A stretch of 64,000 nt of DNA. Source: an uncultured bacterium. Its GTDB lineage: Bacteria > Patescibacteriota > Minisyncoccia > Phycocordibacterales > UBA11359. Within the stretch, counting starts at the first letter, position 1. Every line of letters begins with the position of its first letter. Of this stretch, positions 1 through 64,000 are shown in pieces. Both the position numbers and the translations under genes were made by a program. The stretch spans positions 162,474 to 226,473 of the forward strand of contig CAIKZC010000010.1 of NCBI GenBank assembly GCA_903831815.1, read 5' to 3'. The notes beneath the pieces are model-generated. The model was given only the letters and a program-made list of their open reading frames with translations, was not told the origin of the DNA and did no database searches.

Positions 1-1230
1 GTATATTTTTTCCTAGGTCCAAAAAAAGAAATTTTGTATATTGGTAAAGCAACATCACTACGTGATCGTTTGAAAAGTTATTTCAGCAACGACCTCGTCA
101 TGACGCGCGGCGCGTTGGTAAATCAAATGGTTGAACAAGCCGTCGCCATTGATTTTCGAGTGACAGATTCCGTACTTGAGGCTTTGATCTTGGAAAATAA
201 TCTAATCAAAAAATATCAACCGCACGCCAACTCGCGCGAAAAGGATGATAAAAGTTTCAATCACGTAATAATTACGCGCGAAAAGTTTCCGCAAGTGCTA
301 CTTGTGCGTGGAAAAAATATTGGCAAAGAGATCCATCAACAGTTTATCAAATACGATTTTGGTCCATATCCGCAGGGTAGTCAACTTAAGGAAGCTTTGA
401 GAATTGTCCGCAAGATCTTTCCGTTTCGCGATGCACGATGTACTCCTGGACAATCGCGTCCATGTTTCAATCGACAGATCGGATTGTGTCCCGGTGTTTG
501 CACCGGCGAAGTTTCGGAAAAAGAATATGCGCGCATTATAAATCACATTAGATTGTTTTTTGAAGGTCGAAAAACGGCCTTGATCAAAACTTTGGAAAAA
601 GAAATGGCGCTGTACGCCAAAAAACGGGAATTTGAAAAAGCCGGGGAAATTAAACGTACTCTTTTTGCCTTAAGTCATATTCAGGACGTCTCGTTGGTAA
701 AAGAAGATTTTAAAGATGTAAATTATAGCGGTGGAGAAATTTTGGACAACAAAAAATCGAACGAAAAAATTTTTAGAATTGAGGCATACGATATTGCACA
801 TATGAGCGGTAAAAATATGACCGGCGCGATGATCGTTTTGGAAAATGGGGAATTTAATAAAGCTGAATATCGCAAATTTAAAATTAGAACAGTCGAACGT
901 TCCAATGATGTTGGCGCTTTGCGGGAAGTGTTGAATAGACGATTTTCGCATACTGAATGGCAGACTCCCGATGTGATCGTCGTTGATGGAAATGATGTTC
1001 AAAAAAAAGCGGCAGAGCAGATCTTAAAAGAAATAATCGCTGAAAAAACCATCGAAAAATTACCTGTAGTGGTCGCCGTAGTAAAAAACGAACATCATAA
1101 ACCGAACGCGCTCATTGGCAAATCCGAAATCATCGATGTCTTTCAAAAAGAAATTTTGCTTGCCAACAATGAAGCTCATCGTTTTGTTATCGCATATCAT
1201 AAAAAACTTCGCTCGAATATGTTTAACTAG
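1..1230 (+). CDS. uvrC: Excinuclease ABC subunit C (UvrC), 5'-partial at window edge; GIY-YIG, UvrBC and RNase H-like endonuclease domains, no C-terminal (HhH)2
   Basis: The frame continues upstream of the ORF-track ATG to position 1 (VYFFLGPKKEILYIGKA is the GIY-YIG motif). A UvrBC-like segment (EKEYARIINHIRLFFEGRK...FEKAGEIKRTL) and an endonuclease segment (FRIEAYDIAHMSGKNMTGAMIVLENG...YRKFKI) follow. The protein ends at ~410 aa, without a helix-hairpin-helix tail. Confidence 0.8.
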   Translation, partial: VYFFLGPKKEILYIGKATSLRDRLKSYFSNDLVMTRGALVNQMVEQAVAIDFRVTDSVLEALILENNLIKKYQPHANSREKDDKSFNHVIITREKFPQVLLVRGKNIGKEIHQQFIKYDFGPYPQGSQLKEALRIVRKIFPFRDARCTPGQSRPCFNRQIGLCPGVCTGEVSEKEYARIINHIRLFFEGRKTALIKTLEKEMALYAKKREFEKAGEIKRTLFALSHIQDVSLVKEDFKDVNYSGGEILDNKKSNEKIFRIEAYDIAHMSGKNMTGAMIVLENGEFNKAEYRKFKIRTVERSNDVGALREVLNRRFSHTEWQTPDVIVVDGNDVQKKAAEQILKEIIAEKTIEKLPVVVAVVKNEHHKPNALIGKSEIIDVFQKEILLANNEAHRFVIAYHKKLRSNMFN

Positions 1231-1322
1231 GGCTGTGGATATGTCTGTTTGACATGTTAACTAATCCAAAGTACCCTATAACTCGGGTTCTAGTCACTGG
1301 TCTTTTTTATTGAGGAGACGAC

Positions 1323-1658
1323 ATGCGCCAAGTGCGTAAGCCGAAGCGAAGTGCAAACGTTTGCGCCACCAAGCAACATGCTCTGGTGGAGTTTGAGTGT
1401 CCTCGCTGTCACCAGCTTCATATGGAGTTGTGGTCGAAGCAGGACAAAATCACTTCATGCACCACTCCCGGCAAAACGGAGGGGAAGAATTTCTATGTCC
1501 CGCGAATCGGCAGGGGGTCGCGTCTCGTGAGAACGTACGCCGTTACCTCCAATATCGTTGAGCTGAAGGAAGGAAAACGCGCGCCAATCATGAAGATCGG
1601 TTCTACATTGAGACGTGCGCCGCAGAGTCGAATCTTTGCCGCCAAGATGGCTGCGTGA
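1323..1658 (+). CDS. Hypothetical small Cys/His-containing protein (zinc-ribbon-like CPRC...C), in a GC-rich cassette
   Basis: 111-aa ORF with RBS-like GGAGA 7 nt upstream. It sits in a ~53% GC segment (1231-1768) between AT-rich uvrC and ddl and is followed by a strong terminator. The segment could alternatively be a structured RNA. Confidence 0.35.
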   Translation: MRQVRKPKRSANVCATKQHALVEFECPRCHQLHMELWSKQDKITSCTTPGKTEGKNFYVPRIGRGSRLVRTYAVTSNIVELKEGKRAPIMKIGSTLRRAPQSRIFAAKMAA

Positions 1659-1693
1659 TCGACTGATCAAGGGTTAAGGAAACAGTACACAAA

Positions 1694-1730
1694 GGGGGTC
1701 GAGCTAAACAGCTCGATCCCCGATTTTTTT
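1694..1730 (+). terminator. Rho-independent terminator (11-bp GC-rich stem GGGGGTCGAGC/GCTCGATCCCC, loop TAAACA, T7 run)
   Basis: Seen directly in the sequence: gggggtcgagctaaacagctcgatccccgattttttt. Confidence 0.8.
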
Positions 1731-1756
1731 ATAATGAAATCGTGTTGCTCTTGTAG

Positions 1757-1762
1757 TATAAT
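1757..1762 (+). promoter_or_regulatory. -10 box TATAAT exactly 6 nt upstream of the ddl ATG (leaderless-type promoter)
   Basis: tagTATAATatttctATG. The same TATAAT-N6-ATG geometry recurs at 52456, 59036 and 60313. Confidence 0.5.
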
Positions 1763-1768
1763 ATTTCT

Positions 1769-2743
1769 ATGTCGCATAAAAATAGAGTGGCGGTGTTGCG
1801 TGGCGGACCATCGAGTGAATACGATGTGTCGCTCATTACTGGCGCGGCCGTTCTTGAACACTTGCCAGAAAAATATAAGGCTTTAGATATTTTAATTGAT
1901 AAACAGGGTGTGTGGCATCGTGAAGGTGTGCCAAAGACACCGCAAAAAGCGCTTCATGACGTTGATGTGGTTATAAATGCCATGCATGGAGAGTTTGGTG
2001 AAGACGGAAAGGTGCAACAAATTTTGGATGGACTTAAAGTGAAATATACCGGGTCGAGAGCTTTAGCCTCGGCTCTAGGAATGAATAAAATGCTGGCCAA
2101 GAAAGCTTTTATCGGAGCCGGTATCTTAACTCCGGAATTTTTGTATGTGGAAGTAGGGGATGATCTCATTGCTGACGCGGAAGAGATCATGAAAAATTTT
2201 TCTTTGCCGGTTGTGATAAAGCCTAATGCCGCCGGCTCGTCGGTCGGTGTCAGTATTGCAAAAGATTTCGATAGCCTCCTATACGGCCTCCGTAAAGCTT
2301 CCAAGATCAGCAAAAAAATATTGATCGAAGAGTTCATTAAGGGCAGGGAAGCGACATGTGGCGTGATCGAAAAATTTCGCAATCAGGATGTTTACAGTTT
2401 GTTGCCTGTTGAGATAACTCCGCAAGAGGATCAATCTTTTTTTGATTTCGAATCTAAATATAGTGAAACCAAAGGTGCCAAAGAAACTTGTCCGGCCAAT
2501 TTTGACCATAAAATCACGGAGGCTATTCAGAATATGGCCATTGCCGCGCACCAGGTGCTTGGACTGCGTCATTATTCTCGCTCTGATTTTATTGTTTCAC
2601 CGAACGGCATCTATATTTTAGAAATAAATTCTTTGCCAGGATTGACTCCTCAATCGCTTTTGCCAAAATCGCTGGTCGCAGTCGGCAGCTCATTTCCGCA
2701 ATTTTTAGAACATTTGGTTGAATTGGCTCTTTCCGGCAAATAA
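1769..2743 (+). CDS. ddl: D-alanine--D-alanine ligase (ATP-grasp)
   Basis: The N-terminus RVAVLRGGPSSEYDVSL and the C-terminus SRSDFIVSPNGIYILEINSLPGLTPQSL match Ddl signature regions. Length is 324 aa. Confidence 0.9.
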   Translation: MSHKNRVAVLRGGPSSEYDVSLITGAAVLEHLPEKYKALDILIDKQGVWHREGVPKTPQKALHDVDVVINAMHGEFGEDGKVQQILDGLKVKYTGSRALASALGMNKMLAKKAFIGAGILTPEFLYVEVGDDLIADAEEIMKNFSLPVVIKPNAAGSSVGVSIAKDFDSLLYGLRKASKISKKILIEEFIKGREATCGVIEKFRNQDVYSLLPVEITPQEDQSFFDFESKYSETKGAKETCPANFDHKITEAIQNMAIAAHQVLGLRHYSRSDFIVSPNGIYILEINSLPGLTPQSLLPKSLVAVGSSFPQFLEHLVELALSGK

Positions 2744-2753
2744 TTAAAAATTT

Positions 2754-3449
2754 GTGGCCAATTCAACTCAAACGTTAGTAATATCCGATATTCATTTAGG
2801 TTCGACCCTATCTTCGGTAGAGGAATTGATGTCGCTTATCAGAAATACATCTTTTGAGCGCATTATTTTGCTTGGAGATATTTTTGACGGATCGCATATT
2901 CGCCGATTCAAAAAGATTGATTGGCAATTTTTATTGTATCTGCAAAGTCTTGGCAAAAGCGGCAAAGAGATTGTGTGGGTCATTGGCAATCACGATTTGG
3001 CCGCGATCAAAAATATAAAAAAGATCAAGGATATAAAATTCGTTGAGTCATATTATTGGCAATATCGAGGAAATAATTATTGTGCCATTCACGGTCACCA
3101 GTTCGATCATATGGCCATAAAAAATCCGGTGATAAAAAAGTTTACGGGTAACCTCCACTCTATCTTTGCCAGTTATATTCGTCATAAAAAGACTGCACTC
3201 TTTTTTGCCAAAGCTCATACCAAAGTTCGCCGACTTTCGCGCAAGATCGCCGATGGAGCTATCGATTATGCAGTCAAAAACAATATCAATTATATTTTTT
3301 GTGGTCACACACATATGCCTCTAAGTTGCAAAGTCGATCTCGCCGACAAAAAACAGATCAATTATTTTAATACCGGTTCATGGATTCAGAGACCATTTTC
3401 CTATGTGACGATCGACGAGGGAGGAGTAAAGATAAACGAGTTGGCTTAA
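2754..3449 (+). CDS. Calcineurin-like metallophosphoesterase family protein (GTG start)
   Basis: Motifs ISDIHLG, LGDIFDG, GNHD and GHQFDH are present, typical of metallophosphoesterases (LpxH-like fold). Confidence 0.7.
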   Translation: MANSTQTLVISDIHLGSTLSSVEELMSLIRNTSFERIILLGDIFDGSHIRRFKKIDWQFLLYLQSLGKSGKEIVWVIGNHDLAAIKNIKKIKDIKFVESYYWQYRGNNYCAIHGHQFDHMAIKNPVIKKFTGNLHSIFASYIRHKKTALFFAKAHTKVRRLSRKIADGAIDYAVKNNINYIFCGHTHMPLSCKVDLADKKQINYFNTGSWIQRPFSYVTIDEGGVKINELA

Positions 3450-3453
3450 AGTG

Positions 3454-3527
3454 TGGACGATACTGGATTCGAACCAGTGGCCTTACGAATGTGAATCGTA
3501 TGCTCTAACCAACTGAGCTAATCGTCC
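3454..3527 (-). tRNA. tRNA-Val (anticodon CAC), no encoded CCA
   Basis: The reverse complement folds as a cloverleaf: GGACGAU acceptor stem, D-arm GCUC-AGUUGGUUA-GAGC, anticodon loop UUCACAU, T-loop UUCGAAU, and 3' strand AUCGUCC + A. Confidence 0.85.
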
Positions 3528-3626
3528 TTATATATTGTAGTCCTTATTATTGAACACTTTTTCGGTCGTTGCAACATTTCTAAAAATGTGCGATACTCAT
3601 TTGTACGCGTTTTTGAAGTATATTTT

Positions 3627-3699
3627 GGGCCGGTAGCTCACCTGGTAGAGCACCTCATTTGCACTGAGGGGGTAGGGGGTTCGAGTCCTCTCCGGTCCA
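3627..3699 (+). tRNA. tRNA-Ala (anticodon UGC)
   Basis: GGGCCGG acceptor stem, D-arm GCUC-ACCUGGUA-GAGC, anticodon loop UUUGCAC, T-arm GGGGG-UUCGAGU-CCUCU, and 3' strand CCGGUCC + A. Confidence 0.85.
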
Positions 3700-3702
3700 C
3701 TA

Positions 3703-3731
3703 TTGACTTTTTTTAAATAATATAGTAATTT
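3703..3731 (+). promoter_or_regulatory. Putative sigma70-like promoter (TTGACT-N17-TAATTT) immediately after tRNA-Ala, driving the GC-rich ORF
   Basis: ttgacttttttta aataatatagtaattt; the -10 is weak. Confidence 0.3.
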
Positions 3732-3764
3732 AATGTTGTTAGGGTATGTTACCCTGATTGCTAT

Positions 3765-3824
3765 CCTGAAAGGTAAGCAAGTTCATTTCAAATGTTCCCT
3801 GAAAGGGGAACGCATCTGAAAGGA
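3765..3824 (+). repeat. Three direct copies of CTGAAAGG in the 5' leader of the 3832 ORF
   Basis: cctgaaaggt (3765), ccctgaaagggg (3797) and tctgaaaggatg (3816). The last overlaps the RBS AAAGGA. Confidence 0.5.
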
Positions 3825-3831
3825 TGTGTGT

Positions 3832-4557
3832 ATGCTCCGTGTAAATTATGTGTATGGCCTTATGTTTGAGTGGGGCAAGGAATGGAGTCACGGTCGCGAG
3901 CCAGATCGACTGAGGAAAATTTTCCACATGATGGTCGAAGGTCGTTCGTGCGCAGATCTCTTCAAGGCAGTTCTCGAAGATTTGGAGGGTAATGGGTTCG
4001 AACGTTTTAGTCCACTCCAGATCGGTGCAGTGATAGCCTCTGTTTTCATTCTGTTTCCGAATGACGAGACTGATCGTGCTCACTTTGGAAGGGAGCTCGA
4101 GGTAGCTATCACTACCTCTAGTGAATCCGAACCAATTGAGTTTTTTCAGGGTTGTGTGGTTGGTCTCTTTAAGGCGACGGTTACTCTGAGGGAACTGAAA
4201 GATTCCAGCGAGTTTCTGGAAACCAATTTGTGGAGACTTGCTCTTCTTGCTGCAGAAAAGGCTGATTTCCACAAGAGTCAGCCCCACAGCTTCAACCACG
4301 GCGGTATGCTATCGAATGTCATCGGAGATTACTTGCGGAGCGATGATGATGAGACGCGTTGGGAGTATTTGGAGAAAGCGCTCAGTTCTTTCGCCTTAAG
4401 TCTTCCCAAGAAGAAACGTCTGGTCGAGTCTTATTCTGCTCATGGCACAACACGCTTTCTTGTCGGCGAGATGACTTACAAAATCTTTGGTCGTCGGGCC
4501 GACGAAACTGCTAGGACGGCAATGGTCTGCGATTACTTGAAACATAGGAAGCCGTAG
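3832..4557 (+). CDS. Hypothetical protein (GC-rich, ~50% GC); alternative GTG start at 3826
   Basis: Long ORF with RBS AAAGGA 8 nt before the ATG and a terminator downstream. No recognisable domain. The antisense ORF 3739..4299 is shorter and lacks signals. Confidence 0.6.
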   Translation: MLRVNYVYGLMFEWGKEWSHGREPDRLRKIFHMMVEGRSCADLFKAVLEDLEGNGFERFSPLQIGAVIASVFILFPNDETDRAHFGRELEVAITTSSESEPIEFFQGCVVGLFKATVTLRELKDSSEFLETNLWRLALLAAEKADFHKSQPHSFNHGGMLSNVIGDYLRSDDDETRWEYLEKALSSFALSLPKKKRLVESYSAHGTTRFLVGEMTYKIFGRRADETARTAMVCDYLKHRKP

Positions 4558-4583
4558 GCAAGTCATCATTTCTGAACAACCAA

Positions 4584-4619
4584 CCCCGGGGTATCAATCA
4601 CCCCAGGGTTTTTCTTTTT
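4584..4619 (+). terminator. Rho-independent terminator (CCCCGGGG...CCCCAGGG hairpin + TTTTTCTTTTT)
   Basis: ccccggggtatcaatcaccccagggtttttcttttt. Confidence 0.65.
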
Positions 4620-4645
4620 AAAAATTTTTTTCAATTTAACAATAT

Positions 4646-4686
4646 CACCCACAAATTGTTTCCAAAATCCGATCGGGTAGTCCACA
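4646..4686 (+). repeat. Conserved box copy A: CACCCACAAATTGTTTCCAAAATCCGATCGGGTAGTCCAC (24-nt core identical to 8007-8030; contains CCGATCGG palindrome)
   Basis: Exact 24-mer gtttccaaaatccgatcgggtagt is shared with copy B. Both copies follow a GC hairpin terminator plus an AT-rich spacer and precede a gene. Confidence 0.7.
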
Positions 4687-4747
4687 AATAAAAAATGCCT
4701 TTTAAATAAGCTATAAAAACAGTTTTGTTTTTGATATACTTAAAAAC

Positions 4748-7345
4748 ATGGAGAAAATGGATAAAAGTGTTGAAAATCTAAGTGCACAGGTGGATGCTGT
4801 GTCTGAATATGCTGATCAAGAAATATCTCTACCTTCTCGTAAAGATGAATCATTAGCCATGTCTCTTGAGGAACTTAAGGCGAGATACCCTGTCCGCTAT
4901 GAGATGTATCTGAAAGTTTTAAGGGCACAACGTGGTGGAGAAATAACCGAAGAAGAAAAGGAAGATATGGTTGAAACTTTAAGAGCCTTAAATAATCTTG
5001 ATAAGTATATCGAACGACATAAAAGCAACAGTGGAGAGAGAGTTTTGAGAGATAAGCAATTCGATGTTTTTGAAGATATTAGAGATTTTTTGGAAAAAGG
5101 TGGAAAAGAGGGATACATAAAATTACCAACTGGTTCCGGTAAAACGGTGATATTCACGTTGCTTGCAGATGTGCTGGATATGAAAACACTAGTCGTTGTA
5201 CCAAAGAAAAATTTGGTTACCCAGACTAATGAACGAACTGAGCAATTTACTGGTAAGAAAGCTGGAGCGGTTTATCAAGATGAAAAAGTGTTTGATAAAC
5301 AACAGACTACCACCACTTATCAATCACTTGTTAGACAAATCGAAAGCGGCAACATGAAGCCAGAAGATTATAAACTTCTAATACTGGATGAAGCACATAA
5401 AGCTTTGGGTGATAAAAGTCTCGAAACAATTGAATTGTTTAATGATGCAATAAAGCTTGGCTTTACTGCCACACCTAAATATTCTGAGAATAGGAGTGTA
5501 TCCAATATGTTAGAAACTGAGATTCACAGCGTGACAGTAGTTGAAGCTGTAGAAGACGGCATGATTAGTCCATTTTCTGTGATTGTAGCCAAGACAAAAG
5601 TAGATATTAGCAGTGTTGAGGTGAATACTGTTGGTGAATATAGTCAGGCTGACCTTGAAAAGGCTGTCAACATTGCGAGCCGAAATAAAGCGGCAGTGGA
5701 TATTTATAAAAAAATGTTTAATGGTCAGCTCGCGCTCGCATATTGTTGTGGAGTTCAGCATGCCGCAGATGTTGCTAAAGAATTTAACGATGCGGGTATA
5801 CCAGCTATAATGATGAGTGGTGATCAGGATTTATCAGAAAAAGAAAAAAGCGATATTTTTGAAAAGTTTTCACGTGGTGAAATCAAGGTTATTACTAACG
5901 CCGATATTTTGATTGAGGGTTTTGACGAGAAAAGAGTTGGTCTCTGTTTGAATTTGCGACCGACTTTGTCACCGGTTGTTGCTGAACAGCGTGGTGGTAG
6001 AGTTTTGAGATTGAATAAGGAAGAAGACCCAAAAAAGCACGCCTACGTAATTGATTTTCTTGATGAAAATCAAAACAAAGATTTTCATCCTATTACGTTT
6101 GCGGAAATTGCTGGCGCATCGGTTGTATATGCAAAGACCCAAGATGGAAAAGATATTCCTGACAGAAATACGGAAAAAGCGGATGTAGCCAATATAAAAG
6201 TTGAAGGTCTAGAAATAGTTGTTGATTCCGAGGAAGTTATGCGCATGGTTAGAGAAATGGAGTCTCAAGCTGCCAAATTACCTCCCGAAAATTGGATCAA
6301 ATTAAATGATTTTATTGATAAAACCGCAGACACTTTTATTTTGCCGAAAGCAGAAGTGAGAAGAATGGTAGCAGAAAACAAACTTGATAAACCAGATAGT
6401 TTTGGAAGATTTAAAAGCGTTGATGGTTATTTGGGTCAATATATAAGTCCAGAACTTCAGAATGGGATTCTTGATGAATTAGGTAGTGGATTTAAAGGTC
6501 TACCCAAAGATTATCTTACTTTAGGAGCAATGAAGCACGAACTTCAATTGACGTGGACACCGACTTTTAAACGATTGTTTGAAAAAGCAAAGGAGTTGGT
6601 ACCCGATGGAGTTGTTAATCGCAGAGGTCAAGTTTATCTTAGCAAAAAATTCTTTGAAACACTCCGTGACTTGTCCAGTTCTGAAATTGCACCAGAGGAT
6701 TGGGTAACTGAAAGTGCTTTAAAAAAGATGGGTCATAACACAGCTCTTTCAGATTTATTAGATGACCTAAAAGAAGAAATGCCTGATGAAATTAAACAAC
6801 TTCGTGGAAAGAAACATGGACCTATTCCACATTATTCGCCGGCATTTGTGGCGGAATTTTATAAACGAGCAGAAGTTCTCAAACAAAACGAAGCAATTAG
6901 ATTGCAAAAGGAAAAGGAGTTGGAAGTGGCACCTAAAGATTGGTTGGATCTTAGTGATATTAGGATTGCAACAGGTCAGTCGGCAAAAGATCTGGAAGAT
7001 GCCTATAACAAATATGCTTCCGCTAATTCAAATGATAATCTGTTAGGACGACATCGTCCGAGTGCGGACAAAAAATATGAAAATTTCGTTGATCTAAGTG
7101 CTGTAGAAAGAGTTTTTGAGTCGATACTCAATAAAAAAACTTTATGGGAGAGATCCGTTGCACCTGAAGGTTGGTTGACTGCTCAGGCGATTGCGGATAG
7201 GAAGGGAATTTCACTTGAAGAAATTTATAAAAATGTAGTGGCTCTAAAACCTTCAGGAGATAAAATGATTAAGATTTACAAAGACAAGGACGGAAAGAAC
7301 AAATTCTTTTATCACCCTGATTTCGTAAAGAAGCTTATTCCGTAA
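4748..7345 (+). CDS. Superfamily-2 DEAH-box helicase (ResIII / type III restriction-res-like N-terminal ATPase + helicase C domain) with ~450-aa C-terminal extension of unknown function
   Basis: Walker A LPTGSGKT, motif II LILDEAH, motif III GFTATP, motif VI QRGGRVLR. No recognisable domains in residues ~430-865. Confidence 0.8.
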   Translation: MEKMDKSVENLSAQVDAVSEYADQEISLPSRKDESLAMSLEELKARYPVRYEMYLKVLRAQRGGEITEEEKEDMVETLRALNNLDKYIERHKSNSGERVLRDKQFDVFEDIRDFLEKGGKEGYIKLPTGSGKTVIFTLLADVLDMKTLVVVPKKNLVTQTNERTEQFTGKKAGAVYQDEKVFDKQQTTTTYQSLVRQIESGNMKPEDYKLLILDEAHKALGDKSLETIELFNDAIKLGFTATPKYSENRSVSNMLETEIHSVTVVEAVEDGMISPFSVIVAKTKVDISSVEVNTVGEYSQADLEKAVNIASRNKAAVDIYKKMFNGQLALAYCCGVQHAADVAKEFNDAGIPAIMMSGDQDLSEKEKSDIFEKFSRGEIKVITNADILIEGFDEKRVGLCLNLRPTLSPVVAEQRGGRVLRLNKEEDPKKHAYVIDFLDENQNKDFHPITFAEIAGASVVYAKTQDGKDIPDRNTEKADVANIKVEGLEIVVDSEEVMRMVREMESQAAKLPPENWIKLNDFIDKTADTFILPKAEVRRMVAENKLDKPDSFGRFKSVDGYLGQYISPELQNGILDELGSGFKGLPKDYLTLGAMKHELQLTWTPTFKRLFEKAKELVPDGVVNRRGQVYLSKKFFETLRDLSSSEIAPEDWVTESALKKMGHNTALSDLLDDLKEEMPDEIKQLRGKKHGPIPHYSPAFVAEFYKRAEVLKQNEAIRLQKEKELEVAPKDWLDLSDIRIATGQSAKDLEDAYNKYASANSNDNLLGRHRPSADKKYENFVDLSAVERVFESILNKKTLWERSVAPEGWLTAQAIADRKGISLEEIYKNVVALKPSGDKMIKIYKDKDGKNKFFYHPDFVKKLIP

Positions 7346-7424
7346 TTCTGGTAATTTCGAAATATCTGCAAAGCAAAATAAACGGCTAATTTAAGCTATA
7401 TTTTGATATTTTTAAAAAAATTGC

Positions 7425-7452
7425 TTGACAATTTCTGTGGATATGCTATGCT
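7425..7452 (+). promoter_or_regulatory. Putative sigma70-like promoter TTGACA-N16-TATGCT preceded by an A/T-rich UP-like tract
   Basis: tttaaaaaaattgcTTGACAatttctgtggatatgcTATGCT. Confidence 0.4.
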
Positions 7453-7457
7453 TATAT

Positions 7458-7714
7458 CAGCAAGTAAGGGTAAGACCAGCAGGAAGCGTTTGGCTTCCGG
7501 GTATTATTCAGAAGAGAGTGCGGGTTCCTCAGGTCAGCGGAACTGCCAGCACTATTGTTCCTTGAGGTTTGTAGTCTGACAAATCGCCCCTCATATGTTT
7601 CATTCGGAAGTTGCGATGGATTGATCATCGAATGAACGAGGTTTGGCGAGGATTGCGTTTGCGAATCCATGCCTACTGCAGAGTTGCTTGATTGTATGCA
7701 GTAGCAATCTTTTT
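7458..7714 (+). ncRNA. Candidate small structured RNA (~255 nt, ~48% GC) bounded by promoter and terminator; identity unknown
   Basis: No convincing ORF; only a 72-aa antisense ORF. Several internal hairpins, and the segment ends in the terminator at 7673-7714. SRP-like fragments (CAGGUCAGCGGAA) are present but do not match a known consensus. Confidence 0.3.
7673..7714 (+). terminator. Rho-independent terminator (8-bp stem CTACTGCA/TGCAGTAG, 16-nt loop, CAATCTTTTT)
   Basis: ctactgcagagttgcttgattgtatgcagtagcaatcttttt. Confidence 0.55.
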
Positions 7715-7886
7715 AAACGTTAGGTCCAATCTAGCAAAATTTCTCAGAACCACCACGATTTGGAGAACATCGTTGAATGGTTTGAGAGATCAGGACATTA
7801 TTGTCTGGTTTCCAAAATCTCTGTGGCCTGTGAGTCTTTGATCTTCAACTCACAAAAAACCACGATCTGATCGTATGAAGAATCAA

Positions 7887-7920
7887 CCCCCGGATACATC
7901 ACGTGCCGGGGATTTTCTTT
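7887..7920 (+). terminator. Rho-independent terminator (CCCCCGG...CCGGGG stem + ATTTTCTTT), structurally analogous to 4584-4619
   Basis: cccccggatacatcacgtgccggggattttcttt. Confidence 0.55.
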
Positions 7921-7990
7921 ATATAATTAAATTACTATACTGACGATATTTCCTGAAGATTAATTAGTCAAAATATTTCTTAAAGTTTCA

Positions 7991-8034
7991 CACTCCTCCA
8001 CAAACCGTTTCCAAAATCCGATCGGGTAGTTCAC
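7991..8034 (+). repeat. Conserved box copy B: CACTCCTCCACAAACCGTTTCCAAAATCCGATCGGGTAGTTCAC; abuts a TTGACA hexamer
   Basis: The 24-nt core (8007-8030) is identical to 4658-4681. A third partial copy GTTTCCAAAATC lies at 7808-7819. Confidence 0.7.
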
Positions 8035-8361
8035 TTGACACAACCACTGTGTATCGCAATGTAAATCAACCTCAGTAGATTCGTCTAAATACCGTGGTGA
8101 AATAATTAATCTAACCAGTATTATGAAGAATCTTAAACTATAGAGTTTAAGGATAAGAAAGATACTGGCGATGATTTTGGAGGAATAACGCTTATGTTGG
8201 CGGCAAGTATTTTACTTATCTATCTTTATTTCCAAGCAAAAAAGTTGATGCAAGAGAAATAAAATGCATTCTGCTACGGCTATCTAAGTTAGAAAGAAAG
8301 TACAAAGAAACAAAATTGTCAGATCGAAATCTGGCACATAAAATTTGAACTGGGGGAGATC

Positions 8362-9057
8362 ATGTCAGTAGCGGTGTCGATAGGTGATATAGAGTTGGAG
8401 ACTTCGTTCGGGTATCCGCTTGGATACGCAGTCAAACCAATGGAGGAACAGCTTTCGCTTCTGCGTCAACATCTCGGTTTGTCTTTTCAAGGTGATTTGG
8501 CCTCAATCACGAAAGACCGTTTTTTTTACCCCATCGAAGGCCCTTTCTTCGTTCCGAAGTGGCAGGCCGTCGGTGGAACTTATGAAAAAGCCTTCAGTAG
8601 GGTGCTCGACGCAATCGGTCGCCAGCGCTCATTTGTCAATAATTGTCCCTATTCTATGGGGCTCAATCATCTTCGCCTTACTAGGCGGGCAGTGGATTAT
8701 CATGAAATGCTTGCTCGGCGGTCGGGAGACAGCCATATTCTCGTGGTGCCGGCGCAGTTTGGTCAATATCATGCAGGTCACAGTGCGTCAGAAGCGAACC
8801 GGGTGATGCCTTTCAGAGAGTTCCCACTCGATCCATACTTAGCTGCGGTTATGCTTCTTACGCATCCGGAACGATTCAAAAACGAGGATGATCTGCGAGT
8901 TGATTGTCCCGGCTGCGAATATGATTATCCGGATGGGTCCGGGCCGTGGTCTGAAGTTCTCTGCTTTCTTAAGTTTGGCGATCAGCTTTGTCTCAGTCAT
9001 AGGTATAAAGACGATCCGCTAGGTTGCTTCGGGTCCGCTTCCGGTTTCATCGTGTAG
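8362..9057 (+). CDS. Hypothetical protein (GC-rich, ~52% GC)
   Basis: 231-aa ORF followed by the terminator at 9117-9158. No recognised domain. The alternative-frame ORF 8420..8806 is shorter. Confidence 0.55.
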   Translation: MSVAVSIGDIELETSFGYPLGYAVKPMEEQLSLLRQHLGLSFQGDLASITKDRFFYPIEGPFFVPKWQAVGGTYEKAFSRVLDAIGRQRSFVNNCPYSMGLNHLRLTRRAVDYHEMLARRSGDSHILVVPAQFGQYHAGHSASEANRVMPFREFPLDPYLAAVMLLTHPERFKNEDDLRVDCPGCEYDYPDGSGPWSEVLCFLKFGDQLCLSHRYKDDPLGCFGSASGFIV

Positions 9058-9116
9058 CAATCTTGGGTTTTGAACTGCCGAACATTTGTTGAATCGATCG
9101 GCAAGTTCCGCCCATC

Positions 9117-9158
9117 GCCGGCGCAGATCGCAGTGATGCGATTTGCTCCGGTTTTTTA
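9117..9158 (+). terminator. Rho-independent terminator (long imperfect GC hairpin + TTTTTT)
   Basis: gccggcgcagatcgcagtgatgcgatttgctccggtttttt. Confidence 0.6.
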
Positions 9159-9555
9159 TTGCAATATTTTTTTAGTCAAAACAAAAACCCTTTGCAGGGT
9201 TTCTGTTTGGAACAGATATATCATTGTGGGGTTACTAAAATAGTTAAAGTGGTGCTCTATTTTTATTCCAAGGAATAAATTAAGTTGAGCTCCTATTATT
9301 TTTCAAAAGTGACCCAGACATGCAATACTGTTGCCTGTGTTAAGTATACGGGCAGGTGCTTTAAATGTACCTTATCATTCTGGACAAGTTGTTTATAAAA
9401 AGTGTATGGATAAAATATTTGTTGAAATTTCCTTAAAACAAAGCATTTATATCGATATTTTTAAAATAAAAATTGTGTATAAATAAAATTAAATAAATTT
9501 GACAGTATTTTGGTTTGTAATATGCGGTGTTTGTTGACGGCTGAAACAAGTCAGA

Positions 9556-10047
9556 GTGTCAATCATGAAAAACAACAAAACAAAAAAAGAAATAAAAGAA
9601 CTTAACATTACCAAATTAATCGAAGCTCCGAGAGATGAGGTTTTCAAAGCATGGATTACTCCAGAGCTCATGATGCAATGGTTCGGTCCAAAAAATTTTT
9701 CTACACCAATCTGTCGCCTGGATGCACAGCCTGATGGAGAAATATATTTAGAAATGGAGGATCTTGACGGCAAACGATATCCGATAAAAGGAGTTTTTGA
9801 AGAGATTGAAACGCCGGAACAAATCGTCTTTACTTCTAGTACTGTGGAAGATATAAATGGAGATCCGAACTTAATTAATCGCGAGACCATATCATTCAGA
9901 GAACAAGATGGCGGCACCAAAATGACACTTCATATTGAAGTGCTTAAAGCCACACCTAAAGTCGCGCAAGAACTGTTAAGCATGGAACTAGGTTGGAGCC
10001 AAAGCTTCGATAAACTTGGAGAACTAATGTCAGAAAATTATTTATAG
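9556..10047 (+). CDS. SRPBCC superfamily protein, AHSA1 (activator of Hsp90 ATPase homolog 1-like) family
   Basis: EAPRDEVFKAWITPELMMQWFGP matches the AHSA1/SRPBCC N-terminal signature. Length is ~160 aa. Confidence 0.75.
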   Translation: MSIMKNNKTKKEIKELNITKLIEAPRDEVFKAWITPELMMQWFGPKNFSTPICRLDAQPDGEIYLEMEDLDGKRYPIKGVFEEIETPEQIVFTSSTVEDINGDPNLINRETISFREQDGGTKMTLHIEVLKATPKVAQELLSMELGWSQSFDKLGELMSENYL

Positions 10048-10191
10048 AACTCGTTCACCTCTAATTAAACGAACGAGTAGCATGATGATTGCCACAACGA
10101 GAAGGATATGAATAAATCCTCCGAGCGTGTAAGAGGTGATTAAACCAAGAACCCAAAGAATGATTAAAATAACCGCGATTGTTGTTAACAT
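10042..10191 (-). CDS. Small hydrophobic membrane protein, 51 aa (lmo0937-like small membrane protein family?)
   Basis: Hand-translated minus-strand ORF MLTTIAVILIILWVLGLITSYTLGGFIHILLVVAIIMLLVRLIRGERVL. It is not in the ORF track because it is under 60 aa. Its stop codon abuts the stop of the convergent 9556 gene. Confidence 0.4.
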   Translation of the reverse strand: MLTTIAVILIILWVLGLITSYTLGGFIHILLVVAIIMLLVRLIRGERVL

Positions 10192-10291
10192 GTTTTTTAT
10201 TATTAGCTTGTACTATATTGTGCCGTGTTTGGAAATAATTTATTACAATCGATATTATGTAATGTTGAAGCGTTAGACACGGTCTATTGGT

Positions 10292-10789
10292 ATGCAGGCT
10301 TTGCTCAGTAGGTTAGGTTATGAAGTTCCTCAGAATATTAATTCTCAGAGGTTTTTGCGTATATCAATGATCATTAGTTTGATCTTTTTATGCTTCGCTA
10401 TCACATTGTTTGTCGGAAGTATCCAGCCGTTTGGTAAAAGATTTGCGACAAACAGAATTGCCAGCGCATCCGCAAATCCGCAAACACAAAATTTTATGCC
10501 GGCTATCAATATTGCCAACAATGGCGCAATCTTGGTCAGCAGTGCTAGGGTTGTTGCGGTAAATGACAATAAAATTAATATGGTCGTCGGGTGGGGAAAT
10601 ACTAATTTCGAATGGGTCGTACAGACAGATAAAACAACTAAATTTATCGATACAAGTGGAAAATATTTAAATATTTCAAACATCCAATTTGGAAGTGAAA
10701 TAACGGTTACAGGCAAATTGATAGATCGTGGACAGGGAGAAAATCCGTTGATTGATGCTGAATTTGTAAGGATTTTACCTCAAAATTGA
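10292..10789 (+). CDS. Hypothetical membrane-anchored protein
   Basis: N-terminal TM helix (ISMIISLIFLCFAITLFV); no recognised domain. Confidence 0.55.
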   Translation: MQALLSRLGYEVPQNINSQRFLRISMIISLIFLCFAITLFVGSIQPFGKRFATNRIASASANPQTQNFMPAINIANNGAILVSSARVVAVNDNKINMVVGWGNTNFEWVVQTDKTTKFIDTSGKYLNISNIQFGSEITVTGKLIDRGQGENPLIDAEFVRILPQN

Positions 10790-10897
10790 TCACTTTTACC
10801 GCCTATTGTAAAATTTTGCTTTACGTGGTAGTGTCAAAACAGATTGTTTTTATCTGTGTGCTTTAATTTATTTACAACGTAATTAAAAGTATATAAA

Positions 10898-12949
10898 ATG
10901 AGAAAATTTAACAAAAAATTTGCGGTTATTGTCGCTGTCATGTTCGTGTTGTGTTTTGTCGGTATAAAATATTCGCAAGCCGACGAGGCCGACGTATCTA
11001 ATGATAATGCTGTTACGTCTAAACCGGAAATCATAGAATCAGGTTATTCTATAAAAGGAAATTATGAAGTTATCGGTCTAACTGCCAATGTTTACGGTGT
11101 AGCTAGCGCTATTCCATATACCGGTAAAAGTGATGCTCAACATATCGCCATTGATTGGACTGGTGCATGTGATGCTTCGAGTGCTACGGAATTCCCATTT
11201 ACTTTGATAACATTTGTTGGGGGAACAGGTAGTGGTAACAATAATGGGACTTTTACTGACGCTACGTGGAGCGTTCTGCACACTTTTCCGGACGCAGGAA
11301 CCTATCCTATTTGCGTAAAAGTTTATCACGCAAATTTTAACGGCAATGATGGAGAAGCTACATTAACGCTTAATTTAGTTATTCCTTCCTTGCCTTTGCC
11401 ACCCGAAAACTCTGCACCGACTGCTTCGGACATCGATCTTGTCACCAATGAAAATACGGCAACTACCACGACTCTTATTGCGTTAGATGCAGATGTTACT
11501 GATATTCTTACGTATTCTATTGTTGACGGCCCAGGTCATGGTACTCTTTCGTCTATCGATCCTTCGACCCACGAAGTGACATATACTCCAACTTTAGGCT
11601 GGAACGGTTCGGATTCATTCACCTACAAAGCCAATGATTCCAAACTAGATAGCAATACGGCAACAGTAAATATTACCGTAAATCCAATTGGTGATCCTGC
11701 CCCTTGTACTCTGACCGTTTCGGAATTTCACGACGCTCATTCTCTTTGGAATGTCGGATTGTTCGGAATCGGAATCAATCAAGATAAAACCTTGGCTTAT
11801 GTTAAAGTTGTAAACAAAACACATTGTTCCGCTCAGGTTAGTCTTGGAGCATACAAAATGTTTGATCTTACAAATCTTTCCACTCAGAAATTGTTTGATA
11901 CGACACATTTGGTCACTATCCAGCCACAATCTTCTCAAATGTTAACGGTCAAATTGCCTTCATGTGCCGCACAGATCGATGCCTTTTATGGCGATGCACC
12001 ATCATCGTTAGTGGATTCAGTTGGGACATATGATTATCCGAATATACCTTATATTGTAAAACATAAACTTTCAGAAGAGACGCTTTGCCAGAATGTTCCT
12101 CAAAATACTCCACCGGTCATCACTCTAAAAGGTGATAATCCGATGACTATTTATTATGGCACTCCTTTTGTTGATCCTGGCGTGACTGCTTGGGATGCAG
12201 AAGACGGCGATCTTACCAACGTGATAGTTATGAATACAGTCGATACTTCATCGATTGGCACTTTCAGACTTGGGACTTCAACTATTTACTATTTAGTTCA
12301 AGATTCAGGCGGATTGTTTGCCTCGACCACACGAACGGTCTATATAGTCGAAAGCACTTCAACTCCTACTACAACCCCGGTCATTGATCCTTCAACCGGT
12401 GGACGAAGCAGCGGAAGTTATGGCTTCAGACCATTGGCGTTGGCGACATCGACTCCTTCACTTTCTTGCCCTCTAATTAATTCATATTTACGTTTGGGAG
12501 CTAATAATGATCCGTCGGAAGTCATGAAGCTTCAGTCTTTCTTGAAACAAACCGAAAGTGCCGAAGTTGATGTAAACGGAATTTTCGACCAGAAAACTTT
12601 GGCTGCGGTAAATGCTTTCCAGACAAAATATCTGACTGAAATAATGGGTCCATGGGGAGCAACTCGTTCTTCAGGCAATGTTTATATCATGACCAAAAAG
12701 AAAATCAATCAGATCGCTTGCGATACCGCTTTTATGATTGATCCGATTGAACAAGCAATAATTGACGCTTATAAAGCCTCTCAAAATCAGGTTTCTCCGG
12801 GATTTATCGTTCCCGGCAGTTCACCGGCGTCATCAACAAGCCTTGATATCGGTCTTAACAATGCCACTTCCGATCAAAATCTTGCAGCCGTAGGTAGTGC
12901 ATCTTCGGTACTAGGAAAACTTTGGGGTTTTATAAAAAGTCTTTTCTAA
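10898..12949 (+). CDS. Secreted cell-surface protein with cadherin-like/Ig-like (DUF5011-type) domains and a C-terminal putative peptidoglycan-binding domain
   Basis: Signal peptide; cadherin-like block (TASDIDLVTNENTATT...TYSIVDGPGHGTLS...SFTYKANDS); PPVITLKGDNPMTIYYGTPFVDPGVTAWDAEDGDL resembles bacterial Ig (DUF5011); the C-terminus resembles the PG_binding_1 domain. Confidence 0.7.
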   Translation: MRKFNKKFAVIVAVMFVLCFVGIKYSQADEADVSNDNAVTSKPEIIESGYSIKGNYEVIGLTANVYGVASAIPYTGKSDAQHIAIDWTGACDASSATEFPFTLITFVGGTGSGNNNGTFTDATWSVLHTFPDAGTYPICVKVYHANFNGNDGEATLTLNLVIPSLPLPPENSAPTASDIDLVTNENTATTTTLIALDADVTDILTYSIVDGPGHGTLSSIDPSTHEVTYTPTLGWNGSDSFTYKANDSKLDSNTATVNITVNPIGDPAPCTLTVSEFHDAHSLWNVGLFGIGINQDKTLAYVKVVNKTHCSAQVSLGAYKMFDLTNLSTQKLFDTTHLVTIQPQSSQMLTVKLPSCAAQIDAFYGDAPSSLVDSVGTYDYPNIPYIVKHKLSEETLCQNVPQNTPPVITLKGDNPMTIYYGTPFVDPGVTAWDAEDGDLTNVIVMNTVDTSSIGTFRLGTSTIYYLVQDSGGLFASTTRTVYIVESTSTPTTTPVIDPSTGGRSSGSYGFRPLALATSTPSLSCPLINSYLRLGANNDPSEVMKLQSFLKQTESAEVDVNGIFDQKTLAAVNAFQTKYLTEIMGPWGATRSSGNVYIMTKKKINQIACDTAFMIDPIEQAIIDAYKASQNQVSPGFIVPGSSPASSTSLDIGLNNATSDQNLAAVGSASSVLGKLWGFIKSLF

Positions 12950-12984
12950 AACTTTTCTAAAGTTAGCGGTGTGGTGATCAACAC

Positions 12985-14019
12985 ATGAAAAATTCTCAAA
13001 GAAATTTTTTCATTGGCCTATCAATCGCTGTTTTGTTGTTGCTCGGTCGCTCACTCTATGTGCATTTCACTTTTAAAAGTGTCACGCCAATATCGCCAAC
13101 GATTTCTACTACCACTCCCATTCAAAATACTGTTTCGAGCACGACCCCCGTATCGAAACCTAAACCGGTTTCAGTCTCGGCACCATATCCTACGCCAACT
13201 TCAACTCCAAACACCTCTATACTTAAATGGGGGGCGTATGTTGGTGACGGGAACAACAATCTTGCCAGTTTAGAAAGTATGGTTGGCGCGAAAGCCAACA
13301 TTCAAGCCGATTTTGAAGGTTGGGATACACCTTTTCCTGCTTATTTTGCATCTACTGTCGGTCAGCGAGGTAAGACTCTGGTTGTATATTGGGAACCAAA
13401 TTTTGGTTACGATAAGATCAATGACGGTTCCCAGAATAATTACATCAAGCAATTTGCTGTCGGTGCCAAAGAATATGGATATCCGGTAATGCTTGCTCCA
13501 TTCGATGAATTCAATTTGAATGAAAGCGCTTGGGGTTATGGTATTAATGGAAATACTCCTACAAAGTTTCTGAATGCTTGGAAACGTGTTCATGATATTT
13601 TTGCAAAAGTTGGGGCGAATAATGTAAAATTCGTCTTAACTTACAACAATGTTTCGGTGCCAAATACCCCTGACAACAAATTTTCGGCATATTACCCGGG
13701 TTCCAAATATGTTGATTATGTCGGCGTCGACGGATTTAACTTTGGTAACCCATGGACCTCGTTTGCCCAAACTTTTGATTCTGCAATTGCGACTCTTAAC
13801 ACATTTAATAAGCCGATTTACATCATGTCGGTTGGTACTGTTCCTGGGACTCAAAAACCGGCCTGGATCAATGAAATGGGTACTCATATCAAGACCTATT
13901 CTAAAGTGGTAGGCTGGGTCTGGTTTAACTCAAATAATCAAGACAACGGTGCCAGTTTTGTAATATATTCGGATACACCTTCTCTTGAGTCATTTAGGGG
14001 ATTATTAAACAAAGATTAA
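12985..14019 (+). CDS. Secreted putative glycoside hydrolase (GH26-like clan GH-A TIM-barrel), N-terminal TM/signal + Pro/Thr-rich linker
   Basis: LAPFDEFNLNESAWGYG resembles the GH26 acid/base region (FxHExNGxW) and KPIYIMSVG aligns with the nucleophile strand, but no Glu is present there. Paralog of the 14231 gene. Confidence 0.5.
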   Translation: MKNSQRNFFIGLSIAVLLLLGRSLYVHFTFKSVTPISPTISTTTPIQNTVSSTTPVSKPKPVSVSAPYPTPTSTPNTSILKWGAYVGDGNNNLASLESMVGAKANIQADFEGWDTPFPAYFASTVGQRGKTLVVYWEPNFGYDKINDGSQNNYIKQFAVGAKEYGYPVMLAPFDEFNLNESAWGYGINGNTPTKFLNAWKRVHDIFAKVGANNVKFVLTYNNVSVPNTPDNKFSAYYPGSKYVDYVGVDGFNFGNPWTSFAQTFDSAIATLNTFNKPIYIMSVGTVPGTQKPAWINEMGTHIKTYSKVVGWVWFNSNNQDNGASFVIYSDTPSLESFRGLLNKD

Positions 14020-14230
14020 TAACACTGTTACAGGACTTTTGATGGAAAGTGTCAATTGCACTAAAATTTACTCAGAAAACGACCTGATTGTTGATGATAA
14101 CATTACACTGAATTTTTAGACTAATTTCAACCCCTAAAACTCGGTTGCATGACGTTTCTGCTACGGTATACTGCGGCGGACTGTCTTTTAATTAATAGGG
14201 GACGGTCTTAATCATATAACAATAATCTAA

Positions 14231-15772
14231 ATGAGTATTATAAATAGCATACGCCGCAAGAGCGCTGTTTTTCTTGTAATTTTTAGTTTATTATTCACGC
14301 CACTTCTCGCTGCTCAGCAGGTATCAGCAGCAAATTGGGGCTCAAATAGGAATGGAAGCAATAGAACTTGGTCAAATTGGGGATCAGGTCATTCAATTCC
14401 AACTCCGACACCTACACCAACTCCTACTCCGACCCCAACACCCACACCAACTCCTACTCCAACGCCGACACCTACACCTACACCAACTCCAACTCCTGTT
14501 CCAACACCGACACCTATTCCAACAACTTCTGGACATGGTTCGATAAGTGGAACGGTTTATAACGATCTAAATCGAAACAGTGTAAAAGATTCAAGTGATT
14601 TAACACTTTCAGGTTGGACAATAAATCTATATAGCGGAGCCGGATGGTCAGGTTCTACTAACAAGGCGCCTATAAAGACCAACGTCTCGGATGCCAATGG
14701 ATTATATTCATTCAACAATTTAACTGATGGTACTTATAGTATCGAAGAAGTAAATCAATCAAGTCTAACTCAATTTACTAACGATTTTAACTCAATTGTA
14801 ATTACTAATGGTGCAGCTGTAACGGGTAAGGATTTCGCGAACGTTGGTAACACTACCACTGTAACTCCAACTCCAATTACTACGCCTGCACCTACTCCCA
14901 CACCAACATCAACACCAACACCGACTCCAACTCCGGTCCCTAACCCGACCCCACTCCCAATTCCAAACCCTGTTCCGGTCACCAACGCTCTACAATGGGG
15001 TGCCTACGTCGGTGACACCAGTGGTGCTCTCTCGTCTTTTGAAACTATGGTCGGAGCTAAGACTAACATTCAAGCCGACTTCGAAGGCTGGGATGCAAGT
15101 TTCCCAAGTCAATTTTCTTCAACTGTCGGTCAGCAAGGTAAAACCCTAGTTATCTATTGGGAACCAAGTTTTGGTTTTGACACCATTAACAACGGTTCAC
15201 AAGATGCTTACATTAAGTCATTTGCTGCCGGTGCCAAAGCATATGGTTACCCAGTCTTACTCGCTCCATTTGATGAATTCAACTTGAATGAGTCTGCTTG
15301 GGGTTACGGACTTAATGGCAACACCGCTGCCAAGTTCGTGATTGCATGGAAACATATTCACGATCTATTCGTCGCTGCCGGTGCCAACAACGTTAAATTC
15401 GTCTTAACTTACAACAACGTCTCTGTACCAAGTTCTAGCGACAATAGTTTTGCCGCTTACTACCCAGGTGCTTCATACGTTGACTATGTCGGTGTCGACG
15501 GATTTAACTTCGGTAACCCATGGACCTCGTTTGCCGGAACCTTTGACTCAGCAATTGCCACTTTAAACACGTTCAACAAACCGATCTACATCATGTCAGT
15601 TGGTAGCGTGCCTGGTGCTCAAAAACCGGCCTGGATCAATGAAATGGGTACTCATATCAAGACTTACGCCAATGTGGTGGGCTGGGTATGGTTTAACTCA
15701 AATAGTGACCAAAATTGGCTCGTAAATACGGATACTGCGTCGCTTACAGCCTTCCAAAGTCTAGTTAAGTAA
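14231..15772 (+). CDS. Secreted putative glycoside hydrolase paralog with additional SdrD-B/Cna-B-like (carboxypeptidase-regulatory-like) domain and (TP)n linkers
   Basis: Signal peptide; (PT)n linker; SGHGSISGTVYNDLNRNSVKDSSDLTLSGWTINLY...NGLYSFNNLTDGTYSI is a Cna-B/SdrD-B-like fold. The C-terminal 260 aa is ~75% identical to the 12985 gene product, including a 44-nt identical DNA stretch. Confidence 0.55.
   Translation: MSIINSIRRKSAVFLVIFSLLFTPLLAAQQVSAANWGSNRNGSNRTWSNWGSGHSIPTPTPTPTPTPTPTPTPTPTPTPTPTPTPTPTPVPTPTPIPTTSGHGSISGTVYNDLNRNSVKDSSDLTLSGWTINLYSGAGWSGSTNKAPIKTNVSDANGLYSFNNLTDGTYSIEEVNQSSLTQFTNDFNSIVITNGAAVTGKDFANVGNTTTVTPTPITTPAPTPTPTSTPTPTPTPVPNPTPLPIPNPVPVTNALQWGAYVGDTSGALSSFETMVGAKTNIQADFEGWDASFPSQFSSTVGQQGKTLVIYWEPSFGFDTINNGSQDAYIKSFAAGAKAYGYPVLLAPFDEFNLNESAWGYGLNGNTAAKFVIAWKHIHDLFVAAGANNVKFVLTYNNVSVPSSSDNSFAAYYPGASYVDYVGVDGFNFGNPWTSFAGTFDSAIATLNTFNKPIYIMSVGSVPGAQKPAWINEMGTHIKTYANVVGWVWFNSNSDQNWLVNTDTASLTAFQSLVK
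14398..14523 (+). repeat. Coding low-complexity (ACN-CCN)n repeat encoding a (TP)n linker
   Basis: PTPTPTPTPTPTPTPTPTPTPTPTPTPTPVPTPTPIP; not a CRISPR array (no spacers, coding frame maintained). Confidence 0.8.
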
Positions 15773-15800
15773 ATTATAAAAAGAGACAGGTGACTGTCAT

Positions 15801-15842
15801 AAATACCCGACTTCTGCGGCTCAGAAGTCGGGTATTTATTAT
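15801..15842 (+). terminator. Rho-independent terminator (perfect 16-bp stem AAATACCCGACTTCTG, 5-nt loop, TTTATT)
   Basis: aaatacccgacttctgcggctcagaagtcgggtatttatt. Confidence 0.75.
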
Positions 15843-15933
15843 GTTGAAGAATTTATTTGGAATATTAGTCGAATATTTAAATAAAAAACAACGTTTTTAT
15901 TAGAGATTGTGTTCTCGCTAAGATTTAGTTTTC

Positions 15934-16959
15934 ATGAAAATATCGCTTCTGGTACCATGTTACAACGAGGAAAAATCCTTGGAGGCCTCTATAAAGTCCT
16001 CTCTTCGACAAACCCGTAAATTTGACGAGATCGTATTTATCGACGATTCTTCCAAAGATCGAACTCCTGAGATCTTGGCAAAATATTCGGATCGGATAAC
16101 TGCCAGAAGAACACCTAAGAATACAGGAAATAAGAGCAGTGCTCAAGAATTCGGTCTACACTTTATTACGGGGGATGTAATGGTCACGACGGACGGTGAC
16201 ACATTGTTAGATGAGAATTTTGCCGCAGAAGTAGAAAAAAGTTTTAAAGACCCCAAGATCGTGGCTGTCGCCGGTCGAGTTAAAAGTTTGCCTTATAACT
16301 GGCTGACTCTTTGTCGAGCATTCGATTATGCCATCGGCCAAAATATTCACAAAGTCGCTCAAAGTTATTTACGATACATTTTTGTTATGCCCGGCGCGGC
16401 CAGCGCCTTTAGAGTTGACGTTTTTAAAAAGTTTATAACTTTTGATCATGACACGATCACGGAAGATCTTGATTTTACTTACAAACTTCACAAAAAATAT
16501 TTCAAAATAATATATAACAAAAATGCGATTTCTTACACTCAGGACCCGGCTGATTTAAAAAATTACATCAATCAAATGCGTCGATGGTTTGGCGGGGGAT
16601 GGCAAAATTTGATGAAACATTGGGATGTAATTTTCAGTCATCCAATCAGAGCTTTTGAATTGTCGCTTATATATTCCGAAGGATTGATATTTTCCGTGTT
16701 GATTTTTGTTTTACCGATTCTAAATTTATGGTTTGGATTATGGCTCATCGTCGGATATTTCGTAGTCGCATTGGCTTTCGGTGTTTGGGCTGCAATAGTC
16801 GAAAGACGATGGACTCTCGTTTTGGCGCCATTTCCGTATCTCGTTTTAATGTTTATAAATTCATACATTTACCTCGAACAATTTGTTAAGGAAGTAATTT
16901 TGAAGAGAAAGAATTTAGTCTGGTTCAAACCGGAGCGTGTAGAAATGATCGCACAATAA
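15934..16959 (+). CDS. Family 2 glycosyltransferase (GT-A fold, membrane-embedded C-terminus)
   Basis: LVPCYNEE, FIDDSS, TTDGD(T) DxD-like motif, QMRRWFGGGWQNL, then multiple TM helices. Confidence 0.85.
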   Translation: MKISLLVPCYNEEKSLEASIKSSLRQTRKFDEIVFIDDSSKDRTPEILAKYSDRITARRTPKNTGNKSSAQEFGLHFITGDVMVTTDGDTLLDENFAAEVEKSFKDPKIVAVAGRVKSLPYNWLTLCRAFDYAIGQNIHKVAQSYLRYIFVMPGAASAFRVDVFKKFITFDHDTITEDLDFTYKLHKKYFKIIYNKNAISYTQDPADLKNYINQMRRWFGGGWQNLMKHWDVIFSHPIRAFELSLIYSEGLIFSVLIFVLPILNLWFGLWLIVGYFVVALAFGVWAAIVERRWTLVLAPFPYLVLMFINSYIYLEQFVKEVILKRKNLVWFKPERVEMIAQ

Positions 16960-16960
16960 T

Positions 16961-17545
16961 ATGCCATTTACACCATTTATCGGATTATCGGTTTTAGTTC
17001 ACATCGGAATTATTTTGTGGCACAAGATTTTTGATGTCACCAGTAATTTCAGGGCTTTGACCGTACAAAAGGCGACACGCACTCTTCGTTTCGGAATTTC
17101 GACTATCATCGTTCTTATTTTCGCGGTTATTCTAACTTCGGCTATCGGATTGGTCCGCGCTGGAGTGAATGATAAATATTCAAATATCAATTTAGTTGAA
17201 CAGTTTGTCGGTTACGTCCAAAATTATAATTTTCATGATTCCACTAAAGTAGTTTTAGCTCAGGATGATAAAGTCATCTTAAGTAGCACTTTCGTATCGC
17301 CGCCAAAATCCGTCACATCTGCCGCTTCAAGCACCTTAGTGAATAATTGCGCAAATTCATCGGCAACTACTGTCAACTATTCCAACTCACTGGTAAATTT
17401 TTTGATCTCAAACAAACGGGACCACTCGTTTAAATCCAGAAGTTACCTAGCTTCGACGTATGGTATCAAGTCTTATAACGGTACAAGTAAACAAAATCTA
17501 TTTATACTCCAAAAGCTGATCGATATGGCTAAATGCCAAACTTAA
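16961..17545 (+). CDS. Hypothetical membrane protein
   Basis: The ORF starts 1 nt after the GT2 stop. Two predicted TM segments; no recognised domain. Confidence 0.5.
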   Translation: MPFTPFIGLSVLVHIGIILWHKIFDVTSNFRALTVQKATRTLRFGISTIIVLIFAVILTSAIGLVRAGVNDKYSNINLVEQFVGYVQNYNFHDSTKVVLAQDDKVILSSTFVSPPKSVTSAASSTLVNNCANSSATTVNYSNSLVNFLISNKRDHSFKSRSYLASTYGIKSYNGTSKQNLFILQKLIDMAKCQT

Positions 17546-17588
17546 AATTTATTAGAAACAATTATTAGCAATTTAATTAATTAAAAAA

Positions 17589-20120
17589 ATGAAAACAAAG
17601 TACAACGTATCGATTTACACAAAATTAACAATGGTTCTGGTTCTTGGTTTATTTTATATTAGTCCGACCTTGGTATTTGGAGCCACAAGTACGCCTGAAA
17701 CCAATCTGGTGCCAAATCCACAAATGTTGAACGCGACTGTTTCGAGCACAACGCCCGACAGTTGGTCACAGGGTCATTATGGAACATCGACCGCTACGTA
17801 TAATTATCCGGTACCCGGACCAAATCCGGGTGACAAAGCGGTGGAAGTTATTCTTTCAAATTATGAAAGTGGTGCCGCGGAATGGTTTTTCCAAAGTGTG
17901 CCAGTGACCGGAGGGTCTCTATATGCCTTTACGGATTCTTACAAATCCGATATTGAAAACTATGTCATAGCGCAGTGGACGATGAGCGATGGGTCGTTGG
18001 CGTATGATGCCATCACGACACTTTCACCAACGAACGGCATTTGGGCTAATACTCCGCAAGAATTGTTTCAAGCTCCCGACAATGCGGTTTCGTTGACGAT
18101 TCTTCACCTTATTCAAAATACCAACGGCACTTTGGATACGACTAATTATTCATTGACTGCATTTACACCAACAGGTCAAGGATCTTTTGCCAAAGCTATG
18201 GTTTCCCTAACATTCGACAACGGCTGGTCATCTCAGTTTAATAACGGCAGACCGATCTTGAACGCTGCACACATGCCGGTAACTTATTACATCATTACTA
18301 ACTCAACCTTGGATGCAACAGCCGGAGTATCGAATAATTTCTTTGACAGCAGTGGAATTTCTACGACTACCACAATCTCTTCTTCAACAGTCAATTGGGG
18401 TGACATTACCAATATAAATAATTTTGGGGCAGTATATACCGATCCGACTTATCAATCGTATATTTTCACCGATACCTACACTTCCTCTACAACGAGTAAT
18501 TTGTTTGTTAAATATTGTTCTGTCACTTTTACCGGAGATTGTCCTGCCGCAAGTGTGACTTCCATGGGTGTCGGAGCACTTCCTGCAGGTAATAACGCGA
18601 CGGCCAATATTTCATTTACATTGCCGACTGTATCGGGCAATACCGTCTCGCCGATAAGTATTTCCCAAGTTTCGGATCAGGGAGAATTGATTACAGCTTC
18701 AAATCCATTTCTGACGGAATCGCAAAGTTTTATGACTGAATCACAACTTCGAACTCTGCAATCGGAAGGAAACCAAATGGATTCACATACCAAAACTCAT
18801 CCGGACTTAAACTTAACAACTCTTGATGTTGCTACTTCAAATGACGAAATCGCTGGCTCGCGCTCGGCACTATTGTCTTTCGGATTGTCGCCGGTTGATG
18901 GATTTGCATATCCATTCGGAAGTTACAATACGACGGTAAAGCAAATGGTTAGCAGTGCGGGGTATACAAATGCCAGAACGGTGGATGTTGGTTTTAATAC
19001 GACTGCCAGCGATCCGTTGATGTTAAAAAGCGAAAGCGTAACGGCATTGACGACATTTGCCACGATCAAATCTTGGATTGATACGGCTATCGCAAATAAA
19101 TTATGGCTAGTCATAACTTTCCACGATGTTGATCCGCAAAATATCATCGATCAAAATAACGAAACGTATGGTGTAACGCCGACTATGCTTCAAAATATCG
19201 TTACATATCTTCAAACTCAAAGCGGTTCGATCGATGTGTTGACTATGGATCAAGCTCTATCGAGGTTGACCGGTACACAACCACCTCCTCTAGTAATACC
19301 GGCAGTAACCATCACTCCTCCAACACTTCCTAATGGAGTCGTCGGAACCCCTTATACTCAAACTTTGACTCCCTCAACGACAGCTACTGGACCATTCACT
19401 TGGACTGTCACATCAGGAGCATTACCGACAAATCTTATTCTCGGTTCAACTTCCGGAATTATCTCCGGGACACCGACAACAACCGGAACTTCGACCTTTA
19501 GTGTTAAAGTTACGAATGGTTCTGCTTCTACGACTCAATCGTTTAGCATAGGTATTAATGCAAGTTCAACTCCACTACCGCCTCCTGTCATTTCTACGAT
19601 TACAATTACTCCAACATCACTTCCTAATGGCAAAGTCGGTTCTGTATACAGTCAATTGTTGACTGCCTCGACTACCGCAACAGGACCATTCACTTGGTCG
19701 CTCTCAGCGGGAGCATTGCCACTAAATCTTTCACTTGGAACAAGCACAGGACTTATTTCCGGAACTTCAACGACAGCGGGAACATCCACATTTAGTGTTA
19801 TGGTCACAAATGGTACAGCGTCTACGACTCAAGCGTTTAGCATAGGCATTAATGCCAGTTCAACATCGTCTACGCCACCACCACCTGTCAAACCACATTC
19901 AGGAGGTACTGGTGGCGGGGGCAGGGTAGGAGGATTTGCGTTCTTGATCAATAGAATTAAGGGAGATCTGAACAATGACGGTAAAATTGATCTATTCGAC
20001 TTTAATCTGCTCATTACAAATTGGGGAAAAATAAACACAAGTATCACGGAAGCTCTAAGTGGAAGTAATGATGCCGTTGGTCTAAAGGACTTCAATACAT
20101 TAATGGTTAACTGGATCTAA
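17589..20120 (+). CDS. Secreted polysaccharide deacetylase (NodB homology domain, split) with two He_PIG-like Ig repeats and a C-terminal dockerin-like module
   Basis: Signal peptide; NodB motifs SLTFDNGWSS and NQMDSHTKTHPDL; two ~95-aa repeats (LPNGxVGxxY...GPFTWxxxxGALPxNL...GTSTFSVxVTNGxASTTQxFSIGINA); C-terminal DLNNDGKIDLFDFNLLITNWGK matches the dockerin Ca-binding repeat DxNxDGxIDxxD. Confidence 0.8.
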   Translation: MKTKYNVSIYTKLTMVLVLGLFYISPTLVFGATSTPETNLVPNPQMLNATVSSTTPDSWSQGHYGTSTATYNYPVPGPNPGDKAVEVILSNYESGAAEWFFQSVPVTGGSLYAFTDSYKSDIENYVIAQWTMSDGSLAYDAITTLSPTNGIWANTPQELFQAPDNAVSLTILHLIQNTNGTLDTTNYSLTAFTPTGQGSFAKAMVSLTFDNGWSSQFNNGRPILNAAHMPVTYYIITNSTLDATAGVSNNFFDSSGISTTTTISSSTVNWGDITNINNFGAVYTDPTYQSYIFTDTYTSSTTSNLFVKYCSVTFTGDCPAASVTSMGVGALPAGNNATANISFTLPTVSGNTVSPISISQVSDQGELITASNPFLTESQSFMTESQLRTLQSEGNQMDSHTKTHPDLNLTTLDVATSNDEIAGSRSALLSFGLSPVDGFAYPFGSYNTTVKQMVSSAGYTNARTVDVGFNTTASDPLMLKSESVTALTTFATIKSWIDTAIANKLWLVITFHDVDPQNIIDQNNETYGVTPTMLQNIVTYLQTQSGSIDVLTMDQALSRLTGTQPPPLVIPAVTITPPTLPNGVVGTPYTQTLTPSTTATGPFTWTVTSGALPTNLILGSTSGIISGTPTTTGTSTFSVKVTNGSASTTQSFSIGINASSTPLPPPVISTITITPTSLPNGKVGSVYSQLLTASTTATGPFTWSLSAGALPLNLSLGTSTGLISGTSTTAGTSTFSVMVTNGTASTTQAFSIGINASSTSSTPPPPVKPHSGGTGGGGRVGGFAFLINRIKGDLNNDGKIDLFDFNLLITNWGKINTSITEALSGSNDAVGLKDFNTLMVNWI

Positions 20121-20126
20121 AAAATT

Positions 20127-20831
20127 ATGAAAAAAATATTATTTTACATGTCGTTGTTTGCGCTCCTTATCCTTCCGGTCGTCTCAAAGGCGGCAACCGT
20201 GTCGGTATCGACATCTGGAAACTATGTAGTTGGTCATACGTATAGCATAAATGTTCTAGTCGATCCGCAACAATCGACCGTATACAGCGCCAAAGTGGTT
20301 GTAAATTTTCCGGCTGATATATTGCGGGTTAGGGGATTCTCTTTTGAAAGCGGTTGGATGCCGTTAAGTCAGACCGGTTACGATTCCATCGATAATACCA
20401 ACGGTATTTTGATCAAAACCGGTGGCCTTCCGGCCGGATTGAGTTCGTCCAAAGTGTTAGGTACTATCACTTTCTATGCAGTTAAGTCCGGGACAGGGAA
20501 TATTTCGGTTGGCAGTGAATCACAATTATTGGATGCAAATAATCTAAATAATTTCACTGCTTCAACGAATATTCCTGTGAATGTTAAAAATGCAGCGGTC
20601 GTTGTGGCGAAAAAAACGGTTGCAGTAACTCAAGCCGTGCTTGCTAATTCAACTACAGTTGCAACTTCTTCAACCATATCAACAACCTCAGCAGTTGAAA
20701 CGCCGACTATAAATTCGATTCAAAACACTGCCGCGGCCGGCAATGCCGGATCAAATTATACTTGGCCGATTGTGATCGGAGTAATCATAGTGCTAATAAT
20801 TATCGGTTTCTTTGTTGGAAGGAAACGATAA
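20127..20831 (+). CDS. Membrane-anchored cohesin-like domain protein (signal peptide + ~150-aa beta domain + C-terminal TM anchor)
   Basis: Signal peptide MKKILFYMSLFALLILPVVSKA. Beta-rich domain resembling cohesin (VSVSTSGNYVVGHTYSINVLVDP...ILIKTGGLPAG...). C-terminal TM WPIVIGVIIVLIIIGFFVGRKR. It lies immediately downstream of a dockerin-bearing gene. Confidence 0.45.
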   Translation: MKKILFYMSLFALLILPVVSKAATVSVSTSGNYVVGHTYSINVLVDPQQSTVYSAKVVVNFPADILRVRGFSFESGWMPLSQTGYDSIDNTNGILIKTGGLPAGLSSSKVLGTITFYAVKSGTGNISVGSESQLLDANNLNNFTASTNIPVNVKNAAVVVAKKTVAVTQAVLANSTTVATSSTISTTSAVETPTINSIQNTAAAGNAGSNYTWPIVIGVIIVLIIIGFFVGRKR

Positions 20832-20854
20832 TAGATAAGAAATTATTATCGATA

Positions 20855-20888
20855 AAAAATACCGACACGTTGTCGGTATTTTTTTAAT
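20855..20888 (+). terminator. Rho-independent terminator (stem AAAAATACCGACA / TGTCGGTATTTTT, T-run)
   Basis: aaaaataccgacacgttgtcggtattttttt. Confidence 0.8.
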
Positions 20889-20916
20889 TTATGTTACAAT
20901 ATATTCAACTATTTAT

Positions 20917-21834
20917 ATGAAACTTAATCCCGTCACAGAGTCGTTACCGCTCAAAGATATTACGATCGATATTAACAATGTTCATATTCTTGGAAACGGA
21001 GCATGGGGGACAGCCTTAAGTAGTTTGGTTTCTCACACGTTACCACATCCCAAAACTTTTGTTCTGGTTGCACCAACCAATGTCCTGCGTGATCTTCTGC
21101 TTAAAATTAAAGATCAAGTCGATAGCGAGACCTTGATTATTAATGCTAGTAAAGGTATTGAATCATTTACCAATAAATTACCGAGTGAAATTGTTGAGGA
21201 AGTTTTAGGTAAAGAGACCAATTATTTTTCGCTTATTGGACCAAGTTTCGCGCAAGAAGTTGTGGAGAAAAATCCTACAATCGTAAATTTGGGGTATTGT
21301 CACGAAAAATATTTAGCGGAAGCTAGAGCGATTTTTGAAACGCCGTATTTTGAAGTTGTGCCGACCAAATGCCTGAAGGCTATTGAAATGATGAGCGCTT
21401 TTAAAAACATTTACGCCATCGGTTGCGGCATGTCCGAAGGATTGGGATACGGCGTCAACACCAGAACTAAATTGATTATTTTGGCTTATCAGGAATTAAA
21501 AAGACTTTTGGTGTCTTTAAAATATGAATATGATCAAACGGCGCAAATAGCCTTTTTGGGCGATTTGGTTTTGACTTGTAGCAGTACGGAAAGTCGCAAT
21601 TTTACATTTGGAAAATTGTTGATTAACAGTTTCGTGGAAAAAAGTTTGGGGGAAGTGGGGCATACGACGGAAGGACTATTTTCCATCGCATCGATCGGTT
21701 TTTTTGAGCAGAAAGCCGGCGTTCAATTGTCTTTGGCCAAGACAATTTACGATATCATTAATGCCAACGTTGAAGGCAACAATCAGAATCTCACCAAAAA
21801 ACTTTTCACCGATTTCATTTTGAATTTGAAATAA
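20917..21834 (+). CDS. gpsA: NAD(P)H-dependent glycerol-3-phosphate dehydrogenase-like protein (divergent)
   Basis: The N-terminus HILGNGAWGTALSSLV (Rossmann GxGxxG), the NASKGIE motif and the GLGYGVNTRTKLI region match GpsA landmarks. Confidence 0.6.
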   Translation: MKLNPVTESLPLKDITIDINNVHILGNGAWGTALSSLVSHTLPHPKTFVLVAPTNVLRDLLLKIKDQVDSETLIINASKGIESFTNKLPSEIVEEVLGKETNYFSLIGPSFAQEVVEKNPTIVNLGYCHEKYLAEARAIFETPYFEVVPTKCLKAIEMMSAFKNIYAIGCGMSEGLGYGVNTRTKLIILAYQELKRLLVSLKYEYDQTAQIAFLGDLVLTCSSTESRNFTFGKLLINSFVEKSLGEVGHTTEGLFSIASIGFFEQKAGVQLSLAKTIYDIINANVEGNNQNLTKKLFTDFILNLK

Positions 21835-21927
21835 AAGTGACTATTTAGGCAACCTTGACTTTCCGTGTCGTTATAATACGATGTAGCAGGACCGTTCTAT
21901 GGTTTTTACAGAAAGGATGAGTGTTCT

Positions 21928-22218
21928 ATGGATAGAAAATCACAGGATAAGATGCCATCATCCAGGATCAATCAGGAAGGGCAACTTGTCATGTCTTCTC
22001 ACCAAGATATGATCAAGAGAATTCTAGAGGCTGCGCGAATTCCATTTCAGACCACCCTGGAAGTCACTTCTTCTAAAGAGGTTATTGTGGTGGACGAAGC
22101 CAACGTTAGATCGGCTCTAAAGGCTATGTTTAACAATGGTAGCGACAGCCTGATCAATTATCTTGATTACGATCTGACCCTGCTCGTTCAAGGTAAATTG
22201 TGTCGGCAACTTGTGTGA
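21928..22218 (+). CDS. Hypothetical small protein (in GC-rich cassette)
   Basis: 96-aa ORF with RBS AAAGGA and a perfect TATAAT ~45 nt upstream, followed by a hairpin (TGTGAGC...GCTCACA). Confidence 0.45.
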   Translation: MDRKSQDKMPSSRINQEGQLVMSSHQDMIKRILEAARIPFQTTLEVTSSKEVIVVDEANVRSALKAMFNNGSDSLINYLDYDLTLLVQGKLCRQLV

Positions 22219-22321
22219 GCTTTTGGTTCTTCGGCTCACATAATAGTATTTTGGGAGAACCAAGAATCGAAAGCTTCACCTATCCTGGGTGCGGCTTTTT
22301 TTTGGTAATTAAATTATAAAA

Positions 22322-22362
22322 TTTAAAATAAAAAGCCGCCGGCCCTGAAAGGGACGGCGGCG
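22322..22362 (-). terminator. Rho-independent terminator for the minus-strand gene (stem GCCGCCGGCCC/GGGACGGCGGC with T-run on minus strand)
   Basis: The reverse complement reads gccgccgtccctttcagggccggcggctttttatttt. Confidence 0.7.
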
Positions 22363-22390
22363 TCTACGCTTACTTTGAGTCACAACAGTG

Positions 22391-23395
22391 TTACTTCACA
22401 ATAATCGCGGAAATCCTCTGAAGCAGTTTCTCCGAATTAGTATTGTAAGTTTTTGAACACTGTACACCCCAGGGGTGCGGCTCGAACTGTTCGACGTCCC
22501 CAAACATCATGGACAGTCTCAAGGAAGGACGACACAGGGTGGCTGGAACCTTCTTGAATCTTCTTCCAACCGGCTGACGTCTTCCAACCAAAACCAACTT
22601 TTCCGCCCCTTTCAAGACGAGGAGTTGGCTGTGTCGTGTGCCCACCCATTGATCCTTTTCAGGATTTAGACGTTCATACATCACTTCAGCCTGAGCGGTC
22701 TTGTCTGCATGGTAGGTAATGATCCCGCCTTTGTTTTGGTAAGCGATACCGCTAGCAAAAGGCATCCATTTGTCACGGTAATCCCACTGCACAGGACTGC
22801 TCCATTTCACGTCCATGTTGACCAGGAATTTGTTTTTCTTTCGATAGCAAACTCCTTCATCAATCGCGAATATTTCATCACCACACGATTCCCATTCGCC
22901 GCGTTCCGGCTCAGCTATCGTCTCAATTAGCGCGATACCTTTCTTGTCGCAAGACAACAAATGAATCCCGTCAGACGCTTCAAACAGGATTTTCCCACTA
23001 GGATGTGGAAGGCTTTTGAAAATCTTGCATGGATGTTGATAGAACAGAACACACGAATTGTCCTTACCAAGATCATAGAAGCAATCATTGAGGTGACCAA
23101 TGAGTTTCCCGTCCAACGGAAGGATTGTACCGTCAAATCGAATGGGACTGTCGGTTACCCCTTTGAACACCTCAATCTCTCGTCCTACTTCACGATCATC
23201 AGTGCTCCATATAAACCAAGAGTTGTCTATATGTATGTGCAAACCGGTTAGCAGAGATTGAGTGGTTTTTTCCACTTTCGGTCCGCAATAAAGCTCTGCA
23301 ACAGCCAGATTCGCCCCCATTTTGAAAGCCTTGGCTGTAGGAACTACTCGCTCCCCGTTTTCATCAGAAATTCTCGTTTGTTGAGTTACGGACAT
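22391..23395 (-). CDS. Hypothetical protein (GC-rich, ~50% GC)
   Basis: 334-aa ORF with strong RBS (AAGGAGGTGGTG before the ATG at 23395) and its own terminator. No recognised domain. Confidence 0.65.
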   Translation of the reverse strand: MSVTQQTRISDENGERVVPTAKAFKMGANLAVAELYCGPKVEKTTQSLLTGLHIHIDNSWFIWSTDDREVGREIEVFKGVTDSPIRFDGTILPLDGKLIGHLNDCFYDLGKDNSCVLFYQHPCKIFKSLPHPSGKILFEASDGIHLLSCDKKGIALIETIAEPERGEWESCGDEIFAIDEGVCYRKKNKFLVNMDVKWSSPVQWDYRDKWMPFASGIAYQNKGGIITYHADKTAQAEVMYERLNPEKDQWVGTRHSQLLVLKGAEKLVLVGRRQPVGRRFKKVPATLCRPSLRLSMMFGDVEQFEPHPWGVQCSKTYNTNSEKLLQRISAIIVK

Positions 23396-23579
23396 TGACC
23401 ACCTCCTTGGGTGTTTGTACGTGTTGTTGAATTGAAAAAATGACTACACAAAAGTGACAGAGAACTAAGGCAATAGAACGATTTCCGTATCGATATTAGC
23501 ATGAGTATGCATTATTTACTAGCTGCGATTTTCAAGGTATAATTATGCAATATTTCAAAAATAATTTTGTCTTAAAATA

Positions 23580-24017
23580 GTGTGCTCTATGGAAAATACA
23601 TCAAAAAATAAAAAAGTCGTGATGGTGAGTGGCGGATTTGATCCGATTCATGTTGGTCACTTGCGCATGTTTGAAGCGGCCAAGAAACTGGGCGACGAAC
23701 TTCTGGTTGTTTTAAATTGCGATCGTTGGCTCGTCAAGAAAAAAGGCAAAAATTTTATGCATTCAGCCGATCGTGCGGAAATTATCAAAGGATTTAGATG
23801 TGTCGATAGGGTCTATGTTCTGGAAACGGAACGAATGGATGTCGGCGAGGCGATAGAACTTTTTAAACCGGCGATTTTTGCCAACGGCGGCGATCGTTTA
23901 CTTGATAATATTCCCGAAGTACAGATTTGTAAAAAACTTGGAATTGAAATGGTCTTTAACGTTGGTGGAGACAAAGTTCGCAGTTCTTCGGAACTTTTGA
24001 AAAAATATCACAGCTAG
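23580..24017 (+). CDS. Cytidylyl/adenylyltransferase-like nucleotidyltransferase (HldE/RfaE domain II-like)
   Basis: VVMVSGGFDPIHVGHLRMFEAAKKLGDELLVVLNCDRWLVKKKG closely parallels the GCFDxLHxGH core of heptose-1-phosphate adenylyltransferase and glycerol-3-P cytidylyltransferase. Start is GTG 23580 or ATG 23589. Confidence 0.7.
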   Translation: MCSMENTSKNKKVVMVSGGFDPIHVGHLRMFEAAKKLGDELLVVLNCDRWLVKKKGKNFMHSADRAEIIKGFRCVDRVYVLETERMDVGEAIELFKPAIFANGGDRLLDNIPEVQICKKLGIEMVFNVGGDKVRSSSELLKKYHS

Positions 24018-24062
24018 GTAAAGCTAAAAAAGAAATTTTTTTTCGTTTAATTTTTTTATTTT

Positions 24063-24329
24063 GTGTCATATTACGTATACATACTTGAATGTGCAGATAA
24101 AACTTTTTACATCGGTTCGACTAACAATTTGGAAAAAAGATTGGTGGTTCATAATTTTTCAAAAGCCGGCGCAAAATATACCAAGGCTCGCCGACCTGTC
24201 GTATTGAAATATTCTGAAAATTTAAAAACCAAAAGTCGAGCGCTTAAAAGAGAATATACACTTAAACAACTGACTAGAACAGAGAAAATGGCCCTAATGA
24301 AGGGCGCTATTTTAAGGGGTAAAAAATGA
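24063..24329 (+). CDS. GIY-YIG nuclease family small protein (UPF0213-like), GTG start
   Basis: YVYILECADKTFYIGSTNNLEKRLVVHN is the GIY-YIG signature; 88 aa. Confidence 0.75.
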   Translation: MSYYVYILECADKTFYIGSTNNLEKRLVVHNFSKAGAKYTKARRPVVLKYSENLKTKSRALKREYTLKQLTRTEKMALMKGAILRGKK

Positions 24330-24343
24330 TATAATGTCATTAT

Positions 24344-25720
24344 ATGAACGAAGGTCCGACTATTTTCGTAATATTCGGTGTTACCGGTGATTTAAGTCAG
24401 CGTAAGTTACTGCCGGCTCTTTTTAGTCTATTTGCTCATAATTTATTGCCCAAAAAGTTTTCGATTGTTGGATTTTCCAGAAGGGAATGGAAACACGGCG
24501 ATCTCCACTTTTTTATTGAAAATGTTTTGAAAGAAAGAAAAATAAATTTTGATGGTTGGAACTTAGTGGAAAATGACTCGACAAAATTAATAAAAGATTT
24601 TTTGTCACACGTTGAATATGCCAAGGGTATTTTTGATGATCCCACCGCTTATGTTAATTTAAAACAACAACTTGACAAAATTGAACAGAAATTTGGACAA
24701 TGTAGCAACAAATTATTGTATTTTGCCGTTTCGCCGGTTTTTTATGAAATAATATTTGAAAATCTGTCGAAGTCTGGTTTGAATATTCCTTGTGGTGGAG
24801 AACTTGGTTGGACGCGTGTGCTGGTCGAAAAACCTTTTGGTAAAGATACTGAAACGGCGCAAAAATTGGAGGATCAGTTGTCGCGAATTTTTAAAGAGCC
24901 TCAAATCTTTCGCATCGATCATTATTTGGCCAAAGAAACGGTTCAGAATATTTTGGCTTTTCGTTTTGCTAACTCGATGTTTGAGCCGATTTGGAATGCC
25001 GGAGCCATAGAAAAAGTTCATATTCAAGTTCTGGAAAAAAATGGTGTTGGAGATCGCGGCGATTTTTATGACGGCGTCGGTGCACTCCGCGATGTCGGCC
25101 AAAATCATATTTTGCAGATGCTTGCGATCATCGCCATGGATAAACCTTTAACGATGCAGGGTGATGATGTCCGAAAAATGCGTGCAAATATTTTAAGGAA
25201 ATTAGTTTTCACGAAAAACGATCAGGTTTTTCGCGGACAATACAAAGGTTTTTTAAGTGAAAAAGGCGTGTCTCCGGATTCGCAAACCGAAACGTATTTT
25301 AAATTACCTGCATATGTCGGTACAAAACGTTGGAAAAATATTCCATTTATATTGGAAAGCGGTAAAGGTATGAAAGAATCCAAAGCTGAAATATCCGTTT
25401 ATTTTAAGCGACTCGATTGTGCCGCGCAAAACGTCGTTCGATTCAGAATTCAACCGAATGAAGGAATAGAGATTGATCTATGGGTCAAAAAACCCGGATT
25501 TGAGAATGAATTTCAGCAAAAAGTTTTGTCATTTTCCTATGAAGCTTCAAAATTTGAAAATGAAGTTCCGGATGCATACGAGCGCGTGCTTTTTGATTGT
25601 GTGCGCGGCGATCAAACTTTGTTTGCCTCAACCGACGAAGTAAGGTATTCTTGGAAATTCATTACGCCAATATTGCGTGAATGGCAAAAGTTACCGCTGA
25701 CTCAATATGAAAATAAATAA
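24344..25720 (+). CDS. zwf: Glucose-6-phosphate 1-dehydrogenase
   Basis: IFGVTGDLSQRKLLPALF N-terminal NADP-binding motif, RIDHYLAKE catalytic motif; 458 aa. Confidence 0.9.
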   Translation: MNEGPTIFVIFGVTGDLSQRKLLPALFSLFAHNLLPKKFSIVGFSRREWKHGDLHFFIENVLKERKINFDGWNLVENDSTKLIKDFLSHVEYAKGIFDDPTAYVNLKQQLDKIEQKFGQCSNKLLYFAVSPVFYEIIFENLSKSGLNIPCGGELGWTRVLVEKPFGKDTETAQKLEDQLSRIFKEPQIFRIDHYLAKETVQNILAFRFANSMFEPIWNAGAIEKVHIQVLEKNGVGDRGDFYDGVGALRDVGQNHILQMLAIIAMDKPLTMQGDDVRKMRANILRKLVFTKNDQVFRGQYKGFLSEKGVSPDSQTETYFKLPAYVGTKRWKNIPFILESGKGMKESKAEISVYFKRLDCAAQNVVRFRIQPNEGIEIDLWVKKPGFENEFQQKVLSFSYEASKFENEVPDAYERVLFDCVRGDQTLFASTDEVRYSWKFITPILREWQKLPLTQYENK

Positions 25721-26456
25721 AATTTCAAAAGAGCGATTGATGTTTGAAACCGCAAAAGCGATTTCGGCGATCTTGGAAAAAGAACAAGATAAGGACATTT
25801 TGTTGCTGTTGGCTGGCGGTTCAGCTTTTTCCGTTTATGATGCGATTTTGCCACAATGGATTTCTAGTCACGTGACTATTGCGATGACTGATGATCGTTT
25901 TAGTCGAGATATGGATGTTAATAATTCACATATTTTGCAGGCGACGGATTTTTATAACGAGTGTATTAACGCCGATGCCTATTATATCTCGACGGAAGTT
26001 TGGAATGAAGAAAAACCGGAGGAATTAGCGAAACGCTTTGAATACGGTTTGAGACAATGGCGTGAGGAATTTCCAAAAGGTGTGGTTATCGCCATATTTG
26101 GTATTGGGGAGGACGGCCATACATGCGGAATGATTCCGTGTGCGGGAAAATCTGCTGAAGATGCCAAATTTATTGGAAAAAGTGACGACAAAGAAAAAAC
26201 TTTTTCCGAACTATTTGAAAATGAAGGGAAATGGGTAGTGGGTTACACGACACCAAACAACGAGTATGCCGAACGTATCACTATCACTATGCCCTTTATT
26301 CGAAACAATGTAGATTATGCCGTGGCTTTTATTTCCGGTGAGAAAAAACACGAGGTCTTTGATCGGCTGATCGCCGATAAGGGAAGTCTTGATTTGACAC
26401 CGGCGCGAATTTTGAGAGAATTAAAAAACGTCGAAATTTTTACGGATATAATTTAA
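25707..26456 (+). CDS. pgl: 6-phosphogluconolactonase (glucosamine-6-P isomerase/Pgl family)
   Basis: LLLAGGSAFSVYDAIL matches the GGS(T) motif of the NagB/Pgl fold. The gene overlaps the 3' end of zwf, a typical zwf-pgl arrangement. Confidence 0.55.
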   Translation: MKINKISKERLMFETAKAISAILEKEQDKDILLLLAGGSAFSVYDAILPQWISSHVTIAMTDDRFSRDMDVNNSHILQATDFYNECINADAYYISTEVWNEEKPEELAKRFEYGLRQWREEFPKGVVIAIFGIGEDGHTCGMIPCAGKSAEDAKFIGKSDDKEKTFSELFENEGKWVVGYTTPNNEYAERITITMPFIRNNVDYAVAFISGEKKHEVFDRLIADKGSLDLTPARILRELKNVEIFTDII

Positions 26457-26484
26457 AAAATAATTAAAAATTAAATTCAAATTT

Positions 26485-26709
26485 ATGGGACTTAAAGACA
26501 TGCTGATGAAAAAAATGTTGCAAAGCAAAATGAAAGATGTGCCGAAAGAACAGCAAGATAAGATTTTTTCAATGATTGAGAAAAACCCGGATTTTTTTCA
26601 GAAAGTTGCCGTAGAAGTTCAAGAAAAAATCAAACAAGGCAAGGATCAAATGTCTGCAACTATGGAGGTAATGTCCCAGTATCAAGACGAGCTGAAAGGG
26701 ATGTTGTAA
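26485..26709 (+). CDS. Hypothetical small charged protein
   Basis: 74-aa Lys/Glu/Gln-rich ORF; no signals beyond the ORF. Confidence 0.4.
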   Translation: MGLKDMLMKKMLQSKMKDVPKEQQDKIFSMIEKNPDFFQKVAVEVQEKIKQGKDQMSATMEVMSQYQDELKGML

Positions 26710-26836
26710 ATGTGAAATTGAATATTAAATTACAACACTTTTTAGTATTGCAAAAAGAGAAATTTGTGCTATTATATGGACATAAAGGTGCTTGAAAGCA
26801 CTTTTTTGTTCTTTTATGACAAGGAGGTTGGGTTTC

Positions 26837-27088
26837 GTGATTTCGGAAGAATGGTCAAATGCCAAAACGTTCTCTCTTGTTACAGCTCAGTTTGTGCTGT
26901 ATTACAATGTGTTGTGGACTAGTGTGAGTAAGGAAGAGAAGGATTTGTACAGGGCGCTCATTGAACGACTCAAATGGCGTGCATCTCATGATGAAGCTCA
27001 AATCATGGATTTGTACGCTGATTTCTGCGATAAGTTTTGCATGAAATTCCCGCACATGCCCCCAATGATCGGTGAAATTGCAGCTTAA
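26837..27088 (+). CDS. Hypothetical small protein (GTG start after AGGAGG RBS; ORF-track start 26792)
   Basis: AGGAGG lies 9 nt upstream of GTG 26837; ~84 aa. Confidence 0.4.
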   Translation: MISEEWSNAKTFSLVTAQFVLYYNVLWTSVSKEEKDLYRALIERLKWRASHDEAQIMDLYADFCDKFCMKFPHMPPMIGEIAA

Positions 27089-27232
27089 TAAGTTTGCGAT
27101 AAGCCAACTCGACGTCGATTGCTTTTCAGCTTTCGGCGTTTTTTTATTTAACGAGCATGGTCTTTCAGGTGTGGATAACTTTGAATATTTTTTATATACA
27201 GTGAATGTTAATTTTGATAAAATGTAGGCAAT

Positions 27233-30200
27233 ATGTTCGTACGTTTTTTTCATATTTCTAAACCTGTTTTAATTTCAGTTTCTCTTTTTTTAATTTGCAT
27301 TTTACCTTTGAAATCTTTGGCTGACGATAACATTGTCGTCACGGATGTTTCCACTTCAATTTCAGATACGTCATTAATTTCCGATATTGTTGAATCGGAG
27401 TCTATTTCGGATGTAGTCACTCCTACAACAATCGATACTAATCCTGCCGAAATTTCTACCTCTACTTCTACGGATACGGATACGGAAAATGATATTGCAA
27501 CTTCAACAGCGACTTCAGTAACTTCATCAGAAAATTCTTCGACGACAACTGAGGCGACTTCGACCGATAGTAATGTTGTTGTTTCAACTTCAACTCCAAA
27601 CATTTCCGAGCAATTAACCAGTACCGGAAAATTGGTGACGGTTTCGGCGACTGATGAACAGGAAGCGATCACACCGATGATTAACGTTCCGGTCCGTGTG
27701 GCAATTTCGGAAATTTTTAAAGTTGGTCAGGAAAATAAAATAAAAATTAAATGGCAAAACAATGACGGTCAGGATATGCAGTTTACGGCAATTGATGAAG
27801 ATGGAAATGGTTACATTGATCATGTTGAATGGATCGTGCCGCACCTCTCGACTCAAACTTTTGATTTGATTTATATTTCCGATGCCTTGTTGTTGGACAC
27901 AAATAAAAATCCGATCGAAGATATTTTTGATATTGTCGGAACTCAAGATCAAAATTATAAAACCATAAATGACGGACAATATGTTCGAATGACGTTTGAG
28001 ACAAAATTGAATAATACAAGATACATTTCGGTTTTTGGAAAACCTCATGACGCCAGTCAGTCAAGTTCGATTGAAGTTTATCCTGTTTACACTGATGCCC
28101 AAGGAAATACGACTGAAGGCAATCCAATTCAAACGACTTTTCAAATCGATCATGATGGTGAGTATCAAATCTATTTGACCGATCTTCAAACACCAACCGA
28201 CGTTTTTGATCTGAGAGCTGTGGGGAATATAGATATTGATTACATTGTTGACACAATAGGACCACCATTAAACGCTTTTTGGGTCGGTGGCACAGGTCGC
28301 TGGTATGCCGACGCTGCTGCTCACTGGGCAACGTCAACTAACGGTCTAACTAGTGCCGGCAACTTACCTGGTCCGAATACTAACGTGACTTTTGATTCTA
28401 ACTCAGGATCTGCATCATCCGTTGTAACAATAGATGCAACAACTTCTCCAATCAACATAACCTCGTTGACTATCAGTACTTACACCGGAACTATTACTCA
28501 AAGTGCAAGTCTTATTATATCCGGAAGTTATTCTCAAGCTTCGGCTGCCACATTTACTTCGCCCAATCCGGCCTCGAGCACACTTTCAGTCGGTGGTAAC
28601 TTTTCGGTTACGGCCGGGACATTTAGACGTTATACGGGAATGGGCATAACTACCGATCCCTTTGTAATTTATGATGTGTATGGTTTGCAGGGCATGAAAA
28701 CCGGTCTCTCCAACTCTTACAAACTTTATGGTGATATTGACGCAACTAATACCGCCTTATGGAATACTATAGGAAGTACAACGACAGGTTTCGTACCGGT
28801 TGGCACAAACACTACCAGCTTTAATGGAAATTTTGATGGTGCCGGTTACACGATCAGAAATTTGTATATCAATTCTACAACGACAAACTATGTCGGTCTT
28901 TTTGGTTATGCAACAAGTACAATTCAAAACGTAAATCTTTCAAATATTTCAATTACGGCGACAAGCACTTTTGGTACTATCGGTGGAAATGGAAATCCTG
29001 GTAATGCGAGCACAAGCCCGACTGCTGGAGGTACAGGTTCGGTTGGTGGAGTTGGAGCCAACTTATATATAGGAGGTTTGGTTGGTTTTGGTGCAGGTTT
29101 TATTTCCAATGTTAATGTATCAGGAATAATTTCAGGCTTTGGCGGAGCTGGAGGTAAAGCTGGTGATGGAGGTAAAGGAGGAAACACTACATCCGGTGCT
29201 ACGACGGCGGGTGCTGGAGGAGCTACTGTCAGTGACGCCGTTGCTATTGGGGGCACGGTTTATATTGGAGGACTAGTTGGATATTATCAGGTTGGAGATA
29301 TCACTAATGCTAACAGTACTGTGTCGGTTATTGGCATCGGTGGTGCGGGCGGAGCGGGAGGTAAAAGTGGAGATGGTGGAACCAACTTAGGAACAGGTAT
29401 TGGTGGAGCCGGAGGAGCGACTGTTGGAGTCGCCGGCGCCGGCGGAGCCATATATGCCGGAGGATTGGCAGGTTGGGTTAATGCAGGTTCGATTATTACT
29501 TCTTCGGCGACAGGTAATGTGACGGCGACGGGCGGTGTGGGTGGCACAGCGGGAGGAGCGGGAGTTGGCGGAGCGGGAGGTGGCGCGGCTATCGGTGGCA
29601 ACGGAGGAGCCGGTGGCACTGGAGGGGCTGGCGGAGCGAGCTATGCTGGTGGTCTCGTTGGATACAATTTTGGAAATATTGAAGATGGATCATTTGCTAC
29701 AGGTATTGTGCAATCTTATGGTGGCATCTCCGGTGCCGGAACAATAGGTGGCTATGGTGGTGCGAGCGCTACTTCAACTTCAGGTACGGCTGCAAGTGGC
29801 GGTAACGGAGGCACCGGTGGTGCGGGGGCTATTGCTTATGCCGGAGGCTTGGTTGGTCAAAATGCTGTCGGCGGAATTATCACCGGTTCGACAAGTCCAA
29901 TTTATGCTACAGGAACAACTACCGCTGTCGGGTCGGCCGGTAAGGATGGACAAAACGGTGGAGCTGGAGGTGACGGTTCAAAAGGTACTGCTCATACTGG
30001 GGGTCTTGGAGGTAACGGAGTTGCCGGATCTATTGGTGGTGGTGCTTATGCCGGGGGACTTGTTGGACTTAACTCAGGAATTATTATTTCTTCAAATTCA
30101 AATACCGGATTGGTTACTGTAACTGGCGGCGCTGGTGGTGCCGGCGGTACTGGTGGCTCAGGAGGTTTAAAAGGAACAAGTGGGACGAGTGGAACAGGCG

Positions 30201-33200
30201 GTACAACAGGAAACGGTGGTTCAGCCAACTCTACTTCGGCATATGGAGGAGGATTAGTTGGAAGTAACACAGGAATTATTCAAAATTCATCGGCTCAAAA
30301 TTCAGTATCTGGTCTTGGAGGTTCAGGCGGAAAAGGAGGCGATGGTGTCGCTGCATTAACAGGATTTGCCGGTGGTGTCGGTGCCACAGGTGGTGCGGGA
30401 GGTATTCTATATATAGGAGGCATAGCCGGAGGTAATACATATTTAATTAGTAGTAGTTCGTATCTTAATGGAAGTGTTTCCGGTACGGCTGGTGCGGGAG
30501 GATCTGCCGGAGTTGGTGGTGCCGGTGGAAACTGGGCAGGTGGATTGGCAGGTACAGCCGGCACGGCTACGGTCGGAGCGGCTATTTATGCCGGAGGAGC
30601 AATTGGTCGTAATGATTATTTAGTTATTTCTAATGTTTATGCAACAGGGAATGTTGCAGGTACATCCGGTGCTGGTGGTGCCGGAGCAAAAGGTGGCGAC
30701 GGCGGCACAAGTCTAAATGGTGTCGTCGGAAGTGCCGGAGCTTCCGGAGGTGTTTCATATATCGGAGGACTCATCGGATATCACAACAACGGAGAAATTC
30801 TAAATTCATGGGCGACCGGAAGTGTTATTGCTAATGTCGGAGTTGCAGGCAATGGTGGCGGTGGCGGTAATGGTGGTACTGGAGCTGCGTCAACTGTTGG
30901 TGGCATCGGTAACACAGCCGGTAACGGCGGTGCGGGTGGCAACGCTTTCGGTGGCGGTCTTGTTGGCGTGACCAACTTAGGTACAATTACAAATTCTTAC
31001 GCGACGGGAAGTACCACGGTGACCGCCGGCGCTGGTGGCGTTGGTGGACTTGGAGGCACTGGTGGCGCCGGCGGTTCAAACGCAATCGGTGGTGCCGGTG
31101 GTGCCGGAGGTGCCGGTGGCACAGGTGGAGCCGCTTATGCCGGTGGACTTGTCGGACAAAATAATGCAATCATTCAATCAAATTCATGGGCTAGTGGAAG
31201 CGCGACCTCAACCGGAGGAATTGCCGGGGATGCCGGCGCCGGCGGCGCCGGCGGAACCACCACCGCTAGTACTGTCAACTCAGGTGTTGCCGCTGCGGGA
31301 GCGTCTGGTGGAACGGGTGGTACCGGTGGAGCCGCTTATGCCGGAGGATTGGTAGGAAATAACACAAATACGATAACTGATTCATATGCTATCGGAGGAA
31401 TTATAGTAGCCATTTCAACGCCGGGTAAAAACGGTGGATTATCCGGAGTGGCGGGAAACGGTTCGGCTGGAGGGTCGAGTCATACTGGCGCGGTTGGTGC
31501 TACTGGTGCCGCTGGTGGCGGCGGTGCTCTCGCTTATGCCGGAGGATTAGTAGGACAAAATTCATCAACGATTACAAATTCGCATTCCGACCAAGGCATA
31601 GCGAAAGCTACCGGAAATGCTGCGGGTAACGGCGCTGATGGCGGAGCTGGCGGTGTTGGCGGAACGGGCGGAAACGGAGGTGTCGGTGGAGTTGGTGGTA
31701 TCGGCGGAGCTGCCGTTTCAATCTTTGCCGGGGGACTTGTTGGGTATAACGTAGCTGGAATTATTCAATCTAATTCACATTCGTCTGACGACGCTATAGT
31801 TGTTGGACAAGGTGCCGGTAATGCCGGTAACGGCGGTGCCGGCGGTACTGCGGCAGCTGGAGGAGTCGGCGGCTTTTATTCTGCCGGTGGTCCCGGCGGT
31901 GCCGGAGGTTTGGTTGGAAGCAATACAGGAATTATTGATAGTTCATACGCAACCGGGAATTCAACTTCTACGGGAGGTCTAGGTAGTTCATATGGTACAG
32001 GCGGTAATGGAGGTAGTGGATCTACTGGCGCAACCGGTGGAACATTTACGCTTACCAGTAGTCCTGCTCGAACCGGTGGTTATGCTGCTGTTGGTGGCTT
32101 AGTAGGTTTAAATAATGCAAACGGCGCTATTCAGGGTATTTGTTATGCAAATGGAAATGCTGTGGGAATTGGAGGCAATGGCGGATTTGCAAGCAGTTCA
32201 CCAAATGGTGGTAACTCAACTGGTGCAGTTGCCGGCGCTGCGGGCATTGCTGGTGGTGCTGGAGGTGCCGGAGGAGGTGCTTATGCGGGAGGATTAGTGG
32301 GATACAACTTATCTGTTATAAGTACCAGTTCTTATGCGACAGGAAATGCGTCTTCAACTGGCGGTACTGGTGGCGCCGGCGGCAACGGTGGAAATGGTGG
32401 CTATGGCGGATCAGCTGGGGTGGCTGGTGTAAATGCCGGTAACGGTGGCGCTGGCGGAACAGCTTATTCCGGAGGAATTATAGGATTGAATGGAACTATC
32501 GGATCCTCGGTCATAACTAACGAGGGTACTATTGGTAATGCAAATTCAACTGGCATTATTACTGCTTATGGCGGGACCGGAAATACCGGTGGCTCTGGCG
32601 GCAATGGTGGCAATGCTACAAGTACAGCTGCATATATTGGGGGTGGCGGAGGTACCGGAGGTACCGGTGGCGCCGGTGGCACAAGTGCAGTTGGTGGTGC
32701 TGCTGGGTATAGTGTTGGTTATGTTAAAGATATTTCATACACAGTTTTGGGTTCAAATTTAAATTCTTTGGGTGGAGCAGCAGGCAATGGTGGAGGCGGT
32801 GGTTACGCTGGAGCCAGCGGAAACATATCAGCCGGTGTTGGTGCTACTGCCGGTAACGGCGGTATTGGTGGCGCTGGCGGAAATACGTTGCTAGGTGGAC
32901 TAGTAGGATATAATGATGGATATATAATCAATTCTAATATTCATATAAATGGAAATCTTTCGGCAAGTGGCAGAATTGGAGGTAACGGTGGCACCGGAGG
33001 TAACGGTGGAGATGCAACCAACGGTGTTGGAGGACATAGTGGTGGAGTCGCAGGTACGGGAGGCACCGGAGGCGCTGGCGGTACTGTCGGTATAGGAGGA
33101 CTTGTTGGACTAGCTAATGGAATTATTACAAATTCTCATAGCGATGGAGACATGATCGTTGTTTTAGCTGGCGGTAACGGAGGAATTGGCGGTAACGGAG

Positions 33201-36200
33201 GAATAGGTGGACTTTCAAGTACTACTATGGCCACTGCCAAAAACGGCACCGGTGGTGCAGGAGGTACAGGAGGAGCGGCCGGGTACGTTTATGCTGGAGG
33301 TCTTATCGGATACAATAATACTGCTGACACGTATTTTGATAATATTTATTCTAATAATAATGTTATTGCCAATGGAGGAGTTGGAGGCAACGGCGGATCT
33401 GCGGCAACTAGTACAGTTGGTGCTAACGGCAACACCGGAGGTGCAGGTGGAATTCCAAACTATCTCAGTGCTGGTGGTCTTATTGGAAGCATTACAGCAG
33501 CAGGGCTTTCTTTGACGAATTCTTATGCAACTGGAAACGTAAACGCCACGGCCTTTGCCGGAGGACAGGGTATTATCGGTAGTATCGGAGGGAATGGCAC
33601 GACAACTATGCTTGGCGGCGGCGGAGGAATTGGTGGTGCTGGCGGTACTGGTGGAGGAGTTATGGGCGGAGGTCTAGTTGGTTATATTTCTGGTGGTATG
33701 GTTTATATCGGCACTTCTACTTATGCCACCGGTGATGTAAATATTACTGCGGGAGCTGCTGGTGCCGGCGGTCAAGGTGGTGATGGAGGAGTTGGGAACG
33801 GAGCGCCTGGCGGATTGGGAGGTACAGGTGGCGCTGGAGGTACGGGTGGCGCTGCATACGGTGGTGGACTTATAGGATATATTACTTCAGGAGAAGTTAT
33901 TGGTGCGCATGCCAACGGTAATGTTGTTGCAAATGGAAATAGGGGGGGTGACAGCGGTAACGGTGGTAAAGGTGGTGATGGAGGGGTTGGAACTGTCGGT
34001 GGAGTTGGTGGTACCGGAACAGTTGGAGCAACTGGAGGTGCGGCTTATGCTGGGGGACTTGTGGGTACAAATGCAGGAGCCACAATTCAAAATTCATATT
34101 GTATTACCGGTTTAGTTACCGGAATCGGAGGTAATGCTGGTAATGGCGGTATCGGAGGTAATGCCGGTGTAACCGGAAATCTTACAGCTTCTACCACAGC
34201 CGCCGGTGGTGTCGGTGGAAACGGTGGTGTTGGTGGAGGTACTGGCGTAGGTGGATTGGTCGGATATAATACTTCAGTTAAAGCGATCATAAATAATTCT
34301 TATGCTACAGTAAATGCAACGACAACTGGTGGAACTGGCGGGACTGGTGGCGCCGGAGGTAATGGAGGTGACGGATCAGCTAACGGTAGTACTGCTCTGA
34401 CTGGCGGAGTTGGAGGAGTTGGAGGAAACGGAGGTGCCGGTGGCGGCGCCGGTGGTAACGCAGTTCAGATTGGTGGTCTTGTGGGACTCAATACTTTAGG
34501 AACTATTAATAATTCTTTTGCTCAATTTGGAACGATGACTGCTTTTGGAGGACTCGGCGGTACCTCTACCATTGGAGGTTTTGGTGGAGTCGGAACAACC
34601 ACTGGTTTGAATGGAATTGCTGGTATCGGAGGTACTGGTGGCGCCGGCGGTGCTATTTATGCTGGAGGTTTAGTTGGTTACACTACCGGTGTTGTTCAAA
34701 ATTCATTTTCTAAAACAACTTTAAATATTACAGGTGGATCCGGCCGAGACGGAACAGTTGGTCGTGATGGAGTTGCAAACAGAGGATCGGCTGGTTCCGG
34801 TGGCGGCGCCGGTGGAGCATCAGGTCTAATTTATGCAGGAGGTCTCGTAGGCTTCACTACATCTGATATTATTTCTTCATATGCAAGTTACGATTCTGGT
34901 TCCGGGGCGGGAAATATTAGTGTGACGGGAGGAACTCCTGGAAACGGAGCGAAAGGCGGTGATGGAGGGTTAGGACTTACAAATGGTGGACCTGGTGGCA
35001 ATGGTGCCGTTGCAGGTGGTGGTAAAGGCGGTGATGCCGGAGGAGCTTTTGTTGGTGGACTTTTAGGATATTCTTCAGCTGCAGGAATTGTTTCTTCTTC
35101 ATCGGCAGACACAATTACAATTTTGGGAAATGAACAAAAAGGCGGAAAGGGAGGTGATGGAGGAAAAGGTGGAAATGGCACCGTGAACTTTATTGGTGGT
35201 TTAGGTGGAATTGCCGGAGCTGGTGGAGCTGGTGGAATTCGCGGATATGGAGGGCTTGTCGGTGACAACTTGGGAGTTATACAAAATTCATCTTCTTCAA
35301 TTAGTATTTTACTTTATGGAGGAAACGGTGGTGATGGTGGCATAGGCGGCGCCGGCGGTGCTTCGGGACCGACGACGTCCTCTTCGACAGCCGCAACTGG
35401 TGGAGCGGGTGGAGCTGGCGGCGCCGGTGCTGCTACTTACGGCGGAGGTTTGATTGGCCGTACAGCCGGGACTTTTCAAATAAGTGATTCGTTTGCTTTG
35501 GGTGATGTAAATATTTTTGGTGGTACAGGTGGAGTTGGTGGCACCGGCGGTGATGGCGGTGACGGTTCAACCGGAACCAGTACCCATGTTGGATCGGTTG
35601 GAGCTTTGGGTGGCGCGGCCGGAGTTGGTGGTGCAGCTTATTCCGGAGGCTTGGTTGGATTTAATAACTCTTCAACAGGTGTCGCAAACTTTTTTAATGA
35701 TTTTGCCATAGGTGATGCTTTTGCAACTGGAGGTAACGCTGGAAGCGCTGGAACTTCCGGTAAAGGTGGTGCTTCAAGAATTACTCAAAACGGCGGCGCC
35801 GGTGGTGGTGCTGTTACTGCTGTGGCTGGCGGAGCCGCATACGCCGGTGGTTTGATTGGATACAACTTAATCACTACCGGTATCAGCGATATTTTAAATT
35901 CATACGCGGCGGGTATAGCTAGCTCGACTGGAGGAATAGGAAGTCTCGGAAGTAATGGTGGTAATGGAACAAGTGCGGTTGCCACTTCAACTGGAGGTGT
36001 CGGTGGCGCCGGAGGTGCAGGAGGAGCGGGAGGCGCTGGCGGTGAAGCTGATGCCGGAGGTTTGGTTGGATACAGCAGTGTTACTACGGGAGGAAATAAT
36101 TATTTCAACACATATTCTACAAGCATAATTGTATCTGCTTTGGGCGGTAAAAGCGGTAACGGCGGAAGTGCCGGAAGATCTGGTACTGGTGGAGTGGGCG

Positions 36201-39200
36201 CCGCCGGAGGCAACACAGGGGCCAGTGGTGCGAGTGGCAACGGTGGTGCCGCTTACGCCGGAGGTTTGATCGGTAACACTAGTTCGTCCGCAAACAATGA
36301 TTTGGATATTGATACTAGTTATTCAACCGCAAATGCTTACGCAACAGGCGGAGCAAGTGGTGACGGAGCTCCAGGGGTTGTTGGTGGTACAGGAGGAACA
36401 ACTAGTAAAGGAGGTCTCGGAGGTAACGGCGGAGGGACTGGAAACGGCGGAGTTTCCGCTGCCGGTGGTCTTGTCGCTTCAAGTACTGCAATTATTGAAG
36501 ATGGATCTTATGCAACAGGTAACGCAAGTTCAACCGGCGGTGTAGTTGGAATTGCTGGTATCGGCGGCGCCGGCGGACCAACAGGCACTTCTACTAATGG
36601 TGGTACAGCCGCTACCGGAGGCAACGGCGGTATCGCCGGCAACGCCGGCGCCGCTTATGCCGGAGGTCTCGTTGCCAGCAACTCGTCAATTGGAATTATT
36701 TTAAATTCTTATTCAACTGGTTCTGTTAATGCTGTTTCTCAGAATGGTGGAGATGGGGGAAATGGTGGTACCGGTGGTGATGGATCAAACGGAATTTCAG
36801 GTCACTCGGGAGGTTTGGGTGGTAACGGCGGCGCCAGTGGTGCGGGTGGTACAGTTTACGCCGGAGGTTTCGTTGGAAATAATGTAAATTCCGCAAACAT
36901 AATTAGTACTTGTAATTCTACAGGTTTGACTGTGACCGGTGTTGCCGGAAACGGTGGAACGGGCGGCAAAGGAGGAGGTGGTGGTGTGCCGGGAATTGTA
37001 TCCGGACTTAATGGTGGCGCGGGCGGACTTGGTGCAACATCAATCACAGGCGGATCTTTATATCTTGGAGGATTTGTCGGTTATAACGACGGCATAATTC
37101 TTAATTCGTATTCAATAAGTAATGCGACAGGTACGGCTGGAACGGGTGGAACAGGAGGAGCCGGTGGTAATGGAGTAAAAGGATACACAGGAACTGGTGG
37201 CACGGGTGGTGCCGGAGGATTAGCTGGAGTAGCTGGTGCCGGAGGCATTGCCTATGGTGGTGGATTTGCAGGCTATAATAATACAAACAGACTGATCAGA
37301 GATTCTTATTCAACCGGTACATTGACAATAACCGGAGGGAATGGGGGTACCGGCGGTGTTGGCGGTTCAGGTGGTAACGGTGGAAACGGTAATTCCGGCT
37401 GGCCTGGAGGTACAGGTGGAAATGCCGCCACGAGTACCGCTGGAATAATCGGTGGAATTACTTATGGAGGAGGATTAATTGGTCTCAATTATGGTGGAAC
37501 GATTGTTTCGGATTATTCATTAGGAACTGTAATAGTTAGAGGATCTAATGGTGGTGCTAGTGGCGCCGGTGGTAAGGGTGGTGATGGAGGAGATTCTACT
37601 AGTGCCGGTTATTCTGGCGGTAACGGAGGTATTGCTGGAGCTACGGTATCGGCGGGGAATGCCGGTGATGTTTATGCCGGAGGTTTAATAGGTGCTTTCA
37701 ATTTCGTGGGCGCTTTAATTCAAAGTTCTTGGTCATCAGGGAACGTTTATGCATTCGGTGGAAACGGTGGTCTTGCTGATCTTGCTGGTGTGGCTGGAAC
37801 CGGGGGTGTTGGTGGTGCAGGTGCTGCCGGAGGCAACGGTGGCGCAAGCACTGGTGGTGCCACTGGCGGTTCGGGAGGATCAACAAATGCAGGTGGACTT
37901 GTTGGACTCGGATATGGCGGTAACGCAAGTTATGCTACTGGTAATGTAGTAGCTATCGGTGGAAATGGAGCTTATGGAGCAACTGGTGGAAAAGGTGGTA
38001 ATGGAGGTAAAGGAGGATCAGGCACAGGTGGTAATGGTGGTAATGGAAATACCGGCGGAATAGGTGGTGCGGCTGGCAAGGGTGGCGATGTAAACGCTGG
38101 GGGTTTTATAGGATTTGATTCCAGTAATCCATCAAATATTTATTCATTAGGTAATATCAGTTCAACTGCAGGTCTGGCTGGTATTGGTGGTAATGGTGGA
38201 GCCGGAGGAAATGCCGGAGCTGCCGGTAGTGCCAGTTCAACTGCTGGTGTTAATGGTAATGGAGGTAACGGCGGTGACGGTAAAGCAAACGGCACTAATT
38301 ACGCTGGAGGCCTTGTGGGTTTCGTCTTTGGTGGTTACACAATTACAAATAGTTACTCAAGAGGAACGGTTTTTGCAAGCACTACTATTACAGGTAGTGT
38401 CGGAGGCTCTGTTGGAGCGGCTGGCACCGGTGGAAGCGGCGGCTCATCCGGATCTTTAACTGGAGCTACAGGCGGTTCGGCCAGTTCGGTCGTCGGAGGC
38501 ATGGCTGGTTATGGGAGTGGTACTTTTTTCTACACAAGTTATTGGGATACTAATACGTCCGGAACGACTACCGCTACCGGTAACGGCTCTTCTTCGGGCA
38601 TGAATGGTACAACGACAGCTAATATGATGAAGAAGGCAACATTCTCCGGATGGGATTTTACTTCGCTGGTTTGGAATATTGCGGAAGCTTCAACCTATCC
38701 ATATTTTGATTATCAAACTGTTCCTGTTGCACCGACAAATGTCGTGGCTGTGAGAGGCGACCGCAGTGCTACAATCACATTTACACCGCCAGCCAACACC
38801 GGTTCAGCTATTTTGTATTACACTGCCACCTCAAATGATGCTCGTGTGGCTACGAGCAGTACGGCTTCAATTACTTTCACCGGTCTCACTAATGGTGCTT
38901 ATTATACTTTCACCGTGACCGCAACTAATATGATTGGTACCAGTTCTCCTTCGGCAACAAGTAATTCCGTAAAACCTGCGGCAGTACCGGCTGCGCCAAC
39001 AATCACTTCAATCACAGGTGGAATAGGTAGCGCCACGATCACTTTTTCAACCACGACAAGCAACGGCTCGGATATTTTGTATTACACTATCACCTCAACT
39101 GATGGATTGCATACAATTACGAGTGGTAATTCGCCGGTCACTATTGGTGGTTTGACCAACGGCGCGACTTACATGTTCACCGTGACTGCAACCAATGATG

Positions 39201-42200
39201 TTGGCACAAGTTCAATATCCGGCACAAGTGATCCTGTAACTCCTGCCAGAGCTCCCGATGCTCCATCAATAATTTCCGTAACGAGAGGCGATGGAAATGT
39301 GACAGTAACTTTTTCAACGACAACATTTAACGGCGGTTCAAATATTTTGTATTACACCGTGACTTCTAATGACGGACACACTGCGGTTGGCGGTGATTCA
39401 CCGTTAACTGTTTTATATCTCAATGATGGAACACCATATACTTTCACCGTCACCGCAACAAATAACGTCGGCACAAGTTCGCCTTCGGCAACAAGTGATT
39501 CCATAACTCCGGCCAGAGTTCCCGATGCTCCATCAATAATTTCCGTAACTAGAGGTGATGGAAATGTGACGATTACTTTTTCAACGACAACATATAATGG
39601 TGGTTCAAATATTTCATATTATTCAATCACATCAAGCGATGGACAGATTACGACTGGTGGCACTTCGCCGATTATATTTAGAAATCTTAATAATGGCACA
39701 CCATACACTTTCACGATCACCGCTACAAACGACGTTGGCACTAGCACTTCCGTAGGAGTAAGTGATACTGTAATTCCGGCTAGAGTTCCAGATGCTACGA
39801 TTATTGGATCGGCAACGAGAGGTGTTAATGAAGCCACAATTAATTTTTCAACGACGACATATAATGGCGGTTTAAGCATTTTGTATTACACCGTGACAAC
39901 AAACGACGGATTGATTTCAGTTAGTGGCGGTACGTCGCCACTCACAATCAAAGGTCTTACAAATGGAGTAAATTATACTTTTACCGTCACGGCTACAAAT
40001 GCAGTTGGCACTAGCTCTGCATCATTTGCTTCAAATGGAGTTACGCCTGCCGATGTACCTGCCGCTCCAACGATTACCTCTATCTTCGGAGGTATCAATA
40101 GAGCGACGATTACTTTTTCAACTACGACTAGTAACGGCTCAACAATTTTGTATTACACCGTCACTTCAAATGATGGATTGCATACTATTACCAGTGGCAA
40201 TTCACCGGTTACATTTAATGATTTAACTAACGGCACCACCTATACATTTACTGTTACTGCAACCAATGGTGTCGGTACAAGTTCTTCTTCCAGTGTTAGT
40301 GATCCAATCATGCCTGCCGGCGTACCTGATGCTCCAATAAATGTTTTCGCCACTAGAGATGATGGTAAAGCGTTGATTACTTTCACAAAACAGAATGATA
40401 ACGGTTCGACGACTTTGTATTACACCGCCACATCAAATGACGGATCGAAATTCGGCACGAGCACTTCAAATTCAATTCTGGTTACAGGATTGGCAAACGG
40501 CACAATTTACTTTTTCACAGTAACCGCAACTAACGGAGTAGGTACCAGTTCCATTTCAACTGCTAGCAATTTTGTCATTCCGGCAACCACTCCAAATTCT
40601 CCATTGATTGGATCGGTCATAAGAGGTAACGGCGAAGCGACAATTAATTTTTCATATCCAAATGATAATGGTTCAACGATTCTTTATTACACCGTCACTT
40701 CAAACGATGGTCTACATATCGCGACTGGTGGCGCTTCACCTCTTGTGGTTACCGGTCTCACTAATGGTGCAACTTACACTTTTACAGTAACCGCAACCAA
40801 TGACGTCGGCACAAGTTCTCCTTCCGGCACAAGTGATTCTGTCACTCCTGCAACTACTGCGAGCGCACCGACAAATATTACTGCCACTGGTGGTACTCAC
40901 GAAGCAACGATTTATTTTACACCGACATTACCGGCCAATAACGGAGGGTCAAATATTATCCACTACACTGTTACTTCGAATGATGGATTGCATTCCGCTA
41001 CAGGTGGTACTTCGCCGATTACCGTGTTCGGTCTCACTGACGGCGTCACTTATACTTTCACAGTTACTGCAACCAATGACGTAGGTACAAGTTCTCCATC
41101 GGCGACAAGTAACTCGGTTGTTCCGGCCGACGTCCCAGACGCACCAACTTATGTAAACGCAATTGGCGGTAATGGAGAAGCTACAATTACTTTTACGTAT
41201 CCAAATAACAATGGTTCTGTTATTACTTACTACACCGTCACTTCAAATGATGGATTGCACACCGCAACCGGTGGCGCTTCACCTATTACTATTACCGGGC
41301 TTTCCAATAATACAACTTACACATTTACAGTTACCGCTACTAACGCTGCAGGAACAAGCACTCCATCTGGAACAAGTAATTCTGTTGTTCCTTCCGCTGT
41401 TCCTGATGCGCCGTCAAATGTGGTGGCCGTTCGTGGTAGGGGTGAAGCCACGATTTCCTTTACGTATCCAAACAATAACGGTTCGATCATTACCTACTAC
41501 ACCGTCACTTCAAACGATGGACAGACTGCGACGGGTGGTACGTCGCCAATAACCGTTAAAGGTTTGACGAATGGTTTGAATTATACTTTTACTGTCACCG
41601 CCACAAACGCCAACGGTACGAGTTCTGCTTCAATCTCAAGCGATGCAGTGATGCCTGCGACCTATCCTAATGCGCCGGGAAATCTTGCCGCAACACTTGG
41701 AAACGGTAGTGCTAATTTGACTTGGTCGGCTCCATTTAACGGCGGTTCAGCTATAACTCTTTATACCGTGACATCAAACACCGGAGGTCATACGGCTACA
41801 ACGACCGGTACATCGGTTACCGTTTATGGGTTAACGAATGGCATGCCATATACTTTTACGGTTACAGCAAGCAATGATATGGGCATGAGCACGTCTTCCA
41901 ACACAAGCAATTCGGTGATTCCGGCTAATGTTCCGGGTGCGCCAGGAAACCTTACAACATTAGTTTTGGATAGCAGTATAAGTTTGTCTTGGTCCGCCCC
42001 AACGTCGACCGGAGGATCGGATGTCACGGATTATATCGTTCAATATAAATTAACAAACAATGGAACTTGGTCTGCTTTTGATGATGGCGTTGGAACCAAT
42101 CTGGTAACGACTGTTACAAATCTATCAAATAATAGTTCTTATGATTTTCGTATTTTGGCTAAAAATGCGGCCGGTCAGAGTTTTCCGTCTAATATAGCAA

Positions 42201-42817
42201 GTGCAACGCCAGGTCCGCTCGCGCAAGTAAAAATCGTCGGATTTAATAATTTAACAATTCCGAATATTACCACGGCTTTGCTCATAACCAACGAAGGGAC
42301 GACAACTTACGAATACTCGTACAATTGGTGTGTGACCGATTCAGAATCAAATTCATGTGGAGGTGGAGATGATGTCTTTAATTCGACGGATTTAAAAAGG
42401 ATTGATCCGAAACAAGATTATAATACAGTTTTGGCTTCCATTGTGCCATCAGCCGGTAATTATTGGTTGCACGTAAAAGTAAAATACGGTTCGGAATATT
42501 CTGAAGCCATCCAGTCATTTAAGGCCGTTTCAGCATCGGTTCCACCTTCTGGAGGGGGTGGTGGAGGCGGCGGGGGAGGCGGCGGCAGCGTAGCCGCAGT
42601 TGACACTACTCTAAACACTGCTTGCGTTGGCGCCGATTTTAACTGTGACAGTAAAGTCAATTCGGTTGACTTCTCTATAATGTTGGCTTTTTGGAAAACT
42701 GCATTTCCGTTTAAAAATTCTCACGTTGATATTAACGGCGACAAGCAAGTCAATTCCGTGGACTTTTCGATCTTGCTCTATCAATGGGGCAAAAAGCCGA
42801 TTTTATTCAAAAAATAA
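27233..42817 (+). CDS. Giant (5194-aa) secreted cell-surface protein: N-terminal signal/TM, acidic Ser/Thr-rich stalk, ~40 Gly-rich GLUG-like repeats, 13 fibronectin type III domains, beta-sandwich domain, (Gly)12 linker, C-terminal dockerin
   Basis: Uninterrupted 15.6-kb ORF. Recurrent units ...YAGGLVGxNxGxIxNSYATGN... are embedded in GGxGG tracts. 13 tandem ~90-aa repeats end ...YTFTVTATNxVGTSSPS. Two dockerin Ca-loops (DFNCDSKVNSVD and DINGDKQVNSVD) are present. Confidence 0.9.
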   Translation: MFVRFFHISKPVLISVSLFLICILPLKSLADDNIVVTDVSTSISDTSLISDIVESESISDVVTPTTIDTNPAEISTSTSTDTDTENDIATSTATSVTSSENSSTTTEATSTDSNVVVSTSTPNISEQLTSTGKLVTVSATDEQEAITPMINVPVRVAISEIFKVGQENKIKIKWQNNDGQDMQFTAIDEDGNGYIDHVEWIVPHLSTQTFDLIYISDALLLDTNKNPIEDIFDIVGTQDQNYKTINDGQYVRMTFETKLNNTRYISVFGKPHDASQSSSIEVYPVYTDAQGNTTEGNPIQTTFQIDHDGEYQIYLTDLQTPTDVFDLRAVGNIDIDYIVDTIGPPLNAFWVGGTGRWYADAAAHWATSTNGLTSAGNLPGPNTNVTFDSNSGSASSVVTIDATTSPINITSLTISTYTGTITQSASLIISGSYSQASAATFTSPNPASSTLSVGGNFSVTAGTFRRYTGMGITTDPFVIYDVYGLQGMKTGLSNSYKLYGDIDATNTALWNTIGSTTTGFVPVGTNTTSFNGNFDGAGYTIRNLYINSTTTNYVGLFGYATSTIQNVNLSNISITATSTFGTIGGNGNPGNASTSPTAGGTGSVGGVGANLYIGGLVGFGAGFISNVNVSGIISGFGGAGGKAGDGGKGGNTTSGATTAGAGGATVSDAVAIGGTVYIGGLVGYYQVGDITNANSTVSVIGIGGAGGAGGKSGDGGTNLGTGIGGAGGATVGVAGAGGAIYAGGLAGWVNAGSIITSSATGNVTATGGVGGTAGGAGVGGAGGGAAIGGNGGAGGTGGAGGASYAGGLVGYNFGNIEDGSFATGIVQSYGGISGAGTIGGYGGASATSTSGTAASGGNGGTGGAGAIAYAGGLVGQNAVGGIITGSTSPIYATGTTTAVGSAGKDGQNGGAGGDGSKGTAHTGGLGGNGVAGSIGGGAYAGGLVGLNSGIIISSNSNTGLVTVTGGAGGAGGTGGSGGLKGTSGTSGTGGTTGNGGSANSTSAYGGGLVGSNTGIIQNSSAQNSVSGLGGSGGKGGDGVAALTGFAGGVGATGGAGGILYIGGIAGGNTYLISSSSYLNGSVSGTAGAGGSAGVGGAGGNWAGGLAGTAGTATVGAAIYAGGAIGRNDYLVISNVYATGNVAGTSGAGGAGAKGGDGGTSLNGVVGSAGASGGVSYIGGLIGYHNNGEILNSWATGSVIANVGVAGNGGGGGNGGTGAASTVGGIGNTAGNGGAGGNAFGGGLVGVTNLGTITNSYATGSTTVTAGAGGVGGLGGTGGAGGSNAIGGAGGAGGAGGTGGAAYAGGLVGQNNAIIQSNSWASGSATSTGGIAGDAGAGGAGGTTTASTVNSGVAAAGASGGTGGTGGAAYAGGLVGNNTNTITDSYAIGGIIVAISTPGKNGGLSGVAGNGSAGGSSHTGAVGATGAAGGGGALAYAGGLVGQNSSTITNSHSDQGIAKATGNAAGNGADGGAGGVGGTGGNGGVGGVGGIGGAAVSIFAGGLVGYNVAGIIQSNSHSSDDAIVVGQGAGNAGNGGAGGTAAAGGVGGFYSAGGPGGAGGLVGSNTGIIDSSYATGNSTSTGGLGSSYGTGGNGGSGSTGATGGTFTLTSSPARTGGYAAVGGLVGLNNANGAIQGICYANGNAVGIGGNGGFASSSPNGGNSTGAVAGAAGIAGGAGGAGGGAYAGGLVGYNLSVISTSSYATGNASSTGGTGGAGGNGGNGGYGGSAGVAGVNAGNGGAGGTAYSGGIIGLNGTIGSSVITNEGTIGNANSTGIITAYGGTGNTGGSGGNGGNATSTAAYIGGGGGTGGTGGAGGTSAVGGAAGYSVGYVKDISYTVLGSNLNSLGGAAGNGGGGGYAGASGNISAGVGATAGNGGIGGAGGNTLLGGLVGYNDGYIINSNIHINGNLSASGRIGGNGGTGGNGGDATNGVGGHSGGVAGTGGTGGAGGTVGIGGLVGLANGIITNSHSDGDMIVVLAGGNGGIGGNGGIGGLSSTTMATAKNGTGGAGGTGGAAGYVYAGGLIGYNNTADTYFDNIYSNNNVIANGGVGGNGGSAATSTVGANGNTGGAGGIPNYLSAGGLIGSITAAGLSLTNSYATGNVNATAFAGGQGIIGSIGGNGTTTMLGGGGGIGGAGGTGGGVMGGGLVGYISGGMVYIGTSTYATGDVNITAGAAGAGGQGGDGGVGNGAPGGLGGTGGAGGTGGAAYGGGLIGYITSGEVIGAHANGNVVANGNRGGDSGNGGKGGDGGVGTVGGVGGTGTVGATGGAAYAGGLVGTNAGATIQNSYCITGLVTGIGGNAGNGGIGGNAGVTGNLTASTTAAGGVGGNGGVGGGTGVGGLVGYNTSVKAIINNSYATVNATTTGGTGGTGGAGGNGGDGSANGSTALTGGVGGVGGNGGAGGGAGGNAVQIGGLVGLNTLGTINNSFAQFGTMTAFGGLGGTSTIGGFGGVGTTTGLNGIAGIGGTGGAGGAIYAGGLVGYTTGVVQNSFSKTTLNITGGSGRDGTVGRDGVANRGSAGSGGGAGGASGLIYAGGLVGFTTSDIISSYASYDSGSGAGNISVTGGTPGNGAKGGDGGLGLTNGGPGGNGAVAGGGKGGDAGGAFVGGLLGYSSAAGIVSSSSADTITILGNEQKGGKGGDGGKGGNGTVNFIGGLGGIAGAGGAGGIRGYGGLVGDNLGVIQNSSSSISILLYGGNGGDGGIGGAGGASGPTTSSSTAATGGAGGAGGAGAATYGGGLIGRTAGTFQISDSFALGDVNIFGGTGGVGGTGGDGGDGSTGTSTHVGSVGALGGAAGVGGAAYSGGLVGFNNSSTGVANFFNDFAIGDAFATGGNAGSAGTSGKGGASRITQNGGAGGGAVTAVAGGAAYAGGLIGYNLITTGISDILNSYAAGIASSTGGIGSLGSNGGNGTSAVATSTGGVGGAGGAGGAGGAGGEADAGGLVGYSSVTTGGNNYFNTYSTSIIVSALGGKSGNGGSAGRSGTGGVGAAGGNTGASGASGNGGAAYAGGLIGNTSSSANNDLDIDTSYSTANAYATGGASGDGAPGVVGGTGGTTSKGGLGGNGGGTGNGGVSAAGGLVASSTAIIEDGSYATGNASSTGGVVGIAGIGGAGGPTGTSTNGGTAATGGNGGIAGNAGAAYAGGLVASNSSIGIILNSYSTGSVNAVSQNGGDGGNGGTGGDGSNGISGHSGGLGGNGGASGAGGTVYAGGFVGNNVNSANIISTCNSTGLTVTGVAGNGGTGGKGGGGGVPGIVSGLNGGAGGLGATSITGGSLYLGGFVGYNDGIILNSYSISNATGTAGTGGTGGAGGNGVKGYTGTGGTGGAGGLAGVAGAGGIAYGGGFAGYNNTNRLIRDSYSTGTLTITGGNGGTGGVGGSGGNGGNGNSGWPGGTGGNAATSTAGIIGGITYGGGLIGLNYGGTIVSDYSLGTVIVRGSNGGASGAGGKGGDGGDSTSAGYSGGNGGIAGATVSAGNAGDVYAGGLIGAFNFVGALIQSSWSSGNVYAFGGNGGLADLAGVAGTGGVGGAGAAGGNGGASTGGATGGSGGSTNAGGLVGLGYGGNASYATGNVVAIGGNGAYGATGGKGGNGGKGGSGTGGNGGNGNTGGIGGAAGKGGDVNAGGFIGFDSSNPSNIYSLGNISSTAGLAGIGGNGGAGGNAGAAGSASSTAGVNGNGGNGGDGKANGTNYAGGLVGFVFGGYTITNSYSRGTVFASTTITGSVGGSVGAAGTGGSGGSSGSLTGATGGSASSVVGGMAGYGSGTFFYTSYWDTNTSGTTTATGNGSSSGMNGTTTANMMKKATFSGWDFTSLVWNIAEASTYPYFDYQTVPVAPTNVVAVRGDRSATITFTPPANTGSAILYYTATSNDARVATSSTASITFTGLTNGAYYTFTVTATNMIGTSSPSATSNSVKPAAVPAAPTITSITGGIGSATITFSTTTSNGSDILYYTITSTDGLHTITSGNSPVTIGGLTNGATYMFTVTATNDVGTSSISGTSDPVTPARAPDAPSIISVTRGDGNVTVTFSTTTFNGGSNILYYTVTSNDGHTAVGGDSPLTVLYLNDGTPYTFTVTATNNVGTSSPSATSDSITPARVPDAPSIISVTRGDGNVTITFSTTTYNGGSNISYYSITSSDGQITTGGTSPIIFRNLNNGTPYTFTITATNDVGTSTSVGVSDTVIPARVPDATIIGSATRGVNEATINFSTTTYNGGLSILYYTVTTNDGLISVSGGTSPLTIKGLTNGVNYTFTVTATNAVGTSSASFASNGVTPADVPAAPTITSIFGGINRATITFSTTTSNGSTILYYTVTSNDGLHTITSGNSPVTFNDLTNGTTYTFTVTATNGVGTSSSSSVSDPIMPAGVPDAPINVFATRDDGKALITFTKQNDNGSTTLYYTATSNDGSKFGTSTSNSILVTGLANGTIYFFTVTATNGVGTSSISTASNFVIPATTPNSPLIGSVIRGNGEATINFSYPNDNGSTILYYTVTSNDGLHIATGGASPLVVTGLTNGATYTFTVTATNDVGTSSPSGTSDSVTPATTASAPTNITATGGTHEATIYFTPTLPANNGGSNIIHYTVTSNDGLHSATGGTSPITVFGLTDGVTYTFTVTATNDVGTSSPSATSNSVVPADVPDAPTYVNAIGGNGEATITFTYPNNNGSVITYYTVTSNDGLHTATGGASPITITGLSNNTTYTFTVTATNAAGTSTPSGTSNSVVPSAVPDAPSNVVAVRGRGEATISFTYPNNNGSIITYYTVTSNDGQTATGGTSPITVKGLTNGLNYTFTVTATNANGTSSASISSDAVMPATYPNAPGNLAATLGNGSANLTWSAPFNGGSAITLYTVTSNTGGHTATTTGTSVTVYGLTNGMPYTFTVTASNDMGMSTSSNTSNSVIPANVPGAPGNLTTLVLDSSISLSWSAPTSTGGSDVTDYIVQYKLTNNGTWSAFDDGVGTNLVTTVTNLSNNSSYDFRILAKNAAGQSFPSNIASATPGPLAQVKIVGFNNLTIPNITTALLITNEGTTTYEYSYNWCVTDSESNSCGGGDDVFNSTDLKRIDPKQDYNTVLASIVPSAGNYWLHVKVKYGSEYSEAIQSFKAVSASVPPSGGGGGGGGGGGGSVAAVDTTLNTACVGADFNCDSKVNSVDFSIMLAFWKTAFPFKNSHVDINGDKQVNSVDFSILLYQWGKKPILFKK
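28900..38550 (+). repeat. Degenerate tandem coding repeats (Gly-rich GLUG-like units) inside the giant gene
   Basis: GGN-rich codon repeats. Antisense frames give spurious Pro-rich ORFs. Confidence 0.7.
38717..42217 (+). repeat. Array of 13 tandem ~270-290-nt FN3-domain coding repeats inside the giant gene
   Basis: Repeated protein pattern: PxAPxxxxAxxGxxxATIxFxxPxxNGGSxIxxYTVTSNDGxxxxTGGxSPxTxxGLTNGxxYTFTVTATN. Confidence 0.8.
42551..42586 (+). repeat. GGN codon tract encoding (Gly)12 linker
   Basis: ggagggggtggtggaggcggcgggggaggcggcggc. Confidence 0.8.
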
Positions 42818-42823
42818 TTACCT

Positions 42824-43702
42824 ATGAACAGACCTAAAATATTAACGCTATACTTTGCCGTCGGATTCGTAGGATTATTTCTGTTTTTTGCTCCGCAAAA
42901 TTTGTTTGCAGCACAATTAATTTTAAAAAATGTTACAAATACCGTGGCCGGGGACGGAACAACGATCATTGAAGCCCGCATTGACCCACAATCGGAAAGG
43001 TTGAATGTCGTTGAAGGTGCGATTAATTTTCAGGGAGCCATTACTGACAAACTTTCGGTCGCAGTTGAAACGGGTGGATCAGTCTTAACAATTTGGCCGA
43101 CAGTGCCAAAATTTCTTTCAAATGAAAAGAGTATTCGTTTTGTTGGCGGTGTTCCTGGAGGTTTTGATCATGAAGGATTACTTTTTCGCATTCGACTTTT
43201 TGCGACCGTATCGGGCGATATCACAATCTCATTGCCCCAAGGTGCTGTTTATTTAAATGACGGAAAAGGAACTAAAGAACCCGTTTCTGTGCAATCTGTA
43301 ATTTTGCATCTTGATAAGCAAGATCCAAACACGATTAGTACATCATCGCCGGATAATATTCCGCCGTATTTTGATTCGGTTGAAATTGGGCAAGACCCTA
43401 ACAGTTATGACGGTAAGTCTTTTGTCAGTTTTCATGCGACTGATGATATTTCCGGTGTCGCACGATATGAGGTTACCGAAGGATCATCAACAACGGAAAT
43501 TACAGACGGTGTTTATGTGTTTAAAGATCAGGATCGCAAGGTTCCCGTGCTTATTACCGCTTATGATCAGGTTGGCAACAGTCAGACAACGGAAATTCCT
43601 GCTAGATTTAATAAGACAAAAGATGTTATACTGGTATTAATATTCGTTGTCATTTTATTAGCTGTTCTTCTTTATGGATTTAAAAAGATTATTAAAAAAT
43701 AA
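42824..43702 (+). CDS. Membrane-anchored cohesin-like domain protein (second instance)
   Basis: Signal peptide; beta domain ...TIIEARIDPQSERLNVVEGAINFQG...IRFVGGVPGG...AVYLNDGKGT; C-terminal TM VILVLIFVVILLAVLLYGF. It starts 7 nt after the stop of the dockerin-bearing giant gene. Confidence 0.45.
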   Translation: MNRPKILTLYFAVGFVGLFLFFAPQNLFAAQLILKNVTNTVAGDGTTIIEARIDPQSERLNVVEGAINFQGAITDKLSVAVETGGSVLTIWPTVPKFLSNEKSIRFVGGVPGGFDHEGLLFRIRLFATVSGDITISLPQGAVYLNDGKGTKEPVSVQSVILHLDKQDPNTISTSSPDNIPPYFDSVEIGQDPNSYDGKSFVSFHATDDISGVARYEVTEGSSTTEITDGVYVFKDQDRKVPVLITAYDQVGNSQTTEIPARFNKTKDVILVLIFVVILLAVLLYGFKKIIKK

Positions 43703-45386
43703 ATTAGCATACGGCATCGCTGTATTTGCGGTTAGTTTATTCTTTTTTGGTTGCCAAATTGCCAGTGCCGCAACAATGCAGATCAATTCCGGTTCTGCAA
43801 CTCTATCGCCTGGTGATACGGCGACATTATATGTTGTGTTAAATTCCGAAGGGGTTGCCATAAATAATGCCGAAGCTACCATAAAATTTCCGACCAATTT
43901 GTTTAGTGTTGTTTCGATAAATAAAGCCAATTCAATCTTTTCCTTGTGGGTGGAAGACCCGAGTTTTTCGAATTCTTCCGGGGTGATCAATTTTGATGGC
44001 GGTGTGCCAACACCCGGTTTTAATGGTACTCAAGGTCCGGTCATTGCGATTGTTGTAAGAGCCAAAGCTGTAGGTCAGGCTAATTTTTCTTTTACCAATG
44101 CGGCCGTTCGAGCCAATGATGGATTAGGGACTGATGTTTTGAGCAATAAGCAGGGGAAGACGCTAAATGTTGTGGAAGTAGCCCAGCCGGCGGATGTTGT
44201 GGCACCGACACCAACGGTGACTACTTCAAATCTCGCTTTGCAAATATCTTCTTTGACTCATCCAAATCAAGATCAGTGGTATAGGGATAATAATCCAATA
44301 TTCCAGTGGACTGTGCCGGATGGTTCGGATACAGTTAAGACAACCGTCGACAACAATACTTCGGGCACGCCTCATGTATCTTACAGTCCGGCGATTAGCA
44401 AAAAAGCGGTCAAAGATTTGGCTGATGGCGTTTGGTATTTTAAAGTTCGCGCTCACAAGGGCGATGTTTGGGGACCAATCAGCACTTATATAGTTAGAGT
44501 CGATAATACGTCTCCGGAAAAAGGCAACGTTGTCTTTTCTTATAACGATAACAGCAAGATCTTAAATATTAGTAGTGATATTCAGGATGTCACGTCCGGA
44601 ATCGATCATTATGAAATTTACATTAATGACGTATTGATTAAAACTGTTCCCGCAATAGAATTTGTTAACGGAAATTATAGTTTAGCTTTTAATGCATCTG
44701 GAGACAGTACGGTAAAATTGGTGGCAATCGACCGTGCTGGCAATAGTCTTGAAACGTTAGGATCATTCAGTGCTTCCTCTACGGCTACGCTGTCACTGCA
44801 ATCGATTCCGTCATCGGTGTCTGTCGATGAACAGTTGCTAATTCGCGGCTTGAGTCAAAATCCGAACACTGATGTAACCGTCAATGTTAAAAATGATAAT
44901 AATGAACCAATTGTATTACAGACGAAATCAAATTCCGATTCCAGTTTCTTTGTTCTGACACCAAAATTAAAATCCGGCGATTATAATATTTGGGCAGAAA
45001 CAGGTTCCGGAGACAATAAAGTTTCATCTCAACATATTTTCACGAAGACAACATCGCAGATGTTGGTTACCATAGGATCGTTCACTATAACCATGTTTAA
45101 TTTTGTTATGGTAATTCTCTTGGTTGCACTAATTTTGATTGTAGGCGCGTATATCTTAGGACGTCGTAACAGTAGGTATTCGCGAAGTCTGAATATTCGC
45201 AAAGCGTTACTCAAAGGGGACGATTCCAAAATACTTATAATGCTGAAAAAACGTCTCGAAAAACATTTGGAAATTATTCAGCATACCCGACACAACAGAG
45301 TTCTAACTAAAGAAGAAAAAGAAATCAAAGAAGCTATAGAAGGCGATTTGGACGAAGTCGATAAAGCTATGTCAGGTCAAAAATAA
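43674..45386 (+). CDS. Membrane-anchored cohesin-like + Ig-like domain protein (third instance)
   Basis: Signal peptide; cohesin-like domain ...ATLYVVLNSEGVAINNAEATIKFP...INFDGGVPTPGFNG...AAVRANDGLGT; further beta domains; C-terminal TM MVILLVALILIVGAYILG plus cytoplasmic tail. Confidence 0.45.
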   Translation: MDLKRLLKNKLAYGIAVFAVSLFFFGCQIASAATMQINSGSATLSPGDTATLYVVLNSEGVAINNAEATIKFPTNLFSVVSINKANSIFSLWVEDPSFSNSSGVINFDGGVPTPGFNGTQGPVIAIVVRAKAVGQANFSFTNAAVRANDGLGTDVLSNKQGKTLNVVEVAQPADVVAPTPTVTTSNLALQISSLTHPNQDQWYRDNNPIFQWTVPDGSDTVKTTVDNNTSGTPHVSYSPAISKKAVKDLADGVWYFKVRAHKGDVWGPISTYIVRVDNTSPEKGNVVFSYNDNSKILNISSDIQDVTSGIDHYEIYINDVLIKTVPAIEFVNGNYSLAFNASGDSTVKLVAIDRAGNSLETLGSFSASSTATLSLQSIPSSVSVDEQLLIRGLSQNPNTDVTVNVKNDNNEPIVLQTKSNSDSSFFVLTPKLKSGDYNIWAETGSGDNKVSSQHIFTKTTSQMLVTIGSFTITMFNFVMVILLVALILIVGAYILGRRNSRYSRSLNIRKALLKGDDSKILIMLKKRLEKHLEIIQHTRHNRVLTKEEKEIKEAIEGDLDEVDKAMSGQK

Positions 45387-45427
45387 TCTCGTTTTACTTT
45401 TAGTCGATTTTTCGCTATCTTTACAAG

Positions 45428-46525
45428 ATGTCATTATCCATTGGAATTGTCGGACTCCCAAACGTCGGTAAATCGACGCTTTTTAACGCACTGACACGCA
45501 AAAGCGTGCTGGCGGCTAACTATCCTTTTGCCACCATTGACCCGTCTGTGGGCGTTGTGGCCGTGCCTGATGAGCGTTTGTGGAAACTTAGCACTTTTTC
45601 CAAGTCGGCTAAAACTATTCCGGCCGCAATCGAGTTCGTGGATATTGCCGGTCTTGTTAAAGGTGCCTCGGAAGGCGAGGGACTTGGTAATCAATTTTTG
45701 ACCAACATTCGCGAGACTGACGCTATTGCGCAAGTTGTGCGTATTTTTGAAGATGAAAATATTATTCATGTCACCAACAAGATTGATCCTCTTGGTGACA
45801 TTGAAACGATTAACCTCGAGCTCATAATGGCTGATTTACAGACTGTCACCAAGCGTTTGCAAAATGTGGGACGCGATGTGAAGCGGGGCGATAAAACGGC
45901 AGTGATCGAGAATGATTTGCTGACGCGAGTAGATACTGCTTTGAAAGCCGGAAAACTGGCTTCAACTATTGTGCCGAACGAATTTGAATTACCGCTTTTG
46001 AAATCTTTGCATTTACTGACCTCAAAACCGATTTTGTATGTGCTCAACAAAAAAGCCGGTGGTAAAAATTTGGATCAAGTAAAAGATGAACGCTGGACCA
46101 AACTCATGCAATTTATGAAAGAAACCAATTCTTCATATGTTGTTGTGGATGCGCGAATTGAGGAAGAATTAAAGGATTTGGAATCGGCCGACAAAGTGGC
46201 TTTTCGGGCGGAGCTTGGCGGAGATGATGATGGCGTAAACAGTTTGATCCGCACCAGTTACGATATGCTCGGTTTGATCATGTATTTTACGACAGGGGAG
46301 GACGAGACTCGAGCTTGGACTATTCATCGCGGTTGGACTGCCCCGGAGGCAGGCACGGCTATTCACGGTGACTTTAAGGAAAAATTTGTGCGCGCCGAAG
46401 TCATTGAGTGGGATAAACTGCTCGGTGCCGGCTCCTACGTCGCCGCTCGCGACCGCGGTCTCGTCCGTACCGAAGGTAAGGAATACATCGTCAAAGACGG
46501 TGATGTGATTGAGTTTAAGATTTAG
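45428..46525 (+). CDS. ychF: Ribosome-binding ATPase YchF (Obg-family GTPase fold) with C-terminal TGS domain
   Basis: IGIVGLPNVGKSTLFNALT P-loop, ...NYPFATIDP..., TGS-like C-terminus; 365 aa. Confidence 0.9.
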   Translation: MSLSIGIVGLPNVGKSTLFNALTRKSVLAANYPFATIDPSVGVVAVPDERLWKLSTFSKSAKTIPAAIEFVDIAGLVKGASEGEGLGNQFLTNIRETDAIAQVVRIFEDENIIHVTNKIDPLGDIETINLELIMADLQTVTKRLQNVGRDVKRGDKTAVIENDLLTRVDTALKAGKLASTIVPNEFELPLLKSLHLLTSKPILYVLNKKAGGKNLDQVKDERWTKLMQFMKETNSSYVVVDARIEEELKDLESADKVAFRAELGGDDDGVNSLIRTSYDMLGLIMYFTTGEDETRAWTIHRGWTAPEAGTAIHGDFKEKFVRAEVIEWDKLLGAGSYVAARDRGLVRTEGKEYIVKDGDVIEFKI

Positions 46526-46529
46526 ACAC

Positions 46530-46558
46530 TTGACGACAATTAAGAAAAATGCTATTAT
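46530..46558 (+). promoter_or_regulatory. Near-consensus sigma70-like promoter TTGACG-N17-TATTAT for the GC-rich small ORF
   Basis: cTTGACGacaattaagaaaaatgcTATTATac. Confidence 0.5.
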
Positions 46559-46631
46559 ACGGTTAGTGAGTTGTAGTCGTATCCTTTAGATCTTTTTAGT
46601 GTCTTTGCCTATACGGTAGAAGGGAAAAATT

Positions 46632-46889
46632 ATGTTAGCTACCAGTCATGGTCCAAGTCCGCTTAGGGACTTGTGGGTTAGGGCACCCGGAGATCAGGGT
46701 GCCTACTACGAGAATAGGGAAACCCTCGGAGTGCGAAGCCTCTTTCATTGGCATTGCGGAAGCATGATGAATCGGGTCGTTGAGTTCCAGCGGGATGACA
46801 CTGGCGCGATTATCAGCCGGAAATGCAATAGTTGGATTTGCCCCGTCTGCAAGGTTCGGTATTATCGCACCGATCAGTATTGCGAATAG
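46632..46889 (+). CDS. Hypothetical small Cys/His-rich protein (HWHC...CNSWICPVC; zinc-binding-like), GC-rich cassette
   Basis: 85-aa ORF with RBS GAAGGG, a promoter upstream and a terminator downstream; ~52% GC. Confidence 0.45.
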   Translation: MLATSHGPSPLRDLWVRAPGDQGAYYENRETLGVRSLFHWHCGSMMNRVVEFQRDDTGAIISRKCNSWICPVCKVRYYRTDQYCE

Positions 46890-46918
46890 TGGTGAAATAT
46901 CCGCTACGGGATAAATGG

Positions 46919-46957
46919 CCCCATCAATCAGTGAAAGCTGGCGGATGGGGTTTTTGT
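46919..46957 (+). terminator. Rho-independent terminator (CCCCATC...GATGGGG + TTTTTGTTTT)
   Basis: ccccatcaatcagtgaaagctggcggatggggtttttgtttt. Confidence 0.65.
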
Positions 46958-47281
46958 TTTGTGCTATTTTCTAAAAGTTTAAATTTAAAAAAAAGACGCC
47001 ATCGACACATTGCTCCTGCAATGCAACGTGACGTCTCTGGTTCGCCATGGTGGTCACATAGACCCCATGGCTAGGAAGTGGACAGGTAGCGCATGGATCC
47101 TCCTTTCCGGAACATGGACCAATGGTGTCCGAAGGTGCAAGAGCAACTCAAGCACTTTACTTATTCCGCTTAATAAATTAACATAATATTTTTGAAAATG
47201 AAAGTTGTTAAGGAGTTTCATTTATAGGCTTTTTTGTGTTATAATACAGCGATTATCAACTAGTCGTAGTTTTTATTTACT

Positions 47282-47836
47282 ATGAAGAAAAATCTACCCC
47301 TTATAATTGGTTTGGCGATACCGGTTCTCATGATCATTGTTGTCGTTATCGCGGTTTATGTACCAAACATGTTTGCTCATCCGACATACGGTTTTGTTTT
47401 TTCCGTTGGTGATTATCCATATAACTACGGCAAACATTATTCCGTTGTTAACGGTGTTATCGTGGAAACGAATACTCCTAATCCGATAGTAAAGACACAG
47501 AACGGTGTTACTTATCCTGAAAATACAACTCCGGTAAATCTGTTCGTTTACGATCCGATAACAGACAATGTGCGCCAAATCACCTTAGCCGACGCCCAGA
47601 AATTAAAGGTTGATATTTCTCCAAAATCTCCCGATGGATATGTGTTGGATCGAGGTAATAATAATGTCGGTATTTTTGAAATTTTTGGTTCCAATCGAGA
47701 TTACAATGCCTGGTATTTGAGAAAAGGCGTAGTCAGCAAAAGAATATATTTAACCGCTCTTGATAATAGTTATTATTACAATAATTATAGTCAATTTTTG
47801 GGTTGGATAATTAATGGAGGCGTTAACAGTAAATAA
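47282..47836 (+). CDS. Hypothetical N-terminally anchored (TM/signal) protein
   Basis: N-terminal TM LIIGLAIPVLMIIVVVIAVYV, then a Tyr/Asn-rich extracytoplasmic domain. Confidence 0.55.
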   Translation: MKKNLPLIIGLAIPVLMIIVVVIAVYVPNMFAHPTYGFVFSVGDYPYNYGKHYSVVNGVIVETNTPNPIVKTQNGVTYPENTTPVNLFVYDPITDNVRQITLADAQKLKVDISPKSPDGYVLDRGNNNVGIFEIFGSNRDYNAWYLRKGVVSKRIYLTALDNSYYYNNYSQFLGWIINGGVNSK

Positions 47837-47837
47837 T

Positions 47838-48836
47838 ATGAATAAAGATCAAATTTTGGGGGCGATTGCGGAAATGTCTCGACGTGGAGAACTTTCGCAG
47901 AGTGAAGTTATGCAAGCTTTTGCCGGCAGTACAGGTCAACCTGGCGCTATTATCGAAAAACCAAAAAGCACTTCTCACCTAACTATTTCTCAAGTCCTTT
48001 CAACGATCGGCGGTCTTGTAATATGTATCGGTATCATTGTTCTAATTTTTCAACATTGGGATAATTTAACCAGTTTCTTGCGAATTTTCGTGACTCTCGG
48101 AGTTGCCATTGCCGCCTATATTGTTGCTGTTTTGTTCGACAGATATCCCAGCTTTAAAATTACCTCGTTAGTAATTTTTGCAGTTTCAATGGTTCTTGTT
48201 CCGGTCGGTCTCATGGTCACGATGAATGAATTGAATTTCACCGGTGATTCATATATATTGCAAATTATAGTTGCGCTGATCTCGTTTTTGGTTGCCATTT
48301 GCTCTTTTGCGCTTTACCGAAGCAATCTTTTCATCGCCTTTTCAGTATTGTTCGGCACTTGGCTATATTATGTGGTGATATTAAAACTTCTTGTCGCTAG
48401 CGGGGGAATTTTTAGCGGCTTCAATATTTATGCTTATATAACCATGGTTGCAGGATTGGCTTATGTTCTTATGGGTTATACATTTGATAAAAGCGGAACG
48501 GAAAGAATTGAATTGTCCGGCTGGTTGTATAAGTTCGGTTTGGTAGCTATTTTGGGATCAGGTTTGGCATTAGGTGGTATTTGGGATATCTTGTACGTTG
48601 GTTTGGTCTTCGGCGTAATCATGTTGAGTGTGTACCTCAAGAGTCGAACATTTCTCTGGCTTGGCGGAGTCTTCCTAATGTTCTACATTATCAAGATCAC
48701 CGGAAAATATTTTACCACGGGCCTCGGATGGCCATTTGCCCTAGTGCTGGCCGGTATGTTGCTTATTGCAGTAGGTTACTTTACAAGTTATATTGGAAAA
48801 AAATATATTACCAAAAATGAACCGTTACGATCATAA
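47838..48836 (+). CDS. Polytopic integral membrane protein of unknown function
   Basis: GGAGG RBS 14 nt upstream of ATG 47838 (the ORF track extends to 47814). About 8 predicted TM helices. Confidence 0.6.
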   Translation: MNKDQILGAIAEMSRRGELSQSEVMQAFAGSTGQPGAIIEKPKSTSHLTISQVLSTIGGLVICIGIIVLIFQHWDNLTSFLRIFVTLGVAIAAYIVAVLFDRYPSFKITSLVIFAVSMVLVPVGLMVTMNELNFTGDSYILQIIVALISFLVAICSFALYRSNLFIAFSVLFGTWLYYVVILKLLVASGGIFSGFNIYAYITMVAGLAYVLMGYTFDKSGTERIELSGWLYKFGLVAILGSGLALGGIWDILYVGLVFGVIMLSVYLKSRTFLWLGGVFLMFYIIKITGKYFTTGLGWPFALVLAGMLLIAVGYFTSYIGKKYITKNEPLRS

Positions 48837-51270
48837 AGAAATAGAACCAAAGTGGCAGAAAAAATGGGAGAAAGAAAAAGTTTTTGAAGCCTCGGACACT
48901 TCTACCAAACCCAAATTTTACGCGCTGATAGAATTTCCTTTTCCTTCTGGACAGGGCATGCACAACGGACATTTGCGCAGTAATACGGCCATGGACATCA
49001 TTTGCCGCAAACGCCGCGCTGAGGGATATAACGTGTTATATCCCATCGGTTGGGATGCTTTCGGATTGCCGACTGAGAACTATGCCATCAAGACCGGTAA
49101 ACAGCCGAGCGTAGTGACTAAGGAGAACACAGACACGTTTCGTCGACAATTAAAATCGGCCGGTTTTTCTTTTGATTGGAGTCGGGAAATTGATACGACC
49201 GATCCGGCTTACTATAAATGGACGCAGTGGATTTTCTTGCAATTTTTCAAACAAAATTTGGCATACAAGAAAAAAATGTCGATCAATTGGTGCCCGAAAG
49301 ACAAGATCGGTTTGGCTAATGAGGAAGTTGTGAACGGTCTTTGCGAGAGATGCGGTACCCCGGTGGAAAAGCGCGACAAAGAGCAATGGATGCTCGCTAT
49401 CACCAAATACGCCGATCGTTTAAGTCGCGATTTGGATACGGTTGATTATTTGGAAAACATCAAAACTCAACAACGAAATTGGATCGGACGCAGTGAAGGC
49501 TCGGAATTTAAATTTAAAGTTGAAGGTGCTGGTGAAATAAAAGTTTTTACGACTCGTGCCGATACGATTTTTGGTGTAACTTATGTTGTCCTTGCACCGG
49601 AGCATCCGCTAGTTGATAAATTTATTCAACAAATTGTAAATGCTGGTGAAGTTGAAGCTTATGTTAAAAAAGCTAAAGCAAAAACCGAAATTGATCGCAC
49701 TACCGAAGGCAAAGAAAAAACCGGCGTCGAGCTCAAAGGTGTGAAAGCAATAAATCCTGTGAATGGTGAAAGAGTGTCTGTTTGGGTGGCCGATTATGTG
49801 CTTGGAGGATATGGCACTGGTGCTGTCATGGCTGTACCGGCTCACGACGAACGAGATTTTGCTTTTGCTCATAAATATAATTTACCGATCAAGGAGGTTA
49901 TTAAAGGTGAAAAAAAGAATCCTAAAAAAACTGAATACTTTTTAGAAGATGGCATCTTGATCAATTCCGGTAAGTTTGACGGCATGAAGTCAGAGGAAGC
50001 TAGACAGAAAATTACGACGGATTTTGGTGAAGCAAAAGTAACTTATAAATTGAAAGATTGGATTTTTTCTCGTCAGCGATATTGGGGTGAGCCGATCCCG
50101 CTCGTTTATTGCGAAAATTGCGCTCAAAAAGGCAATGGTTGGATCGCTGTGCCCGAAGCGGATTTGCCGGTCACACTCCCAGAAGTCAAAAACTACCAAC
50201 CAACCAACACGGGCGAGTCGCCACTTTCCAATATTAAAGAATGGGTCAATACTAAATGTCCGGCCTGTGGTGGTCCGGCAAAACGAGAAACCGACACGAT
50301 GCCAAATTGGGCCGGTTCAAGCTGGTACTACTTGCGTTACGTTGATCCCAAAAATTCCAAAGAATTCGCTTCCCAAAAACTTCTCAAAAAATGGACACCG
50401 GTAGATTGGTATAACGGGGGAATGGAGCATACAACTTTGCACTTGTTATATTCCCGTTTCTGGCACAAATTCCTTTTTGATCTCGGACTTGTTCCGACCA
50501 GTGAACCATATAGCAAACGCACGGCACACGGACTAATTCTGGCTGCCGACGGTGAGAAGATGTCAAAATCTCGAGGTAATGTCGTAAATCCGGACGAATT
50601 TATTACCACATACGGCGCAGACGCTTTAAGGCTTTACGAAATGTTCATGGGTCCATTCGATCAACCTGTGAGTTGGAACGACGATGGCATCGTTGGTACG
50701 TTCCGTTTCCTTGAACGTGTTTGGCGATTGCAAGAAAAAGTGGTTTCGGAAAAGTTTGTTGATAAAATAAAAAATATTGCCGGTAAAAAGGAAAAAAATA
50801 CGCCAAAGATCGAGACTTTGCTTCACCGGACGATCGCAAAAGTTACTAACGACATCGAAGATATGCATTTCAACACCGCAATCTCGGCTATGATGATCTT
50901 GACTAATGAATTTGAAAAATTGGATTCGATCGAAATCGAGTGGTACAAAATTTTAATTCAATTGCTTGCGCCATTCGCTCCGCATATCGCCGAAGAGCTC
51001 TGGACAGTTCTAAAAAACAAAGGTTTTGTGCACCAGTCGGCATGGCCAAAATCGGATTCTACGAAAATGGAAAATAAGCAGATAGTCATGATTGTTCAGG
51101 TCAACGGAAAAGTTCGTTCACAATTTGAAGCGAATGTAGGTATATCTGAAAATGAGGCCAAAAATAAGGCTATTTCAGATACTAATGCCAAAAAATATAT
51201 TGATGGAAAGCAAATTAAAAGAGTGATTTTTGTTCCAAATAAATTGATCAATATTGTAGTAGGGGAATGA
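48817..51270 (+). CDS. leuS: Leucine--tRNA ligase
   Basis: HIGH-type motif HNGH and KMSKS (GEKMSKSRGN). The N-terminus YDHKEIEPKWQKKW and the GWDAFGLP motif are typical of LeuS. ATG at 48817 chosen (track start 48793). Confidence 0.9.
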   Translation: MNRYDHKEIEPKWQKKWEKEKVFEASDTSTKPKFYALIEFPFPSGQGMHNGHLRSNTAMDIICRKRRAEGYNVLYPIGWDAFGLPTENYAIKTGKQPSVVTKENTDTFRRQLKSAGFSFDWSREIDTTDPAYYKWTQWIFLQFFKQNLAYKKKMSINWCPKDKIGLANEEVVNGLCERCGTPVEKRDKEQWMLAITKYADRLSRDLDTVDYLENIKTQQRNWIGRSEGSEFKFKVEGAGEIKVFTTRADTIFGVTYVVLAPEHPLVDKFIQQIVNAGEVEAYVKKAKAKTEIDRTTEGKEKTGVELKGVKAINPVNGERVSVWVADYVLGGYGTGAVMAVPAHDERDFAFAHKYNLPIKEVIKGEKKNPKKTEYFLEDGILINSGKFDGMKSEEARQKITTDFGEAKVTYKLKDWIFSRQRYWGEPIPLVYCENCAQKGNGWIAVPEADLPVTLPEVKNYQPTNTGESPLSNIKEWVNTKCPACGGPAKRETDTMPNWAGSSWYYLRYVDPKNSKEFASQKLLKKWTPVDWYNGGMEHTTLHLLYSRFWHKFLFDLGLVPTSEPYSKRTAHGLILAADGEKMSKSRGNVVNPDEFITTYGADALRLYEMFMGPFDQPVSWNDDGIVGTFRFLERVWRLQEKVVSEKFVDKIKNIAGKKEKNTPKIETLLHRTIAKVTNDIEDMHFNTAISAMMILTNEFEKLDSIEIEWYKILIQLLAPFAPHIAEELWTVLKNKGFVHQSAWPKSDSTKMENKQIVMIVQVNGKVRSQFEANVGISENEAKNKAISDTNAKKYIDGKQIKRVIFVPNKLINIVVGE

Positions 51271-51369
51271 AAATATAAATTTGCTTGACTTGTATACATT
51301 ATAATGATAAAACAGTAAGTACAAACAAATTTAAGAGTAATTATTTAGTCGACATAATAAAATCATTTT

Positions 51370-52404
51370 ATGAACACGCTGACATTCAAACCGAAGCAAG
51401 TCACAAAAAAACTTTTAAGCATTCTCCCTGCTCGTTCTCGCGACGTGCTTGTTTCTCGATATGGTTTGGGTGCTGATGCCGAAAAGATGACCCTCGAAGC
51501 AATCGGTAAACTTTATCACATCACTCGTGAGCGTGTTCGACAAATCGAAAATTACGCACTCAGCGCTATCCGTAAATCCGAGGATTACAAAAAAGAGCGA
51601 TCTTCTTTTGAAGAATTGGAAAAAATGATCGAAGGTTTGGGAGGTATTGTGGTTGAAAGCGATCTCTTGGAACATGTTACTAAAGAAGAGTCAGCTCAAA
51701 ATCATTTACATTTCTTGCTGGTTGTCGGTGAATCATTTAAAAAATTGAAAGAAGACGAAGAATTCAAACATCGATGGTATGTTGATGAAATGTTGGCCGA
51801 TAAAGTTCACAATTCTCTTCGCAAATTCTACAAAAGTCTTTCCGACAATGATCTGATTCCAGAATCTGAAGTTGTTTCAAAATTTCTTGATCATGTTAAA
51901 GACATGTCTGTCGAAGCACGCGATGAAGAGGTGGCTAAACGATGGCTTTCAATTTCGAAACAAATCGGCAAAAATCCGCTTGGTGAATGGGGACTCACTT
52001 CTTCTCCAAATATCAGTATCAAAGGTATGCGAGATTGCGCTTTCCTTGTGATTCGTCGTCATGGATCACCGATCCACTTTCGCGAAGTCGCCAGCAGTAT
52101 CGAAAAAATGTTTGGTAAAAAGGCTCATGTTGCTACGACTCACAATGAACTTATCAAAGACCCTCGTTTTGTTTTGGTTGGACGCGGTTTGTACGCTCTA
52201 GCTGAATGGGGTTACCTCTCAGGCGTCGTTCGGGAAGTTATCAAAAAAATAATCGAGAAGAACGGACCATTGACCAAAGATAAAGTTATTGAAAAAGTCC
52301 TCAAGGAGCGTTATGTCAAAGAGAACACAATTTTGGTTAATCTTCAAAATCCTAAATACTTCAAAAAAGATAAAGAGGGACGATATTCTGTTGTAACGGC
52401 CTAG
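51370..52404 (+). CDS. Sigma-70 region 4 (HTH) domain-containing protein with uncharacterised C-terminal domain
   Basis: The N-terminus LSILPARSRDVLVSRYGL...MTLEAIGKLYHITRERVRQIENYALSAIRK matches sigma70 region 4. No regions 2 or 3 are evident. Confidence 0.55.
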   Translation: MNTLTFKPKQVTKKLLSILPARSRDVLVSRYGLGADAEKMTLEAIGKLYHITRERVRQIENYALSAIRKSEDYKKERSSFEELEKMIEGLGGIVVESDLLEHVTKEESAQNHLHFLLVVGESFKKLKEDEEFKHRWYVDEMLADKVHNSLRKFYKSLSDNDLIPESEVVSKFLDHVKDMSVEARDEEVAKRWLSISKQIGKNPLGEWGLTSSPNISIKGMRDCAFLVIRRHGSPIHFREVASSIEKMFGKKAHVATTHNELIKDPRFVLVGRGLYALAEWGYLSGVVREVIKKIIEKNGPLTKDKVIEKVLKERYVKENTILVNLQNPKYFKKDKEGRYSVVTA

Positions 52405-52455
52405 TTTTTTTCCCGCTATCCCCAAAAGAGCGCTTGCTCTGCTTAAAATATACTC

Positions 52456-52461
52456 TATAAT
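52456..52461 (+). promoter_or_regulatory. -10 box TATAAT exactly 6 nt upstream of the ATG at 52468
   Basis: ctcTATAATagtagtATG. Confidence 0.5.
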
Positions 52462-52467
52462 AGTAGT

Positions 52468-53775
52468 ATGATCTCTGATTTCATGCGACAGTTTTTTGGT
52501 AGCACCGGGACACAAATTCTGTCTTTTGTTTTCTATCTCTATCCGATTTGGTTACCTATTATTCTCGCAGCCGTTTTTTGGGATATTTGGATCTATTATA
52601 TCCAGAATTGGTATTTTTCTTCCATAAAATATAGTTTGTTGGAAATTAAACTGCCTCTTGAAATTAACAAGTCACCGCATGCGATGGAACTCATTATTGA
52701 TTCGTTTTGGCAGATTGGAGGAGAAACGACTTTCTTCGATAGAAATTGGAGCGGCAAGACTCGGCCGTATTATTCTTTGGAAATTGCTTCAATTGAAGGC
52801 GAAGTTCATTTCTATGTTTGGACACGTACGACCGAGAAAGATTTGATTGAGTCTAGGATCTATTCTCAATATCCGGGAGTTGAAGTTTATGAAGTGCCTG
52901 ATTACACCGCGGGTTTTGAGTATGACGAGTCGAAGTATAAAATGACGGCTTGCGTTTTCCAATTCGTAAACGGTAAAAATCCTGCACTTCCAATAAAAAC
53001 ATATATAGATTTTGGTTTGGACCAAAATCCAAAAGAGGAGCACAAGGTTGATCCATTAACTCCACTTCTCGAATTTATCGGTTCTATCGGTCCTGGTGAG
53101 CAGGTTTGGTATCAGATTGTTTTACATACACACAAAGCCGGTGGTGATCGATGGGCAAAGAATAAATGGCCTACACTTAAATTTGATTTTAAGAAATCAA
53201 TGATCGGACTTTATTTGGATACCAAAGGCATGTCGGTCTTCAAGAAAAAAGATTGGAAAGATGATGCCAATGCCGTTATTCAAAAAATGCGCGATGCGTT
53301 GAAAGATCCGGAACATCCTGAATATTTCCCAAGAGTTATGACTAAAGGCGAATCGGAAACGATCGCGGCTATGGAACGAACTGTGGCTAAGCCGGCTTTT
53401 AACGTTGGAATCAGAGCTGTTTATATTGCCGCAAAAGATAAATATATCGGTGGTCGCAAGAACGATCTCATGGGCGCATATCGTCATTTTAATTCCGTTT
53501 ACAATGGTATAAAACCTGATCCGGGATATACCGGTTATGATAATATTTGGTCGGACTTTATGGGTATCGGAGAAAGCAGTATGAAGAGATATGCTCTGAA
53601 TGCATATAAACATCGCGGTTTCTTTTTTCCTCCATATAAAGAGAAAAAAGTTTTCATTATGAATGGCGAGGAAATTGCGACTCTTTATCATTTCCCTGGC
53701 GCCGTGGCTGGAACTCCAACACTCACTCGTATTCCCTCGAAAAAAGCCGAAGCTCCGTCAAATTTGCCTGTATAG
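52468..53775 (+). CDS. Hypothetical membrane-associated protein (N-terminal TM)
   Basis: 435-aa ORF with an N-terminal hydrophobic segment FVFYLYPIWLPIILAAVFW. No recognised domain. Confidence 0.55.
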   Translation: MISDFMRQFFGSTGTQILSFVFYLYPIWLPIILAAVFWDIWIYYIQNWYFSSIKYSLLEIKLPLEINKSPHAMELIIDSFWQIGGETTFFDRNWSGKTRPYYSLEIASIEGEVHFYVWTRTTEKDLIESRIYSQYPGVEVYEVPDYTAGFEYDESKYKMTACVFQFVNGKNPALPIKTYIDFGLDQNPKEEHKVDPLTPLLEFIGSIGPGEQVWYQIVLHTHKAGGDRWAKNKWPTLKFDFKKSMIGLYLDTKGMSVFKKKDWKDDANAVIQKMRDALKDPEHPEYFPRVMTKGESETIAAMERTVAKPAFNVGIRAVYIAAKDKYIGGRKNDLMGAYRHFNSVYNGIKPDPGYTGYDNIWSDFMGIGESSMKRYALNAYKHRGFFFPPYKEKKVFIMNGEEIATLYHFPGAVAGTPTLTRIPSKKAEAPSNLPV

Positions 53776-53801
53776 GGTACACTATCTTAAGATAACAGTT
53801 T

Positions 53802-54782
53802 ATGGATTTTATTTCTTTTATACCGCCAAGATCGTGGCTTTACAAAAACTATCTGCGCGTTTTTGCAGTACTCGTTTTGTTGTTAATAGGTTTTTTGATT
53901 TATCTAAACGAACCGTCACAAAAGTTTTCCGTCGGCGGTTATGTCACCGTAAAGTCTGGTGAACCTCTTTCAGCTATCGCGAGCGATCTTAAAGTTAAAC
54001 ATATCATCCGTTCCACGACTTTATTAAAAAGTATGATTGTGCTGGCTGCCGGGGAAAAGAAATTGGTGGCTGGGAACTATTATTTTACTCGACCTATTTC
54101 AACATTTGGCATTGTTTCAAGATTAATGAAAGGTGACTTTGAAATAACTTCGATCAGAATCACAATTCCCGAAGGATATACAATGGTTCAAATTTCGAAT
54201 CTTCTTTCTGACAAACTTCATAATTTTTCGGCCGAAGAATTTCTGAAACACGCCCCAATTGAAGAAGGTTATTTTTTTCCGGACACATACTTTTTTGCAC
54301 TAGATGCTACGACCGATGAAGTAATTATCGCATTTCATAAAAATTTTGAAGAAAAAATTAAAAGCGTCAAAGGTGAAATTTTAGCTTCCGGTCATTCACA
54401 AAAAGAAATTGTTACCATGGCTTCGATTTTGGAAGAGGAAGCTCGAACGACTCAAGATTGGCAGACCATTTCAAGTATTCTTTGGAAAAGGATAAAAATC
54501 GGCATGCCTTTGCAAGTCGATTCCACTTTGAGTTATGTGGTGGGCAGAATAAGCAGTGAACTCACAACCAAAGATCTAAAGATGAAATCGCCATATAATA
54601 CTTATACTAATAAAGGGTTGCCGCCGACCCCGATTGCCAATCCTGGCCTCAAAACCATCGTGGCGGCGGCAACTCCAACCTCCACCCCGTATCTGTACTA
54701 TCTTTCCGATCAAAATGGTGATATACATTATGCGGCGACTTTTGCCGAACATGTCCAAAATCGCCATACATATCTTCAATAG
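53802..54782 (+). CDS. mltG: Endolytic murein transglycosylase MltG (YceG family)
   Basis: N-terminal TM, GNYYF..., QVDSTLSYV...SPYNTYTNKGLPPTPIANPG are YceG/MltG signatures. Confidence 0.8.
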   Translation: MDFISFIPPRSWLYKNYLRVFAVLVLLLIGFLIYLNEPSQKFSVGGYVTVKSGEPLSAIASDLKVKHIIRSTTLLKSMIVLAAGEKKLVAGNYYFTRPISTFGIVSRLMKGDFEITSIRITIPEGYTMVQISNLLSDKLHNFSAEEFLKHAPIEEGYFFPDTYFFALDATTDEVIIAFHKNFEEKIKSVKGEILASGHSQKEIVTMASILEEEARTTQDWQTISSILWKRIKIGMPLQVDSTLSYVVGRISSELTTKDLKMKSPYNTYTNKGLPPTPIANPGLKTIVAAATPTSTPYLYYLSDQNGDIHYAATFAEHVQNRHTYLQ

Positions 54783-55880
54783 ATGACTAACATGAAAAAA
54801 GTTTTTGTCGGACTTTCCGGTGGTGTGGATTCGTCTGTTTCTGCAGCGCTTCTTAAACGTGACGGTTATGATGTCACAGGCGTTTTCATCAAGGCTTGGT
54901 ATCCGGATTTTTTAACTTGCACATGGAAAGAAGATCGACGTGACGCTATGCGAGTGTGTGCTGTACTTGATATTCCATTTTTAACTATTGATTTGGAAAA
55001 AGAATATAAAAAAGAAGTGATCGATTATATGATTCGCGAATATGCCGAAGGTCGCACACCAAATCCCGACGTCATGTGCAATAAAGCGATAAAGTTCGGT
55101 GGATTTTTCAAAAAAGCTATGGCGCTCGGTGCGGATTATGTGGCGACAGGGCACTATGCTCGTGTAGTTGAAGCACGACAAGATTTGGATGATGAAAGAT
55201 CGGTCATTTACAAAATGTTGGAAGCTAAAGACGACAACAAAGATCAAACATATTTTTTGTGGACGCTGACGCAGAAAGAATTGTCGCATACTTTATTTCC
55301 GGTTGGTGATATGCCTAAATCGAAAGTGCGAGAACTGGCGGAGGAATTTGGTTTGCCAACGGCGACCAAAAAAGACAGCCAAGGATTGTGTTTTCTCGGT
55401 AAAGTTGATCTGAAAGATTTTCTCGGTCATTACTTTAAAGAAGAGCATGGTGATGTTATTGATGATGAAACCGGTGAAGTTGTCGGTACTCATAATGGCG
55501 CGTGGTTCTATACCGTCGGGGAACGACGTGGTTTCGTGACCTTCGCCGAAACACCGGACGAAAAGCCTTATTACATTATCGCCAAAGACGTTAAGAAAAA
55601 TACTTTAACTGTTTCGCATAAAACTTCGGTTGATGCGCCACTCATGCCGACTCGGGAGATTCGCATCACTAACGCTAACTGGATTTCCGGTAGCGCACCA
55701 CTTCGCAAGAAAATTTCCGCTCGAACGCGCTATCGTCAAGAATTAGTGAACTGTAAAGTCGGGCAAGATGCCGATGGATATTTTGTAGAATTTGATACGG
55801 ATCAAAGCGTTGTTTCGGCTGGGCAATCTATCGTTTTTTATCATCAAGGGGAATGTTTAGGTGGGGCAGTGGTGGAATAA
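54783..55880 (+). CDS. mnmA: tRNA-specific 2-thiouridylase MnmA
   Basis: PP-loop GLSGGVDSSV, ...GVFIKAW...C..., and the C-terminal beta-barrel region match MnmA. Confidence 0.9.
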   Translation: MTNMKKVFVGLSGGVDSSVSAALLKRDGYDVTGVFIKAWYPDFLTCTWKEDRRDAMRVCAVLDIPFLTIDLEKEYKKEVIDYMIREYAEGRTPNPDVMCNKAIKFGGFFKKAMALGADYVATGHYARVVEARQDLDDERSVIYKMLEAKDDNKDQTYFLWTLTQKELSHTLFPVGDMPKSKVRELAEEFGLPTATKKDSQGLCFLGKVDLKDFLGHYFKEEHGDVIDDETGEVVGTHNGAWFYTVGERRGFVTFAETPDEKPYYIIAKDVKKNTLTVSHKTSVDAPLMPTREIRITNANWISGSAPLRKKISARTRYRQELVNCKVGQDADGYFVEFDTDQSVVSAGQSIVFYHQGECLGGAVVE

Positions 55881-56027
55881 AGCAAGCAATATTAAAAAGT
55901 TAAAAAGACGCAAGAGCAAGGTGTCTCGAGGGCACAGGTAAATTTCCTGCTGGAAATTTCCTTCACACTCGGCCCGTCGGCCTCCGTGAGTCCCTCACAA
56001 CAGCCTTTTTGTTTGCTTTATAATTAT

Positions 56028-56056
56028 TTGACTATTACACATAAGTATGATATATT
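56028..56056 (+). promoter_or_regulatory. Near-consensus sigma70-like promoter TTGACT-N17-TATATT
   Basis: tTTGACTattacacataagtatgaTATATTac, ~80 nt upstream of the 56139 ORF. Confidence 0.5.
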
Positions 56057-56138
56057 ACTAGTTAGTTGTACTTTGAACGAAACTAGACCGCGCTGTTAAG
56101 CCCTTTTTAACCCCACAGGGGTATGGAAAGGGGCCCAT

Positions 56139-56990
56139 ATGGCTCTCAGAGATTACGGTTACGATCCCTATGCGGACACTGGTGGCCTTTACGATGATCG
56201 TGCTTTACCAAGAGCGAAGCACATCTTGAGGTTTCGGTTGGAGAAGAATTTCCTGACCGGCCAGATGGTTTGGCGTGTGTTTGTTGGTGGTACCTTGTAT
56301 GAGGTGTCGCTTACGGCCAAGAATCAGCCAACTTCGAACGACGAGGTTTGGCTTTGCCAGGAAGCCGAAAACGCCGGACAGACGGAGACCGACAGAAGGT
56401 TGGTGCCCGTCGAGCCCATGAGTCTGCTCTTTAACGGGCAACAGGCATTTCGGTTCACGGCTGATTTGAAGCGACTTTTTGCGGGTAAACCCTGCATGAA
56501 GGCGTATCTTCCGCACCACGATCTCAATATATGGTGTGTTCCGGACAAGGATGGAGAATCTCAGCCGACCGACGGACACGAGTTCTGGTTCTGTCAGTTT
56601 ACGCGCGTTGTGGTGCTTGACTACGACAAGGGCTATCTTCTCGTGGCAGTGAAACTGCTTCGGGAAGACACCGAGGCTCGCGACCGGCATTTGGCTAAAG
56701 AAGCTGAGCTGGAAGTGATTCGTCAGCAGAACGAGAAGGATGCCGCGACTCGGGCTGAGGCCAGTAGCAAGGAGTGGGCGATCATGCGGGCGAAATGGCA
56801 ACAGGAAAGTGTTAGACAGTCCGCTGTCGACGTCGCCAAGGAGGAACTGGCGAGACAGTTCCCGACAATTGCCGCAAAGCAACAGCAGAGCAGGCTTCAG
56901 GAACGGTTGATGGGCGTGTCGACAAGTGTCGTTAGCACATTGCCGTCTCCTGACCGCAAACGCAGGAAAACGGTTATGAGGTCTTGGTAG
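56139..56990 (+). CDS. Hypothetical protein with C-terminal coiled-coil/charged region (GC-rich, ~52% GC)
   Basis: 283-aa ORF with a promoter, RBS GGAAAGGGG and a downstream terminator, all on the + strand. The antisense ORF 56205..57092 is judged to be a GC artefact. Confidence 0.55.
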   Translation: MALRDYGYDPYADTGGLYDDRALPRAKHILRFRLEKNFLTGQMVWRVFVGGTLYEVSLTAKNQPTSNDEVWLCQEAENAGQTETDRRLVPVEPMSLLFNGQQAFRFTADLKRLFAGKPCMKAYLPHHDLNIWCVPDKDGESQPTDGHEFWFCQFTRVVVLDYDKGYLLVAVKLLREDTEARDRHLAKEAELEVIRQQNEKDAATRAEASSKEWAIMRAKWQQESVRQSAVDVAKEELARQFPTIAAKQQQSRLQERLMGVSTSVVSTLPSPDRKRRKTVMRSW

Positions 56991-57040
56991 ACGTGACACA
57001 CCCCAATCTTCCAGGGATATAATTTGGATGAAATACAATG

Positions 57041-57075
57041 GCCCGGACTCACTGAGAGTTCGGGCTTCTCTTTTT
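57041..57075 (+). terminator. Rho-independent terminator (GCCCGGACTC/GAGTTCGGGC stem + TTCTCTTTTT)
   Basis: gcccggactcactgagagttcgggcttctcttttt. Confidence 0.7.
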
Positions 57076-57144
57076 ATATATTTTTTATACACACATTTAT
57101 ATTACGGTTGGGTTGTAAGTTGTGACATATGATAGTATTAATTT

Positions 57145-57579
57145 ATGATTGATGAAAAAACTTTCAGTAACGATGTGTCATTTCAAGGTGTAAAAGGATT
57201 GATTTTTATAGGAGATAGGATAATTGTTTTTCGTAGAGATGAAAAAACGAAATTATTTCCTTTACAAGTCGATTTGCCTGGAGGTGGCAGGGAAGGCACT
57301 GAATCGCCATTTGAAACTTTTAAAAGAGAAACAAAAGAAGAGTTTGGTTTAAATTTACTTGAGAAGGATGTTTGTTATTCGAAAAAGTATAATAGTCACC
57401 TATTTCCAGGTGAGTTTTCGTATTTTATTGTAACTAAGCCTTCAAAAATTAAAGAACAAGATATTGTTTTTGGAGATGAGGGCTTGGAGTATTTTTTAAT
57501 AAATCCGCAGGATTTTATTAATTTAGTAGATGGTGTTAAGTATCAACAAGAACGAGTAGCAAACTATTTGAGGCTATAG
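57145..57579 (+). CDS. Nudix hydrolase
   Basis: The Nudix box GGREGTESPFETFKRETKEEFGL fits Gx5Ex7REUxEExGU. Confidence 0.8.
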   Translation: MIDEKTFSNDVSFQGVKGLIFIGDRIIVFRRDEKTKLFPLQVDLPGGGREGTESPFETFKRETKEEFGLNLLEKDVCYSKKYNSHLFPGEFSYFIVTKPSKIKEQDIVFGDEGLEYFLINPQDFINLVDGVKYQQERVANYLRL

Positions 57580-57616
57580 CGGGACTTATTAAACCGCGAT
57601 ATAATGAAGGATAACT

Positions 57617-58483
57617 GTGGCAGTCGCATTTACAAAACCAAATATAAAGGTAGGGCAACCAGTGGTGGTTGTTAAATCCAATGGCGAGCGTGAACCGTTC
57701 AATGTTTTAAAGCTTGTAAACTCACTGCTTAATGCTGGCGTTTCTCCTACTGGTGCACAAAAAATCATTTCGACAGTACAAAGTGAACTTGTTGATGGCA
57801 TGACCACGGCGGAAATATATAAACACGCTTTTTTCTTGCTTCACAAAATGGAAAAGCAAAGCGCGGTGCGTTACTCGATGCGTAGGGCGCTTTCCGATCT
57901 TGGTCCGTCCGGATTTCCATTTGAAAAGTTTGTGGCCGAGATTTTCAAAGCTCAAGGCTATACTATCGAGACAGATCAAATGATCAAAGGTTATTGTGCC
58001 GAGCACGAGCTTGATGTGGTGGCTTACAACGACAAAAAGTTGATCATGACCGAAGTGAAGTTCCATAATCAAAACGGAATTAAAACCGATCTCAAAGTGG
58101 CTTTGTATGTCAAAGCGCGTTTTGATGACTTGCGTAAAATGCATTATCACTACGGTGGTCGCGATATGATGTTATCGGAAGGTTTGCTTGTTACCAACAC
58201 AAAATTTACCAAAAGCGCCATTAGCTATGCCATGTGCGCCGGTGTCGGCATGATCGGTTGGAACTATCCAGCTCGAGGCAACCTCCATGATTTGATCGTG
58301 CAACACAAAATGCATCCAATCACATCACTTATTTCAATCTCGGCTGATGAGAAAAAATATTTGATTGGACGCGGTTTCGTGCTTTGTTCTACTGTTATGG
58401 ATAAATTGTCCGTGTTGCATGAAGGCGGTTTCAGCCAAAAAAGAATTGATGATATTATTAAGGAAATCAAAGCGTTGCAATAA
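57617..58483 (+). CDS. ATP-cone domain fused to Mrr-like (restriction endonuclease, PD-(D/E)xK) catalytic domain; GTG start
   Basis: The N-terminus VVVKSNGEREPFNVLKLVNSL resembles an ATP-cone. FEKFVAEIFKAQGYTIE...HELDVVAY...MTEVKF fits the Mrr_cat D-(D/E)xK pattern. Confidence 0.6.
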   Translation: MAVAFTKPNIKVGQPVVVVKSNGEREPFNVLKLVNSLLNAGVSPTGAQKIISTVQSELVDGMTTAEIYKHAFFLLHKMEKQSAVRYSMRRALSDLGPSGFPFEKFVAEIFKAQGYTIETDQMIKGYCAEHELDVVAYNDKKLIMTEVKFHNQNGIKTDLKVALYVKARFDDLRKMHYHYGGRDMMLSEGLLVTNTKFTKSAISYAMCAGVGMIGWNYPARGNLHDLIVQHKMHPITSLISISADEKKYLIGRGFVLCSTVMDKLSVLHEGGFSQKRIDDIIKEIKALQ

Positions 58484-58516
58484 GTTGTAAATTATTAAAA
58501 TTTTTAATTTAAAAAT

Positions 58517-59035
58517 ATGAATTTTTTTATCGCAAGTTTTGTACAGTATCAGGTCGTTTTTCTCCAACTTATTTTAGCTTTACTTCTCGGAATGGTACTT
58601 GGTGTACAACGTACTCTTTCTGGTAAAAATGCTGGGATGCGCACATATTCTCTGGTTTCGATGGGTTGTGCTTTGCTTGTGATTATTGCTCAAACTGTTA
58701 TTGCCACATATCCGACAAAAATAAATTTTGATCCGCTCTCACTTGCCGGCAGCGTGATGCAAGGTATCGGTTTTCTCGGCGCAGGTCTCATCATTTTTCA
58801 TGGCACCAAGGTCAATGGCTTGACCACCGCTGCCGGCATCTGGATCTCGGCCGCCATCGGTATTGCCGTCGGTTATGAAATGTATGCTATCGCTATTTTT
58901 GCCACACTTTTAACTTTGATCGTTTTCACTTTGCTCTGGACTTTTGAAAGCAAGGTTCGCACACGTTATGCTCACGATTCCATTTTTGATGATGCCGATA
59001 GTGAAGAAGATTCACAAATAATCAAGAAAATATAG
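58517..59035 (+). CDS. MgtC/SapB family membrane protein
   Basis: LLGMVLGVQRTLSGKNAGMRTYSLVSMGCALLVI matches the MgtC N-terminal signature. Confidence 0.8.
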   Translation: MNFFIASFVQYQVVFLQLILALLLGMVLGVQRTLSGKNAGMRTYSLVSMGCALLVIIAQTVIATYPTKINFDPLSLAGSVMQGIGFLGAGLIIFHGTKVNGLTTAAGIWISAAIGIAVGYEMYAIAIFATLLTLIVFTLLWTFESKVRTRYAHDSIFDDADSEEDSQIIKKI

Positions 59036-59041
59036 TATAAT
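59036..59041 (+). promoter_or_regulatory. -10 box TATAAT exactly 6 nt upstream of the ATG at 59048
   Basis: atagTATAATcgctgtATG. Confidence 0.5.
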
Positions 59042-59047
59042 CGCTGT

Positions 59048-59887
59048 ATGGCAGGAAATAATAGTAACGAAAACAAACGAGCTTACAATCCAAAACGTAG
59101 TGCCGATTGGAATTATGGCGGCAAAAATTGGAAACTTTCTCGATCGAAGATAGACTTTTTTAAAGAATGTCCACGTTGTTTTTATATTGATAACAAATAC
59201 GGCGTGGCTCGTCCAAAAATGCCGGCTTTTACTTTGAATGTGGCGGTTGACGCTTTGCTTAAAAAAGAATTCGATACTCATCGTGTTGGTCAAACCGCTC
59301 ATCCACTCATGAAGAAGTATGGTGTTGAGGCAATTCCTTTTTCATATCCCGAAATTGATGCTTGGCGCGAAAATTTTGTTGGCATTCAATATCGTCACGA
59401 GGAGACGGGAATGCTCATAACCGGTGCCATTGATGATGTTTGGGTCAATCCGGCAGGGGAACTCATTGTGGTTGATTACAAGGCCACTTCCAAGGACGGC
59501 AAGTTGGATTCGTTGGATGACAGCAGTTGGAAAGAGCAATACCAGCGACAACTCGAGGTCTATCAATGGCTCCTTCGTCAAAAAGGTTTTAAAGTTTCTT
59601 CGACCGGATATTTTGTGTATGTAAACGGTCAAAAAGATCGCGCAGCTTTTGATGGTAAACTTGAATTTGAGATCACTCTCATTCCTCACACAGGCGACGA
59701 CAGTTGGGTAGAAAAAACTCTTTTAAATATTAAAAAGTGCTTGGACGACAAACGTTGTCCTCTGCCTTCCAAAACTTGCGAATTTTGCGCGTATCGTTTG
59801 GCTATGCATGATGCGTTAGTAACCGCAAAAGGCGAAGGCGAGACCAAAACTTCCGGAAAAGATCCCGAAAAGAAAACTCTATTTTAA
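59048..59887 (+). CDS. PD-(D/E)XK nuclease superfamily protein with Cys cluster (Cas4/RecB-nuclease-like fold)
   Basis: AIDDVWVNPAGELIVVDYK gives D...E-x-K. Cys residues in CPRC (N-terminal) and C-x5-C-x6-C-x2-C (C-terminal) are reminiscent of the Cas4/DUF83 Fe-S arrangement. Confidence 0.5.
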   Translation: MAGNNSNENKRAYNPKRSADWNYGGKNWKLSRSKIDFFKECPRCFYIDNKYGVARPKMPAFTLNVAVDALLKKEFDTHRVGQTAHPLMKKYGVEAIPFSYPEIDAWRENFVGIQYRHEETGMLITGAIDDVWVNPAGELIVVDYKATSKDGKLDSLDDSSWKEQYQRQLEVYQWLLRQKGFKVSSTGYFVYVNGQKDRAAFDGKLEFEITLIPHTGDDSWVEKTLLNIKKCLDDKRCPLPSKTCEFCAYRLAMHDALVTAKGEGETKTSGKDPEKKTLF

Positions 59888-59991
59888 CTGAAGACTTGTG
59901 GATAACTAGCTATTGTTTGTTAGTTCAATGAGTATAGTATTAAATCCAGATTGTTTAAACTTCCTGGTCCCTTTTTTTGGGGGTAACTATC

Positions 59992-60252
59992 ATGCCGGGT
60001 CCGAAACTGACTGAGAATGAACTTCATGAACACCTCAGCGAATTTCGTGTAAAGGCTTTTTGCCTGCGCAGCACTGACTTGTACAACGCTGTTAACCCTT
60101 CCGGTCCTTGGATTCCGCGGGATACTGCGTTGACGGATGAGCAGAAAAATCGGCTGATCATCTGTTTCATCCAGTTTCGCGGTTTGAAAGGCTTCGCTGA
60201 GAGATTGGCCGAAGAATCGGTTTCTCGGCCAGAATTAGAGGCCGTTGGGTAG
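59992..60252 (+). CDS. Hypothetical small protein (GC-rich cassette); alternative TTG start 59977
   Basis: 86-aa ORF at ~50% GC, followed by a terminator. Confidence 0.4.
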   Translation: MPGPKLTENELHEHLSEFRVKAFCLRSTDLYNAVNPSGPWIPRDTALTDEQKNRLIICFIQFRGLKGFAERLAEESVSRPELEAVG

Positions 60253-60282
60253 TGGCAGTGTGTCGCAGCGTCGAAGTTATGG

Positions 60283-60310
60283 TGGGTGCTCTCGGCCCAC
60301 CTCTTTTTTT
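60283..60310 (+). terminator. Rho-independent terminator (GTGGGT...GCCCAC + CTCTTTTTTT)
   Basis: gtgggtgctctcggcccacctcttttttt. Confidence 0.65.
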
Positions 60311-60312
60311 GT

Positions 60313-60318
60313 TATAAT
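60313..60318 (+). promoter_or_regulatory. -10 box TATAAT exactly 6 nt upstream of the UDG ATG at 60325
   Basis: gtTATAATcattttATG. Confidence 0.5.
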
Positions 60319-60324
60319 CATTTT

Positions 60325-60942
60325 ATGCCGACTGATCTAAATACTAAAGAACGTGATGAGGCTTTAAAGCAAATCAAAGACGAAGTTTTGGTTTTGAAAA
60401 GCTCACCGCTATATGCCGAGCGCATAAAAAATGGCGCTTTTCCGGTGATAGGTGAGGGAAGTCACTTTGCCGAAATCATGTTTGTGGGCGAAGCGCCGGG
60501 TCGTAATGAGGCCAAAAGCGGCCGGCCGTTTTTTGGAGCGGCGGGCAAAATTCTGAATGAACTTTTGGATTCGGTTGGAATAAAACGCGAAGATGTATAT
60601 ATCTCTAATATCGTCAAGGATCGCCCGCCGCAAAACCGTGACCCGCTACCAGAAGAAATCGAGAGTTACGGCCCGTTTCTAGATCGACAGATAGAGATAA
60701 TTCAACCAAAAGTTATTGCAACTCTCGGGAGATATTCCATGGTCTATATTATGCAAAAATTTGGTTTGGGAGCTCAACTTGAGCCCATTTCCGCGGCTCA
60801 TGGCAAATGGTATGAAGCCAAAGCAAGTTATGGTATGGTGACTATTGTACCGTTATATCATCCAGCTGCGGCTATATATAATCAGCATTTAAAAGGTACG
60901 CTGAAAAAAGATTTTGAGATTATGAAAAAATTTCTTATATAA
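60325..60942 (+). CDS. Uracil-DNA glycosylase, family 4
   Basis: GEAPGRNEAKSGRPFFGAAGKIL...ISNIVKDRPPQNRDP...VIATLG matches family-4 UDG motifs. ATG 60325 preferred over the track start 60286, which would overlap the terminator. Confidence 0.8.
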   Translation: MPTDLNTKERDEALKQIKDEVLVLKSSPLYAERIKNGAFPVIGEGSHFAEIMFVGEAPGRNEAKSGRPFFGAAGKILNELLDSVGIKREDVYISNIVKDRPPQNRDPLPEEIESYGPFLDRQIEIIQPKVIATLGRYSMVYIMQKFGLGAQLEPISAAHGKWYEAKASYGMVTIVPLYHPAAAIYNQHLKGTLKKDFEIMKKFLI

Positions 60943-60951
60943 TGTAATTCT

Positions 60952-62472
60952 ATGGCAAAAAATAAATCAATAGAAACTCTCAAAAATAGATTGCGGGAGA
61001 TCGCGTATTTTACTTCGATCTCTGCCATTTTGCATTGGGATCAAGAAGTTCATATGCCTAAAAAAGCGATCGAATACCGCGCCAAGACAATGGCTGAAAT
61101 AAGTGCGATCATTCACCAAAAATTTACGGCTCTCGATCATGACAAATTATTGACTAATCTTAAGAACGAAATCCCGGAGGGGAAGTATTCTGATGAGGAA
61201 GAATCGCTTATTTTGGAATGCTGGCGAGATTATAGTCTAGAAACAAAACTACCGGAAGATCATGTTCGGGCAGTTAGCGAATTATCTTCAAAAGCGCATC
61301 ATTATTGGATTGAGGCCAGAAAACAATCGGATTTTTCTCTGTTTCTCCCGTGCTTAGAAAAAACTATAGCATTGCAGAAAAAGACCGCCGAATATTTGGG
61401 TTATGAAAAATCTCCATATGATGCTCTGCTTGATATTTATGAGCCTGGTATGACTACCGAAAAAGCTTTAGTTATATTAAATGACGTTAAAGATTTTCTG
61501 GTACCGTTTCTGGCCAAAATTAAAAAGTCTAAAATAAAAATCGATTCGAAAAAACTTTTTGGTAAATTTCCAATTGACGAGCAGATCGTTTTCAATAGAT
61601 TTGTGGCTGAGAAGCTGGGTTACGACCTAGATGCGGGAAAAATAGATGCCAGTACGCATCCTTTTACCATCACTTTTCATCAGACTGATGTTCGAATCAC
61701 GACTCGTTACAAAACCGAAGATGTTCTATATTCACTAGGTTCGACGATTCACGAAACAGGTCATGCGCTATATGAACAAGGTTTAATTGGGAATGATTTT
61801 GGCACACCGCTAGGACAGGCGATATCTTTGGGAATTCATGAATCACAATCGCGCATGTGGGAAAATAATATTGGCAAAAGTCTGGAATTTTGGAAATATT
61901 TTTATCCGAAACTGCAAAAAGCTTTTCCTGTGCCGTACAAAAAAGTTCCACTTCAGGAGTTTTATTCGATAATAAATAAAGTGACACCGTCGCTGATTCG
62001 AACTGAAGCAGATGAAGTGACGTACAATTTGCATATAATCTTGCGTTTTGAGATCGAAAAAGAACTTATTGAAGGAACACTTCTAGCCAAAGATGCACCA
62101 AAAGTTTGGAATGAAAAAATGAAAAAATATTTTGGTGTCACGGTACCGAACGATCGTTTGGGAATCCTGCAAGATGTTCATTGGTCAGGTGGATCATTTG
62201 GCTATTTTCCAACATATAGTTTTGGAAATTTGTACTCAGCCCAATTTTATGCGGCTATGTTAAAAGATATTCCGGATTTGACCATAAGATTTGCCAAAGG
62301 TGATTTTGTCGCGGCTCGCGAGTGGTTACGCAAAAAGATCCATGTTCACGGCAAGCGATACACGGCCTCCGAGCTTGTTCTCGAGGTAACCGGCGAGCCG
62401 CTATCAAGCAAATATTTTCAAGATTATCTAACTGAAAAGTATTCCAAGATTTACAATCTCAAAAATAAATAA
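60952..62472 (+). CDS. Carboxypeptidase Taq-like metallopeptidase (M32 family)
   Basis: HETGHALYEQG (HExxH), HESQSRMWEN and IRTEADEVTYNLHIILRFEIE are M32 signatures. Confidence 0.85.
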   Translation: MAKNKSIETLKNRLREIAYFTSISAILHWDQEVHMPKKAIEYRAKTMAEISAIIHQKFTALDHDKLLTNLKNEIPEGKYSDEEESLILECWRDYSLETKLPEDHVRAVSELSSKAHHYWIEARKQSDFSLFLPCLEKTIALQKKTAEYLGYEKSPYDALLDIYEPGMTTEKALVILNDVKDFLVPFLAKIKKSKIKIDSKKLFGKFPIDEQIVFNRFVAEKLGYDLDAGKIDASTHPFTITFHQTDVRITTRYKTEDVLYSLGSTIHETGHALYEQGLIGNDFGTPLGQAISLGIHESQSRMWENNIGKSLEFWKYFYPKLQKAFPVPYKKVPLQEFYSIINKVTPSLIRTEADEVTYNLHIILRFEIEKELIEGTLLAKDAPKVWNEKMKKYFGVTVPNDRLGILQDVHWSGGSFGYFPTYSFGNLYSAQFYAAMLKDIPDLTIRFAKGDFVAAREWLRKKIHVHGKRYTASELVLEVTGEPLSSKYFQDYLTEKYSKIYNLKNK

Positions 62473-62485
62473 TAAACTCAACTTT

Positions 62486-63754
62486 TTAAACTCGAAGGAT
62501 CCCCTTAAATTTGTCGTTATCATTATACTTACCGACAATTGCCATATTCAGTGTTTCGTTTTTTAAAATTTCCTTGGCTAATTTGGAGACATCGGCTGAC
62601 GTAATCTTTTCTATTTCAGCTTCTATTTCTTTGGGAGTTTTAATTTCCTGTTTGAAAATTTCTTGTGAACCGTAAAAATTGGCGAGTTCGTCGGATGATT
62701 CAAGACCTAGATACATATTGCCGATGAGATAGTCCTTTGCTTTACGTAACTCCGGTTCCGGGATTTTTTCATCTCGTATTCTTATTATTTCATCCAAAAT
62801 TCCCTTGATACCTTGCTCAACTCGACCTGAATCAACTCCGGCTGAAATAGTCAACGTACCATGATCGGTGTAATCGTTGATTCCTGAACGCACGTAATAA
62901 CAAATGCCAAGTTCCTCACGCATTTTCTGGAAGAGGCGAGAGCTCATGCCATTACCGAGTACTGCCGAGAGCAATCTCAAAACCGGCATTCTTTTGTCGT
63001 AAAAATCAAAAGTTCTGACACCGATAACGACATGAGTTTGATCGGTCTCTTTAAATTGAACTCTTGTCTTTGGCTCACTTTGTTTTTCCGTCACTTTTTT
63101 CTTTTTGTCATTCTGACTTGTTGGGATATCCGCAAAAGCTTTCTGAACTTTTTTAAAAATACTTGGCACATCAATATCACCGGCAACAACGATTGTCGTA
63201 GCTGAAGCGACATAATGCTCTTTACGATATTTTATAAAATCATCACGCTTAAAAGAAGTGACCGTTTCTTCGGTTCCAGCGATACTTCGTCCGGCCGGTT
63301 GATCACCATAAAGAAGCTCATCAAAAACTTCATGCACCAATCTTTGGGGCAAATCCTTGTACATATTAATTTCTTCCACAATCACGCCTTTTTCGGTTTC
63401 CAAATCATTGGCCGGAAAAGTCGGATGTAAATACATGTCAGAGATGATGTCCAATATCTTATCGGTATGTTTATTGTGAGCTCGTGCCCAATAGCAAGTA
63501 ACTTCTTTATCAGTAAAGGCGTTGTGCTCAGCGCCAAGAGAATCAAACTCACGAGAAATATCAATTGATTTCGGTCTTTTTTCCGTTCCTTTAAAGCACA
63601 TATGTTCCAAAAAATGTGAAATACCGTTCATTTGTCTACTTTCGTATTCAGAGCCAGCTTCAATTAGAGACATAACCGTTACGGAAGGCGCATTTTTTAT
63701 CGGCACAGCCATAATTCTTAAACCATTTTTCAAAATTTTCTTTTTGTAGTTCAT
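62486..63754 (-). CDS. M16 family (pitrilysin/insulinase-like) zinc peptidase
   Basis: HFLEHMCFKGT (inverted zincin HxxEH motif) near the N-terminus; 422 aa. Confidence 0.85.
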   Translation of the reverse strand: MNYKKKILKNGLRIMAVPIKNAPSVTVMSLIEAGSEYESRQMNGISHFLEHMCFKGTEKRPKSIDISREFDSLGAEHNAFTDKEVTCYWARAHNKHTDKILDIISDMYLHPTFPANDLETEKGVIVEEINMYKDLPQRLVHEVFDELLYGDQPAGRSIAGTEETVTSFKRDDFIKYRKEHYVASATTIVVAGDIDVPSIFKKVQKAFADIPTSQNDKKKKVTEKQSEPKTRVQFKETDQTHVVIGVRTFDFYDKRMPVLRLLSAVLGNGMSSRLFQKMREELGICYYVRSGINDYTDHGTLTISAGVDSGRVEQGIKGILDEIIRIRDEKIPEPELRKAKDYLIGNMYLGLESSDELANFYGSQEIFKQEIKTPKEIEAEIEKITSADVSKLAKEILKNETLNMAIVGKYNDNDKFKGILRV

Positions 63755-63820
63755 AATCCAACGATACCTCTAAATAGAGCCAAAATCAAATTTGGTAATA
63801 TCAACGATTTATTGTAGGAT

Positions 63821-64000
63821 ATGTCTATGACGTCAGAAGAAATACGTTCCAAATTTCTGGAGTTTTTCAAAAAACGCGGGCACGCTATCATCCCTTCAGC
63901 TTCGCTTATTCCGGAAAATGACCCATCCGTGCTCTTTAATACTGCGGGTATGCAGCCCTTGGTGCCATATCTACTCGGAGCCAAGCATCCTGCCGGTGTT
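63821..64000 (+). CDS. alaS: Alanine--tRNA ligase, N-terminal fragment (3'-partial, runs off window)
   Basis: [46 protein letters not shown] matches the AlaS N-terminus. Confidence 0.8.

Follow-up and report, generated by a model that had tools for sequence, protein, structure and literature searches.

A putative dockerin-cohesin cassette for membrane-anchored display of a giant surface protein in a Patescibacteria bacterium

The window analysed here, a 64,000 nucleotide stretch of DNA from an ultrasmall Patescibacteria (Parcubacteria-group) bacterium, contains a giant cargo gene (27233–42817, + strand, as are all features below) that encodes a predicted secreted surface protein of 5,194 aa. 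Its translation and Pfam matches give, in order, a signal-peptide-like N-terminus, a Ser/Thr-rich stretch, GLUG/Gly-rich repeats, a fibronectin type III (fn3) array, a beta domain, a run of twelve glycines (Gly12) and a dockerin; no enzyme domain was found in it by Pfam. The GLUG-type region (28550–38602, about aa 440–3790; boundaries approximate, read from the translation, the Glug match and composition) spans ~3,300 aa in which the motif "...GGxGGxGG...YAGGLVGxN..." recurs, and the Pfam GLUG motif is matched at 22.1 bits (gathering score, GA, 20.5). These Gly-rich repeats are the reason for a local rise in G+C to 0.48–0.54, against about 0.40, and for a strong GC skew. The fn3 array (38720–42202) has at least 12 domains (12 Pfam stretches, E 1e-92); a tandem DNA repeat of period 267 lies within it at 39176–39910 (75–78% matches), and some fn3 domains are recent duplicates at the DNA level. 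The following beta domain (42215–42532), delimited from the consensus of 37 complete cargo proteins, carries "...ITNEGTTTYEYSYNWCVTDSESNSCGGGDD..." and is common to the cargo proteins of other cassettes (see below), with a mean pairwise identity of 44% over 62 cassettes; no Pfam family matched it.

The C-terminal end of the giant protein reads ...PPS-G12-SVAAVDTTLNTACVGA-DFNCDSKVNSVD-FSIMLAFWKTAFPFKNSHV-DINGDKQVNSVD-FSILLYQWGKKPILFKK, where G12 is a flexible linker of exactly 12 residues (aa 5107–5118, 42551–42586). The dockerin module (aa 5134–5187, 42632–42793), located by Pfam Dockerin_1, a cassette-derived HMM and the loop pattern, consists of two near-symmetric repeats, each a calcium loop followed by an "FSI(M/L)L..W" helix. 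Loop 1, DFNCDSKVNSVD, is at 42635–42670 and loop 2, DINGDKQVNSVD, at 42728–42763; both match [DN]x[DN]x[DN]xxx[DN]xxD, and the module scores 30.1 bits against Dockerin_1 (gathering score 22.9) and 102 bits against the cassette-derived HMM. The glycine linker and the two canonical loops had been noted in a preliminary description of this DNA, and both are indeed in the sequence; the loops lie inside the region it outlined, although that region was said to begin at 42600 and the Gly12 run starts about 50 nt earlier.

Six nt past the cargo stop codon begins COH1 (42824–43702), a short cohesin anchor of 292 aa, and the gene of the long anchor, COH2 (43674–45386, 570 aa), overlaps that of COH1 by 29 nt; public assemblies of this contig carry the same two gene calls. 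COH1 comprises a signal peptide (aa 1–28), a cohesin (aa 29–158, nt 42908–43297), an Ig-like domain (aa 176–257) and a TM helix at about aa 268–286 followed by a short basic tail; its Pfam matches are weak ones of DUF7743 and OmpL47 type. COH2, delimited by its translation, an AF2 model and a tail alignment, has a signal peptide (aa 1–31), a cohesin (aa 32–162, nt 43767–44159), a stalk of about three Ig-like domains (about aa 185–455), a TM helix at about aa 461–495 (nt 45054–45158) and, as predicted from the homolog alignment, a conserved helical cytoplasmic tail of about 75 aa (nt 45159–45383); its homologs match Big_13 and DUF7743. The layout proposed earlier for these two genes is thus seen in their ORFs: each begins with a signal-peptide-like segment, followed by a beta domain and, towards the C-terminus, a hydrophobic helix with basic residues after it. 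Alignment of the two beta domains shows them to be homologous (BLASTP 30% identity, E 1e-9).

The window holds a second, simpler cassette. Its cargo gene (17589–20120, 843 aa) encodes a polysaccharide deacetylase (Polysacc_deac_1, E 2e-18) with two He_PIG Ig domains (E 1e-18) and a C-terminal dockerin (aa 792–842, nt 19962–20114), and 6 nt past it starts a solo cohesin anchor (20127–20831, 234 aa) with a signal peptide, a divergent cohesin (aa 22–132, nt 20190–20522), a Ser/Thr-rich linker, a TM helix at about aa 210–230 and an RKR tail. The dockerin-then-anchor order therefore does occur twice, as had been claimed, with 2/2 dockerin ORFs of the window directly upstream of a cohesin ORF. Of the two dockerin modules reported, the giant protein's is above the Pfam threshold, but that of 17589 has only one canonical calcium loop, its second being degenerate, and reaches 17.1 bits against Dockerin_1, below GA, and 48.6 bits on the cassette HMM. 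The motif said to be shared by all three anchors, INFxGGVP...ndGxGT, holds in part: each contains GG[VL]P, but NDGxGT is found in COH1 and COH2 and not in 20127. The three beta domains nevertheless align with one another. An HMM made solely from outside homologs matches COH1 at 43.6 bits and 20127 at 38.2 bits, hhalign of the 20127 family against the COH family gives a probability of 99.8%, and the pairwise E values of the 20127 domain against COH1 and COH2 are 1e-3 and 0.013; by these comparisons 20127 belongs to the same cohesin superfamily as COH1 and COH2 but is more distant. Its homologs match Pfam Cohesin in 6/19 cases, and in 3/3 contexts examined the gene upstream of a 20127 homolog ends in a dockerin.

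None of the window proteins directly matches Pfam Cohesin, and no cohesin was retrieved when PDB sequences were searched with a profile, so the assignment of the window anchors' beta domain leans on fold and transitive homology, by which we identify it as a cohesin. The AF2 model of the COH2 domain (pLDDT 96.7) has only cohesins among its top 50 PDB matches (best E 4e-9, TM about 0.75), and non-cellulosomal cohesins are included in these. Pfam Cohesin (PF00963) is matched by 14/22, 6/34 and 6/19 homologs in three sets, the last being the 20127 homologs just mentioned, some homologs are already labelled "cohesin domain-containing protein" in their source annotation, and the top match of the family profile, P0027, has 9 Pfam cohesins. 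Strands 3, 5, 6 and 8 form the dockerin-binding sheet of solved cohesins, and in COH1 and COH2 alike conservation is higher on these strands than on the opposite sheet.

The related loci were found through a COH2 peptide pattern; of 269, only the best 80 were retained, and the frequencies given here apply to that subset. In 64/79 related Patescibacteria loci a gene with a C-terminal dockerin is followed by a short and then a long cohesin-TM gene, with gaps of about 3 bp (median) and the two cohesin genes mostly overlapping. All dockerin ORFs of the related loci (65/65), like those of the window, are immediately upstream of a same-strand cohesin ORF, a gene order far beyond chance; about 10 loci whose upstream DNA is long enough to tell have a long-cohesin gene without an adjacent dockerin gene. 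Flanking synteny is unconserved (YchF is downstream in 10/79 loci and G6PD upstream in 0/79), and the cassette, widespread in the group, usually occurs once per locus, amid housekeeping genes. The dockerin ends 0–12 aa from the C-terminus in all loci but one, 60 of the 67 dockerin-bearing ORFs have at least 5 consecutive Gly in their last 130 aa, and Dockerin_1 is matched by 34/37 complete cargo proteins. The N-terminal parts of the latter range from 296 to 1,828 aa, and exceed 3,100 aa in flank-cut loci. Two cohesins are found in one chain in loci L015 and L026 and in many representatives, and these fusions suggest that the two act together. A dockerin of subtype "DFSILL" accompanies the cohesin pair and one of subtype "DFNLLM" the solo 20127-like cohesin (3/3 independent contexts), so that, judged by these motifs, dockerin subtypes follow cohesin subtypes. 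In partial Mantel tests dockerin divergence correlates with that of COH2 given COH1 (r = 0.51, reached by 0/2,000 permutations), a signal that could partly stem from similar evolutionary rates and not co-adaptation; it does not track COH1 given COH2 (r = 0.05), and with COH2 controlled for, r between the dockerin and the domain next to it is 0.08.

With this three-gene cassette recurring in most related genomes examined, its probable function is to attach variable surface proteins to the cell, and we consider it likely that it is a non-covalent, membrane-anchored display device for variable, mostly non-enzymatic surface proteins. All three proteins would be exported by the N-terminal signal peptides read from their sequences. 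A single C-terminal helix would hold each cohesin protein in the cytoplasmic membrane, basic tail inside, and the Ig-like stalks, one domain in COH1 and about three in COH2, would keep the N-terminal cohesin off the membrane. The anchorless giant cargo could then plug its calcium-binding dockerin, on the Gly12 tether, into a cohesin, most likely that of COH2, and this capture would place the giant fibre-like protein on the cell surface. With its GLUG beta-helix and fn3 domains, hypervariable between genomes and free of enzyme domains, the cargo fits an adhesin or host-contact role, as far as domain content indicates. The 17589/20127 genes would be a second, orthogonal dockerin/cohesin pair that displays a polysaccharide deacetylase by the same means. 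The dedicated surface-display system suggested in the preliminary description is thus supported by the co-occurrence across genomes and by the domain identities; that the dockerin binds a cohesin, and which one, we infer.

The same dockerin-into-membrane-cohesin mechanism might instead anchor a main envelope or lattice protein (S-layer- or surface-coat-like) in place of a host-contact adhesin. A cassette typically present once per locus among housekeeping genes and widespread in the group would suit such an envelope-anchoring device, as would a conserved C-terminal anchoring module with a variable N-terminus on beta-sandwich-rich, enzyme-free cargo (MG2 is matched by 27/37 complete cargo proteins); however, no S-layer family was matched and cargo proteins of 296 to 5,194 aa with differing domain sets fit a regular lattice subunit poorly, and we regard this variant as rather improbable. 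Somewhat less probable still is that the cohesin-fold domains do not bind dockerin at all, the genes being co-transcribed for a different envelope structure, with the cohesin-like modules as glycan-binding domains or spacers and the dockerin as a calcium-stabilised terminal module. In keeping with this idea, the window domains are under the Pfam Cohesin threshold and the short cohesin does not co-vary with the dockerin; an AF2 run of a cohesin-linker-dockerin fusion yielded no complex, but it left the dockerin unfolded (pLDDT below 50) and so speaks neither for nor against binding. Against it are the invariable placement of dockerin ORFs upstream of cohesin genes, the co-segregating subtypes, a dockerin divergence that tracks COH2 better than the dockerin's own neighbouring domain, and the greater conservation of the canonical binding sheet; moreover, a cohesin paired with a dockerin has no other established function. 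A cellulosome-like polysaccharide-degrading complex, with scaffoldin cohesins assembling dockerin-tagged carbohydrate-active enzymes, would account for the dockerin on the family-4-type deacetylase 17589 and for P0027, a relative elsewhere with 9 cohesins plus a dockerin, but is very improbable given one cohesin per cohesin protein and only two dockerins in the window, no carbohydrate-binding module, and no glycoside hydrolase or other CAZyme domain in the giant cargo or in 37/37 sampled cargo proteins.

No paper describing a dockerin cargo with two cohesin-TM proteins was found in the literature, and the display cassette favoured here differs from each of the known systems nearest to it. SEML1_0315 of the cultivated Saccharibacterium Southlakia epibionticum, a protein to which a dockerin domain is ascribed and which was scored essential in transposon sequencing, is like the cargo a Patescibacteria envelope protein of Ig/fn3-like domains (PMC10633639); it is flanked by a hydrolase gene and a tRNA gene instead of cohesin genes, and neither "cohesin" nor "dockerin" occurs in the supplementary text examined, so it is apparently no instance of the cassette. 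Ultrasmall Omnitrophota bacteria have giant repeat-rich, predicted extracellular proteins with dockerin elements and a proposed role in attachment, which hold numerous internal dockerin/EF-hand and thrombospondin repeats and are anchored by a C-terminal transmembrane segment of their own (bioRxiv 10.1101/2023.11.21.568195), whereas here one terminal dockerin is on an anchorless cargo and the cohesin anchors are separate genes. Many dockerin and cohesin proteins are also encoded by the uncultivated, partner-dependent ANME archaea, with exterior attachment of functional proteins and cell-cell interaction as their proposed roles (Chadwick et al. 2022, PMC9012536); that set includes dockerin-plus-multi-cohesin scaffoldin-like, S-layer-dockerin and dockerin-tagged substrate-binding proteins, and an adjacent cargo, cohesin-TM, cohesin-TM cassette is not described there.

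The anchoring scaffoldins of Clostridia (single-cohesin OlpA/OlpC type, Clostridium thermocellum) likewise use a surface cohesin to catch a secreted partner by its C-terminal dockerin; the fold is shared (PDB 3ul4 and 4dh2 are among the COH2 model matches), and the two-repeat calcium-loop design of Clostridia cellulosome dockerins is also that of the giant protein's dockerin. Clostridia scaffoldins are attached by SLH domains or sortase linkage, whereas here a C-terminal transmembrane helix is used, with a conserved cytoplasmic tail in COH2, and no LPXTG motif is present. The cargo here is a non-enzymatic giant fibre encoded strictly next to its partner genes, in a Patescibacteria bacterium whose genome is small, and the cohesins have diverged too far for a direct Pfam Cohesin match. 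Non-cellulosomal cohesins of Archaeoglobus fulgidus (2xdh) and Clostridium perfringens (2jh2, 2vo8 and 2w1n) are also among the COH2 fold matches. Such modules (Peer et al. 2009, as cited in PMC9012536) serve, as here, purposes other than cellulose degradation, and usually a protein bears a single cohesin and a large scaffoldin is lacking, but they are scattered singles on enzymes or toxins; in the Patescibacteria two membrane-anchored cohesins and a hypervariable cargo form a three-gene operon that is conserved across a whole bacterial group.

Nearly all genes of the window (G+C ~41%) lie on the + strand, among them three adjacent ones whose calls are identical in public assemblies of the same contig: a giant ORF of 5,194 aa (27233-42817), a short gene here called COH1 (42824-43702, 292 aa) and a longer one, COH2 (43674-45386, 570 aa), with ychF next downstream. 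The giant protein has a signal-peptide-like N-terminus, and its C-terminus reads PPS-G12-SVAAVDTTLNTACVGA-DFNCDSKVNSVD-FSIMLAFWKTAFPFKNSHV-DINGDKQVNSVD-FSILLYQWGKKPILFKK. The glycine run is exactly 12 residues long (42551-42586, + strand), a conserved beta domain lies just ahead of it, and the two loops that follow, DFNCDSKVNSVD (42635-42670) and DINGDKQVNSVD (42728-42763), both on the + strand, have D/N at positions 1, 3, 5, 9 and 12, the canonical calcium loop pattern. In a type I dockerin a 12-residue calcium loop and the helix after it make up a segment of ~22 residues that occurs twice in tandem, and the giant protein has both copies (DFNCDSKVNSVD+FSIMLAFW and DINGDKQVNSVD+FSILLYQW); it passes Pfam Dockerin_1 (PF00404, gathering score 22.9 bits) with 30.1 bits on a 338-aa piece and 26.0 bits on a 2,694-aa piece. 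The Gly12 linker and paired canonical loops of the preliminary description are thus present as claimed.

Besides the dockerin, a domain scan of the giant protein finds only GLUG and fn3 and no enzyme domain: a Gly-rich repeat region of ~3,300 aa matches the GLUG motif (22.1 bits vs 20.5), and there are at least 12 fn3 domains (Pfam). The G+C content of 0.48-0.54 and GC skew of up to +0.35 at positions 28000-38000, against a G+C of ~0.40 elsewhere, are due to the glycine (GGN) codons of this repeat region, with which they coincide, and foreign DNA is rejected as the source of the rise. A tandem DNA repeat with a period of 267 bp (39176-39910, 2.1-2.6 copies, 75-78% matches) corresponds to neighbouring fn3 modules and indicates a fairly recent internal duplication in the gene. 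We note that a lone EF-hand/dockerin-like calcium-loop motif, IDEDGNGYIDHVEW, occurs near the N-terminus (27779-27835, aa ~183-201), where EF-hand_1 gives an E of 0.038, well below threshold. The giant gene is preceded by an unusually long non-coding stretch of 776 bp (26457-27232) in which several sites resemble promoters and a hairpin at 26784-26805 resembles a terminator; the stretch has no Rfam match, the Rfam scan of the window finds two tRNAs only, and promoter and terminator scans give nothing decisive within the cassette.

COH1 and COH2 both have, as was proposed for them, a signal-peptide-like N-terminus ending in an Ala-rich site (LFA, ASA), a ~130-aa beta domain and a C-terminal membrane anchor; Ig-like domains lie between the last two, and a basic tail follows the hydrophobic helix. 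The anchors are C-terminal TM helices, with no Pfam match to SLH domains. The Ig-like stalk matches DUF7743, OmpL47-type and Big_13 domains, weakly in the window proteins and more clearly in homologs. The cytoplasmic tails differ: that of the COH1 type is ~8 aa long, whereas that of the COH2 type has a median of 77 aa across the related loci L001-L078 and is charged, helical and conserved (...LKKRLEKHLEILQ..R..R.L(T/S)KEEKEIKEAIE.DLDEVD...); in COH2 itself it occupies aa ~496-570 (45159-45383, + strand) and aligns with the conserved tails of the other loci. The contrast between the long conserved tail and the short one suggests that COH2 may do more than hold a tether.

The beta domains of COH1 and COH2 are homologous (30% identity, E 1e-9). 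Neither these proteins nor the solo cohesin-like gene at 20127-20831 (20127) match Pfam Cohesin PF00963 even at E up to 1, and NCBIfam and Pfam scans of the three give only the weak stalk matches. PDB sequence searches with the single proteins and with the family profile likewise find no cohesin (the nearest match, 7urp_A, has a non-significant E of 0.021). Among the homologs, which are from Patescibacteria and several of which are labelled "cohesin domain-containing protein" by their sources, PF00963 does match: in 14 of 22 proteins of homolog set A1 (best E 3.6e-9), 6/34 of A4 and 6/19 of A5, the 20127 homologs. An AF2 model of COH2 aa 32-169, built on an alignment of Patescibacteria homologs, has a pLDDT of 96.7 and 9-10 strands in order, in keeping with the nine-stranded beta jelly-roll of solved cohesins. 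Each of its best 50 Foldseek matches in the PDB is a cohesin module; types I, II and III are represented, and some of the modules are non-cellulosomal (best match 1g1k_A, E 4e-9, TM 0.75). This fold evidence comes from COH2, to which COH1 and 20127 are tied by sequence profiles: against an HMM made from outside homologs only they score 43.6 and 38.2 bits, respectively, and hhalign pairs the 20127 family with the COH1/COH2 family at a probability of 99.8%. The family profile's best match among 1.84 billion representatives is P0027, a scaffoldin-like protein of 2,276 aa that has a dockerin at its C-terminus and carries nine Pfam cohesins (E 1.4e-82) besides Big_7 and fn3 domains, so multi-cohesin assemblies exist among the relatives. 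Homologs, fold and profile reach are three independent lines that show the N-terminal domain of COH1 and COH2 to be a cohesin, as judged from sequence and a predicted structure, and 20127 is by its profile scores a more distant one; the three beta domains do align with one another, as the preliminary description had expected. Of the motif said to be common to them, GG[VL]P is found in all three, but NDGxGT is missing from 20127. Some small homologs (P0013, P0015-P0020 and P0023; 192-237 aa) combine one cohesin of this family and a third-subtype dockerin ("SILI.NWG") in a single chain w/o an obvious membrane anchor; head-to-tail association between copies, or a chain folding back on itself, would be conceivable.

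In protein 20127, laid out in the same way as COH1 and COH2, the signal peptide is followed by the beta domain, a Ser/Thr linker and a TM helix, and the chain ends in an RKR tail. Its C-terminus scores 15.9 bits with TIGR01167, which equals the cut-off, but sortase anchoring is rejected because there is no LPXTG in the sequence. The gene just before it (17589-20120) encodes a polysaccharide deacetylase that also has two He_PIG domains; the dockerin at its C-terminus (19962-20114, + strand) scores 17.1 bits with Pfam Dockerin_1 (below threshold) and 48.6 bits with an HMM derived from the cassettes. The dockerin-then-anchor gene order therefore does occur twice in the window, in 17589/20127 and giant/COH1, and in three independent 20127 homologs with three different neighbourhoods the preceding gene also ends in a dockerin (3/3). 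The first repeat of the deacetylase dockerin is canonical and the second calcium loop, LSGSNDAVGLKD, is degenerate, with the position-12 Asp alone kept; dockerins upstream of 20127-like cohesins in three related loci (L081, L082 and L084) keep two canonical loops. The degenerate loop suggests that this dockerin may have a single binding mode in the window organism. Ahead of the deacetylase gene lie a gene for a family-2 glycosyltransferase (15934-16959) and a small ORF, and region 15934-20120 may be a small envelope-glycan module.

When the cohesin alignment was used to scan one genome per species, 269 stretches were confirmed, of which the best 79 loci (20 kb each) were analysed by calling ORFs and scoring them with cassette-derived cohesin and dockerin HMMs. 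All 79 are from Patescibacteria-type metagenome-assembled genomes (Paceibacterota, Falkow-, Nomura-, Adler-, Taylor-, Kaiser-, Yanofsky- and Doudnabacteria, and some automatically labelled assemblies). In 64 of these best 79 the order is that of the window, a cargo gene ending in a dockerin, a short cohesin-TM gene (193-320 aa in most loci) and a long one (~470-620 aa), and in 4 or 5 of the 15 without the full triad the upstream DNA is missing. Every dockerin ORF detected in the 79 loci (65/65) sits immediately 5' of a cohesin gene, with a median gap of ~3 bp; overlap between the two cohesin genes is usual, and with one exception the dockerin match ends 0-12 residues before the stop codon. Flanking genes vary: YchF is downstream in 10/79, and the G6PD and 6PGL genes upstream in the window are found in 0/79. 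The triad is thus a unit, and conserved synteny is rejected as a trivial cause of its gene order. Its recurrence, together with the cohesin and dockerin identities, bears out the co-occurrence anticipated for these genes and supports the earlier suggestion that they may form a dedicated surface-display system. The cohesin profile alone matches 14,013 clusters at 50% identity, and complete genomes with the cassette include CP066698.1 and OY970290.1. Four loci in which the dockerin gene is missing (L013, L019, L043 and L044) probably have a variant cassette, in which a conserved protein of ~190-200 aa w/o a dockerin (motif "...ALVDAGT.E..GPIASGLAKE...WKVG...PGAYYIK.SKIN...") precedes a solo long-cohesin gene.

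The cargo proteins align well only in their C-terminal parts, the conserved beta domain, poly-Gly run and dockerin; a Gly run of at least 5 is present in 60/67 dockerin-bearing ORFs, and 53/67 cassette dockerins have two canonical loops. The N-terminal parts of the 37 complete cargoes sampled (296-1,828 aa) are unrelated in length and content, and the matches of these 37 proteins are to Dockerin_1 (34 proteins), MG2 (27) and fn3 (5), with Ig domains also present and an enzyme domain in none (0/37). The 5,194-aa protein of the window is an extreme member of this cargo class.

Two dockerin subtypes go with the two gene arrangements. "VDFSI(L/M)L..W" helices and a "PFKN" inter-repeat mark the dockerins encoded ahead of the cohesin pair, "DFN(L/V)LM.NW" those encoded ahead of a 20127-like solo cohesin, and the two subtypes differ at positions 10 and 11 of each repeat, the positions that set specificity in cellulosomal dockerins. 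Over 62 triads, mean pairwise identity falls from 65% (dockerin) through 52% (COH2) and 44% (pre-dockerin domain) to 33% (COH1). Dockerin divergence tracks that of COH2 (r = 0.59; partial Mantel r = 0.51 given COH1, reached by 0/2,000 permutations) and not that of COH1 with COH2 controlled (partial r 0.05) or of the domain ~30 residues upstream in its own chain (partial r 0.08), a pattern that is suggestive only, as correlations of this kind can be inflated when evolutionary rates are alike. Conservation is higher in strands 3, 5, 6 and 8 than in 9, 1, 2, 7 and 4 of both cohesins (0.68 vs 0.52 and 0.55 vs 0.35; p = 0.002 and 0.0003); under the standard strand numbering, on which the face assignment depends, solved cohesins bind the dockerin through sheet 8-3-6-5. 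Proteins in which two cohesins are fused (L015, L026 and many two-stretch representatives) indicate that the two cohesins act together. An AF2 model of a fusion of the COH2 cohesin, natural linkers and the giant dockerin, aligned with natural cohesin-dockerin proteins, has a well modelled cohesin part and a dockerin w/o secondary structure at pLDDT <50, in a region where the alignment is shallow; calcium is not part of AF2 models.

Domain identities, architecture, gene linkage, subtype pairing and the conservation pattern are direct observations on these genes, and the display mechanism that we consider probable for them is as follows. The giant protein, COH1 and COH2 would be exported by Sec, and the latter two inserted as type I membrane proteins with the cohesin distal on its Ig-like stalk. 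Through the dockerin at its C-terminus, borne on the Gly12 tether, the cargo would then dock in a calcium-dependent manner, chiefly to COH2, displaying a long, variable, non-enzymatic fibre whose most likely role is that of an adhesin or host-contact structure; 17589/20127, as a second and orthogonal pair, would display the deacetylase likewise. A coat or S-layer-like cargo held by the same docking mechanism is an alternative that we think unlikely. Strict gene adjacency, subtype co-segregation, the Mantel correlation and the conserved 8-3-6-5 sheet are indirect indications that lead us to infer that the cassette cohesins bind dockerins, and with these four observations in hand it is less probable still that there is no docking and the cohesin folds serve something else. 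A true cellulosome-like enzyme complex, to which the second cassette contributes the sole enzyme cargo (the polysaccharide deacetylase), is very improbable because a multi-cohesin scaffoldin is missing (one cohesin per window protein, two dockerin ORFs in 64 kb), the main cassette is w/o CAZyme cargo (GLUG and fn3 in the giant, MG2, fn3 and Ig in the 37 sampled cargoes), and C-terminal TM helices take the place of SLH or sortase (LPXTG) anchoring.

The display mechanism might be extended to a 1:2 complex, a reading we put forward as speculative and rather doubtful, in which the cassette is a general envelope-anchoring device of Parcubacteria-group Patescibacteria that couples a fibre to the cell interior. 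With its internal symmetry, the dockerin would link the short cohesin to the long one, the device would anchor a hypervariable host-contact (or coat) protein, and the conserved ~75-aa helical cytoplasmic tail of COH2 would couple the giant fibre to the interior for clustering, force bearing or signalling. If this were true, cohesin-dockerin would be a trans-envelope coupling system and more than a tether, and the orthogonal subtypes in one genome would amount to a small addressing code for surface proteins.

Patescibacteria account for a large part of the bacterial diversity that is uncultivated, and beyond type IV pili we know of little on how they hold large surface proteins or contact hosts. 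The cassette is conserved and easily recognised, and its dockerin tag would single out, genome by genome, the surface protein that is variable and probably faces the host. The cassette would be relevant to the biology of ultrasmall bacteria if the predicted binding holds, as a membrane-anchored display use of cohesin-dockerin far from cellulose degradation, and its at least two apparently orthogonal natural pairs are candidates for reuse as protein-assembly parts. All cultivated Patescibacteria are stated in 10.1101/2024.11.25.624915 to live attached to other microbes.

Literature on cohesin and dockerin in Patescibacteria, CPR, Parcubacteria, Saccharibacteria, episymbionts and Southlakia yielded no description of such a cassette. 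The essential "dockerin" protein SEML1_0315 of Southlakia (PMC10633639) is rejected as an example of it, its neighbours not being cohesin genes. In the literature searched, four features are apparently undescribed: the conserved operon of a hypervariable dockerin-tagged cargo followed by two TM-anchored single-cohesin proteins, the conserved cytoplasmic tail on one of these anchors, the spread of the system through Parcubacteria-group Patescibacteria (14,013 clusters match the cohesin profile), and the presence of at least two seemingly orthogonal dockerin/cohesin subtypes in one genome. The building parts themselves are already known and their interaction is familiar; NCBI already names some relatives "cohesin domain-containing protein", and cohesin and dockerin modules, including non-cellulosomal ones, are reported from all three domains of life (Peer et al. 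2009, as cited in PMC9012536). The dockerin-type giants of Omnitrophota differ from the cassette in that the giant carries its own membrane anchor.
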